Positions 1-32,000 of a DNA stretch of 32,000 nt are shown here, piece by piece. The stretch spans positions 3,330,001-3,362,000 of the forward strand of contig NC_011979.1 of the NCBI RefSeq assembly GCF_000022265.1, in the 5' to 3' direction. The notes beneath the pieces are model-generated. The model ran no database searches and had not been told where the DNA came from. It saw nothing but the letters and a program-made list of their open reading frames with translations. How positions within the stretch are numbered: the stretch's first letter is position 1; the number at the start of each line of letters is the position of its first letter. The position numbers and the translations under genes are program-made. The DNA comes from Geotalea daltonii FRC-32. GTDB lineage: Bacteria; Desulfobacterota; Desulfuromonadia; Geobacterales; Geobacteraceae.

Positions 1-501
1 AGATGCGTTAAAGGCATCCAGCTTCTTTCTCAGGTCGTTAAGTCTCGATTCCGTGTTCTTTACCGTATGCTGAAGGCTTAAGTACTCTGCACGGGACATC
101 CTGGTTGTATCGCCCAGACGCCCATTCAGTTGATCCAGTTGTTCTTCTGCAGCCTTGACATCAGCTGAAAGCTTTCCGTATTCGGCCTTCCAGGCAGCTT
201 CATTCTTACCACCATAAACGGCAGGCTTCTTTTTGGTTTCCGCTCCGGCAACATCTTCCCTTACCTTGCTCTGCCCCTCTTCCGCCGTAGTCTTTCCCTT
301 TTCGCCATTGTCCGTCTCGATTACCCGGGGTTGAGAATCCTCTTCTGCCCCCAGTATTTTTACGCGCTTGCGGTACTTTTTAGGCACATTGCCCAAATCT
401 TCCGTAAAATTGACCGTTCCTCTCTCATCAGTCCATTCATAGGTCACGGCGAATGCCGGCACAGCAAAAAGGAGAAGAGAAAATACTAGTAAGGTTTTCA
501 T
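1..501 (-). CDS. Secreted DUF4124-like protein, N-terminal part only (gene runs off the left edge)
   Basis: My own translation of the minus strand from ATG 501..499 gives MKTLLVFSLLLFAVPAFA/VTYEWTDERGTVNFTEDLGNVPKKYRKRVKILGAEEDSQ... This is a cleavable signal peptide followed by the Y-x-W-x-D-x-x-G-x-x-x-F-[ST]-D opening I associate with DUF4124. The frame stays open to position 1 (167 codons). It is missing from the ORF track only because no stop lies in the window. Confidence 0.6.
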   Translation of the reverse strand, partial: MKTLLVFSLLLFAVPAFAVTYEWTDERGTVNFTEDLGNVPKKYRKRVKILGAEEDSQPRVIETDNGEKGKTTAEEGQSKVREDVAGAETKKKPAVYGGKNEAAWKAEYGKLSADVKAAEEQLDQLNGRLGDTTRMSRAEYLSLQHTVKNTESRLNDLRKKLDAFNAS

Positions 502-535
502 GCAATTCCTCCACTTGATTAATCTATCTGTGTTG

Positions 536-880
536 TTAGCCGGGAGGCCAGTTGAACTGCCTCCCACCGAGAAGGTGAAAGTGAATGTGAAATACCGACT
601 GACCCGCTCCGGCATTATTGTTGTTGACGACACGGAAACCGTCCTCAGCAATGCCTCTTTCGCGGGCGATGGCTGCAGCGACCCGAAACACATGTCCTAT
701 CAGGGCTTCGTCCTCCGGTTGAAGGTCAAGGGTATTGGCCACATGCTTTTTAGGGATGACAAGCAGATGTTGCGGCGCAACCGGAGCAATGTCCTGGATC
801 ACCAAAAGCTGGTCGTCCTCGAAGACCGGCTTGACTGGGATTTCGCCTTTAATCATCCTGCAGAAGAGACAATCCGTCAT
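536..880 (-). CDS. HIT (histidine triad) family nucleotide hydrolase
   Basis: The track ORF is 536..913. I prefer ATG 880..878 (MTDCLFCRMIKGEIP...) because GGGAGGGGG (885..893, minus) sits 4 nt upstream. The histidine-triad motif HIHFHLLGG is near the C-terminus. Confidence 0.9.
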   Translation of the reverse strand: MTDCLFCRMIKGEIPVKPVFEDDQLLVIQDIAPVAPQHLLVIPKKHVANTLDLQPEDEALIGHVFRVAAAIARERGIAEDGFRVVNNNNAGAGQSVFHIHFHLLGGRQFNWPPG

Positions 881-955
881 GCAGCCCCCTCCCTTTCTGT
901 GAAAAAATTTCAATAGTTGTTTATACTCCGCTGGATGCCGTTTTTCAAGAAATAC

Positions 956-1699
956 TCATTCATTGCCCGGCTTTGACAGGTAAATGAGAAATTCCCGGTT
1001 TCCTTTTGGTCCAAGTATGGGAGACTCGGTAATGCCTTTTACTTTCAGCTTCAGGTCAAGCGCCAGGGCAGTAATAACAGAAATAACCTCTGCATGTTTC
1101 TTTACGTCCCGCACCACTCCCCCCTTCCCCACCTCACCGCGCCCGACCTCGAACTGCGGCTTGATGAGAGCTACTACAACGGCAGAAGGCGAAATAAGAT
1201 TAAGTACCGGCGGCAGCACCTTGTCCAAAGATATGAAGGAGGCATCGATGACTGCCATCTGGGGAACCTCTCCCAACTTTTCCTGCTCCAGATAACGGAT
1301 GTTGGTCTTCTCCAGATTGATTACCCGTTCATCCTGGCGGAGCTTCCATGCCAGCTGACCATAGCCCACATCGACGGCAATAACCTTTGCTGCCCCGCGC
1401 TGGAGCAGGCAATCGGTGAAACCGCCGGTAGATGCCCCAACATCCATGACAACCAGGCCGGTTACGTCTATGGCGAATTCATCGAGGGCCTTTTGCAGCT
1501 TTAAGCCACCACGACTGACAAAGGGAAGCACCTCCCCTTTCAGGCGTATTTCCGCATCGACGGCAACCATTTGTCCGGCCTTATCGGCCAGATGGTCGTC
1601 CACCACCACCTGCCCGGCCATGATCAGCGCCTTGGCCCGTTCCCGTGAAGGCGCCAGTCTCCGATCGAGCAGAATCTTATCCAGCCTCTCTTTAGCCAC
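956..1699 (-). CDS. tlyA: TlyA-family rRNA 2'-O-methyltransferase (S4 domain + FtsJ-like MTase)
   Basis: 247 aa. It has an S4-like N-terminus (RLDKILLDRRLAPSRERAKALIMAGQVVVDD) and a SAM-binding motif (VVMDVGASTGGFTDCLL). Confidence 0.88.
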   Translation of the reverse strand: MAKERLDKILLDRRLAPSRERAKALIMAGQVVVDDHLADKAGQMVAVDAEIRLKGEVLPFVSRGGLKLQKALDEFAIDVTGLVVMDVGASTGGFTDCLLQRGAAKVIAVDVGYGQLAWKLRQDERVINLEKTNIRYLEQEKLGEVPQMAVIDASFISLDKVLPPVLNLISPSAVVVALIKPQFEVGRGEVGKGGVVRDVKKHAEVISVITALALDLKLKVKGITESPILGPKGNREFLIYLSKPGNE

Positions 1700-1728
1700 T
1701 TTTTTCGGTTCCCATCTTAATGCTCATT

Positions 1729-3570
1729 TCAGATAATCCCATGGAGAACACCGCCCGGAGCGCCCAAAGCATCGACCTTTCTTTCAATGGCCGGATCCGG
1801 GATCAGTGGTGGCGCATGGTATTCCTTGGTTCTGGCATCGATTATCAGTGGGCCGGTGCAGCCCCAGTGTTTGCTCACGTCGGTTGCGCCGATGCCGTAG
1901 GTATCAGAAGCGGGATTCGATTTGGTAAAGGTGACCCAGAGAAAATTGTTCAAGGTTCTGGCGGTGAATTCACTATCATCGACAATCACCACCAAGGGAA
2001 AGGAAATGAGAGGATGGCTTTGACCGAACTGACGACAGAAATCCTCAACAACCGGATCCGGACAATTGGGGCCGGTGGTGCACCGGGGGCCGCGAATGGC
2101 CAGAATCCCAGGCAGGCAGACACGTGGCGCGGCGAATCCGCTCGGCAGCGAAAAATCGCCTGGTAAAATCGAGGGCAGCTCCCGCCGTTTGTTGCCTGCT
2201 GCAGCGATCACCACTTTGGAACCGGAATTGAGGCCGCTTCCCGAATAATCCAGGGTATCGATGGTGGTGCTGGTCTGGAAATGGAGATCGCGCCTCCAGT
2301 CGACCCTCTCCAGCACATGCCGAAGGAACGCGGGAATGTCATGGATGTCCAGTGCCGGATTATCCTCTTGGGCACCGATGAAAAGGTACTTGGCAAGGGA
2401 AAGCTGGCCCTGGCCCAGGATAGCGTTGGCAATGGTAAGCAGTTCCTGTGGTTCCCTTTCTCCGGCATAGGGGACATAGCGCTCGCTTCCCAAGGCCAGC
2501 AGAAGCGGATGCACTCCTGCCGCATCGACGGCATGAACCGCTCGCACACCGGGAATGACCGTGGGGATGAGTGGCCCCGTGATTTCGTGGATGAATGAAC
2601 CGAAGGAGGTATCTTCCTGGGGCGGCCTGCCAACCGTCGTAAAAGGCCAGATGGCGTCGCGGCGGTGATAGACTTTCTCGACGCGGACAACGGGAAAATC
2701 GTGGGCCAGGCTGTAATAGCCCAAATGGTCGCCGAACGGTCCTTCAGGGAGGGCTCTATCGGTATCGACAATGCCGGTGATACAGAAATCAGCCTCTGCT
2801 GCCATGGGTAATTCTCCATTCCTGCAGGCCATCTCCAGTCGATGACCTCCCAGCAACCCGGCAAAGGATATTTCCGGCATCCCTTCAGGGAGGGGCATGA
2901 CCGCCGCCACGGTCATGGATGGTGCACCGCCGACAAAGATATTGACGCGGAACGGCAGGCGGCGCTCCAGAGCTTCCGCATGGTGAACACCGATACCCCG
3001 GTGAATCTGGTAATGGAGGCCGATCTCCCCATTGGGACGGTACTTGCCCCCGGAAAGCTGCACCCGGTACATGCCCAGGTTGGAATGGCGCAGGCCAGGC
3101 GTTGCCGCACTCTCCGAATAGACTTGCGGCAAAGTGATGAAGGCCCCGCCGTCATCGGGCCATGATTTCAGCTGCGGCAGCTGGTCGATGGTGGTCTGCA
3201 TTTCCATGACTGGTCCGCTCGACACTTTTTTCGGCAACAGATGGATAGCCGCCGGCAAAGTACCGACAAATCCAAGGGGGTCTTTGACCGCTGCCCTCGG
3301 GTTTACTTTCATTGCTACCAGGCGCTCCATGTCCTTCAAGGTATCCCTGAAAATGTACCTGGTCCTTTCCAGGGTACCGAAGAGATTGCCCAGTATTGGG
3401 AACCTGCAGCCGCGTACGTTGGTAAACAATAACGCCGGCCCACCGGCCTGATAAACACGGCGCTGGATGGCGCCCGCCTCAAGCTCGGCATCCACCTCAT
3501 GGTTAATGCGGAGGAGTTTCCCCCCCGCCTCCAGATCTTTGACGCACTCCTGCAAATTTCGATAGCCCAT
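1729..3570 (-). CDS. UbiD-family (prenyl-FMN dependent) decarboxylase, long form
   Basis: 613-aa ORF with UbiD-like blocks throughout. The length fits the long SCO4490-type subgroup linked to futalosine-pathway menaquinone synthesis. That subgroup assignment is from memory, though mqnA lies in the same window. Confidence 0.8.
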   Translation of the reverse strand: MGYRNLQECVKDLEAGGKLLRINHEVDAELEAGAIQRRVYQAGGPALLFTNVRGCRFPILGNLFGTLERTRYIFRDTLKDMERLVAMKVNPRAAVKDPLGFVGTLPAAIHLLPKKVSSGPVMEMQTTIDQLPQLKSWPDDGGAFITLPQVYSESAATPGLRHSNLGMYRVQLSGGKYRPNGEIGLHYQIHRGIGVHHAEALERRLPFRVNIFVGGAPSMTVAAVMPLPEGMPEISFAGLLGGHRLEMACRNGELPMAAEADFCITGIVDTDRALPEGPFGDHLGYYSLAHDFPVVRVEKVYHRRDAIWPFTTVGRPPQEDTSFGSFIHEITGPLIPTVIPGVRAVHAVDAAGVHPLLLALGSERYVPYAGEREPQELLTIANAILGQGQLSLAKYLFIGAQEDNPALDIHDIPAFLRHVLERVDWRRDLHFQTSTTIDTLDYSGSGLNSGSKVVIAAAGNKRRELPSILPGDFSLPSGFAAPRVCLPGILAIRGPRCTTGPNCPDPVVEDFCRQFGQSHPLISFPLVVIVDDSEFTARTLNNFLWVTFTKSNPASDTYGIGATDVSKHWGCTGPLIIDARTKEYHAPPLIPDPAIERKVDALGAPGGVLHGII

Positions 3571-3701
3571 TTAAATACACTGCTCCAATTCACATCAATG
3601 TGTCTTCGAATGTTTTTGTAATGCACCTGCCTGTTCAAGTCAACAGCAAACACTCTGCGAACACCGGAAGATCCGGACCAGGTGGATTCTTAAAAACACC
3701 T

Positions 3702-3745
3702 GAAAGAGAAAAACGCCCCGCCATGAAAAATTAAATGGCAGGGCG
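3702..3745 (-). terminator. Rho-independent terminator downstream of nifS
   Basis: Minus-strand RNA forms CGCCCUGCCAU-(10 nt loop)-AUGGCGGGGCG, an 11-bp stem with one G.U, followed by UUUUUCUCUUUC. It starts 32 nt after the nifS stop. Confidence 0.8.
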
Positions 3746-3776
3746 CTCTGTTTTACTGTTTGAGGTGAAGCTTTTC

Positions 3777-4949
3777 CTATTTTGACTGCAGAAATTCTCT
3801 GCCGAAAGGAGACATTTCACGCAGACGGTTGACGACCGGGGGCAGTTCGCGAATAACGGCATCGATATCCCCATCGGTGGTAAAGCGAGACAGGGAGAAC
3901 CTGATCGAGCCGTGGGCACAGGTAAATGGCACCCCCATGGCACGAAGCACATGGGATGGCTCCAGTGAGCCTGAAGTACAGGCACTGCCGGATGAAGCAC
4001 AGATGCCATTTTCGCTCAACAGCAGCAGAATAGCCTCTCCTTCTACAAACTCAAAGGCGATGGAAGTCGTGTTGGGAAGGCGGTCGGCAGCCCCTCCGTT
4101 AACACGGGCACTGGGGATAAGGGCCATTAGCTCTCTTTCAAGCCGGTCACGCATCCCTTTCACTCTTGTATTCTCATCTTCCATGAATTTTGTGGCCAAC
4201 TCGCAGGCCTTGCCAAGGGCTATTATGGATGAGGTGCTTTCCGTACCCGCCCTGCGTCCTTTCTCCTGGTGTCCCCCGACCATGAATGGCCTGAAAGGAA
4301 CGCCCTTGCGCACGTAAAGGACGCCGATTCCCTTGGGTGCATGCAACTTGTGCCCCGACAGGGAAAGCATGTCGATGGAAGAAGCAGCCATGTTGAGGGG
4401 AATTTTTCCCACTGCCTGGACCGCATCGGTATGGAAGAGCGCCCCTTTTTCCTTGGCAATGGCCGCAACTTCTTCCACAGGAAAGATGACCCCAGTCTCG
4501 TTATTTGCATACATCACCGAAACGATGGCGGTGTTATCGTCAAGGGCAGACCTGAGTTCGTTGAGATCAAGCCGGCCGGCATTGTCCACGTTCAGCTCGG
4601 TGACCCGGTATCCCTTTTTGGTCAGGTTGCGGCACAGGGTCAGGACAGCGGGGTGCTCCACACGGGTGGTGATGATATGCCGCTTCTCGGGAAAAACCTC
4701 AAGGGCTGACCGAATGGCGGCATTATCGCTCTCCGTGCCGCAGGCGGTAAAGATAATCTCTTCGGGGAGTGCCCCCAAAAGAGCGGCAACCCGGTTCCGG
4801 GCCTCGTCAACCTTCTTCTGCACCTGGCCACCGAAAAAATGCATGGAACTAGGGTTGCCATACAGCTCGCAAAAATAGGGGCGCATCTCTTCAAAGACAG
4901 CCTCATCCACCTTTGTTGTGGCATTGTTGTCGAGATAAATTTCCTTCAT
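3777..4949 (-). CDS. nifS: Cysteine desulfurase, NifS type (class V aminotransferase)
   Basis: 390 aa. It has the PLP-lysine motif SLSGHKLHAPKG and the active-site Cys loop SSGSACTSG. It overlaps nifU by 4 nt (ATGA). Confidence 0.92.
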   Translation of the reverse strand: MKEIYLDNNATTKVDEAVFEEMRPYFCELYGNPSSMHFFGGQVQKKVDEARNRVAALLGALPEEIIFTACGTESDNAAIRSALEVFPEKRHIITTRVEHPAVLTLCRNLTKKGYRVTELNVDNAGRLDLNELRSALDDNTAIVSVMYANNETGVIFPVEEVAAIAKEKGALFHTDAVQAVGKIPLNMAASSIDMLSLSGHKLHAPKGIGVLYVRKGVPFRPFMVGGHQEKGRRAGTESTSSIIALGKACELATKFMEDENTRVKGMRDRLERELMALIPSARVNGGAADRLPNTTSIAFEFVEGEAILLLLSENGICASSGSACTSGSLEPSHVLRAMGVPFTCAHGSIRFSLSRFTTDGDIDAVIRELPPVVNRLREMSPFGREFLQSK

Positions 4950-5806
4950 CCCTGGACCTCCTCCACTGTAATATCATCGGATACCAGTTCGCGAAGTTTC
5001 TGCTCGACGAATTTCGCCGTAAATCCGGAAGAAGCACAACCGGCGCAGGCTTTGCGGAAAGCAATCTGTACCTTGCCGCCGTCTATGTCAATCAGCTCCA
5101 GGTCCCCGCCATCAGCCCACAGTTGCGGGCGTACCTCATTCTCCAGGGTCTCCTGGATAAGCTGCATTTTGCGCATGTTGGTCAGCTTGCCCGGTTTTTT
5201 TTCTTCAGCTTTCTTTTCTTCACCCATAACTTCGGCGATAAGCTCTTTGATTTTTGGAATGCAGCCGCCACAGGCACCACCGGCCTTGGTAAAATGGGTG
5301 ACCTGCTCGGCGGTATGCAGTTTGTTTGAGGCAATAACCTTTTTCAGGAAGACGTCGGTCAGACCAAAGCACTTGCAGACTATTTCCCCCTGCATATCTG
5401 CATCGCCATGTTCGTGATCATGCTTCGGCACAGCCACGCCCCGATATTTGGCTATGGCAACCTCCAGAGCCTCCTGTCCCATGACCGAACAATGCATCTT
5501 CTCTTCAGGCAGACCGCCAAGAAAATCGGCTATCTCCTGATTGGAAATCTGCAACGCTTCATCCAGGGTTTTCCCTTTCACCATTTCGGTCAAAGCCGAA
5601 GAGGAGGCAATGGCGCTACCGCAACCAAAGGTCTGAAAGCGGGCATCTACAATACGCTTCTTTTGTTCATCCAGTTTGAGGAATAGCTTGAGTGCATCGC
5701 CACAGGCAAGACTACCAACCTCACCAACGGCATCCGCATCCTCTATTGAACCGACATTTCTCGGATTCAGAAAATGGTCTTTCACCTTTTCTGTATAGTC
5801 CCACAT
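4946..5806 (-). CDS. nifU: NifU Fe-S cluster scaffold (IscU-like N-domain, central Cys cluster, Nfu-like C-domain)
   Basis: 286 aa. IscU-type Cys motifs are GSLACGDALKL, FQTFGCGSAIASS and KMHCSVMG. A central CKCFG...GGACGGC cluster and a C-terminal CAGC motif are also present. Confidence 0.92.
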   Translation of the reverse strand: MWDYTEKVKDHFLNPRNVGSIEDADAVGEVGSLACGDALKLFLKLDEQKKRIVDARFQTFGCGSAIASSSALTEMVKGKTLDEALQISNQEIADFLGGLPEEKMHCSVMGQEALEVAIAKYRGVAVPKHDHEHGDADMQGEIVCKCFGLTDVFLKKVIASNKLHTAEQVTHFTKAGGACGGCIPKIKELIAEVMGEEKKAEEKKPGKLTNMRKMQLIQETLENEVRPQLWADGGDLELIDIDGGKVQIAFRKACAGCASSGFTAKFVEQKLRELVSDDITVEEVQG

Positions 5807-5934
5807 ACATCCTCCTTTTTCTCAACCATATATAAGGCAAAGGCACAAAGCTTGTAAAAGAAGCATGAGGCACCTCTTTCAGCAATTACCTTTGCGCCTT
5901 TAGCACATACATATATTTACAATATATTACAAAT

Positions 5935-7353
5935 TCACTCAAGTATTAATTTTCTGCCGGCAGCCAAAAGTTCCTTGAGCCGTTCTTCTGATGGTGCTTC
6001 CGCATAGAGGCGCACCACTGGTTCCGTTCCCGATTTGCGGAACAGGAGCCAGCTGCCGTCTTCAAGGAGGAACTTGGTGCCGTCAATAGTCACTGTTTCC
6101 TTCAATTTCACTCCGGCAATAACAGCCGGAGTTGCTTTCAATTTATCGGCGAAAACAGCCTCAATCTCCGGGGCCAGGGTGATATTCTCCCGTTTGGTAA
6201 CAAAGCGCCCCACCTGCCCATAAAGTCTTTCCAGGAGCGTGCGTACCGGCTGTCCCTCGCGGGCGACCATTTCCGCCACCAGCAGACAGGCAAGTATGCC
6301 ATCCTTTTCCGGCACATGACCCTTTATGGTCAGGCCGGCACTCTCTTCGCCGCCAATGATAATCTTGTCCCGGCTGATAAGCTCACCGATGTATTTGAAA
6401 CCTACCGGAGTTTCAAAGACTTCAATACCATGTTTTGCCGCCACAGCATCGACAAGACTGGAGGTCGCGACGCTCCTGGCAACTCCTCCCTTAAGCCCCC
6501 TCACCCTGACCAGATAGTCGAGGAGCAGGGCAATAATATAGTTGGGTTCGATGAATGAACCATCTTCGTCAACAATGCCGAACCGGTCCGCGTCCCCATC
6601 CGTGGCAATACCCAGTTTGATTTCGGGATCGCTTTTAACAAGGTTTATGAAATCCTGGATATATTTTTCTGAGGGTTCGGGAGGAAAACCGCCAAAATAT
6701 GGATCACGATGTTCATTTATCACCACAACGTCTACACCATGGGCACGCAACGGTTCAGCCAGATAGCCACGCCCGGTACCATAGAGCGGATTGACCGCCA
6801 CTTTGCCCAATCGGGCAATGGCGGCAAAATCAACCTTGGTGGACAGGTCATCAAGGTATGTTTGCAGTGGGTCTATTTCCACTAATTTGCCGTCACGCCT
6901 GGCATCATCAAGATCACATTCCTTGTAGCAGACCTCCCCCAGCATTTCGTTGGCTCGCCGTTCGATATCACGCGTTGTTTCGGGTAAAGCCGGTCCTCCC
7001 CAGGAAGGAGAAAACTTGATGCCATTATATTCAGGAGGGTTGTGGCTGGCAGTAAAGTTAATGGCGCCGGCCGCCTTGCGGCGCAGTATTTCAAATGCAA
7101 TTACCGGTGTGGGTGTGTCCCTGGTACAGAGAAAGGTCCTTATCCCTGCACCGGTCAAGACACGGGCAGCTTCATTGGCAAATTGCTCACCCATGAAACG
7201 AGAGTCGTAGCCGACTATTACCCCTTTTTCCTTTTCCCCGGCGGCAATCACGTTATCGGCAATGGCCTGGGTAACCACCTTGACATTTTCAAAGATGAAA
7301 TCGTCGCAAACGATTCCGCGCCAGCCGGATGTACCGAAACTAATACGTTGCAT
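5935..7353 (-). CDS. Alpha-D-phosphohexomutase (phosphoglucomutase/phosphomannomutase family)
   Basis: The track ORF extends to 7470. I place the start at ATG 7353 (MQRISFGTSGWRG...) because TAAGGAG (7361..7367, minus) lies 7 nt upstream. The active-site Ser loop TASHNPPEYNGIK and the Mg-binding loop DGDADR are present. Confidence 0.9.
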   Translation of the reverse strand: MQRISFGTSGWRGIVCDDFIFENVKVVTQAIADNVIAAGEKEKGVIVGYDSRFMGEQFANEAARVLTGAGIRTFLCTRDTPTPVIAFEILRRKAAGAINFTASHNPPEYNGIKFSPSWGGPALPETTRDIERRANEMLGEVCYKECDLDDARRDGKLVEIDPLQTYLDDLSTKVDFAAIARLGKVAVNPLYGTGRGYLAEPLRAHGVDVVVINEHRDPYFGGFPPEPSEKYIQDFINLVKSDPEIKLGIATDGDADRFGIVDEDGSFIEPNYIIALLLDYLVRVRGLKGGVARSVATSSLVDAVAAKHGIEVFETPVGFKYIGELISRDKIIIGGEESAGLTIKGHVPEKDGILACLLVAEMVAREGQPVRTLLERLYGQVGRFVTKRENITLAPEIEAVFADKLKATPAVIAGVKLKETVTIDGTKFLLEDGSWLLFRKSGTEPVVRLYAEAPSEERLKELLAAGRKLILE

Positions 7354-7501
7354 AACATTACTCCTTAGGTAAAATAAATTGCATTCGCTTCCATCCGAAA
7401 CTGTAATACCCCGGAAATTAACCGCAATGAAACCCATCACAAGGTTAATATATAGGCTATGCGGAGTCAAGGAGAACAGACTTTTGCAGGGGATTTTCCT
7501 G

Positions 7502-7531
7502 TTGACATTATTCTTTTAAAATTGTTAGAGT
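7502..7531 (+). promoter_or_regulatory. Candidate sigma70 promoter for the Cys-rich protein gene
   Basis: TTGACA (7502..7507), an 18-nt spacer, then TAGAGT (7526..7531). It lies about 45 nt upstream of the ATG at 7579. This is a pattern match only. Confidence 0.35.
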
Positions 7532-7578
7532 GAATGCTGCTGAACGATCACGAAGCAAAAGAAACAGGAGGAATATCA

Positions 7579-7872
7579 ATGCAGTGTCAAACAGTACTTC
7601 CCGGTGCCGAGTGTACCTTTTGGGGGAAACAGGGTTGTGTATTTGCTGAAGGCTCTTGCCAGATTGTGGTTGAGAATTGTGAGGGTTGTGAAAGGATTGT
7701 TGACAGCAGCATCGGCAAGGTCTGCAGCGCTTATCCCGCTCCCGAAAAGAAATGGTCAGCCGGCTTGTGCAACTTTGCCACTCATGTGAAGGTTGAGATA
7801 AAGAGCGAAGAAACCAAGGTCAACCCGCTCAAGGCATCCAAGAAAGCTTCCGGCGGTGGCAAGAAGAAGTAA
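7579..7872 (+). CDS. Small Cys-rich protein with Lys-rich tail (PxxKW-like family)
   Basis: I place the start at ATG 7579 ([12 protein letters not shown]...) with AGGAGG 7 nt upstream; the track starts at 7534. The protein is 97 aa with 8 Cys in the first 64 residues, a PEKKW motif, and the C-terminal tail [13 protein letters not shown]. It resembles what I recall NCBI calling the PxxKW family cysteine-rich protein. Confidence 0.7.
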
Positions 7873-7895
7873 CCAACCGCAAACAGTGGTACAGG

Positions 7896-7926
7896 AAAGG
7901 GAGGAGTTCATCCTCCCTTTTTTTAT
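7896..7926 (+). terminator. Rho-independent terminator of the Cys-rich protein gene
   Basis: A perfect 10-bp stem AAAGGGAGGA (7896..7905) / TCCTCCCTTT (7911..7920) with a 5-nt loop is followed by TTTTATTT. Confidence 0.85.
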
Positions 7927-7949
7927 TTCCCTGGAAAGGAGGAAGTCCT

Positions 7950-8402
7950 TTGCCATTTGACTATCTCGATTGTCCAAAATGTGGTGAAAAGGTCAGATCT
8001 TACCGCAACCCCTTCCCTACCGTTGATATCATCATTGAAATCAATGAAGGGATCATTCTGATCGAGCGAAAAAACGAGCCTTACGGATGGGCTATCCCAG
8101 GCGGCTTTGTCGACTATGGCGAGTCGTTGGAAGATGCTGCCGTTCGGGAGGCACAGGAAGAAACCTCCTTGCAGATCAGCAACCTGCGACTGCTAGGATG
8201 CTACTCCGACCCCGGCAGGGACAAACGTGCCCATACTATCTCTACAGTCTATGCAGCCACCGCCCAGGGCATTCCAAAGGCTGCCGACGATGCAGCAGCG
8301 CTGACCATCTTCCCGCTGGAGAAGCTTCCTCAAGAGTTATGCTTTGATCACCGGCAGATTCTAGATGACTATCGCCGCATGAAGTCACAGGGTAATATCT
8401 GA
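7950..8402 (+). CDS. NUDIX hydrolase with N-terminal zinc-ribbon
   Basis: TTG start at 7950 with GGAAAGGAGGA upstream. The Nudix box [24 protein letters not shown] fits G-x5-E-x7-REUxEExGU. The N-terminus has CPKCG. Confidence 0.9.
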
Positions 8403-8418
8403 ACAGAAACAGGTTTCA

Positions 8419-9240
8419 TCAGGAAAACAGTGAAATCTCAGGCTGGGTCGGGATCAATTCCATTTCTGCAGCATACCGGTAAAAGGTCTCCAGCCCCTTG
8501 AGATGATCTGCTGTCAGGTCGTATGAGATCGTCTTCCAGTAGTCCACAAGCGCTGACGCGCTCATCCATTCCCTCTCTCTACTATCCAGGGCTATCGAAT
8601 CATATGAATCGTAGGCCAGCTTCTTGGCAAGGAGCAGATTGTCCCGGAGAAGCAACATCTCTGTGTGCTTCTGAGCAGCAGCCTCACGCCTCACAATCCA
8701 CAGCGCAAAGACAAAGGGTAGACCGGTAAACTCATACCACTGCTGACCCAGATCATAAACATGGAAATTATGTTCCGAAAGAGACGCTTTCAACGCCGCA
8801 TCACCGATAAGGAGCAAACCCTCATTTGCCTGGAGCGCCTCCTTCAATGGAAGCGGTGTCCTTTGGTATTCATTGTCGTGACCATATTTCTTTTTCAAAA
8901 TTATCTTTAGTAGGTTAACAGAGGTATCGGACTCGGTTGTAAGACCGATAGTCTTTTTATGCAGATTCTCAATGGGTACGCGCGAAAAGAGAAAGACACT
9001 TTTTACTGCGCCGATGGAGCTGATTGATATCTTTGGCATAAGGCAATACTTCTCAAAAGATTTTCCATACTCTATGGATGATGAAGGACTTACATCCACT
9101 TCCCCTTTGGAGAGCATGGCGTTCAGCGCAGAAGGCACTTCCCTGACAAAATGATATCCACTACAGTCGAAGTTCTTCTTTAGGGCTGTAAATATGGGAG
9201 TACAATTGGCATATTCTATTTCGCCTATTCTGATTTCCAT
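8419..9240 (-). CDS. mqnA: Chorismate dehydratase MqnA (futalosine pathway), MqnA/MqnD/SBP family
   Basis: 273 aa. The N-terminus MEIRIGEIEYANCTPIF and the overall periplasmic-binding-protein-like pattern are typical of MqnA. I cannot exclude MqnD by eye. Confidence 0.72.
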   Translation of the reverse strand: MEIRIGEIEYANCTPIFTALKKNFDCSGYHFVREVPSALNAMLSKGEVDVSPSSSIEYGKSFEKYCLMPKISISSIGAVKSVFLFSRVPIENLHKKTIGLTTESDTSVNLLKIILKKKYGHDNEYQRTPLPLKEALQANEGLLLIGDAALKASLSEHNFHVYDLGQQWYEFTGLPFVFALWIVRREAAAQKHTEMLLLRDNLLLAKKLAYDSYDSIALDSREREWMSASALVDYWKTISYDLTADHLKGLETFYRYAAEMELIPTQPEISLFS

Positions 9241-9257
9241 TGTTGAACCTCTTACAC

Positions 9258-9293
9258 ATAAAAATAAAAAGGTGAGACAAAGCGTCTCACCTT
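9258..9293 (-). terminator. Rho-independent terminator after gcvH-like gene
   Basis: Minus-strand RNA forms AAGGUGAGAC-GCUUU-GUCUCACCUU, a perfect 10-bp stem, followed by UUUUUAUUUU. Confidence 0.75.
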
Positions 9294-9317
9294 AAAAAGT
9301 TATCAGGCGTTGAATTT

Positions 9318-9704
9318 TTAGGAGTTATCTGCAAGATGATCTTCGTAGACGTCCGCCGTCATAAGCAGATTTAGTTCCTCCGGATCTGTCATATCGACAA
9401 CCACCAGCCAGCCACTGTCATAGGGATCATCATTGACCATTTCCGGAGTGCCGTGAAGTTCGGAATTTACCTCTTTGACAGTGCCGCTAATAGGCGCATA
9501 TAGTTCTGCAACTGTCTTTCTTGCTTCCACCGAGCCGAACGAGTCATCCTGTTCAAGTTCGTCGCCAACATCAGGAAGATCGACAACCGTTATGGATCCA
9601 AGTTCCTGTTGGGCGTAGTCAGTAATGCCGATGATTCCTCGGTTACCTTCAACTCGGACCCACAGATGTTCTTTGCTGTATTTCAGTTCTTCAGGGCAGT
9701 CCAT
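9318..9704 (-). CDS. gcvH: Glycine-cleavage H-like lipoyl carrier protein
   Basis: 128 aa. The lipoyl-lysine region GSVEARKTVAELYAPISG aligns with the canonical ESVKAxSDxYxPxSG. The start lies 2 nt after the accC stop. Confidence 0.85.
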   Translation of the reverse strand: MDCPEELKYSKEHLWVRVEGNRGIIGITDYAQQELGSITVVDLPDVGDELEQDDSFGSVEARKTVAELYAPISGTVKEVNSELHGTPEMVNDDPYDSGWLVVVDMTDPEELNLLMTADVYEDHLADNS

Positions 9705-9706
9705 TA

Positions 9707-11047
9707 TTACTCCAGAACCATCTTCTCGATGAAACTTGTATCTATGTTCCCTTCTATGAAGTCTTTGTTTGCCATAATGCGCTTGTGAAAGGGAATGGTC
9801 GTCTTAATCCCCTCGATGATGTATTCGTCAAGAGCCCTTGCCATGCGTTTAATGGCATCTTCCCTGGTTTCGGCATGGACTATCAGTTTGGCTATCAGTG
9901 AATCATAGTGAGGCAGCACTGAATATTGGTCATATACAAAGGAATCGACACGGACGCCAAGACCACCGGGGGTATGATAAGAAGTGATCTTCCCTGGACA
10001 GGGAGTAAACTTGGCAGGATCTTCAGCATTGATCCTGCACTCAATGGCATGGCCGTTGATCTTGATATCACTCTGCTTATAACGAAGTTTGTGGCCCGCA
10101 GCAGAACGAATCTGCTCGCGCACGATGTCGACGCCGGTAACCATTTCAGTAACGGGATGCTCCACCTGAACCCTGGTATTCATTTCCATAAAAAAGAAAT
10201 CATTGTTCTTGTCGACAAGAAACTCCATGGTACCGACGCTGTTGTAACCGACGGCTTTTGCCGCTCGAACGGCTGCGTCACCCATGATTTTTCTCAACTC
10301 AGGAGTGCTTACGGTTGAAGGAGCCTCTTCAATTATTTTCTGATGCCGGCGTTGGATGGAGCAGTCGCGCTCGCCGAGATGAATGACATTGCCATGTTTG
10401 TCGGCCAAAACCTGAATCTCCACATGGCGCGGGTTTTCGCAGTATTTTTCGATGTAAACCTCGGGATTGCCGAAGCCGGCTTGTGCTTCCGCCCTTGCTG
10501 TAGCAAAGGCATTGGGCAGTGCCGCCGGGGAATGGACTATCTTCATTCCTCTGCCGCCCCCACCTGCGGTAGCCTTGATTATTACCGGAAAACCGATTTT
10601 CTTGGCAATTTTGACCGCCTCGTTAACATCGTTGACCCCTTCCTTCGTACCGGGAAGAATGGGCACCCCTTCCTTGATGACGGCCTGTCTTGCGCTGATC
10701 TTATCCCCCATCAGGCGCATGCTCTCAGACGATGGGCCGATAAAGGTTATACCACATTTTTCGCAAATTTCAGCAAAAGCAGCATTCTCCGAGAGAAACC
10801 CGTATCCCGGATGAATTGCTTCTGCATCGGTCAATTCCGCGGCGCTGATTATGGCATTTATATTCAGATAACTATGGATACTTGGTGCAGGTCCGATGCA
10901 GACACTTTCATCGGCAAGCTTGACATGCAAAGACTCGCTATCTGCAGTGGAAAAAACGGCAACCGTCTTAATTCCCAACTCTTTACAGGCCCTGATTATA
11001 CGAAGGGCAATTTCGCCACGGTTTGCAATGAGCACTTTATGGAACAT
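9707..11047 (-). CDS. accC: Acetyl-CoA carboxylase biotin carboxylase subunit
   Basis: 446 aa beginning [26 protein letters not shown]. The ATP-grasp blocks are [21 protein letters not shown] and related motifs. Confidence 0.95.
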
Positions 11048-11098
11048 CTAAAGGATCTCCATTATTATTGACATTTGAGGGGTAAAAACATTCTGCAA

Positions 11099-11566
11099 TT
11101 ACAGTGGCTCCACTGTAAACAGGCACTCTCCGAACTCGACAGGCTGTGCATTTTCCTTGCAGATCTTGATAATTTTGCAACGGAACTCCGCCTCAATCTC
11201 ATTCATAAGCTTCATTGCTTCGACGATGCATAGAACCTGGCCTTTTTCAACTATCTGCCCCACTTCAACATATGGTGCGGCATCCGGTGCAGGTGCACGA
11301 TAGAAGGTTCCTACTATGGGGGATGGTACTTTCTGACCTTTTTCTGCTCCCGCAGCAGGCGCAGGTGTCACCTCGCCGGATGCAGAAGGAGCTGGTTGGT
11401 GAATGGGTGGAAACTGGGCTTGAGCAACGGGTGGCTGATAGTGAATGACCTCTGAAGTCACTCCACGCTTTATCCTGATTTTTTCATCTGCACTTTCCAG
11501 TTCAAATTCGGTGATGTCGGTCTCCGTTACCATTTTGACCAATACTTTCAAGTCCTTTATATCCAT
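11099..11566 (-). CDS. accB: Biotin carboxyl carrier protein
   Basis: 155 aa with a Pro/Ala-rich linker and the biotinyl-lysine motif CIVEAMKLMNEIEA. Confidence 0.95.
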   Translation of the reverse strand: MDIKDLKVLVKMVTETDITEFELESADEKIRIKRGVTSEVIHYQPPVAQAQFPPIHQPAPSASGEVTPAPAAGAEKGQKVPSPIVGTFYRAPAPDAAPYVEVGQIVEKGQVLCIVEAMKLMNEIEAEFRCKIIKICKENAQPVEFGECLFTVEPL

Positions 11567-11624
11567 TGCCTTCTTCTCCTTTGTCTTTGATCTCTGGAAT
11601 AGTCACATCAGATGTAAACCGAAT

Positions 11625-12698
11625 TCATACGACCTGCAGTACTTTTGGCACCTTGGTCAAAACATCACAACCGTCGACTGTAACGGCAACGGTGTCTTCA
11701 ATCCTGACACCACCCCATCCTGGAATATAAATCCCGGGCTCGATGGTAAATACCATTCCTTCTTCTACCACACCGTCATTGCGAAACGATACTGTGGGAG
11801 ACTCATGAACTTCAAGACCAACGCCGTGTCCTAACCCATGACCAAAATTACTACCGAAACCAGCTTCGGTAATGTAATCCCGGGCCAGTGCATCGAGCGC
11901 CTTGAAGGTTATACCCGGCTTAACCGCCGCCATAGCCAGGTCATGAGCATCCTTGACTATCGAATAAATCTGCTCCTGACGAGCGTCAGTCCTTCCCACA
12001 GCAAAAGTGACTGTCTCGTCTGAAAAATACCCTTTATATACCGCGCCAAAATCTATAGTGACCAGTTCACCTGCAGCAATTGCCTTGTCGCTTGCTTTGC
12101 CGTGTGGCAACGCCCCCCTGGTCCCGGATGCCACTATGAAATCAAAAGCCTTTTCTTCGGCACCCGCATTCTTCATGGCAAATTCAAGGGCCAGGGCTAT
12201 CTCATGCTCGGTTACCCCAGGTTTAATCAGGCTGATCATTTCCAGCAGTGCATTGGATGCAATTTCGGCACTTGCTGCCAGGATATTTATTTCATCTGCA
12301 TCTTTTACCGCACGCAGCAATTCAACCTCTTTGCCTGCAGGAACCAGCCGTACATCCGGCAATGCTTTAGACAGCTCGTTAAAAAGAGCGACCGTCGTAT
12401 GCTCTGCATCAAAGGCAATTCGCCGGGCAGGAATGCCCTTGACCAGAGAAGAAATTCCATCAATCTGGCTGCGGTATTCAATAATGCTACAGCCACTGAT
12501 TTCTGCGGAAGCCTGGGTTGTATAGCGGGAGTCAGTGAGGAACCAGCAGTCTTCTTGTCCAAGAATCAGCACACCTGAACTGCCGGTAAAACCGGTAAGG
12601 TATCTGATTGTGCTCAGACCGAAAAAGATAAGAATATCAACATCTAATAGCTTCAAATGCCGCTGCGCGGAAAAGATTCTGTCTTTTAGCATAATCAA
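11625..12698 (-). CDS. Xaa-Pro aminopeptidase/dipeptidase (M24B)
   Basis: 357 aa with a creatinase-like N-domain and the metal-ligand block HGLGHGVGLEVHE...IEPGIY...RIED. Confidence 0.88.
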   Translation of the reverse strand: MIMLKDRIFSAQRHLKLLDVDILIFFGLSTIRYLTGFTGSSGVLILGQEDCWFLTDSRYTTQASAEISGCSIIEYRSQIDGISSLVKGIPARRIAFDAEHTTVALFNELSKALPDVRLVPAGKEVELLRAVKDADEINILAASAEIASNALLEMISLIKPGVTEHEIALALEFAMKNAGAEEKAFDFIVASGTRGALPHGKASDKAIAAGELVTIDFGAVYKGYFSDETVTFAVGRTDARQEQIYSIVKDAHDLAMAAVKPGITFKALDALARDYITEAGFGSNFGHGLGHGVGLEVHESPTVSFRNDGVVEEGMVFTIEPGIYIPGWGGVRIEDTVAVTVDGCDVLTKVPKVLQVV

Positions 12699-12712
12699 AA
12701 CCGTAATACAAT

Positions 12713-13147
12713 CTATTTTTTAATGTGATTAAAAATGGCGCGAAGCCCAAGCAGATAACTGTCAGCACCAAACCCACATATCTGGCCTATGGCCATAGGT
12801 GCTATATAGCTTTTTGTTCTGAATTTTTCCCGGTTGTGAATATTGGAAAGATGGACCTCAACTGCAGGCAGTGCGGCTGCGGCAATAGCGTCACGGATAG
12901 CAATGCTGGTATGGGTGTAGGCGGCAGGATTAATAAGAATGCCATCGAACAGGCCAGCAGCGGACTGAATCCGGTCAACCAGTCTCCCTTCCGAATTTGT
13001 TTGAAAGCACTCAATCTCAATACCAAGATCAAGGGCAAGCTGGCTTAGTGCCGCGTTTATATCGTCAAGTGTCAGACTGCCGTATATCTCAGGTTCCCTG
13101 GTGCCGAGCATATTTAGGTTTGGCCCATGTAAAACGAGTATTTTCAT
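12713..13147 (-). CDS. aroQ: 3-dehydroquinate dehydratase, type II
   Basis: 144 aa beginning [23 protein letters not shown], with later blocks [15 protein letters not shown] and [11 protein letters not shown]. Confidence 0.95.
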
Positions 13148-13170
13148 GATCTCTCCAAGACAGAATACCT

Positions 13171-13533
13171 TTATTGCAGAGCTTCAGCAAGTTTTGGAGC
13201 TTCCCGGCGCAGGTAAAAGCGACCTTTGCCGAAGTTCCCGCCACCGGTGATGACAAGGAGGACAAAAAAATCTTCGTTAATCACTCTGGCAATAGCCGTC
13301 GATAGCTCCGTGTTAATGGACACCTCCTGCAGCAGGCCGGATTTCAGAACTTCAACCGTCCCCTTAACCTCCTTCAGCACGGCCGCGTATTCCGCTGTCA
13401 AGAGCTGCAAATCAAAGGGGTTTTCTTTTTTAACAAACTCATCGATTGCAATGCCGTCATAGCCCATGACAACAGCGCCAACGGCCCCCTCTACACTGTC
13501 GACCATCGTCTGCAAGATGTCCTTGAATGGCAT
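13171..13533 (-). CDS. Roadblock/LC7 (MglB-like) domain protein
   Basis: I place the start at ATG 13533 ([33 protein letters not shown]...). GAGGAGG lies upstream, and the ATG shares its A with the TGA of the upstream TPR gene (TGATG). Roadblock pattern: [18 protein letters not shown] ... [18 protein letters not shown]. Confidence 0.72.
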
Positions 13534-14504
13534 CAACGCCTCCTCTGGATGTTTTCGAGCCATCCTTCCAATGCGGCAACAGGGTCAGAATCATTAGAAA
13601 CAGCTTCTGAATGCTGTTGTGAAGTATTGTCCGGGACAAATTCCACAAGACCTGTTGATAAAGTCTCTACAGGCTGTTGCGCCTCTTTCTCTTGAACTGC
13701 CACGGCTTGCCTTATTTGCAATAAACGCCTTTCATAATGTTTATTGCCAGGCTCGCTTTTCAGCAGTTCCCGGTAAATGGAGAGAGCGGATGGCAGGAAA
13801 CCTTGAGATACATAAAGTTCGGCCAGGGTAGCAGTTTTAAGAGGATCTTTCCGGTCGGTCTCGCTTTCCATGCCAGTTGATAATTCAACTTCATCGGCAG
13901 CATTTTTTTCCAGATGATCGATAATTTCTTCGGTCAGCTCTTCTATAATTTCTACATCATCAAGGGCCAGCTCGCATTCCAAAGCAGTTCCTTGAACAAC
14001 GTCAGTGTCAAACGAAAAAGAGCTGTCTGCAGGCGATCCACTGGAAACGTCTACAGATGAACTGTGGCCGGACTGCAGGGAACTGAGCAGATCCCGGCTC
14101 TCCTTGTCATCGGGATTGAGTGACAGCAGCATCTGCAATGATTGTTTAGCAGAAACCTTATCTCCTGTCTCAAAATAAAGCTGACTCAAAAGCTTTTGCG
14201 CCAGGTGATTTTCAGGAGTCGCATCAATGACTTTTTCCAGAGCAGCCCTGCTTTCCTCTTTCATGCCTTTTTCATAATAAGCTCGTCCAAGAGCCATAAA
14301 TCCGCCAATGTAGCCGGGATGCCTGTCACATCCTTTACTGGCGACAGTAATAGCTTCATCCAGCAGGCCAAGCTTGCGGTAAAGGTCGGCGAGTGGTGCG
14401 AAACAAAATGATTTGGGATCCTTAGCCAGCGTTTCTTCATATTTACCGATGTCAGCCCAGAAGGAAAGCGTATCCTGATCCATTGTCAGTCCCCTATTTC
14501 GCAT
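13533..14504 (-). CDS. TPR-repeat protein with acidic disordered linker
   Basis: 323 aa with several TPR-like helical pairs (LADLYRKLGLLDEAI, LGRAYYEKGMKEESRAALEKVI, LSQLYFETGDKVSAKQSLQ, LAELYVSQGFLPSALSIYRELL). A Ser/Asp/Glu-rich stretch separates them. An alternative start is ATG 14483, 2 nt after the aroB stop. Confidence 0.7.
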   Translation of the reverse strand: MRNRGLTMDQDTLSFWADIGKYEETLAKDPKSFCFAPLADLYRKLGLLDEAITVASKGCDRHPGYIGGFMALGRAYYEKGMKEESRAALEKVIDATPENHLAQKLLSQLYFETGDKVSAKQSLQMLLSLNPDDKESRDLLSSLQSGHSSSVDVSSGSPADSSFSFDTDVVQGTALECELALDDVEIIEELTEEIIDHLEKNAADEVELSTGMESETDRKDPLKTATLAELYVSQGFLPSALSIYRELLKSEPGNKHYERRLLQIRQAVAVQEKEAQQPVETLSTGLVEFVPDNTSQQHSEAVSNDSDPVAALEGWLENIQRRR

Positions 14505-15592
14505 ACTTTCAATAACCGGCCCACATCTTTTACCTTATCAATAATAAAGTTGCCAATATCTTTATTAAAAACAAAACTGAGCCCATCATCTTTAATCTTC
14601 TTGTCATGAAGGATAGCCGCCAGATAGTCATCAGTTTTGAATGCAGGAAGACCTGTGGGAAGATGCAGCTTTGCCAACAGGCTCATAATATGATGGGTGC
14701 TGGATGTTGAAGAAACCCCCATAGCCTCGGAAATCCTTGCTGCCTGGGCCATGCCTATTGAGACAGCCTCGCCATGGAGGAATTGCCTGTAATCAGTTAG
14801 CGTCTCAACTGCATGGCCAATGGTATGCCCATAGTTGAGGACTGCTCGCAGCCCCCCTTCCCTCTCGTCACGCTCGACAATGGATGCCTTTAGCATACAG
14901 GAAGTTTTAACGGCAAACTGAAGGCAGTCTTTATCCCGGTGCAGCAATTTTTCAGCATTGGCGTGCATGAAATCAAAAAATTTCCCATCGAGCACAACGC
15001 CGTATTTGAGCATCTCGGCAAAACCACTGATATATTCACGATCAGAGAGGCTGTCCAGCACGGCAAGATCCATGAGAACGAACTTCGGCTGATAGAAGGC
15101 ACCGATAAGATTTTTCCCCTTATGGTGATTGATGCCAGTTTTCCCCCCCACACTGCTGTCCACCTGAGCAAGTAACGTGGTTGGAACCTGCACGAATGGA
15201 ATACCGCGCAAATAGGTTGCAGCAGCGTATCCAGCCATGTCGCCGATGACTCCCCCCCCGAGTGCTACGATAAAAGAACCGCGATCGAGGCCGTTTTCGA
15301 TCAGTTTGTCGTAGATGAGGTTGAGAGTCTCACTGTTTTTATACTGTTCGCCATCCGGAATTTCTATCTTGCAAACGGAGAAGCCAGCTGAAACAAGAGA
15401 TGCTTCCGCCGGCTGAAAATAATGGGCGCCAATGGTCGGGTTTGTCACGATCGCGGCTTTACGGCCAAGTTTATGCTCAAGACAAAGGAAACCAAGAGAA
15501 TTGAGGTTGTGAGTTGAGATATGTATCGGATAGCTCCGATCTCCTAGCCCGACCTGAATGGCATCCACAACAGAAGAATTATTTTTATTCAT
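14486..15592 (-). CDS. aroB: 3-dehydroquinate synthase
   Basis: 368 aa with Gly-rich NAD motifs (ALGGGVIGDMAGY, VGGKTGINH) and metal ligands (HTIGHAVE..HGEAV). Confidence 0.95.
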   Translation of the reverse strand: MNKNNSSVVDAIQVGLGDRSYPIHISTHNLNSLGFLCLEHKLGRKAAIVTNPTIGAHYFQPAEASLVSAGFSVCKIEIPDGEQYKNSETLNLIYDKLIENGLDRGSFIVALGGGVIGDMAGYAAATYLRGIPFVQVPTTLLAQVDSSVGGKTGINHHKGKNLIGAFYQPKFVLMDLAVLDSLSDREYISGFAEMLKYGVVLDGKFFDFMHANAEKLLHRDKDCLQFAVKTSCMLKASIVERDEREGGLRAVLNYGHTIGHAVETLTDYRQFLHGEAVSIGMAQAARISEAMGVSSTSSTHHIMSLLAKLHLPTGLPAFKTDDYLAAILHDKKIKDDGLSFVFNKDIGNFIIDKVKDVGRLLKVCEIGD

Positions 15593-15611
15593 ATTAAAAC
15601 TCGGGCATTGA

Positions 15612-16793
15612 TCAGAAGTTTTTCAGATATTCCAGATAGCCTGCATAATTGCGCTGCATCTCTTCTATGGAATCACCGCCGAACTTTACCATAAAGGCAT
15701 CGGCAAGTTCAATGGCCAATACCGATTCTGCAACCACCGATGCGGCAGGAACGGCACAAACATCGGACCTCTCCACGGTGGCTTCGAAGGGTTCTTTACT
15801 GACGATGTCCACGGACCGTAGCGGCTTGTAGAGGGTAGGAATAGGCTTCATGGCAGCTCTCACCAGAATATCCTCACCGTTGGTTATCCCCCCTTCAATA
15901 CCGCCAGCGTTGTTCGTCAGCCGGTAATATCCGGTCATGCTTCCTTGGGAAGCACGGGACTGGTCATAAAAGATTTCGTCATGGACATTAGAACCTTTCC
16001 GGGCAGCAGCTTCAAAACCGAGGCCGATTTCGACCCCCTTGAAAGCCTGGATACTCATCATGGCCATGGCGATGCGGGCATCCAGCTTCCGGTCCCACTG
16101 GACGTGACTGCCCAATCCAGCGGGAACCCCGGAAGCGATGACCTCTACCACCCCGCCGACCGTGTCACCCGCAGCTTTTACCTCGTCGATAAGCTTTTTC
16201 ATCTCTCCTTCGACAGCACTGTCGCAAGTATAGAGTTCTGATTTTGCGATGGTGGCACGCAGTTCCGCGGGGCAAAGCTCAGGCCGCTTGGCCTTGATCC
16301 CTCCCAGTTCAGCCACATACCCGCATAAATATATTTCGAAATGCTGGAGGAGTGCCTTAGCAACAGAACCAACAGCAACACGAACCGCTGTTTCCCTGGC
16401 GCTGGAGCGCTCCAGAATATTCCTTACGTCTTTATGGTCATATTTCATGGCGCCAGGCAGGTCGGCATGCCCAGGGCGAGAACGGGTTACATGAATATTG
16501 TCATCCCTGAACCGTTCCTGGGGAGACATCTTTTCCTGCCAATTCGTCCAGTCCCTGTTTTTCACACAGAGAGTGATGGGAGAGCCAATGGTTTTCCCCC
16601 AACGGACGCCAGACAGAATCTCCACCTGGTCCTTCTCAATGGCCATCCTGCCGCCACGGCCATACCCCCCCTGCCGGCGGGCAAGGTCTACATTGATCGA
16701 TTCTTCTGATAGTTTGAGACCGGCAGGAATTCCTTCGATTATAGCGGTCAGTTGCGGACCGTGGGATTCACCGGCTGTTAAGTAACGGAACAT
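15612..16793 (-). CDS. aroC: Chorismate synthase
   Basis: 393 aa beginning [13 protein letters not shown], with later motifs [10 protein letters not shown]-like ([13 protein letters not shown]) and GGISNG-like ([11 protein letters not shown]). Confidence 0.95.
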
Positions 16794-16821
16794 TGTGGCT
16801 CCAAATCCGTAGAATAATTTT

Positions 16822-16855
16822 AAAAAAGAACGCCCACCCGGAACGGATAGGCGTC
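16822..16855 (-). terminator. Hairpin + U-tract ending the xre-pilMNOPQ-lipoprotein transcription unit
   Basis: Minus-strand RNA forms GACGCC-UAU-CCG-UUC-CGG-GUG-GGCGUU followed by CUUUUUUAAAA. It lies 50 nt after the stop of the 1044-aa gene and only about 28 nt before the aroC ATG. The stem is interrupted, so strength is uncertain. Confidence 0.5.
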
Positions 16856-16905
16856 TAAAACAACATCAAACTGGTTTCTGAATGTAGTTTCTTACCCTCC
16901 AGAGA

Positions 16906-19900
16906 TTAAATCAAATCGGTACTTTTTCTTTTATATAATATAGTGCCAGCAAACATAGCAGCTAAACTAAGTAAAAGTGCATAGTACTTAACAGCAAAAA
17001 TAAGGGGCGTAAGAGCCAAACGGGTTATGACTCTTAACATTTCATGCTCAGCAATAAAATCAGCAATCGGCGGACTTGTAGCATAATAGAACTTTACGAA
17101 GGCTTTACCAAGAGCATTTTTAAGAAGGATGTTATCCCGGAAATTTCTCAGCACTACAACGTGAGGGTCAAGATAGCTGCCATAGGCTGCCGTTGCGATA
17201 AAGCACCCGCTTTTGCCACCTGAAGGCGGTGGATTGCTGTCTAATGAACCAGTCCCTGTTCCGGTACCTGTTCCGGTACCTGTTCCTGGATCTGTTCCAG
17301 CTCCAGGTTGTGTAGAACCAGTCCCCGCAACATTAATCGAGGTTGAAAGAGACTTGTCTGTACTTATAGTGAGAGTTTGACCGGGATCTGGACCCGATGC
17401 AGAGGGTGAATATTTGATAGTTATGATCTGTTGACTGCCTGGCGCCATCGCAATGGGAAATGTGAGATTTTCGACTATCGAGAATGGTGCAGTTAAACCC
17501 GTAATAGAGGTGATATTGTAAGAGACTGAGCTGTTGTTGCCAAGGGTCAAGGTCAAGTCCTTCGTTTTGCCGACTTCAAGTATCTGAAAATCGAGGGTGC
17601 CGTTATTCGTACCATCATTTTCCTGCACTGTCATTGTGGGTGGAATGCCAATTCCGGAAAGATTGACGGTTCTGTCGCCTGCATCACTTCTGATAACGAA
17701 GTTACCGGTGAAGGTGCCGCCCGCAGTTGGGGCAAACTTGACAGTAAGTGTAGTTTCAACTGATGAGGCAAGGGTCAACACACTTGCATCAGTACAACTG
17801 CTTAATTCAGCAGGGATATTTTCAATACTGAACGGCGAACCGGGTAACGGCTCAATACAGTTGATGGTAAGAGGAATATCTCCAGTATTTTTTATTTTGA
17901 ATGTTTGTCTGCCTGTCTGGTTGGCGGTGACTTGGTTAAAATCAATTAGAGCAGGAGCCAGTGAGACATTAGTTTCGCTGAGGAGAGTCAGCTGGGGCTG
18001 GCCCAAAGAGAACCTTTGTGCATGGATATCTGCAGCATTAGTGTTAACTGCTGGCAAGGTCTGTTGTGTGCGCGCATCCTTCCACATGGCAAGGAATTGC
18101 CTGCCACTTGCGTCATTGGCGGAATTGTAAGCGATTACTGGCGAAAGCTGACTGCCGGGCGCAGTAGAGATGGAATAATTAGTTCCGCGTAAAGTTCCTT
18201 CCGTGTCAATATATTGACCGAAAATATCGAGATTCTCTGAAGACTGGGAACCATTACGGCCATCCTGCCATATCACAAAATACCTTTGCAGTACAGAATC
18301 ATAGGTAATATAAGGACGAGTCTGCCTTGTAGCGGCAACATTCGTATCTTGTGAACCATTTGCATCTGTGTCCTGGTAACTGATTATTGAGTTGATGTTA
18401 TAGAGGCCACCGCCTGATGATACGAGCTGTCCATAAATTTTGGTATTGGAACCGTCCCTTAAATCCTCCCAAACAACTAAAAATCTTTTGTTTGGTTGAT
18501 CAAAACCGATAGCTGGGTAGTTGGCATTCGAGGTGTTTGAGCCGTCAAATCGCATAGATTGGATGTTGGTTTGTTTGACGTTTTTGTCAAAAATTCCGTA
18601 GATGTGCTGCAATCCATCATCATAGGCAGACACCGTGGCTTTGGCAGTCACCGGCTCTCCTACGTCACAGCCTTTACTGTTGTTGAGGTCATCGCAGCTG
18701 CATACAACTTCAAGCTTTTGCCTGTTCCCTTCCCAAGCCAGCAACGTTTCTGAGGAAGTTGTGTCCGATGCGGCCACCACATTGTTAATATTAGTGAAAA
18801 ACTCGTAGGTATAACTGTCCGTCAGGGCAGCGGGAGCGTGAGCAATAAGCCTGTTGGAACGGGTAGCCTTATCCCTAACAATGTCGGCGCCTACCGGATT
18901 TCCAGAGCCATTCGAGAGACCGGTTGGCATTTCAGCAAGAGTGGCCTCATTCAGCATCACATAACCGGTAAAATTCGTGTCGCCAGTTGTATAATCGGTC
19001 TTGGCAAAACCGAAACAGGACTCTGAGATAAGGCTTTTTACATCCCTCGACTCAGTCCAGACGATCCAGAACCTTTGCCGGGTGCCGTCGTAGGTAATTT
19101 TTGGCGACTTCCGCGACAATAGCCGGTCACCCACGGTTGCGGTACTGGGAGTAACAGAGAACGTTTTATATATGTAGGATACCGTGACCTGCTGATTCAA
19201 TGCGGGAGGCACATCAAAAAGAATGGATAAGCTGCCAATATTGTAATTTATTGTGCCAGATCCCCCCGTGCCTGATATGCCACCGTTTCCGATGGTGTCA
19301 TTCAAGATAATACCGCCAGCTTTAACAATAACAGTTGTCGGTTTGACAGGTCTGTTCAAGCTTCCGGTAAAAGATTGTGATGTACCGTTACCAATGGCAA
19401 CAAGTGAGTCAGTGACAGCAAGTTCAGTAGTCACAATTGTAGGACTTTCCTCTAGTAAGCTGCTGTATCCAATTGCAGTACCCAAACTCGGCGCAGGGGG
19501 GGTATAGCCGCAGGTACCAGCCGTCGGGAATGATGTGATGGGGGCAACATAGACATATCCCCCTTCACCCTCATCGACAAAACCATTGCCGTTAAGGTCG
19601 CTAACCCTGGTATCCTGCCATGTGATAACAATCTTATCTTGAGTCAGTGAATAGGCGGCGGTTGGAACCGTCTGATTGCCTGGGGCATTGATCACAGGAA
19701 AAACAGGGCCGCACAGCGTGCCATCGGGGTTAATAAACTGTGCATATATATCCGTGCCGGTAGTATTCCTGTTACGCCAGTCCTCCCATACGGAGAAGTA
19801 GATATTCTTTCCTTCAAGGTAGATTACCTGAGGGTTCTGCTGATCGTCTGCAGCGTTGGAGACAATAATTTCACTCCCCTCAAGTTTCGCCAGCTTTTTC

Positions 19901-20040
19901 CCGGTAGCAGATATCTTTTCTGAGCCGATGACACCCTGTGCATTTTTTCCATTGTCGGCACCACAGCCGAAGATCAAACTAAAGCTGGTTAATATCAACA
20001 ATTTCACTAACAATCTATGCAAAGACATTCTCTCCTCCAT
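16906..20040 (-). CDS. Giant predicted surface lipoprotein: lipobox, ~7 W-x-[DE]-x-R repeats (propeller-like), two Ig-like domains, (GT)n linker, [11 protein letters not shown]-terminal domain with TM helix
   Basis: 1044-aa ORF. The signal peptide ends in the lipobox LIFG-C (Cys26). An alternative start is ATG 20028 with GGAGG 5 nt upstream. The repeat core is [FL]-[VI]-[VI]-W-x-D-x-R...DI[YF][GA]Q. Residues about 695-905 resemble ASH / choice-of-anchor-D type beta-sandwiches ([23 protein letters not shown]; [20 protein letters not shown]). The tail runs from Cys946: [28 protein letters not shown]...[12 protein letters not shown]..., then a hydrophobic helix and KRKSTDLI. Confidence 0.85.
17251..17305 (-). 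repeat. Short tandem repeat (about 12-nt unit GGTACCTGTTCC and variants) encoding the (Gly-Thr)n linker
   Basis: The plus strand reads agtccctgttccggtacctgttccggtacctgttcctggatctgttccagctcc. This translates on the minus strand to [20 protein letters not shown]. Confidence 0.7.
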
Positions 20041-20067
20041 AATTAGCTCACCAGACCTGATCCTATG

Positions 20068-20655
20068 TTATTGTGCTGACGTTTCGGCCCTGTCAGCAAA
20101 GGCTACGCTCATATTGGTAGAGAATTCCTGACGTGTACCAGTGCCACCGATTTCGACACCACTGAAAGTAATAGTCACATAATACTCATAAAGTGTACCG
20201 GAACAAGGCTGCAAATTATAGTCGGAAACGAGCTTGGACTTCAGAATTTCCGGGGCCACCGGCACAGGTATTAATGCAGTACCAGAGGTTATAACGATAC
20301 CGACTGGATAAGGTTGGGCGAGGATGGCAGGAGACACTGCATTCTTAGGCGTATAACTTACAGTAACAGTATCTATTCGGACAGGTAAAGGCGACATTGT
20401 CAGATTACGGTACGGGGTTGCAGCCACGTCAACATCTACGGAGTCGGTTTCGTATGCTCCGCCGGAGGTGGCACTGGTGGGACAGGTATTTCCTGTAATC
20501 ACATCGGATTCGAGCCTGACCGTTTGTGGTTGGGCTGTCATGGTAACGGTAGTAAATTCACCAGCCCCTCCGCCGGCATTCTGACTGCCGCATGACGACA
20601 GAAGAAAAAGAAAGCTTAAAAATACAACAGACTGAATACCCATACATCTAAACAT
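20068..20655 (-). CDS. Uncharacterised small lipoprotein (195 aa) directly downstream of pilQ
   Basis: The signal peptide ends in the lipobox LLSS-C (MFRCMGIQSVVFLSFLFLLSSCGSQ). GGGGGAG lies just upstream of ATG 20655, which is 10 nt after the pilQ stop. The mature part is Thr/Val/Pro-rich and looks beta-rich, with two further Cys. I recognise no family. Confidence 0.75.
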   Translation of the reverse strand: MFRCMGIQSVVFLSFLFLLSSCGSQNAGGGAGEFTTVTMTAQPQTVRLESDVITGNTCPTSATSGGAYETDSVDVDVAATPYRNLTMSPLPVRIDTVTVSYTPKNAVSPAILAQPYPVGIVITSGTALIPVPVAPEILKSKLVSDYNLQPCSGTLYEYYVTITFSGVEIGGTGTRQEFSTNMSVAFADRAETSAQ

Positions 20656-20665
20656 GCACTCCCCC

Positions 20666-23401
20666 TTAACTCACAATTTTAGGTGTTATGAAAATCAACA
20701 GCTCATTCTTTGATTTGTTTTTGGTGTTAGACTTGAAAAGCCACCCAAGCAATGGGATGTCCTGCAAGAAAGGAACTCCTTTGTCGCTTTCGGTGTCGCT
20801 GTCTACGTAAATGCCACCGATTACAGTCGTCTCACCATTTTTAATAAGAAGTTCTGTGGTTGCCTCTTTTTTGTTGATAGGAGGAGGAGAACCGGTGCCG
20901 GCAGAGTTATTGGATGCCTTGATCTTCATACCGATACTTCCATCAGAGGTGATATGGGGCGTGACCTCCAAAGTCAAAGCCGCTTCAACAAACTCAGTCT
21001 TAGTCCCTTCAGCAGAGGTTGTCTGATATGGAATAGATGCACCCTGCGAGATCTTTGCCGGTTTGTTGTTGAGCGTCACCACCCGCGGTGTGGACATTAT
21101 CTTGATCTGATCGGCAGTAACAGCGGCAGAAAGACGCATGTCAAGCTGAATATTGCTGGCAAGCTTACCGAATGACATGCCAACGGCAGCTCCTGGCCCA
21201 GAGGTACCTGAAGTGGGGGCTATTGCAACCTGTCCGCCAAAACCTGTATCAAGCCGGCTGATACCGGCAACAGATGCAGACCCGTCTATGTAATGAATTC
21301 CCCATTGCACCCCCAGATCTCGGACAAACGAAGTGCTTGCCTCGACAATCCGGGCCTCGATCATGACTTGCTTTTCCGGCGTATCAAGGCTTTTTAGAAG
21401 CATTCTCATGTCTTCAATTGCAGTTGTGATGTCCTTGACGATTACACGGTTGGTGCGTGCATCGGTACTTATGATACCACGATCACTTTTAAGAGTTCCG
21501 AACTGTGTTGCGATATCGGTGACAGCTGCGTAATTGACATCAAAAATCTCCGTACGCAACTCCATCCCTCTTTCACGGGCTTTCTTGGTAGCCATTTCCT
21601 CGTCAGCCTGGGATTGCATTTTTGCCTTTGGCTTGATTTGGACGATATTCCCTTCTTTCAACATACCCAAACCCTTAGTATCAAGAATTACGTCCAGAGC
21701 CTGATCCCATGGCACGTTAACAAGCTTGATACTGATGGTCCCTGTAACATCGTCAGCTATAAGGAAATTAAGGTTACTTACTTCTGCAATAAGCTGGAAG
21801 ATTTTACGTATATCAGCATCGGAAAACTCAAGGGTAACTTTTCTGCCTGAATATACCTTTTTCGGTTGTTGTTTTGAAACGACAGATTTTGGAAGTTCAC
21901 TAGTATCTGACTCTTTTGATGGTGATGCCAGCAATTCATCCTCTATTTTGGAAGAGATAGGAGCTGCCTTTTCCTTAACTTGACCGGATACCACTGCAGG
22001 AATAACTGGATTCTTCACTTCAAAGAGGTATAAATTCCCTTCTTTTCGATCAGAAAACGGGCTCTTGTTCCGGAGTTTTACCAGAATTCTGGCACTGGTA
22101 CCGCCTGCTACCTTTACCTGATAAGGTGTTACATTAAGAACCGAGCTGGCAAAGGCCTTGGTATCAAGAGTCCTTTGAAGTTTCTTGGGTAGTTCACAAT
22201 TTTTTAAGCTGAGGAGTATTCCTTTCGATGTTTCAGCCGGTTTGTCAATACTGCACACGCCAGCGGTCTTGATCTCTATTCTGGAAAATCCATCAACAAG
22301 TTTAAAATCAATGGATTCAATCGAACCTTTTTCAACATTGCCTGCTTTCTTGTTTCCAGAGCTTGATTTTAAAGTATCCGGTTCGACCGCTTGTGGCTTG
22401 GCTACAGTTTCTGCCCCTGATTGGGAAAACGATATGCTCAGCCCGGCAGCGGACTTTTCGATCCGGTAAGGCTCAATTTTTTCTTTCACTGAGTCAAAGA
22501 CAATCCGTACTTTTCCAGGAGAGATACCAATCCGGGCCTTTGCAATACCGAAGCGGTCTACGGGAATGGAGTTAGATTTTATAGAATTATTGATCTCGAA
22601 GAGGTCGACCACCAAGCGTCCAGGCTTATCCAGCTTAAAGGAAGTAAAAGTAGCCGGACCACCGGCAATTGACAATTCGATTTTATCATTCAGTACCTTA
22701 ATATCGCCAAGTGTCTTTGGTGCTCCTGATTCATTTTTATCATCGGCTGTAGCAGTGAATGAACTCTCTTTAGCCATCTTGTTATTTTCTGTGTCTGAAA
22801 CCCTGGGAGCAGTAGAGCCATTAACAATATCGTCCGGAGCAGCACCTGGTTCAGATTTTACGCCAACTTTTGCATTAGCATAATCATCGGCCGTTGTGTT
22901 TTTGGGCTCAGTCTTAGCTGACTGATCTTCTACCATTCTAGCTGTTTGTTCTTGAAGCTGCTTTGGTGTTAGGACAACATTAAGCTTTCCTTTGTCATTT
23001 GTATCTGTTTTGACAGAAAAATCGGTATCGGCTTTCAGATCTATTTCAACTCTGCTGAGGAAACCGCTGCCGAAATCCTGTCGCGTTACATTTATCCCTT
23101 TAATGTTTCCATTATCCGATACCAGTGGTTTTGTCTGCCCTGGTTCCGTTTGAGCTAGATCAATAAAAATCTTTGGGGGTTCACTTGTCTTGTAAGAGGT
23201 ATAGGTTAATGGTTTATTAGTTCGGATCTCGGCCATTGTGCCATTGTTTTTAATCTTTATTTCTTGAATCACAGCAAAAGAGTTTGTTTCAAGTAAGTCA
23301 GCATCTTGTGCTGCAACCATCTTCTTAGCACAGCCGGATACAGCCATTAAAAAAATAAGTATCAGGGTATGGCAAATGATTCTGAGTGAATTCATTTTCA
23401 T
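20666..23401 (-). CDS. pilQ: Type IV pilus secretin PilQ (three AMIN-like modules + N0/N1 + secretin core)
   Basis: 911 aa. The N0 region is KVTLEFSDADIRKIFQLIAEVSNLNFLIADDV. The C-terminal secretin block is GETTVIGGIY...KGVPFLQDIPLLGWLFK...ELLIFITPKIV. The start overlaps the pilP stop (ATGA). Confidence 0.95.
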   Translation of the reverse strand: MKMNSLRIICHTLILIFLMAVSGCAKKMVAAQDADLLETNSFAVIQEIKIKNNGTMAEIRTNKPLTYTSYKTSEPPKIFIDLAQTEPGQTKPLVSDNGNIKGINVTRQDFGSGFLSRVEIDLKADTDFSVKTDTNDKGKLNVVLTPKQLQEQTARMVEDQSAKTEPKNTTADDYANAKVGVKSEPGAAPDDIVNGSTAPRVSDTENNKMAKESSFTATADDKNESGAPKTLGDIKVLNDKIELSIAGGPATFTSFKLDKPGRLVVDLFEINNSIKSNSIPVDRFGIAKARIGISPGKVRIVFDSVKEKIEPYRIEKSAAGLSISFSQSGAETVAKPQAVEPDTLKSSSGNKKAGNVEKGSIESIDFKLVDGFSRIEIKTAGVCSIDKPAETSKGILLSLKNCELPKKLQRTLDTKAFASSVLNVTPYQVKVAGGTSARILVKLRNKSPFSDRKEGNLYLFEVKNPVIPAVVSGQVKEKAAPISSKIEDELLASPSKESDTSELPKSVVSKQQPKKVYSGRKVTLEFSDADIRKIFQLIAEVSNLNFLIADDVTGTISIKLVNVPWDQALDVILDTKGLGMLKEGNIVQIKPKAKMQSQADEEMATKKARERGMELRTEIFDVNYAAVTDIATQFGTLKSDRGIISTDARTNRVIVKDITTAIEDMRMLLKSLDTPEKQVMIEARIVEASTSFVRDLGVQWGIHYIDGSASVAGISRLDTGFGGQVAIAPTSGTSGPGAAVGMSFGKLASNIQLDMRLSAAVTADQIKIMSTPRVVTLNNKPAKISQGASIPYQTTSAEGTKTEFVEAALTLEVTPHITSDGSIGMKIKASNNSAGTGSPPPINKKEATTELLIKNGETTVIGGIYVDSDTESDKGVPFLQDIPLLGWLFKSNTKNKSKNELLIFITPKIVS

Positions 23402-23982
23402 CTGGAAATCTCCTTACTCTTCTTGGCCAATGGCAGAACTATTTTTCTGTTCTTTATACGTTTTTTCCCATCTAGATATTGTTCAGTCACTTCCAGGGAG
23501 GAGGCGGTTATTCTGGTGATGCGACCACCATTATCTCCGATCAACATACCGGTTTTAACAACATACCCCTTGCCTGTCGGGTCAATCAATAGGGCTTTAT
23601 TTTCTTTAAGCCCGGTAATGATGCCTGTAACGATAAACTTGCTGACCTCGTGGCTCTGTATGGGGAGGGCATCAACAATCCTGGTCCTGGTAGGCACAGG
23701 TGCTTTCACCGCAGCAGCCTCAGGAGCAGTAATCAAGGGTTTGAAGGGGTCTTTTTTGCTTTTGAAGACAAAGGCGCCTGTTGCTTGCCCCCCCACTTGT
23801 GATGTAGAAACGGATTTCTGCACAGCAGCACTTGGTTTCACCTGTGCTGTGGGCTGGGGCAGAGCCGGAGCCTGAGGATTAGGCTTTGGTGCCTCATCAT
23901 TCTTTTTGCATCCGCAGACAAGACAGGCGGTCATAAGACAAAAAGCCAAAACTAGAGACTGTTTATTTAGCCTTTTTTTCAT
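23398..23982 (-). CDS. pilP: Pilus assembly protein PilP
   Basis: 194 aa with a signal/lipoprotein-like N-terminus and a Pro/Ala-rich linker. The C-terminal beta-domain is FIVTGIITGLKENKALLIDPTGKGYVVKTGMLIGDNGGRITRITASSLEV. It sits between pilO and pilQ. Confidence 0.82.
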   Translation of the reverse strand: MKKRLNKQSLVLAFCLMTACLVCGCKKNDEAPKPNPQAPALPQPTAQVKPSAAVQKSVSTSQVGGQATGAFVFKSKKDPFKPLITAPEAAAVKAPVPTRTRIVDALPIQSHEVSKFIVTGIITGLKENKALLIDPTGKGYVVKTGMLIGDNGGRITRITASSLEVTEQYLDGKKRIKNRKIVLPLAKKSKEISR

Positions 23983-24562
23983 CCTTTATCTCTTTCTTGT
24001 CAAGGAAACGGAATGTTGTCGCCAGACAATTTACTTTGATAGTGGTCAAACCTTTACCTGTTTTAATTTCTGTAAAATTAACATTGGAGATATTTACAAT
24101 GCGAGGAAGCGCAGATACTGCCTGGAAGAAACTACCGATCTGATAAAAAGTTCCTGACACTGATATATCTACAGGAACCGCAGCATAGAAATCTTTGGGC
24201 TCCTCAGGTTTGGGTTTGAAAAGAAGGAACTCCAGTCCAGCACTTTTACCAGCATTTGCAATGCTTGTCAGAAGAGAGGGAATTTCCTTCTGATTAGGTA
24301 ACTCTGTCAACGCCAGTTTCAATTCGTTCTGTAATTGCTCATATTCCTGCTTGTATTTGGGAAGATTATTGGCTAGTTTCTGTGCCTCGGAAGCCTGTCT
24401 GCTTAAATCCTCAAGTTGAGTCTGCAGAGTCTTAAATTCTTTAAGCTTTGGTTGATAAAGGCCGAAAAAGAACCCGGCACCAAGTAAGCCTATAATGAGG
24501 AATAGCAGCCCAAGCTTTTGTTTGGCAGGAAGCTTTAATATCTTTTCAAACTGTGGGTTCAT
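23963..24562 (-). CDS. pilO: Pilus assembly protein PilO
   Basis: 199 aa with a single TM segment (KLGLLFLIIGLLGAGFFFGLY), a coiled coil, then a ferredoxin-like domain. It sits in the canonical operon position. Confidence 0.85.
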   Translation of the reverse strand: MNPQFEKILKLPAKQKLGLLFLIIGLLGAGFFFGLYQPKLKEFKTLQTQLEDLSRQASEAQKLANNLPKYKQEYEQLQNELKLALTELPNQKEIPSLLTSIANAGKSAGLEFLLFKPKPEEPKDFYAAVPVDISVSGTFYQIGSFFQAVSALPRIVNISNVNFTEIKTGKGLTTIKVNCLATTFRFLDKKEIKDEKKAK

Positions 24563-24598
24563 GAAAGCCCTCGGAAAGGACGCGAGCCGGCCCTTTAT

Positions 24599-25171
24599 TT
24601 ATTTTATCTTTTTATCTGGTTCGGGAGGGGCAAAGGCTGCAAGCTTTAATGTTATATCAAATCTCTTAGCTTTGGTTTTGGCTATTTCCGTTTGTTCCGA
24701 AACCTGGAGCTCCACATTGGTAAAATCAGGTATTGCCTGCAGGTTTTTCATAAGAGCTGCGATATCATCTTCACTGAAAGCAGCCCCAGAAAGTGATATT
24801 GTACCTGCAGATTCACTGTACTTGGTAAGCCATAGCTTATCAGGCACAGCATCACTAAGCATGGCAAGCCTGCTCACAGGACCTGTTTTTTCCTTTCGCA
24901 AACGGTTCAGAATGTCCAACTTCTTCTTTACTTCAGCTTGAAGCTTTTTGATATTGTCTATTTCACCAATCTTAGTCTTCAGCTGCTGGATTTCCTGTTC
25001 GGTTCTAGAGATTTCATCCTTTGCATGCGAAATCTTGGAAATAACCAGCGAGTACAGAACTGCACATACAGCCAGAGTACCTACTACAGTAATTACCAGT
25101 ATGGAAATCTGCTGTCTGGTCGTTTCCTTCTTCTTGGCTGCTCTAACCGGTAATAAATTAATTTTTATCAT
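24599..25171 (-). CDS. pilN: Pilus assembly protein PilN
   Basis: 190 aa with the conserved N-terminus MIKINLLPVR, which binds PilM, followed by a TM segment and a coiled coil. It overlaps pilM by 4 nt. Confidence 0.87.
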   Translation of the reverse strand: MIKINLLPVRAAKKKETTRQQISILVITVVGTLAVCAVLYSLVISKISHAKDEISRTEQEIQQLKTKIGEIDNIKKLQAEVKKKLDILNRLRKEKTGPVSRLAMLSDAVPDKLWLTKYSESAGTISLSGAAFSEDDIAALMKNLQAIPDFTNVELQVSEQTEIAKTKAKRFDITLKLAAFAPPEPDKKIK

Positions 25172-26220
25172 TTATCCCCAAGCCTCCTTGTCGCCAGTCC
25201 TATAGCAACAGTTACAAGAGGACCTATTTCTCTCAGGTATTCAGGATCAAATTCTTTTTGATCATACCTTACCTTCGAAAAGGGATTAAGTATTTCTACT
25301 GGTATACCCAGTTTCTGACTGACTGTTTCTGGTAACGAAGCAGATTTTGCTCCACCACCACTAAGATAAACCTTACTTATTTTGCCTTCTCCGGCAGTGG
25401 AATTATAGAAGTCAAGGGATCGTCGCATTTCAACGGCAAGTGTGTCATTTGCACGAGCCAAAACGTCTTTCAGTCTGCCATCATCAGCATCTGATTTAGC
25501 GATCTTCATTCTCTCTGCGTCTTCATTGTTAACACCAAATTGCTTTTGTATTTCCTCGTTAAACAGGGAACTACCGAGTTGAACATCGCGGGTAAACAGA
25601 GAAATTCCGTCCTTGACAATATTCATGTTCATGACGCTGGCACCTATGTTGACTAAAGCATTAACCTCTTCTGGGCTAACATCGTAGTTAAGCTCAAATG
25701 CGTTCTGAACAGCAAACGAGTCAACATCAACAACTGTAAGTCTCATGCCTGCTTCAGTGAAAACGGCCAGATAATCATTAATGATATCCTTTTTGCTAGC
25801 CACTAGAAGCACATTCATTTTGGAAGAATCAATATCATCTGGGGCAATGATCTGAAAATCTATATTAACATCGTTGATATCAAAAGGAATATATTGTTCT
25901 GCTTCCCAATGTATTTGTTCCTCAAGTTCTTCAGCAGGCATAACTGGTAAAGATATTTTTCTTATGATTACTGAGTTCCCGGAAATGGAACACGCCGCTT
26001 CTTTTGAAGTTATTTTCAGACTATCTATAAGAGTTTTGATTCCTTCAACTATTGAAGAACTGTCCATGAGAGTATTATCTACAATGGCCTCGGCGGGCAG
26101 TGGAATCAGCCCAACATTCTGCAACTGAAAGCTTCCTTTCTGCACCTTAAGCTGTACCAGCTTTATAGAACTGGATCCGATATCTACGCCAACAATATCC
26201 TTCTTTTTGGTAAAAAACAT
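25168..26220 (-). CDS. pilM: Actin-like ATPase-fold pilus assembly protein PilM
   Basis: 350 aa with the motifs VGVDIGSSSIKLVQL, IVDVDSFA-like (VVDVDSFAVQNAF) and YLSGGGAK. Confidence 0.95.
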   Translation of the reverse strand: MFFTKKKDIVGVDIGSSSIKLVQLKVQKGSFQLQNVGLIPLPAEAIVDNTLMDSSSIVEGIKTLIDSLKITSKEAACSISGNSVIIRKISLPVMPAEELEEQIHWEAEQYIPFDINDVNIDFQIIAPDDIDSSKMNVLLVASKKDIINDYLAVFTEAGMRLTVVDVDSFAVQNAFELNYDVSPEEVNALVNIGASVMNMNIVKDGISLFTRDVQLGSSLFNEEIQKQFGVNNEDAERMKIAKSDADDGRLKDVLARANDTLAVEMRRSLDFYNSTAGEGKISKVYLSGGGAKSASLPETVSQKLGIPVEILNPFSKVRYDQKEFDPEYLREIGPLVTVAIGLATRRLGDK

Positions 26221-26239
26221 TGTCAGTCCGCCTTCGTAG

Positions 26240-26440
26240 TTATTCTTGAAATACTTTATCTTTGTCCGATAGTGAAAATCCGAGTGCCAATATTATTTTT
26301 CTCTTGGTTTCCATACGACATTCTTCCCCACGCTCTATACGATCTATGGTAACAGGAGAAACGCCGGCCAATCTCGCTAGCTCAGCTTTGCTCATCAATC
26401 GCTGTTCACGTATTTTCCTGACACAGTTCTTTACTCGCAT
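26240..26440 (-). CDS. Small XRE-family helix-turn-helix protein, first cistron of the pilM operon
   Basis: 66 aa. The HTH_3 pattern is IREQRLMSKAELARLAGVSPVTIDRIERGE. It ends 19 nt before the pilM start. Confidence 0.8.
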   Translation of the reverse strand: MRVKNCVRKIREQRLMSKAELARLAGVSPVTIDRIERGEECRMETKRKIILALGFSLSDKDKVFQE

Positions 26441-26473
26441 TCCTTTTTCCTACTTCCGGTGAATTTTAAACAA

Positions 26474-26501
26474 AAAATAACACAAAAGAAAGTAGAGTCA
26501 A
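26474..26501 (-). promoter_or_regulatory. Weak sigma70-like promoter candidate downstream of the riboswitch terminator
   Basis: On the minus strand, TTGACT (26501..26496), a 16-nt spacer, then TATTTT (26479..26474). It lies about 30 nt upstream of the xre ATG. This is a pattern match in AT-rich DNA only. Confidence 0.25.
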
Positions 26502-26571
26502 GAAATTAATCTCTTTTCTATAAAAATAAATACAATTATATATAATTATGTCATTTGACTACTTTTGACGC

Positions 26572-26613
26572 AAAAAAACCGGATCGCCTATTCATGATAT
26601 TTCGGCAACCCGG
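26572..26613 (-). terminator. Intrinsic terminator (riboswitch expression platform)
   Basis: Minus-strand RNA forms CCGGGUUGCC (26613..26604), a 15-nt loop, then GGCGAUCCGG (26588..26579). That is 10 bp including two G.U, followed by UUUUUUU (26578..26572). The 5' arm is also the conserved 3' box of the aptamer. Confidence 0.75.
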
Positions 26614-26680
26614 CTGTCTGCTTGAGACCCTATAGGCTTTCCGCCCCATTCTCGCGAATGGTTTAGTATTATCGTTATCG
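26598..26680 (-). promoter_or_regulatory. GEMM-I class (c-di-GMP-I / 3',3'-cGAMP) riboswitch aptamer
   Basis: The minus-strand RNA is CGAUAACGAUAAUACUAAACCAUUCGCGAGAAUGGGGCGGAAAGCCUAUAGGGUCUCAAGCAGACAGCCGGGUUGCCGAAAU. Aligned by hand to the Vc2 aptamer as I remember it, it shares four elements. These are AAACC plus a hairpin CCAUUC-GCGA(GNRA)-GAAUGG, the G-C-x-x-AAAGCC junction, a second hairpin, and the GCCGGGUUGCCG box (Vc2: GCGGGGUUACCG). Confidence 0.65.
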
Positions 26681-26712
26681 TTATGTCAAATCTATACCTT
26701 ATCTACACCATT

Positions 26713-26728
26713 TGCAGACAGTGTGCCA
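26713..26728 (-). promoter_or_regulatory. Sigma54 (RpoN) -24/-12 promoter candidate
   Basis: The minus strand reads TGGCACactgtCTGCA against the consensus TGGCACG-N4-TTGCA. The GG and GC have canonical spacing. The predicted TSS near 26702 lies about 35 nt upstream of the aptamer core. Confidence 0.55.
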
Positions 26729-26859
26729 AAGGGCCCATTCACCTTAAGAATAACGCCATATCCTAGGATTATATTAAACTTAGCGCTCAATTGCATAAAG
26801 TTCATGAATGCCTGATGGAAGCATCGTATAATATTGATAATCATTATTGCAACTAAACA

Positions 26860-27498
26860 CTAGTAAGCATAAAGGACCGAGAGGCGAGCACGTTCCTTTG
26901 CATTGCTCTCGGCCTCACTTTCCACCTCGATACGATATATATAAGGAAGATGTGGTACCCCTATCAGCGAACCACCTGGGTTGTACGCCACTCCGATCGG
27001 ATCGATAAGCTTTTCTCCATTTTCAGCACCTCCGCTGGATGTATCAGTATTGCCAGCAGTAGTGTCGACTATCTTGGAATTAACGACAAAACCGGGCATG
27101 GACGGCATCCCTTTCAAATGGAAGGTGACATCTGGGGACACTTTGGCATTAGGGTCCGAGTTCGATGTGATGCAATTCGTCCATTCCGATGTGGAGAACC
27201 TCAATTTCTGTTGCAGGCAAGCGTTGGTTACTGGGACATCAAGATTAATTCCGCTAAATTCTGACATAAGTCTATTTGTAGAGTATCCGCCAAAAATTTT
27301 AGGAATGATATCTTTAGCAAATACCTGAACGCCGCCATGTGCAGCTTCTAGAGATGTTTTGTACCTTTTGTTGGCAGCGGATATGTAGGTCCCTTGAGTT
27401 ATGTAATATAGAAGAGTTAGACATATGACCAGGGAAATCAGCGTCAGCATAAGAGCTGTCACTAGGGCCACACCATTTTCATTTCTAAGACACCTCAT
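26860..27498 (-). CDS. pilX: PilX-like minor pilin (PilX_N type, no Glu5)
   Basis: 212 aa. The N-terminus MRCLRNENGVALVTALMLTLISLVICLTLL matches the G-[AV]-x-L-[IV]-x-A-L hydrophobic PilX N-domain pattern. AGGTGG lies upstream. It is the last gene of the minor-pilin operon. Confidence 0.72.
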   Translation of the reverse strand: MRCLRNENGVALVTALMLTLISLVICLTLLYYITQGTYISAANKRYKTSLEAAHGGVQVFAKDIIPKIFGGYSTNRLMSEFSGINLDVPVTNACLQQKLRFSTSEWTNCITSNSDPNAKVSPDVTFHLKGMPSMPGFVVNSKIVDTTAGNTDTSSGGAENGEKLIDPIGVAYNPGGSLIGVPHLPYIYRIEVESEAESNAKERARLSVLYAY

Positions 27499-27574
27499 TT
27501 CACACCACCTTTATGCTTCTCCTGAGGAAATCACTCTCTATTTAAAAAAGACATCAAGTTTACAACGTCTGAAC

Positions 27575-28759
27575 CTAATCCAGGTTAGTCGGCTTGATGG
27601 CAAGCGTATATATCTTCCACCTGTAATTCTGCCAATCAGGACCAAATCTGGCTGCCAAGTCAGCCGCACTCCAGATTCTGCCGAAAGAGACGGTAAAGGC
27701 AGGATCACCTACCACTAATGCCTTGCTTGTATCATTCACTGGATAGATAAAGTTTCTATCCCTGCCTCCTTCATGGGCAAGTATATAGACTCTAACTCTC
27801 TTCAAGGACTCTCTGATTGTCTTGGCAGTATAGCCATCGAGGTTCTTAGCATAGGTGATGTTGCCATCGTTCAAAAGATCGAGCTCGAACGCCACTTGCA
27901 TATCACCTACGCAGTCGAGAAGTGGGTACTGAACGAATCCACCTGTAGTATGTACGGCTACGCCCTTGTAGAGTACTCCTGTTCCTGGATTACAGGAAGA
28001 AGGAACATTGGAAGGCCTGTTTACATAAAAATCAGCACGGTTATATGGCATCCTCAATGGCTTATCATCGATACCATAGACAGTGAAAATCTGTGACGGG
28101 GTGACTGGTTTATAAGCGTCAGTCGCCGGGAACAGGCCAGCATAACTATAATAAAAGGCGGCACCGTCATTCGCCAGTTGTCTATCAATGGTGCCGGCTT
28201 TTTGGTTGGTGATGTTGATAAGGGTAACAACATTCTCACCATTGACAAAGTTATCGCTCAGGGTGCTCCACTGTTTTATATAGCTCTCGTTGGTGGCAAT
28301 CCCACCTGATTCATTTACGGAATAGTTGACGAAACTCCATTTTTTACTGGTTGCATTAATGGAGGCCATCGTAGATTTGACCACAAGATAGTCAATGCCA
28401 GTGGTCGTGCTGGTAGCGCTGGCTATGGCTTTTGGAATTTTATCAGGGCCCAGGGAAACCATATCGTTGAATGAATTAGAATCAATGCCATCGGCAAGAA
28501 AGCCTGCAGTAACATCGACTTCGGGATATGTCAATGGACTGCGGAAGGACCACGGAAGACCATATCCTGCATGTTCAATATCAAAGCGCATCAGGTTAAG
28601 ACCCACTTGCCCCTCGATCTGGGTCTCCACCGATCTGGACTGCTGTCCTGCAGTCTGAGTGATCTTTTCGAAGGCCGAAGAACTTATCATGATGACCGTA
28701 ATGAAAATAGCCATCACAACCAAAAGCTCTACAAGCGTATAACCTTTCTTATTCGGCAT
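27575..28759 (-). CDS. pilW: PilW-like minor pilin (large, 394 aa)
   Basis: I place the start at ATG 28759 (MPNKKG/YTLVELLVVMAIFITVIM) with GGAGAA 7 nt upstream; the track starts at 28807. It has a class III prepilin signal with Glu5. Confidence 0.72.
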   Translation of the reverse strand: MPNKKGYTLVELLVVMAIFITVIMISSSAFEKITQTAGQQSRSVETQIEGQVGLNLMRFDIEHAGYGLPWSFRSPLTYPEVDVTAGFLADGIDSNSFNDMVSLGPDKIPKAIASATSTTTGIDYLVVKSTMASINATSKKWSFVNYSVNESGGIATNESYIKQWSTLSDNFVNGENVVTLINITNQKAGTIDRQLANDGAAFYYSYAGLFPATDAYKPVTPSQIFTVYGIDDKPLRMPYNRADFYVNRPSNVPSSCNPGTGVLYKGVAVHTTGGFVQYPLLDCVGDMQVAFELDLLNDGNITYAKNLDGYTAKTIRESLKRVRVYILAHEGGRDRNFIYPVNDTSKALVVGDPAFTVSFGRIWSAADLAARFGPDWQNYRWKIYTLAIKPTNLD

Positions 28760-28809
28760 GATACGTTCTCCGACATAATTTGTCACTACAGTGCCCCATA
28801 TGGTCACTA

Positions 28810-29220
28810 TTACTTGGATTTAATGGACACAACCTGATGATGGAAAGAGGATATATTCTTAAATTTCCATCTTATATCGACAATCAACTGCTTCGAGTCC
28901 CCAGTCAGGTTTGAAACGATCTGTTTGACCGCATAGGTACTACTAAAACCAGGTCTCCTGCTGGAGACTTGGGTGGTTTTCTCTGCGCTGGTAAGCATGG
29001 CAAAAGGCTTTGCTTTCATGGCATGCATGGTGACTTCCCCTATTTCCACAGCCTCGTCCCGCATCTGATTCCGCAGGTTGTGTTCGGTAGCGAGGATCAC
29101 TGTCTGCAACAGCCCAAGAAGACCGACTGTCATAATCAAAATGCTGACCATAACCTCAATAAGGGTAAACCCCGAATTATCTGGTTTTGATATCGTCTGC
29201 AACACAAGCACCTCCTTCAT
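28810..29220 (-). CDS. pilV: PilV-like minor pilin
   Basis: Prepilin motif ...SKPDNSG/FTLIEVMVSILIMTVGLLGL. The start is ambiguous: ATG 29220, or GTG 29205 / TTG 29202, which lie 5-8 nt after AAGGAGG. The track start at 29289 is unlikely. The gene overlaps the fimT 3' end. Confidence 0.78.
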   Translation of the reverse strand: MKEVLVLQTISKPDNSGFTLIEVMVSILIMTVGLLGLLQTVILATEHNLRNQMRDEAVEIGEVTMHAMKAKPFAMLTSAEKTTQVSSRRPGFSSTYAVKQIVSNLTGDSKQLIVDIRWKFKNISSFHHQVVSIKSK

Positions 29221-29680
29221 CCCGCTTACCCAGTTGAATCCGGGCTGCCGACAGTACAATGCTGTCAAGGGCTGCGGGATTACCGCCATCTAAAATGCAG
29301 ATGCTCCTCCCACCTAATCCAGGATTAGATAATAAACCATAGGAATCGAAATTTAATTGCCCGGAGGAGCCATTCCAGATCATGGAATACTTAAAATCTT
29401 TCTTAAAAAGGGGAGGTACAGAAACATTGCTGGAGGAATAAACAGAATAAGCCGAGGAGCTTATGATCACCGAGCGGGGTTGCCTAGTGAACATGGCTTG
29501 CGACCTCACAGTCATTATATCTCCATGAAGCATGCGGACCTGGCTCTCAATAGATGATTTCCTGGAGTAATGGGTGAACTGCAATGTGGCAATGGATAGC
29601 AAAACTCCGGCAATAGCCATGACTATGAGCAATTCAATAAGGGAAAATCCATGGCTTCGCATCTTAGTGCTCCTGAACAT
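29177..29680 (-). CDS. fimT: FimT/FimU (GspH-like) minor pilin
   Basis: Prepilin motif MRSHG/FSLIELLIVMAIAGVLLSIA followed by the GspH-type segment SIESQVRMLHGDIMTVRSQAM. An alternative and perhaps better start is ATG 29662, with AGGAG 8 nt upstream and 1 nt after the pilY1 stop. Confidence 0.8.
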   Translation of the reverse strand: MFRSTKMRSHGFSLIELLIVMAIAGVLLSIATLQFTHYSRKSSIESQVRMLHGDIMTVRSQAMFTRQPRSVIISSSAYSVYSSSNVSVPPLFKKDFKYSMIWNGSSGQLNFDSYGLLSNPGLGGRSICILDGGNPAALDSIVLSAARIQLGKRDEGGACVADDIKTR

Positions 29681-32000
29681 GGAGAATCCTTTTTAATGGG
29701 TCAAGACCCACGTTAGAAACAATTGGAGGAGCATCTAATGACGGTTTGCCAGTCATTCCAGCCCCCATTCTGCGCCCTTTTTTGTCGGTAAATGCAGTGG
29801 GCAAGTCAACCTCCTCAAAGCTACCTGTAGAAACCTGGACCAGGGCCTTTCCTACCAAGCTGCGAGAAGGGACAGCCAGACCAGTGTAATAATTGACAGC
29901 CCATAGGTAGGAAGTACCGCCAAAGGAGCAGATGTCTTCAGTGGGTTTGAAACTGGTAAAGTATACATTGCCGCTAGTAACCGCAGATGGGTTGGTAATT
30001 ACTCTTTCGCCATTAAAGTTGTTTCCCGCAAGATCCAGGTTGATGTACCATCCTTTGTCGCCCAGAAAGGACAATCCATTTGCAGTGCCTGAGGTCTGGT
30101 CAGTCAGATCGGAAAGAGAAAGTGATGCACTGCAATTGTTGTCATTAATGTCCCCTCCCGTGGTTTCTGTACCGTCCAGGTGGGTGACAGGGTCTTTATA
30201 ACAGGGCTCCTGAATGCCAAATAGCCGGCGCTGCTTTGCAGCATCAGTACCTGGATCGTCACCGGGATAATAGAAGCGACCGGTGCCGAAAAAGAGATAG
30301 AGATTTTTGCCCTGAAGGGTGGCGATGCTGGTGGTAACCGGTCCGATACCATCCATGACCCTACTGACCTGCCACTGGGTCGGAGGGTTCAAGGTTGACG
30401 GATCGGTATTTTCAGGTATCACAACACGTAAAACCCCGCCGTCGGCCCAGCTACCATCAGCCGCCTTTTTAACATAGCCAACATAAAGGGCGTCGTCCTG
30501 ATAGTTACCAGGTGCCCCAAGACGAAGTCTGTCCGTGTCGACCACATTGGAAGAAAGAGAACCGGCAAATGCATTGGGGACACCAGTATCAATTTTCCAG
30601 TAGCCGGCACCAGGTCCCTTCTCAAGGTCTACAACGAAGAGCTGCAGGTTCTGATCCGACACTCCCTTGAACTGGTGGCTGGCAGTATCTATGGGACCAG
30701 TGGGTCCAGAAGCAAACACAGCAAGCCAGCGGCCATTGGTGTTCGGGTCAGCAACCCCGCCGGTGCGGCCATTAATCTTGATAATTGCAGGCCCAGAGGT
30801 GGCAAAACCCAAGGCAGGGTCTGAGAATTCCCATAGAAGTTTTGGTTTATTTGCCAGAGTGCCACCAGGCGAGGTGAAGTACTGCTCTGTTATATCAAGG
30901 GCGAAATAGGAAGAATATCCCAACCCTTTACTACCATCTGCTGGGTCCATGATGGGAGTCTTAACACAAGTCCCTGCGGTAACCTTGTCCGTGCAGGTAG
31001 TTACCTTCTCAGCCTTTGAGGCGCCGCCTATTCCCATTCCTCCGATCAGTACCGTTTTCCAGCTGCTGACATCTTTCTGACAGTTCCAGTAATCGGAAGT
31101 TGAACAAGTGGTAGGCTTTGCAGTACTGATGTCGAAGAGGGAAGTGCTCCCGTCCACGAAGTAAATATGATTGTAGCTGGGTTCAGCCAGATACTTAAGA
31201 TAAGGCAAAACATTTTTGGGAACATAGGCCCACTCCTCATTTCCCAGATCCTCGCCGGACAGTGTCGCCAGTTTCGAAAAATTCTCTGTTATCTCCAGCT
31301 TGCCCAATTTAAAGGCATGGAGCATACCATCATTGGCCCCCACATAGACCATGCCCCTGTTCTGATAGCTGTTCGAATAAATAAAACCACTATTATTGGA
31401 GTAATCCCCATAGCTTTTGTCGCGATAGCCTTTCGGCTCCTTTAAATTGTAACTATTGAGAGGGACGGTGGATTGCAACCGGGGTGTAGAAGAAACGATA
31501 TCCCCCAGCTTCCAAACATGGCTTCCCAGAAGACTGCCATCCGGCTTATTTATGGAAACCGTTCTGCTCCGATAGGTAGGGGGATTGTCAACACCATGGA
31601 TATAGTTTATTACGCTTTCCGCCTCCCCCACTGTTGTCGCCTGAAGATAAGGCTGGAGCAAACTCGAGTTGTTGACTGCAGGGCTACCTGGAAAAAGGCT
31701 GGATGAAAAATTTATGAGGGAAGTACTATCAGTAGAGGTGTAGATTTTCCGCGGTTTGGCAGACAGATCCCTTTCCCAAAGCTGAAGGCCCGCCCGCCAG
31801 AGGCTCCTTACTGCATCCGGGTCAATTGTATCAAAGGTTTTTTCGACAAGTTTGGGATCGACAAACCTCCTGGCCATCGTTCTATCATCCGAACTAAAAA
31901 AGAACTGGATAACCTTGTCTTTGCTTAGATTGAGAACATGATCAAAATCAGAATCCTCCCTGATATTACTGTTTACAAAGTATGGATCAATGTAATACCA
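29664..32000 (-). CDS. pilY1: PilY1/PilC-family pilus tip adhesin, C-terminal ~780 aa (5' end beyond window)
   Basis: It carries the hallmark beta-propeller motif GMVYVGANDGMLHAFKLG. I checked every in-frame codon upstream of the track's Met (31877) to position 32000 and found no stop, so the gene continues off-window. Confidence 0.9.
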   Translation of the reverse strand, partial: WYYIDPYFVNSNIREDSDFDHVLNLSKDKVIQFFFSSDDRTMARRFVDPKLVEKTFDTIDPDAVRSLWRAGLQLWERDLSAKPRKIYTSTDSTSLINFSSSLFPGSPAVNNSSLLQPYLQATTVGEAESVINYIHGVDNPPTYRSRTVSINKPDGSLLGSHVWKLGDIVSSTPRLQSTVPLNSYNLKEPKGYRDKSYGDYSNNSGFIYSNSYQNRGMVYVGANDGMLHAFKLGKLEITENFSKLATLSGEDLGNEEWAYVPKNVLPYLKYLAEPSYNHIYFVDGSTSLFDISTAKPTTCSTSDYWNCQKDVSSWKTVLIGGMGIGGASKAEKVTTCTDKVTAGTCVKTPIMDPADGSKGLGYSSYFALDITEQYFTSPGGTLANKPKLLWEFSDPALGFATSGPAIIKINGRTGGVADPNTNGRWLAVFASGPTGPIDTASHQFKGVSDQNLQLFVVDLEKGPGAGYWKIDTGVPNAFAGSLSSNVVDTDRLRLGAPGNYQDDALYVGYVKKAADGSWADGGVLRVVIPENTDPSTLNPPTQWQVSRVMDGIGPVTTSIATLQGKNLYLFFGTGRFYYPGDDPGTDAAKQRRLFGIQEPCYKDPVTHLDGTETTGGDINDNNCSASLSLSDLTDQTSGTANGLSFLGDKGWYINLDLAGNNFNGERVITNPSAVTSGNVYFTSFKPTEDICSFGGTSYLWAVNYYTGLAVPSRSLVGKALVQVSTGSFEEVDLPTAFTDKKGRRMGAGMTGKPSLDAPPIVSNVGLDPLKRILHVQEH

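Follow-up and report, generated by a model that had tools for sequence, protein, structure and literature searches.

A rapidly diverging pair of predicted lipoprotein genes downstream of pilQ in Geotalea daltonii: a candidate surface-display cassette linked to a type IV pilus secretin

Two genes for predicted lipoproteins, lip195 and lip1044, lie between the secretin gene pilQ and aroC in Geotalea daltonii FRC-32. Our preferred reading, to which we give a probability of roughly 0.4, is that they form a co-transcribed and fast-evolving envelope cassette at the 3′ end of an HTH-pilMNOPQ unit, in which lip1044 would be a sortable protein bound for the cell surface via or near PilQ and lip195 its partner. 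The analysis was made on a window of 32,000 nucleotides (contig NC_011979.1, positions 3,330,001 to 3,362,000), to which all coordinates below refer, together with related loci from other genomes and metagenomes (given L numbers where they need to be told apart).

Organization of the pilQ-aroC Region

On the minus strand of the window the order is pilMNOPQ, lip195, lip1044 and aroC, and the terminator, HTH gene and riboswitch described below are on this strand too. The genes pilM, pilN, pilO and pilP (23398..26220) are assigned through their orthologs in related loci, which match PilM_2, PilN, PilO and PilP of Pfam and which the window proteins match in turn. PilQ (20666..23401) is a secretin (TIGR02515, 464 bits) with three AMIN domains and a lipobox of its own (AVSG-C), and aroC (15612..16793) is recognized by a family match with E 1e-123. 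Between them, the two same-strand reading frames described in an earlier sequence-only reading are present at the coordinates and spacings it gave: lip195 (20068..20655; 195 aa in translation) begins after a gap of 10 nt, and lip1044 (16906..20040; 1044 aa) after a further 27 nt from its annotated start. The true start of lip1044 is probably the second ATG (20028, M5), because GGAGGAG precedes this codon and at least 90% of homologs retain M5; the gap after lip195 would then become 39 nt. Judged by their relatives, both are genuine genes and not chance reading frames, since many genomes carry full-length homologs that agree with them in lipobox and length.

The sequence between pilQ and lip195, GGGGGAGTGC, places a Shine-Dalgarno element immediately 3′ of the pilQ stop codon, and its GGGGG box is also found in L001, L002 and L004. 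Neither short gap holds a terminator-like site or hairpin, and no sigma-70-like site falls in the intergenic gaps of the module (the scan returned 14 such sites in total, with 19 expected). The first strong intrinsic terminator of the unit occurs only 3′ of lip1044 (16819..16855), where a 12-bp stem (16855-16829) with seven G-C pairs is followed by CTTTTTT; the terminator-like structure noted earlier after both genes is real. A hairpin 3′ of the large gene is present in all nine loci examined, most of which also show a clear T run. Together, the short gaps, the Shine-Dalgarno element after the pilQ stop and this recurrent hairpin support the view that the pilMNOPQ transcription unit is extended at its 3′ end by lip195 and lip1044, which would be co-transcribed with it.

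The first gene of the unit, here as in all related loci, encodes a 66-aa XRE-type HTH protein (26240..26440) and sits between a c-di-GMP-I riboswitch (26570..26677) and pilM. The riboswitch is made up of an aptamer (26601-26677, 48 bits) and an overlapping terminator hairpin (26570-26621) that is strong (dG -25.6, z -4.5), and it is kept in L001, L002, L006, L012 and L013. The riboswitch invoked earlier is real, but the claim that it co-regulates lip195 and lip1044 was overstated: the HTH gene intervenes, the riboswitch has its own terminator and a sigma-70-like site (26501-26474) lies downstream of that terminator. Such co-regulation is no more than plausible.

The Small Lipoprotein, lip195

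The lipoboxes noticed earlier in the two proteins, LLSS-C and LIFG-C, are present at C22 of lip195 and C26 of lip1044, and by the lipobox pattern both are predicted bacterial lipoproteins. In lip195 a signal peptide and lipobox are followed by a Gly-rich tether and an Ig-like β-sandwich (residues 33-190), in which C58 and C151 are invariant among close homologs. The AF2 model (pLDDT 80) is all-β apart from one short helix. Foldseek searches with this model gave generic Ig-like sandwiches only, none below E 1e-3, with known pilotin folds absent among the best 50 matches, and a PDB sequence profile search gave nothing specific. As Pfam, NCBIfam, PADLOC and PHROGs also returned no match for lip195 or 16 of its relatives, identity with a known pilotin or named family was rejected. 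By homology and gene order, lip195 founds an unnamed lipoprotein family (Ig-like, ~190 aa, with about 173 clusters in three phyla) whose gene is linked to pilQ in more than one phylum; the lipobox Cys (L-S-S-C22 in lip195) is kept in 99% of 138 members. The residue after this Cys is Gly. E. coli lipoproteins are sorted according to the Lol +2 rule, under which lip195, with no Asp at +2, is predicted to reach the outer membrane.

Other identities were considered and rejected. A TPR pilotin of the PilF/PilW/Tgl type does not fit a protein with no TPR match and an all-β model, and for a PilP paralog or GspC HR-type protein, hhalign of the family against nine PilP sequences aligned the signal peptide only (probability 36%). 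No TPR pilotin was found in the window; the product of the TPR gene downstream of aroB was dismissed as a candidate because it has no signal peptide. TsaP was also discarded, there being no LysM match in lip195 or lip1044. Searches for TPR, LysM, FimV, PilP and PilY1 gave no match for either protein, in line with the earlier statement that neither is a TPR pilotin, TsaP or FimV.

The Large Lipoprotein, lip1044

From its sequence, lip1044 looks like a sortable cell-surface protein, with an N-terminal lipid anchor, a non-catalytic propeller and Ig display or binding part, a linker and a CFI-box tail. Its lipobox (I-F-G-C26) has an atypical F at -2, a GC/SC lipobox being kept in homologs, and leads into a disordered tether (residues 27-51). 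The β-propeller (residues ~52-690; 17971..19887; AF2 pLDDT ~90) contains inserted β-domains and seven W-x-[DEGS]-x-R blade motifs, at residues 85, 141, 328, 436, 524, 591 and 653. Two choice-of-anchor D/ASH (HYDIN-like) Ig domains follow (residues 690-905; 17326..17973), recognized in two stretches by NF012200 (63.6 bits, cutoff 45) and by PF22073 (53.6), PF15780 (43.4) and PF22544 (40.7) of Pfam; a PDB profile search returned HYDIN, CFAP65 and CEP192. A low-complexity Gly/Thr/Pro linker (residues 911-945; 17206..17310; TGTGTGTGTGTG...PPPSGGKSG) with AF2 pLDDT <50 then connects to the C-terminal domain.

This last part is a CFI-box-CTERM domain (residues 946-1044; 16909..17205), matched by NF041770 with 106.4 bits (cutoff 40) over residues 946-1014 of 1044. 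The motif starts at G945-C946 (C946-FIATAAYGS) and is followed by predicted helices, a hydrophobic helix (hydropathy maximum ~1013-1031) and a KRK tail, so that ~55-65 residues, including the predicted helices, lie between Cys946 and the membrane helix. The large proteins of L001 and L002 also match NF041770 above cutoff, the G-C-FIATAA motif is part of the family consensus, and in L002 the tail is 79% identical though the remaining protein differs. Literature searches for CFI-box-CTERM or CFIATAA found no paper on the domain. The window contains no CPBP, rhomboid, sortase or other candidate sorting protease gene, and we know of no processing enzyme for the CFI-box tail.

The earlier view of the large protein as uncharacterized holds in that it matches no T4P component, but its tail and Ig domains do have names in NCBIfam (CFI-box-CTERM, 106 bits, and choice-of-anchor D). 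The adhesin- or receptor-type architecture ascribed to it agrees with the surface-protein domains and tail found here, whereas the suggested mineral-binding role is not supported. Neither lip195 nor lip1044 has a CXXCH motif, and a cytochrome or metal-binding function was rejected for both. Assignment of lip1044 to the MYXO-CTERM/JDVT-CTERM tripartite tag proteins was also rejected, since TIGR03901 and NF033191 do not match and Cys946 is far from the helix, as was a PilY1/PilC tip adhesin (no PF05567 match; BLASTP against the PilY1 of the window itself gave E = 1).

Could the propeller be an enzyme? Foldseek aligns it with bacterial sialidase propellers (2ber, 1eut and 2w20; E 5e-10 to 7e-8), although with low TM-scores of 0.3-0.43 on target. 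Such matches would suit a surface or periplasmic sialidase-like glycoside hydrolase with exopolysaccharide as its substrate, which lip195 would help by binding carbohydrate, but we consider this very improbable. No Asp box, RIP motif or GH33, BNR or sialidase Pfam match was found in lip1044, and the conserved residues amount to one W-x-D-x-R blade motif, whose sevenfold repetition indicates a structural and not a catalytic role. A GH33 sialidase was therefore rejected on the sequence motifs, leaving a resemblance of fold only.

Distribution and Divergence

A genome scan with a close alignment yielded two loci, and metagenome scans yielded none and then four short contigs. The order pilMNOPQ-lip195-lip1044 recurs in eight further independent loci, plus L017, and is kept while PilQ drops to 40-50% identity. 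The 173 clusters of the lip195 family were sampled at 14 loci, biased towards Geobacterales, and its gene directly follows pilQ in 12 of the 13 with a visible upstream gene (L018 among them). The adjacency covers Geobacterales and Flexistipes (Deferribacterota), with a spacing of 10-45 nt. In a Desulfuromonadaceae MAG (L008), pilQ, a small lipoprotein gene and a lip1044 homolog are present and aroC is absent; in the Flexistipes-type loci (L014, L016) a lip195-family gene follows pilQ and the large gene is missing. Nothing relevant emerged from literature searches on the genes that follow pilQ in Geobacter.

The association of both genes with pilQ recurs in these related loci but does not extend to all relatives. 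An Aquificaceae MAG (L015) has lip195-family and lip1044-family genes that overlap by 4 nt with no adjacent pilQ; in its large protein the CFI tail is replaced by a short Cys-TM-RK tag, a tripartite layout recognized by eye. Distant lip1044 relatives (L009-L011) adjoin the gene for a different, ~390-aa lipoprotein, away from pil genes. The second gene also differs in kind: it is lip1044 of type A or B (1014-1820 aa), an unrelated 574-aa lipoprotein in L020, a Big-like lipoprotein in L019 and none in Flexistipes (lpxB). As a separate observation, the pilQ linkage of the small family, through Flexistipes and its loci without a large gene, reaches further than had been claimed from the window.

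Identities of PilM and PilQ correlate across loci (rho 0.92), whereas those of lip1044 and PilQ do not (rho -0.17). Between the window and L001, PilM is 89% and AroC 90% identical, lip195 41-44% and lip1044 33%. lip195 is only 39-44% identical between close relatives in which PilQ is 79% or AroC at least 90% identical; the proteins of L004 and G. uraniireducens Rf4 share 39%, though a single 90% cluster contains AroC of both. L001 and L002 have a second cassette type in common for both genes, and cassette type does not track PilQ phylogeny. As these comparisons indicate, lip195 and lip1044 diverge much faster than their neighbors, switch type together and vary in tail class by lineage, all hallmarks of exposed surface proteins.

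Possible Roles of the Cassette

How might a surface-display cassette of this kind operate? Both proteins would be exported by Sec and lipidated, and the C-terminal helix of lip1044 would hold it in the inner membrane, with processing at or near Cys946. It could then reach the surface through or beside the PilQ channel, powered by the pilus machinery, and lip195 would assist it from the secretin or outer-membrane side as a partner or adaptor. Once exposed, the propeller and Ig module may function in adhesion or recognition and be under diversifying pressure. The passage to the surface is modeled on the dependence of GlyGly-CTERM and MYXO-CTERM proteins and of pullulanase on the T2SS secretin: Cys-containing C-terminal tags and GlyGly-CTERM need the T2SS for surface localization (bioRxiv 10.1101/2023.06.07.544157; PMC11980579), and PulA is a precedent for a T2SS-exported surface lipoprotein (PMC11980579).

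MYXO-CTERM, JDVT-CTERM and GlyGly-CTERM proteins (e.g., TraA of Myxococcus and VesB of Vibrio) resemble lip1044 in their large size, in Ig-like domains for display, in a disordered linker and in a C-terminal tag of Cys (or GG), membrane helix and basic tail, and the MYXO-CTERM and GlyGly-CTERM types depend for surface localization on a type 4 filament machine built around a secretin (PMC11980579; bioRxiv 10.1101/2023.06.07.544157). The likeness is strongest in the L015 homolog, whose short tag is exactly of this form. However, the tail of lip1044 is a longer CFI-box-CTERM of 69 aa with predicted helices ahead of the membrane helix, the protein has an N-terminal lipobox with no CPBP or rhomboid sorting enzyme nearby, and the secretin gene beside it encodes PilQ of a T4aP instead of the GspD of a T2SS. 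PulA likewise is a large, N-terminally lipidated protein encoded beside secretin genes, but it is an enzyme without a C-terminal tag, whereas lip1044 has no enzymatic signature, its machine is a pilus system and its crossing through the secretin is a proposal.

A bolder version holds that the T4aP machine of Geobacterales has a dedicated, linked cargo, with lip1044 processed at its Cys tag and pushed through PilQ and lip195 representing a new class of adaptor. If true, the locus would provide direct genetic evidence of a second use for a T4aP secretin, as a surface-display route resembling the T2SS, and would give the CFI-box-CTERM signal its first function; we think it rather unlikely. Several features argue against a PilQ route. 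With its intervening helices the CFI-box tail is, as far as sequence can tell, not a classical tripartite tag, lip1044 combines a predicted N-terminal lipid with a C-terminal membrane helix, and the L015 pair and the L009-L011 relatives are found apart from pilQ or pil genes. The very fast divergence of lip195 is also unexpected for a protein that docks onto a conserved secretin, and any physical link of the pair to PilQ is hypothetical.

The loci apart from pilQ favor a rival reading, in which the pilQ-aro junction would be a permissive site for a hitch-hiking, variable envelope cassette. Rapidly evolving genes for lipoproteins or adhesins would be inserted and swapped there, co-expressed with pili (for attachment, say) but with products neither binding PilQ nor using it for export, and lip1044 would be anchored in the envelope or otherwise exported. 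The variable nature of the second gene (type A or B, that of L020 or L019, or none in Flexistipes) and the independence of cassette type from PilQ phylogeny point the same way, and we regard this as possible, if doubtful. It must be set against the position of the lip195 family 10-45 nt after pilQ at 12 of 13 loci in both Geobacterales and Deferribacterota, which makes chance insertion hard to accept. This linkage survives loss of aroC (L008) and of the large gene (L014, L016), and the Shine-Dalgarno element immediately after the pilQ stop and the lack of a terminator between the genes are equally at odds with a casual neighbor. In Pseudomonas, tfpO/tfpW-Z genes adjoin pilA alleles and modify pilin. 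These are also accessory genes at a fixed pilus-locus position, and their type likewise changes independently of the core machinery, but the lip195/lip1044 cassette adjoins the secretin gene and encodes envelope lipoproteins.

The tight linkage of lip195 to pilQ in different phyla, with or without the large gene, also favors a role for lip195 at the secretin itself, as a new PilQ-associated outer-membrane lipoprotein (a stabilizer, gate or plug, or peptidoglycan/outer-membrane alignment factor), with lip1044 as a periplasmic or outer-membrane-tethered decorating partner and neither protein as cargo. In keeping with the secretin accessory lipoproteins (PilF/PilW/Tgl, PulS/AspS, MxiM/ExsB, PilP and TsaP), lip195 is a small predicted lipoprotein; it is encoded in a secretin operon and, from the Gly after its Cys and no Asp at +2, predicted to sort to the outer membrane, and the nearby TPR protein, lacking a signal peptide, leaves the window with no TPR pilotin. 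Unlike those proteins, lip195 has no TPR, LysM or PilP-HR signature; it is all-β and Ig-like with generic fold matches (no known pilotin fold among the best 50 from Foldseek), unrelated to PilP by profile-profile comparison and hypervariable even between close relatives (39-44%). PilQ in the lip195-bearing lineages, as here, is already a lipoprotein, and liposecretins can be self-piloting, as HxcQ is. The domains and tail of lip1044, moreover, are typical of sorted surface proteins, and a purely accessory role for the pair seems unlikely.

Geobacter type IV pili have been proposed to be a secretion apparatus, and there is debate over whether secretion is their main task (Gu et al., 2021, in the account given by PMC12307469). 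With a candidate cargo gene in the operon of the secretin itself, this question becomes testable. The lip195 family, with ~173 clusters in three phyla and without a Pfam or NCBIfam model or literature, is a candidate for a missing T4aP-secretin accessory outside the well-studied Proteobacteria. From its hypervariability among strains, the cassette is a likely surface determinant, with possible relevance to attachment, to recognition of kin or partners, or to phage pressure in subsurface metal-reducing communities. The swapping of tails between lineages at the lip1044 locus offers a handle on the CFI-box-CTERM domain. At one further locus (P0202), a choice-of-anchor D/U protein adjoins a lip195-like gene and carries a JDVT-CTERM-like tag that scores below threshold (23 bits, cutoff 27).

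Organization of the Locus

In the window, the minus strand carries an XRE-type HTH gene (66 aa; 26240-26440), pilM, pilN, pilO and pilP (23398-26220) and pilQ (20666-23401), whose product matches TIGR02515 with 464 bits and contains AMIN in three stretches. Two further ORFs on this strand, lip195 (195 aa; 20068-20655) and lip1044 (1044 aa; 16906-20040), separate pilQ from aroC (15612-16793). The spacers measure 10 nt (pilQ to lip195) and 27 nt (lip195 to lip1044), and the former, GGGGGAGTGC, places a Shine-Dalgarno box right behind the pilQ stop codon. By consensus scan, neither of the short gaps flanking lip195 has a terminator-like site, and the intergenic gaps are all free of promoter-like sites; a G+C-rich hairpin of 12 bp followed by a T run is located at 16855-16829. 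The sequence-only reading had described two same-strand genes between pilQ and aroC with these gaps, a terminator only after both, and a lipobox in each product, and all of this is confirmed, the lipoboxes being LLSS-C22 (lip195) and LIFG-C26 (lip1044). The most likely start of lip1044 is the second ATG, at 20028, four codons inside the ATG at 20040, because a GGAGGAG box lies 5 nt upstream of it and this Met is kept in at least 90% of homologues. That lip195 and lip1044 are real genes is well supported, and so is their position at the distal end of the pilMNOPQ unit. The feature is real, conserved and uncharacterised, and rather better founded than a reading of the sequence by itself could know.

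Upstream of the HTH gene, a c-di-GMP-I riboswitch aptamer (26601-26677, minus strand) and a strong terminator hairpin overlap within 26570-26677 (minus strand). The terminator (dG -25.6 kcal/mol, z -4.5, U7) has its 5' arm inside the aptamer, and the element is therefore probably a transcriptional switch. Riboswitch control over the whole pilMNOPQ-lip195-lip1044 unit is plausible and goes no further than that, since the element has its own terminator and a sigma-70-like site (26501-26474, minus strand) then precedes the HTH gene. The aptamer is kept in five of eight related loci, and the 66-aa XRE HTH gene stands before pilM in all related loci. On its upstream side the riboswitch directly adjoins a minor-pilin cluster (26860-31877, minus strand) encoding three N_methyl proteins, a 212-aa protein that gave no family match and a PilY1-propeller protein; related loci have the same arrangement.

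The Small Lipoprotein and Its Genomic Context

lip195 is 100% identical to a database entry, “lipoprotein, putative,” of Geotalea (Geobacter) daltonii FRC-32, and Pfam, NCBIfam, PADLOC and PHROGs gave no match for it or for 16 diverse relatives. When 1.84 billion representatives were searched with a profile, the family came to 173 clusters, 107 of them at E <= 1e-10, with lengths almost always between 170 and 220 aa; of 138 full-length members that were inspected, 99% retain the lipobox Cys. The AF2 model (pLDDT 80) shows an Ig-like beta-sandwich behind a Gly-rich tether. Foldseek had no match below E 1e-3 and returned only generic sandwiches (arrestin, macroglobulin MG, Calx-beta, ApaG and chaperone folds), and comparison with PilP ruled out a PilP paralogue. 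Family members in Geotalea, Geomesophilobacter and assorted MAGs are named “hypothetical” or “lipoprotein” in databases; two members, P0009 and P0078, bear source names that are plainly wrong, “ribosomal protein L31” and “zona occludens toxin (predicted ATPase).”

Related loci, fetched via lip195 homologues or via lip1044 homologues, place this family in a recurrent setting. The order HTH-pilMNOPQ-lip195-lip1044 is found in eight independent loci (L001, L002, L004, L006, L007, L012, L013 and L017), among them Geotalea sp. SG265 (L001), a relative near G. uraniireducens (L004) and Geobacter sp. OR-1 (L007), with PilQ identity to the window down to 45-50%. The pilQ/small and small/large gaps are short and unstructured except for one of 129 nt in L006, possibly the effect of a miscalled small-gene start. 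With the Desulfuromonadaceae MAG locus L008 included, a strong hairpin stands 3' of the large gene in 9/9 loci, in most with a clear T run after it. G. uraniireducens Rf4 is consistent with the window-type layout, since its family member is ABQ26005 and its aroC ABQ26008.

For the lip195 family, it is the surroundings of distant members that are decisive. The Flexistipes-type loci L014 and L016 carry a member about 25% identical to lip195, 17-20 nt after pilQ and followed by lpxB, and the large gene is absent; PilM and RtcB of L014 share 90% clusters with Flexistipes sinusarabici. A member is also next after pilQ in L018, and in L020 the gene after the member encodes an unrelated lipoprotein of 574 aa, and aroC-aroK-aroB come next. 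Locus L015, from an Aquificaceae MAG, has no pilQ within 1.1 kb upstream of its family gene, which runs into the start of the gene for a lip1044 homologue of 1041 aa. In L008, an unrelated lipoprotein of 124 aa and then a lip1044 homologue come next after pilQ, and aroC is absent downstream; the module therefore moves with pilQ and not with the aro genes. Overall, pilQ is the immediate 5' neighbour of the family gene in 12 of the 13 loci with a visible upstream gene. New, as judged from gene neighbourhoods, is the linkage of an unnamed family, of which lip195 is a member, to pilQ across phyla and to lip1044-type proteins even where pilQ is missing. That makes lip195 the hinge, with the secretin on one side and the large protein on the other.

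Architecture of the Large Lipoprotein

Behind the signal peptide and lipobox of lip1044, residues 27-51 are a disordered tether, and residues ~52-690 form a beta-rich region (model pLDDT ~90) in which a W-x-[DEGS]-x-R blade motif occurs seven times. Two choice-of-anchor D/ASH Ig domains and a Gly/Thr/Pro linker come next, and a CFI-box-CTERM domain (106 bits; cutoff 40) starts at C946. This last domain ends in the sole hydrophobic helix besides the signal peptide, then KRK; a literature search gave nothing on CFI-box-CTERM. The surface-protein architecture proposed for the large protein was thus found in lipobox, propeller, Ig domains, linker and tail.

The N-terminal region has 54 homologues, mostly in Geobacteraceae, Desulfuromonadaceae and Thermodesulfobacteriota MAGs. 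The Aquificaceae homologue (L015) shares the lipobox and propeller start and has four choice-of-anchor D domains; unlike lip1044, it ends in a short Cys-membrane helix-RK tag. In P0202, a miscalled fusion, a choice-of-anchor D/U protein adjoins a lip195-like gene, and its tag is JDVT-CTERM-like but sub-threshold (23 bits against a cutoff of 27). The name “choice-of-anchor” denotes the exchange of C-terminal anchors between orthologues. Such an exchange here points to lip1044 as a putative sorted surface protein, an assignment for which its anatomy gives good support.

In more distant relatives (L009-L011; 40-63% of the query covered) the signal peptides are of the ordinary kind, a tag is lacking and pil genes are not nearby. 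A conserved ~390-aa lipoprotein (L009 6638-7942, L010 6772-7923, L011 6624-7796) of weak LpoB/GNA1162-like similarity precedes each of them; in L009 a pilin-like N_methyl gene is nearby. This lipoprotein and the propeller-Ig protein may form a different partner system.

Hypervariability and Possible Roles

In a comparison of eight loci, identity values for PilM rise and fall with those for PilQ (Spearman 0.92); those for lip1044 do not track PilQ (Spearman -0.17). Between the window and L001, identity is 89% for PilM, 79% for PilQ and 90% for AroC, 41-44% for lip195 and 33% for lip1044, the L001 protein also differing in length (1539 aa). L001 and L002 represent a second cassette type in both genes: their mutual identities of 54% (lip195) and 59% (lip1044) are the highest for either protein. 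The lip195 proteins of L004 and G. uraniireducens Rf4 share just 39% identity, with the AroC of both in one 90% cluster. Switching of type as a unit at a fixed locus, the pattern in these comparisons, is typical of exposed surface determinants. A 104-109-aa lipoprotein with a DsbC_N-like domain lies between the large gene and aroC in L001 (15357-15671) and L002 (16280-16609); it belongs to the second cassette type and is missing from the window.

lip195 and lip1044 are best classed with known kinds, as a secretin-operon accessory lipoprotein and a C-terminally tagged surface protein. A PilQ-linked surface-display cassette is the leading candidate mechanism, with a probability of roughly 0.4. 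Export would begin with Sec, and from there we infer every later step of display. GlyGly-CTERM and MYXO-CTERM proteins undergo inner-membrane processing and then need the T2SS to reach the surface (bioRxiv 10.1101/2023.06.07.544157; PMC11980579), pullulanase likewise depends on the T2SS (PMC11980579), and a role as secretion apparatus has been put forward for the Geobacter T4P (Gu et al., 2021, as cited in PMC12307469).

The variable cassette might instead encode an adhesin that hitch-hikes at this locus, merely co-expressed with the pilus genes, a tentative reading that ranks behind PilQ-linked display. That the pair are structural accessories of the secretin is rather unlikely: the link of the lip195 family to pilQ is set against the hypervariability of both proteins and the fact that PilQ is already a lipoprotein. 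A glycosidase would be in keeping with the bacterial sialidase propellers that match the beta-rich region best in structure (E 5e-10 to 7e-8), but Asp boxes and the RIP motif were looked for in this region and are absent, and no glycosidase family matched; lip1044 is very improbably such an enzyme.

PilQ Lipobox and Neighbouring Genes

The lipobox of PilQ in the window is AVSG-C (23330-23401, minus strand), and PilQ also has one in L001, L002, L004, L006, L014 and L016, which span Geotalea, other Geobacter-type loci and Flexistipes. Since PilQ itself has a lipobox, these proteins are liposecretins, which may do without a separate pilotin. The window has no TPR pilotin; the product of the TPR gene that follows aroB lacks a signal peptide and was excluded as one. 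Between aroB and aroQ lie genes for a cytoplasmic TPR protein (323 aa; 13533-14504, minus strand) and a 130-aa protein (13171-13563, minus strand) whose orthologue in L007 has a weak Roadblock/LC7 match. The pair is kept in all Geobacter-type loci and, beside pilus genes, could be of the polarity or GTPase-regulator type. Unrelated to the cassette, a DUF6811 protein (130 bits) is encoded at 7534-7872 (plus strand), between phosphoglucomutase-like and NUDIX genes.

Follow-up and report, generated by a model that had tools for sequence, protein, structure and literature searches.

The last 99 residues of a 1044-amino acid (aa) lipoprotein, encoded in the 32,000-nucleotide stretch of DNA analysed here (the window), are tentatively best read as a composite membrane anchor and not as a short, cleavable signal of the sortase type; we would put this reading at slightly less than an even chance. 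Such an anchor would have two parts: (i) an autonomous four-helix core of approximately 70 residues, the CFI box, whose first residue is in every case an invariant Cys, preceded by a flexible linker that usually ends in Gly, and (ii) an add-on of exported members only, namely a transmembrane helix that would stop transfer and be followed by a basic tail in the cytoplasm. The CFI core is an autonomous helical domain of exported as well as cytoplasmic, plasmid, phage and archaeal proteins, and the 1044-aa protein is a newly noted member of a catalogued, unstudied family. The database name of this family steers readers towards an orphan sortase-type signal; the core itself makes a better target than a missing sortase.

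The protein is read from the minus strand at 16906..20040; over the same interval, the plus strand gives a nonsense reading with stop codons. The 99 residues quoted in the preliminary description are the exact C-terminus of this open reading frame (ORF), with the codon of Cys946 at 17205-17203 and the TAA stop at 16908-16906. The gene and the parts of its product are the following.

16906..20040, minus strand: CFI-bearing gene from the ORF list, encoding the 1044-aa lipoprotein, predicted to be exported, with its CFI-box C-terminal module.
19963..20040, minus strand: predicted signal peptide and lipobox (aa 1-26, ending SLIFG-C26), from the hydrophobic aa 6-30 and the PROSITE-type lipobox pattern.
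17974..19863, minus strand: passenger region at the N-terminus (approximately aa 60-689), containing six repeats of the W-x-[DE]-x-R ... IY[AG]Q type, from a regular expression run on the translation.
17326..17973, minus strand: two Ig-like domains of the choice-of-anchor D / ASH / Cep192 type (aa 690-905), from NF012200, PF22073, PF15780 and PF22544.
17206..17325, minus strand: flexible linker (aa 906-945), (GT)n followed by PPPSGGKSG, with Gly945 as its last residue, from the translation.
16999..17205, minus strand: CFI-box core (aa 946-1014) with predicted helices H1-H4, from NF041770, the AF2 model and the conservation table.
16933..16998, minus strand: hydrophobic end of H4 and predicted transmembrane helix (aa 1015-1036), beyond the HMM, from Kyte-Doolittle hydropathy and AF2.
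16909..16932, minus strand: basic tail KRKSTDLI, predicted to be cytoplasmic, from the translation; the family consensus at its start is R/K-R/K-R/K.

The whole protein contains just two hydrophobic stretches, at aa 6-30 (the signal peptide) and aa 1008-1036 (the C-terminal helix, for which Kyte-Doolittle windows above 1.6 begin at aa 1008-1017). The N-terminus around C26, which is followed by GADNG, fits the PROSITE-type lipobox and is a putative substrate of Lgt and LspA; of the 61 passenger homologues that bear CFI, 57 have a lipobox-type Cys in the same place, and position +2 is Ser in 46 of 51. The passenger repeats start at aa 85, 141, 328, 524, 591 and 653, and distant homologues match the TIGR04275 β-propeller repeat; the passenger itself probably folds as a β-propeller. 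In the aa 690-905 region, NF012200 matches two stretches with 63.6 bits, and a 12-bp tandem repeat at 17255-17298 accounts for part of the linker that follows.

An NCBI model for a CFI-box-CTERM domain had been named in the preliminary description, which proposed an HMM search for it. The model exists (NCBIfam NF041770, CFI_box_CTERM) and the protein belongs to it: when searched against NCBIfam, aa 946-1014 match the model over its full length (positions 1-69 of 69) with 106.4 bits and E 4.8e-31, where the cut-off is 40 bits. This match is far above chance and makes the protein a genuine CFI-box family member. All core motifs (the CFIATA..GS start, LRxFRD, G and YY..SP..A) are present, and no second CFI box occurs anywhere in the window. 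The sequence discussed here does not differ from that of NF041770; the name of the model implies a sorting signal, yet it has no transmembrane segment and takes in cytoplasmic proteins. It ends before the membrane helix and KRK, modelling the core of about 69 residues alone. Homologues of the 1044-aa protein range from 73 to 33% identity, and several of them are named 'CFI-box-CTERM domain-containing protein' by NCBI.

The family is very large. A profile search returns 30,517 clusters (50% identity) at E <= 1e-3 and 24,095 at E <= 1e-10, and few uncharacterised C-terminal domains are as abundant in sequence data as the CFI box. A literature search for the domain and its motifs found no publication that mentions either, and PADLOC holds no model for the CFI core itself. 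The domain spans diderms, monoderms, CPR bacteria and one archaeon with very high sequence conservation. The Cys that had looked invariant in the single protein is so throughout: position C1 of the core is 100% conserved in 371 family sequences, as are F2, A4, T5, A6 and G9, and C1 is again 100% conserved in another set of 106. Across the family, Gly makes up 40% and Ser 16% of the 15 linker residues ahead of it, and 74% of sequences have Gly at -1. AF2 models the tail with a pLDDT of 90.1, placing helices at domain residues 2-8, 14-25, 31-53 and 55-73 and the membrane helix at 75-97; for a member without a membrane helix, the same four helices are predicted with a pLDDT of 74. No significant relative emerged from the PDB, either by Foldseek comparison with both models or by a profile search of its sequences.

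Members of the family can be divided into a class that bears the membrane helix and a class that does not. In the helix-bearing class, the domain is strictly C-terminal: a distance of 84-124 residues separates the Cys from the stop in 85 of 87 CFI ORFs. An N-terminal signal peptide or lipobox is found in 65 of 72 complete ORFs, the lipobox accounting for 10 of the 72. The topology suggested in the preliminary description, with anchoring at both ends, stands as a prediction for the 1044-aa protein but is specific to its passenger family. Residues D13, H15, H54 and E55 are conserved only in the helix-bearing class, as are the LTP and [KE]YP motifs by the membrane helix; at the juxtamembrane [KE]-Y-P (Y 80%, P 87%) the 1044-aa protein has K-Y-Y instead. 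In one subfamily, TM-RRRK is followed by a signal-peptide-like helix and an outer-membrane β-barrel, and because of this order the orientation of the membrane helix is taken to be N-out, C-in. The β-barrel was rejected as a general partner of the CFI domain, as tblastn found it in one of approximately 80 loci. CFI domains that appear to be internal are mostly read-through of tandem genes (P0228, P0230 and P0231), the exception being the real CFI-TM-signal-β-barrel fusions. Short helix-bearing hits of 100-175 aa were likewise rejected as stand-alone proteins, most of them being gene fragments (Gly-rich linkers, frameshift-prone long-read contigs and contig ends).

Proteins with neither a signal peptide nor a membrane helix score 83-97 bits on the full NF041770 model. 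They include fusions of the CFI core to a cold-shock domain and Zn-ribbon in Burkholderia and Comamonadaceae, to an Mrr nuclease and WYL on the Haloquadratum plasmid PL47, to TPR on a 5.2-kb Acinetobacter plasmid, and to Zn-ribbon/TPR and HNH in phages. Gut-bacterial CFI proteins of 84-175 aa, with just 7-13 residues ahead of the Cys, are genuine short members. The two classes have C1, A4, G9, L19, R20, R23, D24, L27, Y40 and P45 in common, and Gly stands at -1 in 74% of helix-bearing members versus 79% of those without the membrane helix. In the latter, the final helix has an amphipathic, strongly cationic character (muH 0.57 versus 0.28 when shuffled), and the tail has a net charge of +5. 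Since cytoplasmic proteins commonly carry the same Gly-Cys core, a sorting enzyme in the periplasm or the membrane that recognises it cannot be the reason for its conservation.

As a composite anchor, the tail would act as follows. The protein would be exported by Sec, Cys26 would be lipidated and the signal peptide removed via the general lipoprotein pathway; the C-terminal helix would then halt translocation, leaving KRK in the cytoplasm and placing the CFI core, after its flexible linker of approximately 40 residues, on the periplasmic face of the inner membrane. We infer this topology from the positive-inside rule. The core would likely do the same job in all compartments, namely association with the membrane surface and possibly with itself, and the hydrophobic H4 and transmembrane helix of exported members would stand in for the cationic amphipathic helix of cytoplasmic ones. 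We infer such a role for the core, and likewise that no dedicated sortase-like enzyme takes off the tail. Uncleaved C-terminal hydrophobic tails, such as that of Listeria ActA, and amphipathic targeting helices, such as those of MinD and FtsA, are membrane anchors. Exported CFI proteins may be retained in the manner of ActA by a C-terminal membrane helix with positive residues, and the cationic amphipathic helix that ends cytoplasmic members may be the counterpart of those in MinD and FtsA; unlike CFI, none of these anchors has a conserved folded domain or an invariant Cys ahead.

Some features sit less easily with an anchor. An invariant first Cys preceded by Gly would be superfluous if the tail were no more than an anchor and hints at some chemistry where the domain begins, and the anchor model does not account for the Gly-Cys junction. 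The occurrence of cleaved signals on homologous passengers of other lineages suggests that the CFI tail could be functionally equivalent to cleavable sorting signals. The LTP and [KE]YP motifs by the helix could be the recognition site of an enzyme. A lipoprotein with Ser at +2 would, by analogy, normally be bound for the outer membrane, and a permanent inner-membrane helix would obstruct this; the Lol-pathway rule that +2 Ser directs a lipoprotein to the outer membrane is established in E. coli, and may not be the rule in this lineage.

The layout of the tail was initially likened to the C-terminal sorting domains of sortase, exosortase and archaeosortase substrates. Most hallmarks of anchoring or sorting are indeed present in the helix-bearing form, but the analogy with sortase- or exosortase-type signals finds no support. 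A tripartite sorting signal has a short motif directly before the transmembrane helix, then the hydrophobic segment and a basic C-terminal cluster. The last two are found in the CFI tail (aa 1008-1036 and KRK, with RRR as the family consensus), but approximately 70 residues and four predicted helices intervene between the Cys motif and the membrane helix. Confinement to exported proteins, expected of such a signal, holds within the helix-bearing class (the 65 of 72 given above) but not for the HMM family, which has cytoplasmic members. The LPXTG/sortase, PEP-CTERM/exosortase, PGF-CTERM/archaeosortase and GlyGly-CTERM/rhombosortase systems thus share with CFI the C-terminal position, the helix, the basic cluster, the signal peptides and the presence of several carriers per genome; CFI differs in having neither a short motif at the helix nor an enzyme nearby (exosortase in 2 of 80 loci) and in a core that is not restricted to export. 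MYXO-CTERM-like Cys signals share the invariant Cys after a Gly/Ser-rich linker, the membrane helix, the basic tail and exported carriers, and the two kinds of tail are interchangeable among passenger homologues. They are, however, about 30-35 residues long with the Cys motif against the helix, where CFI has its four-helix domain in between; CFI also has no linked CPBP gene, this family not being among the recurrent neighbours, and its core occurs in cytoplasmic proteins without a membrane helix. The MYXO-CTERM model TIGR03901 gives no hit on the 1044-aa protein at E<=1. Modification of Cys946 by Lgt as a second lipobox was rejected, as no hydrophobic helix lies ahead of this residue.

The genes upstream of the CFI gene belong to a type IV pilus cluster, and the region contains the following features.

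20666..26220, minus strand: pilM-pilN-pilO-pilP-pilQ (secretin), with Pfam matches PilM_2, PilN, PilO, PilP and Secretin+AMIN; co-directional with the two downstream genes and separated by short gaps.
20068..20655, minus strand: gene for a 195-aa lipoprotein with no Pfam or NCBIfam match, which lies directly upstream of CFI-protein orthologues.
16829..16855, minus strand: hairpin resembling a terminator, with 12 pairs (7 GC) and a T-run, in the interval between aroC and the CFI gene.

The CFI gene closes the pilMNOPQ operon, since the terminator-like hairpin before aroC makes it the last gene of the pil transcription unit. The gene for the 195-aa lipoprotein is found 28-122 bp upstream of a CFI gene in seven loci (L001, L004, L005, L008, L011, L014 and L027), and pilQ lies upstream of this pair in L004, L005, L008 and L011. 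A conserved lipoprotein gene pair is thereby flagged at the end of the pilMNOPQ operon in Geobacter relatives, and the predicted double anchoring bears on the organisation of envelope-spanning pilus or secretion machines.

An unlinked, dedicated enzyme, for example a relative of the CPBP/Rce1-type 'myxosortase', might instead act in the membrane or the periplasm on the exported protein, kept at the inner membrane by its tail, cut it at Gly945-Cys946 or at the juxtamembrane [KE]YP, possibly after lipidation of the Cys, and so allow the passenger to reach the outer membrane or the surface, perhaps via the PilQ secretin or a type II secretion system (T2SS); we regard this as unlikely. The preliminary description had noted that the window holds no processing enzyme, and Pfam searches of all its sizeable ORFs agree, with no protease, sortase, exosortase, rhomboid or CPBP gene among them. 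The search for an enzyme covered the window and the linked neighbour genes of approximately 80 loci. All-against-all clustering of 1074 neighbour ORFs from 83 CFI loci gave no recurrent protease or transpeptidase: the largest cluster consists of sigma-54-type response regulators, which are generic, and no other family recurs over the many phyla sampled. Among 74 multi-TM neighbours searched with Pfam, the commonest family has three members, exosortase has two, and CPBP and rhomboid have at most one each. The passengers point the other way. Homologous passengers bear MYXO-CTERM-like or T9SS tails in place of the CFI tail (one alternative tail scores 19.6 bits on MYXO-CTERM, just under the cut-off of 20, and the others are an unclassified 'GGGC..TM..RRKKK' type or T9SS), and the MXAN_6640-type metalloprotease passenger is also seen with a CFI tail. 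An N-terminal lipobox accompanies a Cys-type C-terminal tail in the passenger family (59 of 63 versus 0 of 44), and helix-bearing carriers, with their varied passengers, occur as several CFI genes per genome, tandem pairs included. The dependence of MYXO-CTERM and GlyGly-CTERM cargo on the secretin-based T2SS would also suit a CFI gene near pilQ. Against these stand a folded domain of approximately 65 residues between the invariant motif and the membrane helix, a motif equally invariant in cytoplasmic proteins that could not meet such an enzyme, the lack of a match to TIGR03901, and conservation that is high from diderms to monoderms, CPR bacteria and an archaeon, whereas known enzyme-matched signals diverge by lineage.

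Self-processing would work in any compartment. The CFI Cys would attack the Gly-Cys bond in an N-to-S acyl shift, and the thioester would pass to water, with release of the passenger, or to a membrane nucleophile, with C-terminal lipidation, as in Hedgehog/Hint domains and the Ser-first peptidase S74 (intramolecular-chaperone) domains of phage fibres; we consider this decidedly unlikely. Like CFI, these are C-terminal domains in which an invariant nucleophile comes first after the passenger, and S74, which is helical in part, works without a partner enzyme. The cleavage site of Hedgehog is G-C-F, and the conserved region of CFI starts exactly at the invariant Cys (371 of 371 and 106 of 106), where Gly at -1 gives a G-C-[FY] junction in 74-79%. 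Whether cytoplasmic or exported, nearly all of the members examined have the domain at the C-terminus, the neighbourhoods of the 80 loci yielded no linked enzyme, the sequence is conserved between phyla to a degree that is unusual in a tail of 70 residues, and the 7-13-residue leaders of the stand-alone members are compatible with a propeptide. The best Foldseek match in BFVD (probability 0.80, TM 0.59) is to a phage protein whose annotation gives an intramolecular chaperone auto-processing domain; at E = 1.2 this match is not significant, and it is the sole link to S74. Hint domains, however, are β-rich, about 140 residues long and carry a TxxH motif, while CFI is predicted to be all-α with about 70 residues and resembles Hint in the G-C-F junction only; S74 starts with S-D-x-R-x-K and is marked by a Ser-Lys dyad at this end. 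Neither the Hint nor the S74 (PF13884) model, nor any other in Pfam, matches aa 946-1044, and we know of no all-α autoprocessing fold of this size. No His or obvious general base is conserved in both classes; a Cys-His-Asp triad was rejected for the restriction of H15, H54 and D13 to the helix-bearing class. Replacement of the S74 chaperone on phage fibres by CFI was also rejected: the CFI proteins at 16 IMG/VR loci are Zn-ribbon/TPR/HNH proteins, not tail fibres. If CFI were nevertheless self-acting, it would be a small all-α counterpart of Hedgehog/Hint or S74, which would explain both how more than 24,000 clusters exist with no sorting enzyme found and why the same tail is used on a pilus-operon lipoprotein and on cytoplasmic Mrr-WYL, cold-shock and HNH fusions.

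It is very unlikely that the protein serves the type IV pilus machine as a trans-envelope tether, with its N-terminal lipid in the outer membrane and the CFI helix in the inner membrane, spanning the periplasm with the 195-aa lipoprotein beside PilQ and PilMNOP: its place as last gene of the pilMNOPQ-195aa-CFI unit, with 10-27-bp gaps and then a terminator, the synteny kept in Geobacteraceae loci, and the joint presence of lipobox (Ser +2 type) and C-terminal membrane helix, seen in 57 of 61 members of the family, are in its favour. On the other hand, a pilus function does not follow from synteny alone, passengers of this family with no anchor at all are found in Nitrospirota, there are presumably Geobacter pil clusters without the gene pair, and no Lol-sorted lipoprotein is known to us that retains a helix in the inner membrane. 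A Logan metagenome contig encodes a protein identical to the 1044-aa CFI lipoprotein.

The cysteine-initiated tail picked out in the preliminary description ends a minus-strand ORF (16906..20040) encoding a lipoprotein of 1044 aa, hereafter the CFI protein; the final 99 residues are identical to those quoted there, and translation of the plus strand over 16906..20040 gives nonsense. The NCBI CFI-box model named there is the right one, since NF041770 (CFI_box_CTERM, NCBIfam) matches over its full length at 106.4 bits (E 4.8e-31), against a cut-off of 40 bits. The entire protein contains only two hydrophobic stretches, the signal peptide and aa 1008–1036, and is laid out as follows.

Signal peptide with lipobox, Cys26
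Passenger (the part N-terminal to the CFI tail): six W-x-[DE]-x-R repeats, about 630 residues
Two Ig-like choice-of-anchor D / ASH domains
17255–17298: 12-bp tandem repeat encoding part of the linker just upstream of Cys946
17205–17203 (minus): codon of Cys946
aa 946–1014: NF041770 match

The linker's (Gly-Thr)n portion corresponds to 3.7 copies of the repeat CCTGTTCCGGTA (+ strand), so slippage could vary linker length. The protein belongs to a family that is catalogued but uncharacterised, and its tail is ordinary for that family.

A profile search with the CFI domain recovered 30,517 clusters (built at 50% identity) when the threshold was E <= 1e-3, and 24,095 when it was E <= 1e-10; searching for the exact motif, with each species represented by a single genome, gave at least 600 matches. 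Among the matches listed, confirmed cases include Geobacteraceae, Desulfuromonadaceae, Syntrophaceae, Nitrospirota, Nitrospinae, Gammaproteobacteria, Phycisphaerae, Bacillota and a CPR bacterium, and several genomes have two to three loci each, some as tandem pairs. In the class with a membrane helix, 85 of 87 ORFs place the cysteine 84–124 residues before the stop, 65 of the 72 complete ones begin with a signal peptide or lipobox, and the 15 residues preceding the cysteine are 40% Gly and 16% Ser, with Gly at −1 in 74%. Conservation is extreme, with around half of the first 75 positions at 90% or more, in a sample of best-scoring members that is thus biased. The passengers are mutually unrelated (beta-propellers, MXAN_6640-type metalloprotease, NHL, Calx-beta and YD repeats). 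The CFI tail is found on 61 of 107 homologues of the window protein's passenger; in its place P0224 carries a near-threshold MYXO-CTERM, P0152 and P0222 an unclassified 'GGGC...TM...RRKKK' tail, and P0226 and P0227 a T9SS tail, and the remainder lack an anchor. Such behaviour is expected of a C-terminal anchor or sorting module. The C-terminal ('CTERM') rule is not absolute, because a few divergent members, locus L052 among them, have an internal core; in a protein from a Ralstonia solanacearum megaplasmid (L088, 3716–4729) it occupies aa 96–165 of 337 and scores 46 bits, barely above the cut-off.

In LPXTG, PEP-CTERM, GlyGly-CTERM and MYXO-CTERM signals the motif abuts the helix, whereas in CFI some 70 folded residues lie between the two. 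This distance follows from the helix layout predicted by AF2, a compact helical module (pLDDT 90.1) with helices at domain residues 2–8, 14–25, 31–53 and 55–73, and then the membrane helix at 75–97; NF041770, with 69 positions, ends ahead of that helix. The core also occurs without membrane helix or signal peptide; the decisive examples were found by searching plasmids and phages with tblastn.

TPR protein, 283 aa: Acinetobacter lwoffii 5.2-kb plasmid, as its sole cargo gene
Cold-shock-domain and Zn-ribbon proteins: Burkholderia and a Comamonadaceae strain
Mrr-nuclease and WYL protein: plasmid PL47 of the archaeon Haloquadratum walsbyi
Haliscomenobacter protein whose gene adjoins an Hsp70 gene
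Zn-ribbon/TPR protein: Clostridioides phage

Each matches the full NF041770 model at 83–97 bits, and PADLOC confirmed the Mrr, WYL and CSD parts. A profile built on such members found 1248 further proteins; 104 of the best 106 have no membrane-helix-like tail (including four outside the strict motif pattern), and many of these 106 are gut Firmicutes or Bacteroidota proteins of 84–175 aa, some with merely 7–13 residues before the cysteine. IMG/VR added HNH and Zn-ribbon/TPR fusions. The two classes share C1, A4, G9, L19, R20, R23, D24, L27, Y40 and P45, as well as Gly at −1 (74–79%), and AF2 predicts the same four helices for the class without membrane helix (pLDDT 74). There the terminal helix is amphipathic and cationic (muH 0.57 versus 0.28 shuffled; tail net charge +5); the membrane-helix class has in its place a hydrophobic H4 (LTP...[KE]YP) and the membrane helix. 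Because the same core is carried by proteins without signal peptide or membrane helix, recognition by a sorting enzyme, whether in the periplasm or within the membrane, cannot account for its conservation. The earlier reading of the tail as a sorting signal is thus partly supported: it fits the anchor-like or sorting-like behaviour, while the analogy with sortase-type signals is unsupported, and the family's 'sorting signal' label is questionable.

We tentatively favour, at a little below an even chance, a composite anchor of CFI core, stop-transfer helix and basic tail. These three, the core acting autonomously, would tether the C-terminus to the inner membrane's periplasmic face in a protein that Sec exports and that is lipidated at its N-terminus; the core would be a membrane-surface association module in every compartment, possibly self-associating. 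The orientation of the membrane helix is supported by the positive-inside rule and by a subfamily with a beta-barrel after TM-RRRK.

A sorting signal handled by an unlinked enzyme is unlikely, though the tail swaps speak for it, as does the need to free a Ser +2 lipoprotein from an inner-membrane helix if it is to reach the outer membrane. So does the pairing of a lipobox with a Cys-type tail (CFI or MYXO-like) in P0121–P0227 (59 of 63 with the tail, none of 44 lacking it), which could equally reflect common ancestry or functional coupling of the two ends. As the preliminary description had said, the window genes (pilY1-like, minor pilins, pilMNOPQ, aroC/B/Q, accBC, gcvH, mqnD-like, nifS/U-like, ubiD-like) include no processing enzyme. 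When 1074 neighbour ORFs from 83 loci were clustered, the sole recurrent neighbours besides generic sigma-54 regulators were subfamily-specific: a 195-aa lipoprotein upstream of the window protein's orthologues and a 186-aa protein upstream of the metalloprotease-CFI subfamily. Pfam families among 74 multi-TM neighbours reached at most three members each (exosortase two; CPBP and rhomboid at most one each).

Self-processing at the Gly-Cys junction, which we judge improbable, would accord with a first-residue cysteine invariant in every context and with the failure to find an enzyme. Pointing the same way is a weak Foldseek match (probability 0.80, TM 0.59, 25% identity, E 1.2) between the membrane-helix-free model and its best structural neighbour, a 492-aa uncultured-phage protein annotated for intramolecular-chaperone auto-processing (BFVD A0A6J5QZ65); against self-processing, Hint and S74 models gave no match and a general base conserved in both classes is absent. 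That the protein is a trans-envelope tether of the pilus machine we hold to be very improbable.

The gene itself stands in a pilus locus.

16855–16829: strong terminator-like hairpin, downstream of the CFI gene and before aroC
20068–20655: 195-aa lipoprotein gene of no known family, 27 bp from the CFI gene
20666–23401: pilQ, upstream of the 195-aa gene, gap 10 bp
16829–26220 (minus): pilMNOPQ operon closed by the 195-aa/CFI pair
26860–31877, upstream of pilM: PilY1-like beta-propeller protein (737 aa), three prepilin-type N-methylation-motif proteins (159, 167 and 410 aa) and an unannotated 212-aa ORF

The last group is the minor-pilin/PilY1 set of the same locus. Geomonas oryzae and several Geobacteraceae MAGs show the same order (pilQ, 195-aa gene, CFI gene), and the pair is conserved at loci L004, L005, L008, L011, L014 and L027, which suggests that relatives of Geobacter have an unrecognised accessory pair for their type IV pilus or secretin machine.

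Two subfamilies were also observed. One, in Nitrospirota (P0250, P0266, P0296, P0316; L018, 548–2149), joins in a single reading frame a passenger, CFI core, membrane helix, RRRK, signal-peptide-like helix (..ALG/ADA) and 260-aa outer-membrane beta-barrel (PF13557 Phenol_MetA_deg / OMP_b-brl), a layout that resembles a polyprotein or autotransporter; it has four different passengers, yet occurs at just one of about 80 genome loci. The other carries an MXAN_6640-type HExxH metalloprotease (NF045524, 197 bits), and in all eight loci (L026, L033, L039, L044, L055, L072, L077 at 3453–6475, and L082) its gene is preceded at 0–2 bp, touching or overlapping, by one for a 166–202-aa protein of no known family.

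Among cores without membrane helix or signal peptide, passengers at L084 (1333–2184), L085 (4653–5234), L086 (3218–4252), L091 (1507–3222), L092, L093 (2608–3249) and L101–L115 include nucleic-acid-related or defence-type proteins (cold-shock, Mrr/WYL, HNH, and Zn-ribbon/TPR in phages). The cold-shock domain, joined to a Zn ribbon, resembles the retron Se72 effector, and the archaeal Mrr/WYL gene has HNH and restriction endonuclease genes alongside. In gut-metagenome contigs (L096 / L097, 5622–9021), a 164-aa CFI protein of this class (P0463, present on 36 contigs) is flanked on one side by a Sel1-repeat protein and on the other by a 95-aa protein gene, a radical SAM gene and a 38-aa ORF, a group that looks like a peptide-modification cluster.

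Follow-up and report, generated by a model that had tools for sequence, protein, structure and literature searches.

The riboswitch upstream of xre-pilMNOPQ in Geotalea daltonii is a counterpart of the Geobacter pilM cGAMP riboswitch

Results

Gene organisation of the locus

The window analysed here, a stretch of 32 000 nucleotides from Geotalea daltonii FRC-32 with a GC content of ∼47%, carries genes for type IV pilus assembly on its minus strand. Read in the direction of transcription, and with assignments taken from Pfam, these specify a PilY1-domain protein, three N-methyl minor pilin-like proteins and a 212-aa protein (26860..27498), which are followed by a gap, by xre and by pilMNOPQ. 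The product of xre (26440..26240, minus strand) is a 66-aa HTH_3 regulator (PF01381, E = 7.7e-10). The genes pilM, pilN, pilO, pilP and pilQ (26220..20666, minus strand) encode the alignment complex and the secretin of the type IV pilus, and matched PilM_2, PilN, PilO, PilP and Secretin/AMIN/STN; the xre-pilMNOPQ context proposed in an earlier sequence-only reading of this DNA was thus found in Pfam terms as well. Past pilQ, and before aroC and aroB, lie two genes on the same strand (20655..16906) for proteins of 195 and 1044 aa (ASH/Ig-like domains). That reading had taken them for lipoproteins, and both contain a lipobox (LLSSC and IFGC, respectively); the gaps preceding these genes are of 10 and 27 nt. 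From xre to the gene for the 1044-aa protein the intergenic gaps range from –20 to +36 nt, and a terminator scan placed an intrinsic terminator with a 12-bp stem followed by CTTTTTT at 16855..16829 (minus strand), before aroC. The genes from xre to that of the 1044-aa lipoprotein form one operon.

The 212-aa protein, which had been named PilX, gave no match in Pfam, and the name reflects only the position of its gene. Further upstream, two of the minor-pilin open reading frames (ORFs; 28810..29289 and 29177..29680, minus strand) overlap by 113 nt as listed. The N-methyl motif of the 159-aa ORF is located at residues 38–61, so that the real start is probably ∼30 codons downstream.

The gap separating the gene for the 212-aa protein from xre spans 419 nt on the minus strand and had been described as devoid of any credible ORF. 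It does contain one ORF of at least 50 aa (26692..26844), although this was rejected as a gene since the stretch is not conserved even among the closest relatives. By PilM identity, the closest among species representatives are Geotalea sp. SG265 (89%) and Geotalea toluenoxydans (85%).

A complete GEMM-I aptamer in the gap upstream of xre

When the whole 32-kb window was compared by cmscan with all 4227 families of Rfam 15, a single match exceeded a gathering score. It corresponds to RF01051 (c-di-GMP-I / GEMM-I), extends from 26677 to 26601 on the minus strand, covers model positions 1–87 of 87 and has an E value of 1.1e-6, which is far beyond chance. Its score of 48.3 bits compares with a gathering score of 35 for this family. 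A GEMM-I-class cyclic-dinucleotide riboswitch ahead of xre-pilMNOPQ had been suggested from an alignment by eye, together with the proposal that RF01051 be searched for, and this full-model match bears the suggestion out.

All four aptamer elements on which the suggestion was built are present, on the minus strand and where they had been placed. The first is AAACC followed by CCAUUC-GCGA-GAAUGG (26661..26646), the second the junction GGCGGAAAGCC, the third the hairpin GGGUCU-CAAGC-AGAC and the fourth the 3′ box GCCGGGUUGCCGAAAU. The RF01051 match, a gap-free alignment with the pilM riboswitch and pair counts in 24 sequences (see below) delimit the complete aptamer, including P1, to 26679..26596 (minus strand). 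According to the alignment with the pilM riboswitch of Geobacter metallireducens and to the Rfam consensus structure, P1 is formed by GAUAACG (26679..26673) and CG..AUAUC (26604..26596), and a 2-bp helix, CU/GG, flanks an AAA bulge. The first hairpin (26661..26646), defined by the Rfam structure and by covariation, is a 6-bp stem (CCAUUC/GAAUGG) capped by the GNRA tetraloop GCGA. It is joined by the junction GGCGGAAAG to a second helix, AGCC..GGGUCU / AGAC..CC.GGUU (26638..26607), taken from the Rfam consensus structure and from pair counts in orthologues. The element therefore displays the features of the GEMM-I class, namely a score not below the curated gathering score and two hairpins, the first with a GNRA tetraloop, connected by a ACGCAAAGC-type junction (here GGCGGAAAGCC). 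As regards the tertiary docking of this tetraloop into a receptor of the second helix, what the sequence displays is the GNRA loop.

A terminator scan also reported a terminator-like hairpin on the plus strand, at 26646..26661. This is the first hairpin of the aptamer in reverse complement, and it was discarded as a separate feature; the same artefact was seen in two other loci (L013 and L074). The 5′ edge of the aptamer contains one copy of a direct repeat, TGACATAA(C/T)(G/T)ATA (26676..26688), the other copy of which lies just past the riboswitch terminator (26541..26553). This repeat may be due to chance in AT-rich DNA.

Conservation of the aptamer among Geobacteraceae

To place the element among its relatives, the PilM of the window was searched against one genome per species, which rendered 80 pilM loci of Geobacteraceae. 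In 77 of them xre immediately precedes pilM. RF01051 was detected at its gathering threshold in 24 of the 80 loci, and in 23 of these its distance from the downstream pilM is 380–580 nt, which is also the case in the window. In the alignment of the 24 aptamers the mean column identity is 88%. The structure described above is paired in 86.8% of the cases, a value that falls to 32–54% when the 3′ partner is slid by 1–3 columns. Double-sided changes affect five pairs, two of which belong to the first hairpin (UA/UG/CG and CG/UA). Among the orthologues, the first hairpin is paired in 100% of the cells and the second helix in 87–96%. The counts for P1 are depressed because the register of its distal part shifts by one nucleotide between lineages; when inspected by eye, distal pairing is kept (GAUA/UAUC, GGUA/UAUC, GAUU/GGUC).

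The binding pocket carries the GEMM-Ib signature

The subclass of the riboswitch was assigned from the nucleotides expected to contact the ligand, using the definition of GEMM-Ib in PMC6140456, according to which riboswitches for cGAMP have an A in place of G20. In the window, the position equivalent to G20 of the Vibrio cholerae Vc2 riboswitch and to A14 of Gs1761 (Rfam model position 11, a G in the model) is occupied by A26667, immediately 5′ of the CU/GG helix. The first A of the GGAAAGCC junction, A26640, is equivalent to Vc2 A47 and Gs1761 A41, while C26605, which falls on position 75 of the pilM riboswitch sequence as published, is equivalent to C75 of both the G. metallireducens pilM riboswitch and Gs1761, and to C92 of Vc2 (all minus strand). 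The columns equivalent to A20, A47 and C92 (Vc2 numbering) are invariant in the 24 orthologues. The element thus has the A typical of GEMM-Ib, and retains the ligand-contacting A47 and C92 equivalents of GEMM-I. In characterised members, the A at position 20 forms a pair with the cGAMP adenine (PMC6140456; PMC5888326), the A47/A41 equivalent stacks between the two ligand bases (PMC5888326) and C75 of the pilM riboswitch pairs with the ligand guanine (PMC9262584).

The pilM riboswitch of G. metallireducens was used as reference, with the sequence given in the supplement of PMC9262584. From the first to the last nucleotide of P1, 72 of 84 positions (86%) are identical to those of the window aptamer, and the alignment is gap-free except for one loop column. 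The 12 differing positions include a G for A in the GGC junction. The A20 signature, which is invariant, and the 86% identity to a riboswitch whose binding of cGAMP has been measured indicate that the ligand of the window copy is most likely 3′,3′-cGAMP rather than c-di-GMP. The Gmet_0970 riboswitch is also informative. Gm0970 binds cGAMP with an affinity of ∼16 nM and a selectivity of ∼1600-fold (PMC8835794), and the A20G change in the Gmet_0970 riboswitch shifts selectivity from cGAMP to c-di-GMP (PMC6456294). It is plausible that the Gm0970 aptamer and the pilM riboswitch are the same RNA; a full-text sequence search gave no match for it, and the locus tag does not occur in the pilM paper (PMC9262584).

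The matched family bears the name c-di-GMP-I, and protonation of the adenine enables A20-type riboswitches to bind c-di-GMP as well, several natural GEMM-Ib members being bispecific (PMC6140456). Selectivity of the window copy for cGAMP should therefore be taken as probable rather than assured. If the element were a classical sensor of c-di-GMP, or were truly bispecific, expression of the pilus platform would track c-di-GMP instead of cGAMP. Such a sensor is nevertheless improbable here, given that the A at the G20 position is found in 24 of 24 orthologues, that the 86%-identical pilM riboswitch of G. metallireducens has been described as cGAMP-sensing (PMC9262584), that the Gmet_0970 riboswitch needs the A20G substitution to become selective for c-di-GMP, and that expression of the Geobacter sulfurreducens counterpart drops when the cGAMP synthase is deleted (PMC6456294).

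An intrinsic terminator shares a strand with the aptamer

Minimum free energy (MFE) folds revealed an intrinsic terminator at 26615..26572 (minus strand), with a stem of 11–12 bp and a tract of seven U residues. Its 5′ arm, (A)GCCGGGUUGCC (26615..26604), is the 3′ strand of the aptamer and includes C26605 and the proximal P1 pair. The loop is of 15 nt and unstructured; the 3′ arm is GGCGAUCCGGU(U) (26588..26577), and the U7 tract spans 26578..26572. Because of the shared strand, with C26605 and the proximal P1 pair in it, the aptamer and the terminator are mutually exclusive. The terminator conformer was computed at –34.8 kcal/mol, compared with –13.6 kcal/mol for the secondary structure of the aptamer, and the full-length MFE fold places the aptamer 3′ strand into the terminator hairpin. 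By these folding calculations, termination is the predicted default when ligand is absent. Since the terminator re-uses the 3′ strand of the aptamer, binding of the ligand should prevent termination, which would make the element an ON switch. This is how the pilM riboswitch has been reported to behave: cGAMP blocks formation of a terminator that sequesters C75 (PMC9262584).

A terminator re-using the aptamer 3′ strand is found in 25 of 25 sequences, that is, in the 24 orthologues and in G. metallireducens, and its 3′ arm covaries with the strand it pairs with: GGGUUGCC occurs with GGCGAUCC, GGCAGCCC or GGCGGCCC, GGGUCGCC with GGCGACCC, and GGGAUGCC with GGCAUCCC. In many orthologues (L021, L026, L060, L074 and others) the terminator loop contains an inner hairpin, in which the P1 3′ strand AUAUC pairs with a downstream GAUAU.

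The riboswitch is present in a minority of related loci

The riboswitch has a patchy distribution. It is present in Geotalea, Geomobilimonas luticola, Geobacter sp. AOG1, Pelotalea chapellei and several metagenome-assembled genomes (MAGs), and absent from all Geomonas, from Citrifermentans bremense, Oryzomonas japonica and G. argillaceus, and from a closely related MAG (L005). A relaxed pattern search for degenerate riboswitches in the loci negative in Rfam found none. On a PilM neighbour-joining tree, which is weakly resolved, the distribution requires at least 17 gains or losses. In another MAG (L075) the riboswitch (795..871) lies ∼1.4 kb upstream of xre, compared with ∼150–300 nt elsewhere; something appears to have been inserted between the two.

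Absence of the riboswitch from 56 of the 80 loci, among them that of the close relative L005, means that the operon works without it, and might raise the suspicion that the window copy is a decayed or chance match devoid of a regulatory role. This is hardly credible: the match covers the full model with E = 1.1e-6, no ligand-contacting position has been lost, the terminator with its U7 tract is intact, and compensatory changes have accumulated both in the aptamer helices and in the terminator. The window riboswitch is real, and it is an ordinary counterpart of an element already known, the characterised cGAMP ON switch of Geobacter pilM. As far as can be judged from sequence, it presents every feature that would be sought in an RF01051 member, in the GEMM-Ib subclass and in a terminator-based ON switch.

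A conserved promoter-like element downstream of the terminator

A promoter scan identified a putative sigma-70-like promoter, named P2, with the sequence TTGACT-16 nt-TGnTATTTT (26501..26474, minus strand). It is located past the riboswitch terminator, with 33 nt separating the end of its –10 element from the ATG of xre. Close relatives, among them the riboswitch-free L005, have the same element in alignment with P2. More generally, 76 of 78 loci, those free of riboswitch included, have TTGAC at a distance of 58–71 nt ahead of the ATG of xre, followed by a –10 of the TAAAT type. In the riboswitch-free loci the gap upstream of xre is just 150–280 nt. The simplest reading is that the P2-like element would be the operon's own promoter. 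The riboswitch would then govern extra transcription arriving from upstream, with cGAMP probably adding read-through rather than acting as the sole gate.

The simple model offered by the sequence-only reading was that the riboswitch places the operon under direct second-messenger control. The riboswitch part of that claim stands; sole control is improbable in view of a conserved promoter-like element downstream of the terminator, and control by cGAMP is likely to be partial. For the riboswitch to be the only gate, TTGACT..TATTTT would have to be no promoter at all, with all transcription passing through the aptamer. It is true that the riboswitch occupies the only long gap upstream of xre, and a match to a promoter consensus is no proof of function, since the scan gave 2 sites in the region when 2.3 were expected. 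The position of TTGAC, with its TAAAT-like –10, is however kept in 76 of 78 loci; the 50-plus loci without riboswitch must start xre-pilM transcription within a gap of 150–280 nt; and the published effect of cGAMP loss on the G. sulfurreducens operon is a 2–3-fold decrease, compared with 10–16-fold for other riboswitch-controlled genes (PMC6456294). Control through the riboswitch alone is therefore unlikely. If P2 is the operon's own promoter, as seems simplest, this would explain why the effect of cGAMP in G. sulfurreducens is as weak as 2–3-fold when it reaches 10–16-fold elsewhere; a conserved P2 could make the contribution of the riboswitch small.

As to where incoming transcription would originate, the promoter scan of the window found no consensus promoter ahead of the aptamer, and this upstream region is not conserved among relatives. 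By eye, some relatives show a promoter of the TTGACT-N17-TATAAG type 30–60 nt upstream of P1; in L074 the scan omitted it because its –10 lacks the final T. No terminator was seen between the gene for the 212-aa protein and the aptamer, so read-through from the minor-pilin genes would be possible.

Between the terminator and P2 lies an imperfect 22-bp palindrome composed of ACATAATTATA and TATAATTGTAT (26551..26530, minus strand), a candidate operator. Palindromes resembling (T)GCATAATTATGCA occur ∼10 nt upstream of the conserved –35 in many of the loci compared (L004–L083), and a loose core pattern was found in 45 of 76. The Xre regulator encoded next to it could use the palindrome as its operator. 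Taken together with the distribution of the riboswitch, these observations allow a broader, tentative proposal, to which we give rather less than even odds: the riboswitch might not be a classical 5′-leader but a removable, conditional read-through cassette, lost and gained many times in Geobacteraceae, that is placed upstream of the operon's own promoter and of a palindromic operator. It would add cGAMP-dependent transcription from upstream, started at a dedicated promoter or coming in from the minor-pilin/pilY1 genes, to promoter-driven transcription that is possibly autoregulated by Xre.

Discussion

The element upstream of xre is very probably a GEMM-Ib riboswitch, selective for 3′,3′-cGAMP, that corresponds to the pilM riboswitch and switches transcription ON. 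The operon is probably also transcribed independently of it, so that cGAMP would raise expression from a level above zero. The events envisaged are as follows. RNA polymerase would enter from upstream and transcribe the aptamer (26679..26596). If cGAMP is bound during a short co-transcriptional window, the 3′ strand GCCGGGUUGCCG would be kept within the aptamer, with A26667 reading the adenine of cGAMP, C26605 pairing with its guanine and A26640 stacking between both bases. When no cGAMP is bound, that strand would pair with GGCGAUCCGGU, generating the 11–12 bp terminator followed by U7, and transcription would stop at about 26572. The read-through RNA would continue into xre, pilMNOPQ and the two lipoprotein genes, and end at the terminator at 16855..16829.

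With this copy, a further genome joins those of metal-reducing Geobacteraceae whose type IV pilus assembly is connected to cGAMP signalling. Experiments in G. sulfurreducens and G. metallireducens had already established the link between cGAMP and the pilus, and standard Rfam annotation would find the window copy. For those who use this riboswitch as a model, two points may be of interest: a conserved P2 could account for the weak, 2–3-fold effect observed in vivo, and the cassette is present in only ∼30% of the related species.

The connection between GEMM-I riboswitches and pilus genes of Geobacter, to which the sequence-only reading had pointed, is real, and concerns pilMNOP of G. sulfurreducens and pilM of G. 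metallireducens. The closest characterised system is the latter, a cGAMP-binding ON switch studied by NMR and ITC (PMC9262584, Landgraf et al. 2022, NAR). The two riboswitches share their location ahead of a pilus operon, P1 (GAUAxCG / CG..AUAUC), the GCGA tetraloop, the A at the selectivity position, C75, a terminator that re-uses the GCCGGGNUGCCG strand, and the ON logic. They differ in 12 substitutions, mostly compensated in helices, and in the host, which in the case of the window is a Geotalea with a GC content of ∼47%. The terminators differ as well: in that of G. metallireducens the stem is bulged and an inner hairpin pairs AUCAC with GUGAU, while that of the window has a stem of 11–12 bp and an unstructured 15-nt loop. 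When compared by arrangement alone, the GEMM-Ib riboswitch of G. sulfurreducens is similar, with a riboswitch, a small regulator and pilMNOP in the same order (PMC6456294, Hallberg et al. 2019, eLife); the in vivo dependence of that operon on the cGAMP synthase GacA is 2–3-fold, and GEMM-Ib riboswitches upstream of pilus-assembly genes have been stated to be conserved in most Geobacter species (PMC6456294). Gs1761 (pgcA; structures 4YAZ and 4YB0), judged by its published descriptions, belongs to the same GEMM-Ib subclass and has the same pocket logic (A14/A41/C75), although it controls a cytochrome gene. Vc2 of V. cholerae is more distant: it shares the Rfam family RF01051 and the fold, but it has a G at position 20, binds c-di-GMP and bears a GAAA tetraloop where the window copy has GCGA. 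Moreover, Vc2 has been described as a translational riboswitch (PMC9262584), whereas the window copy is predicted from its folds to work through a terminator.
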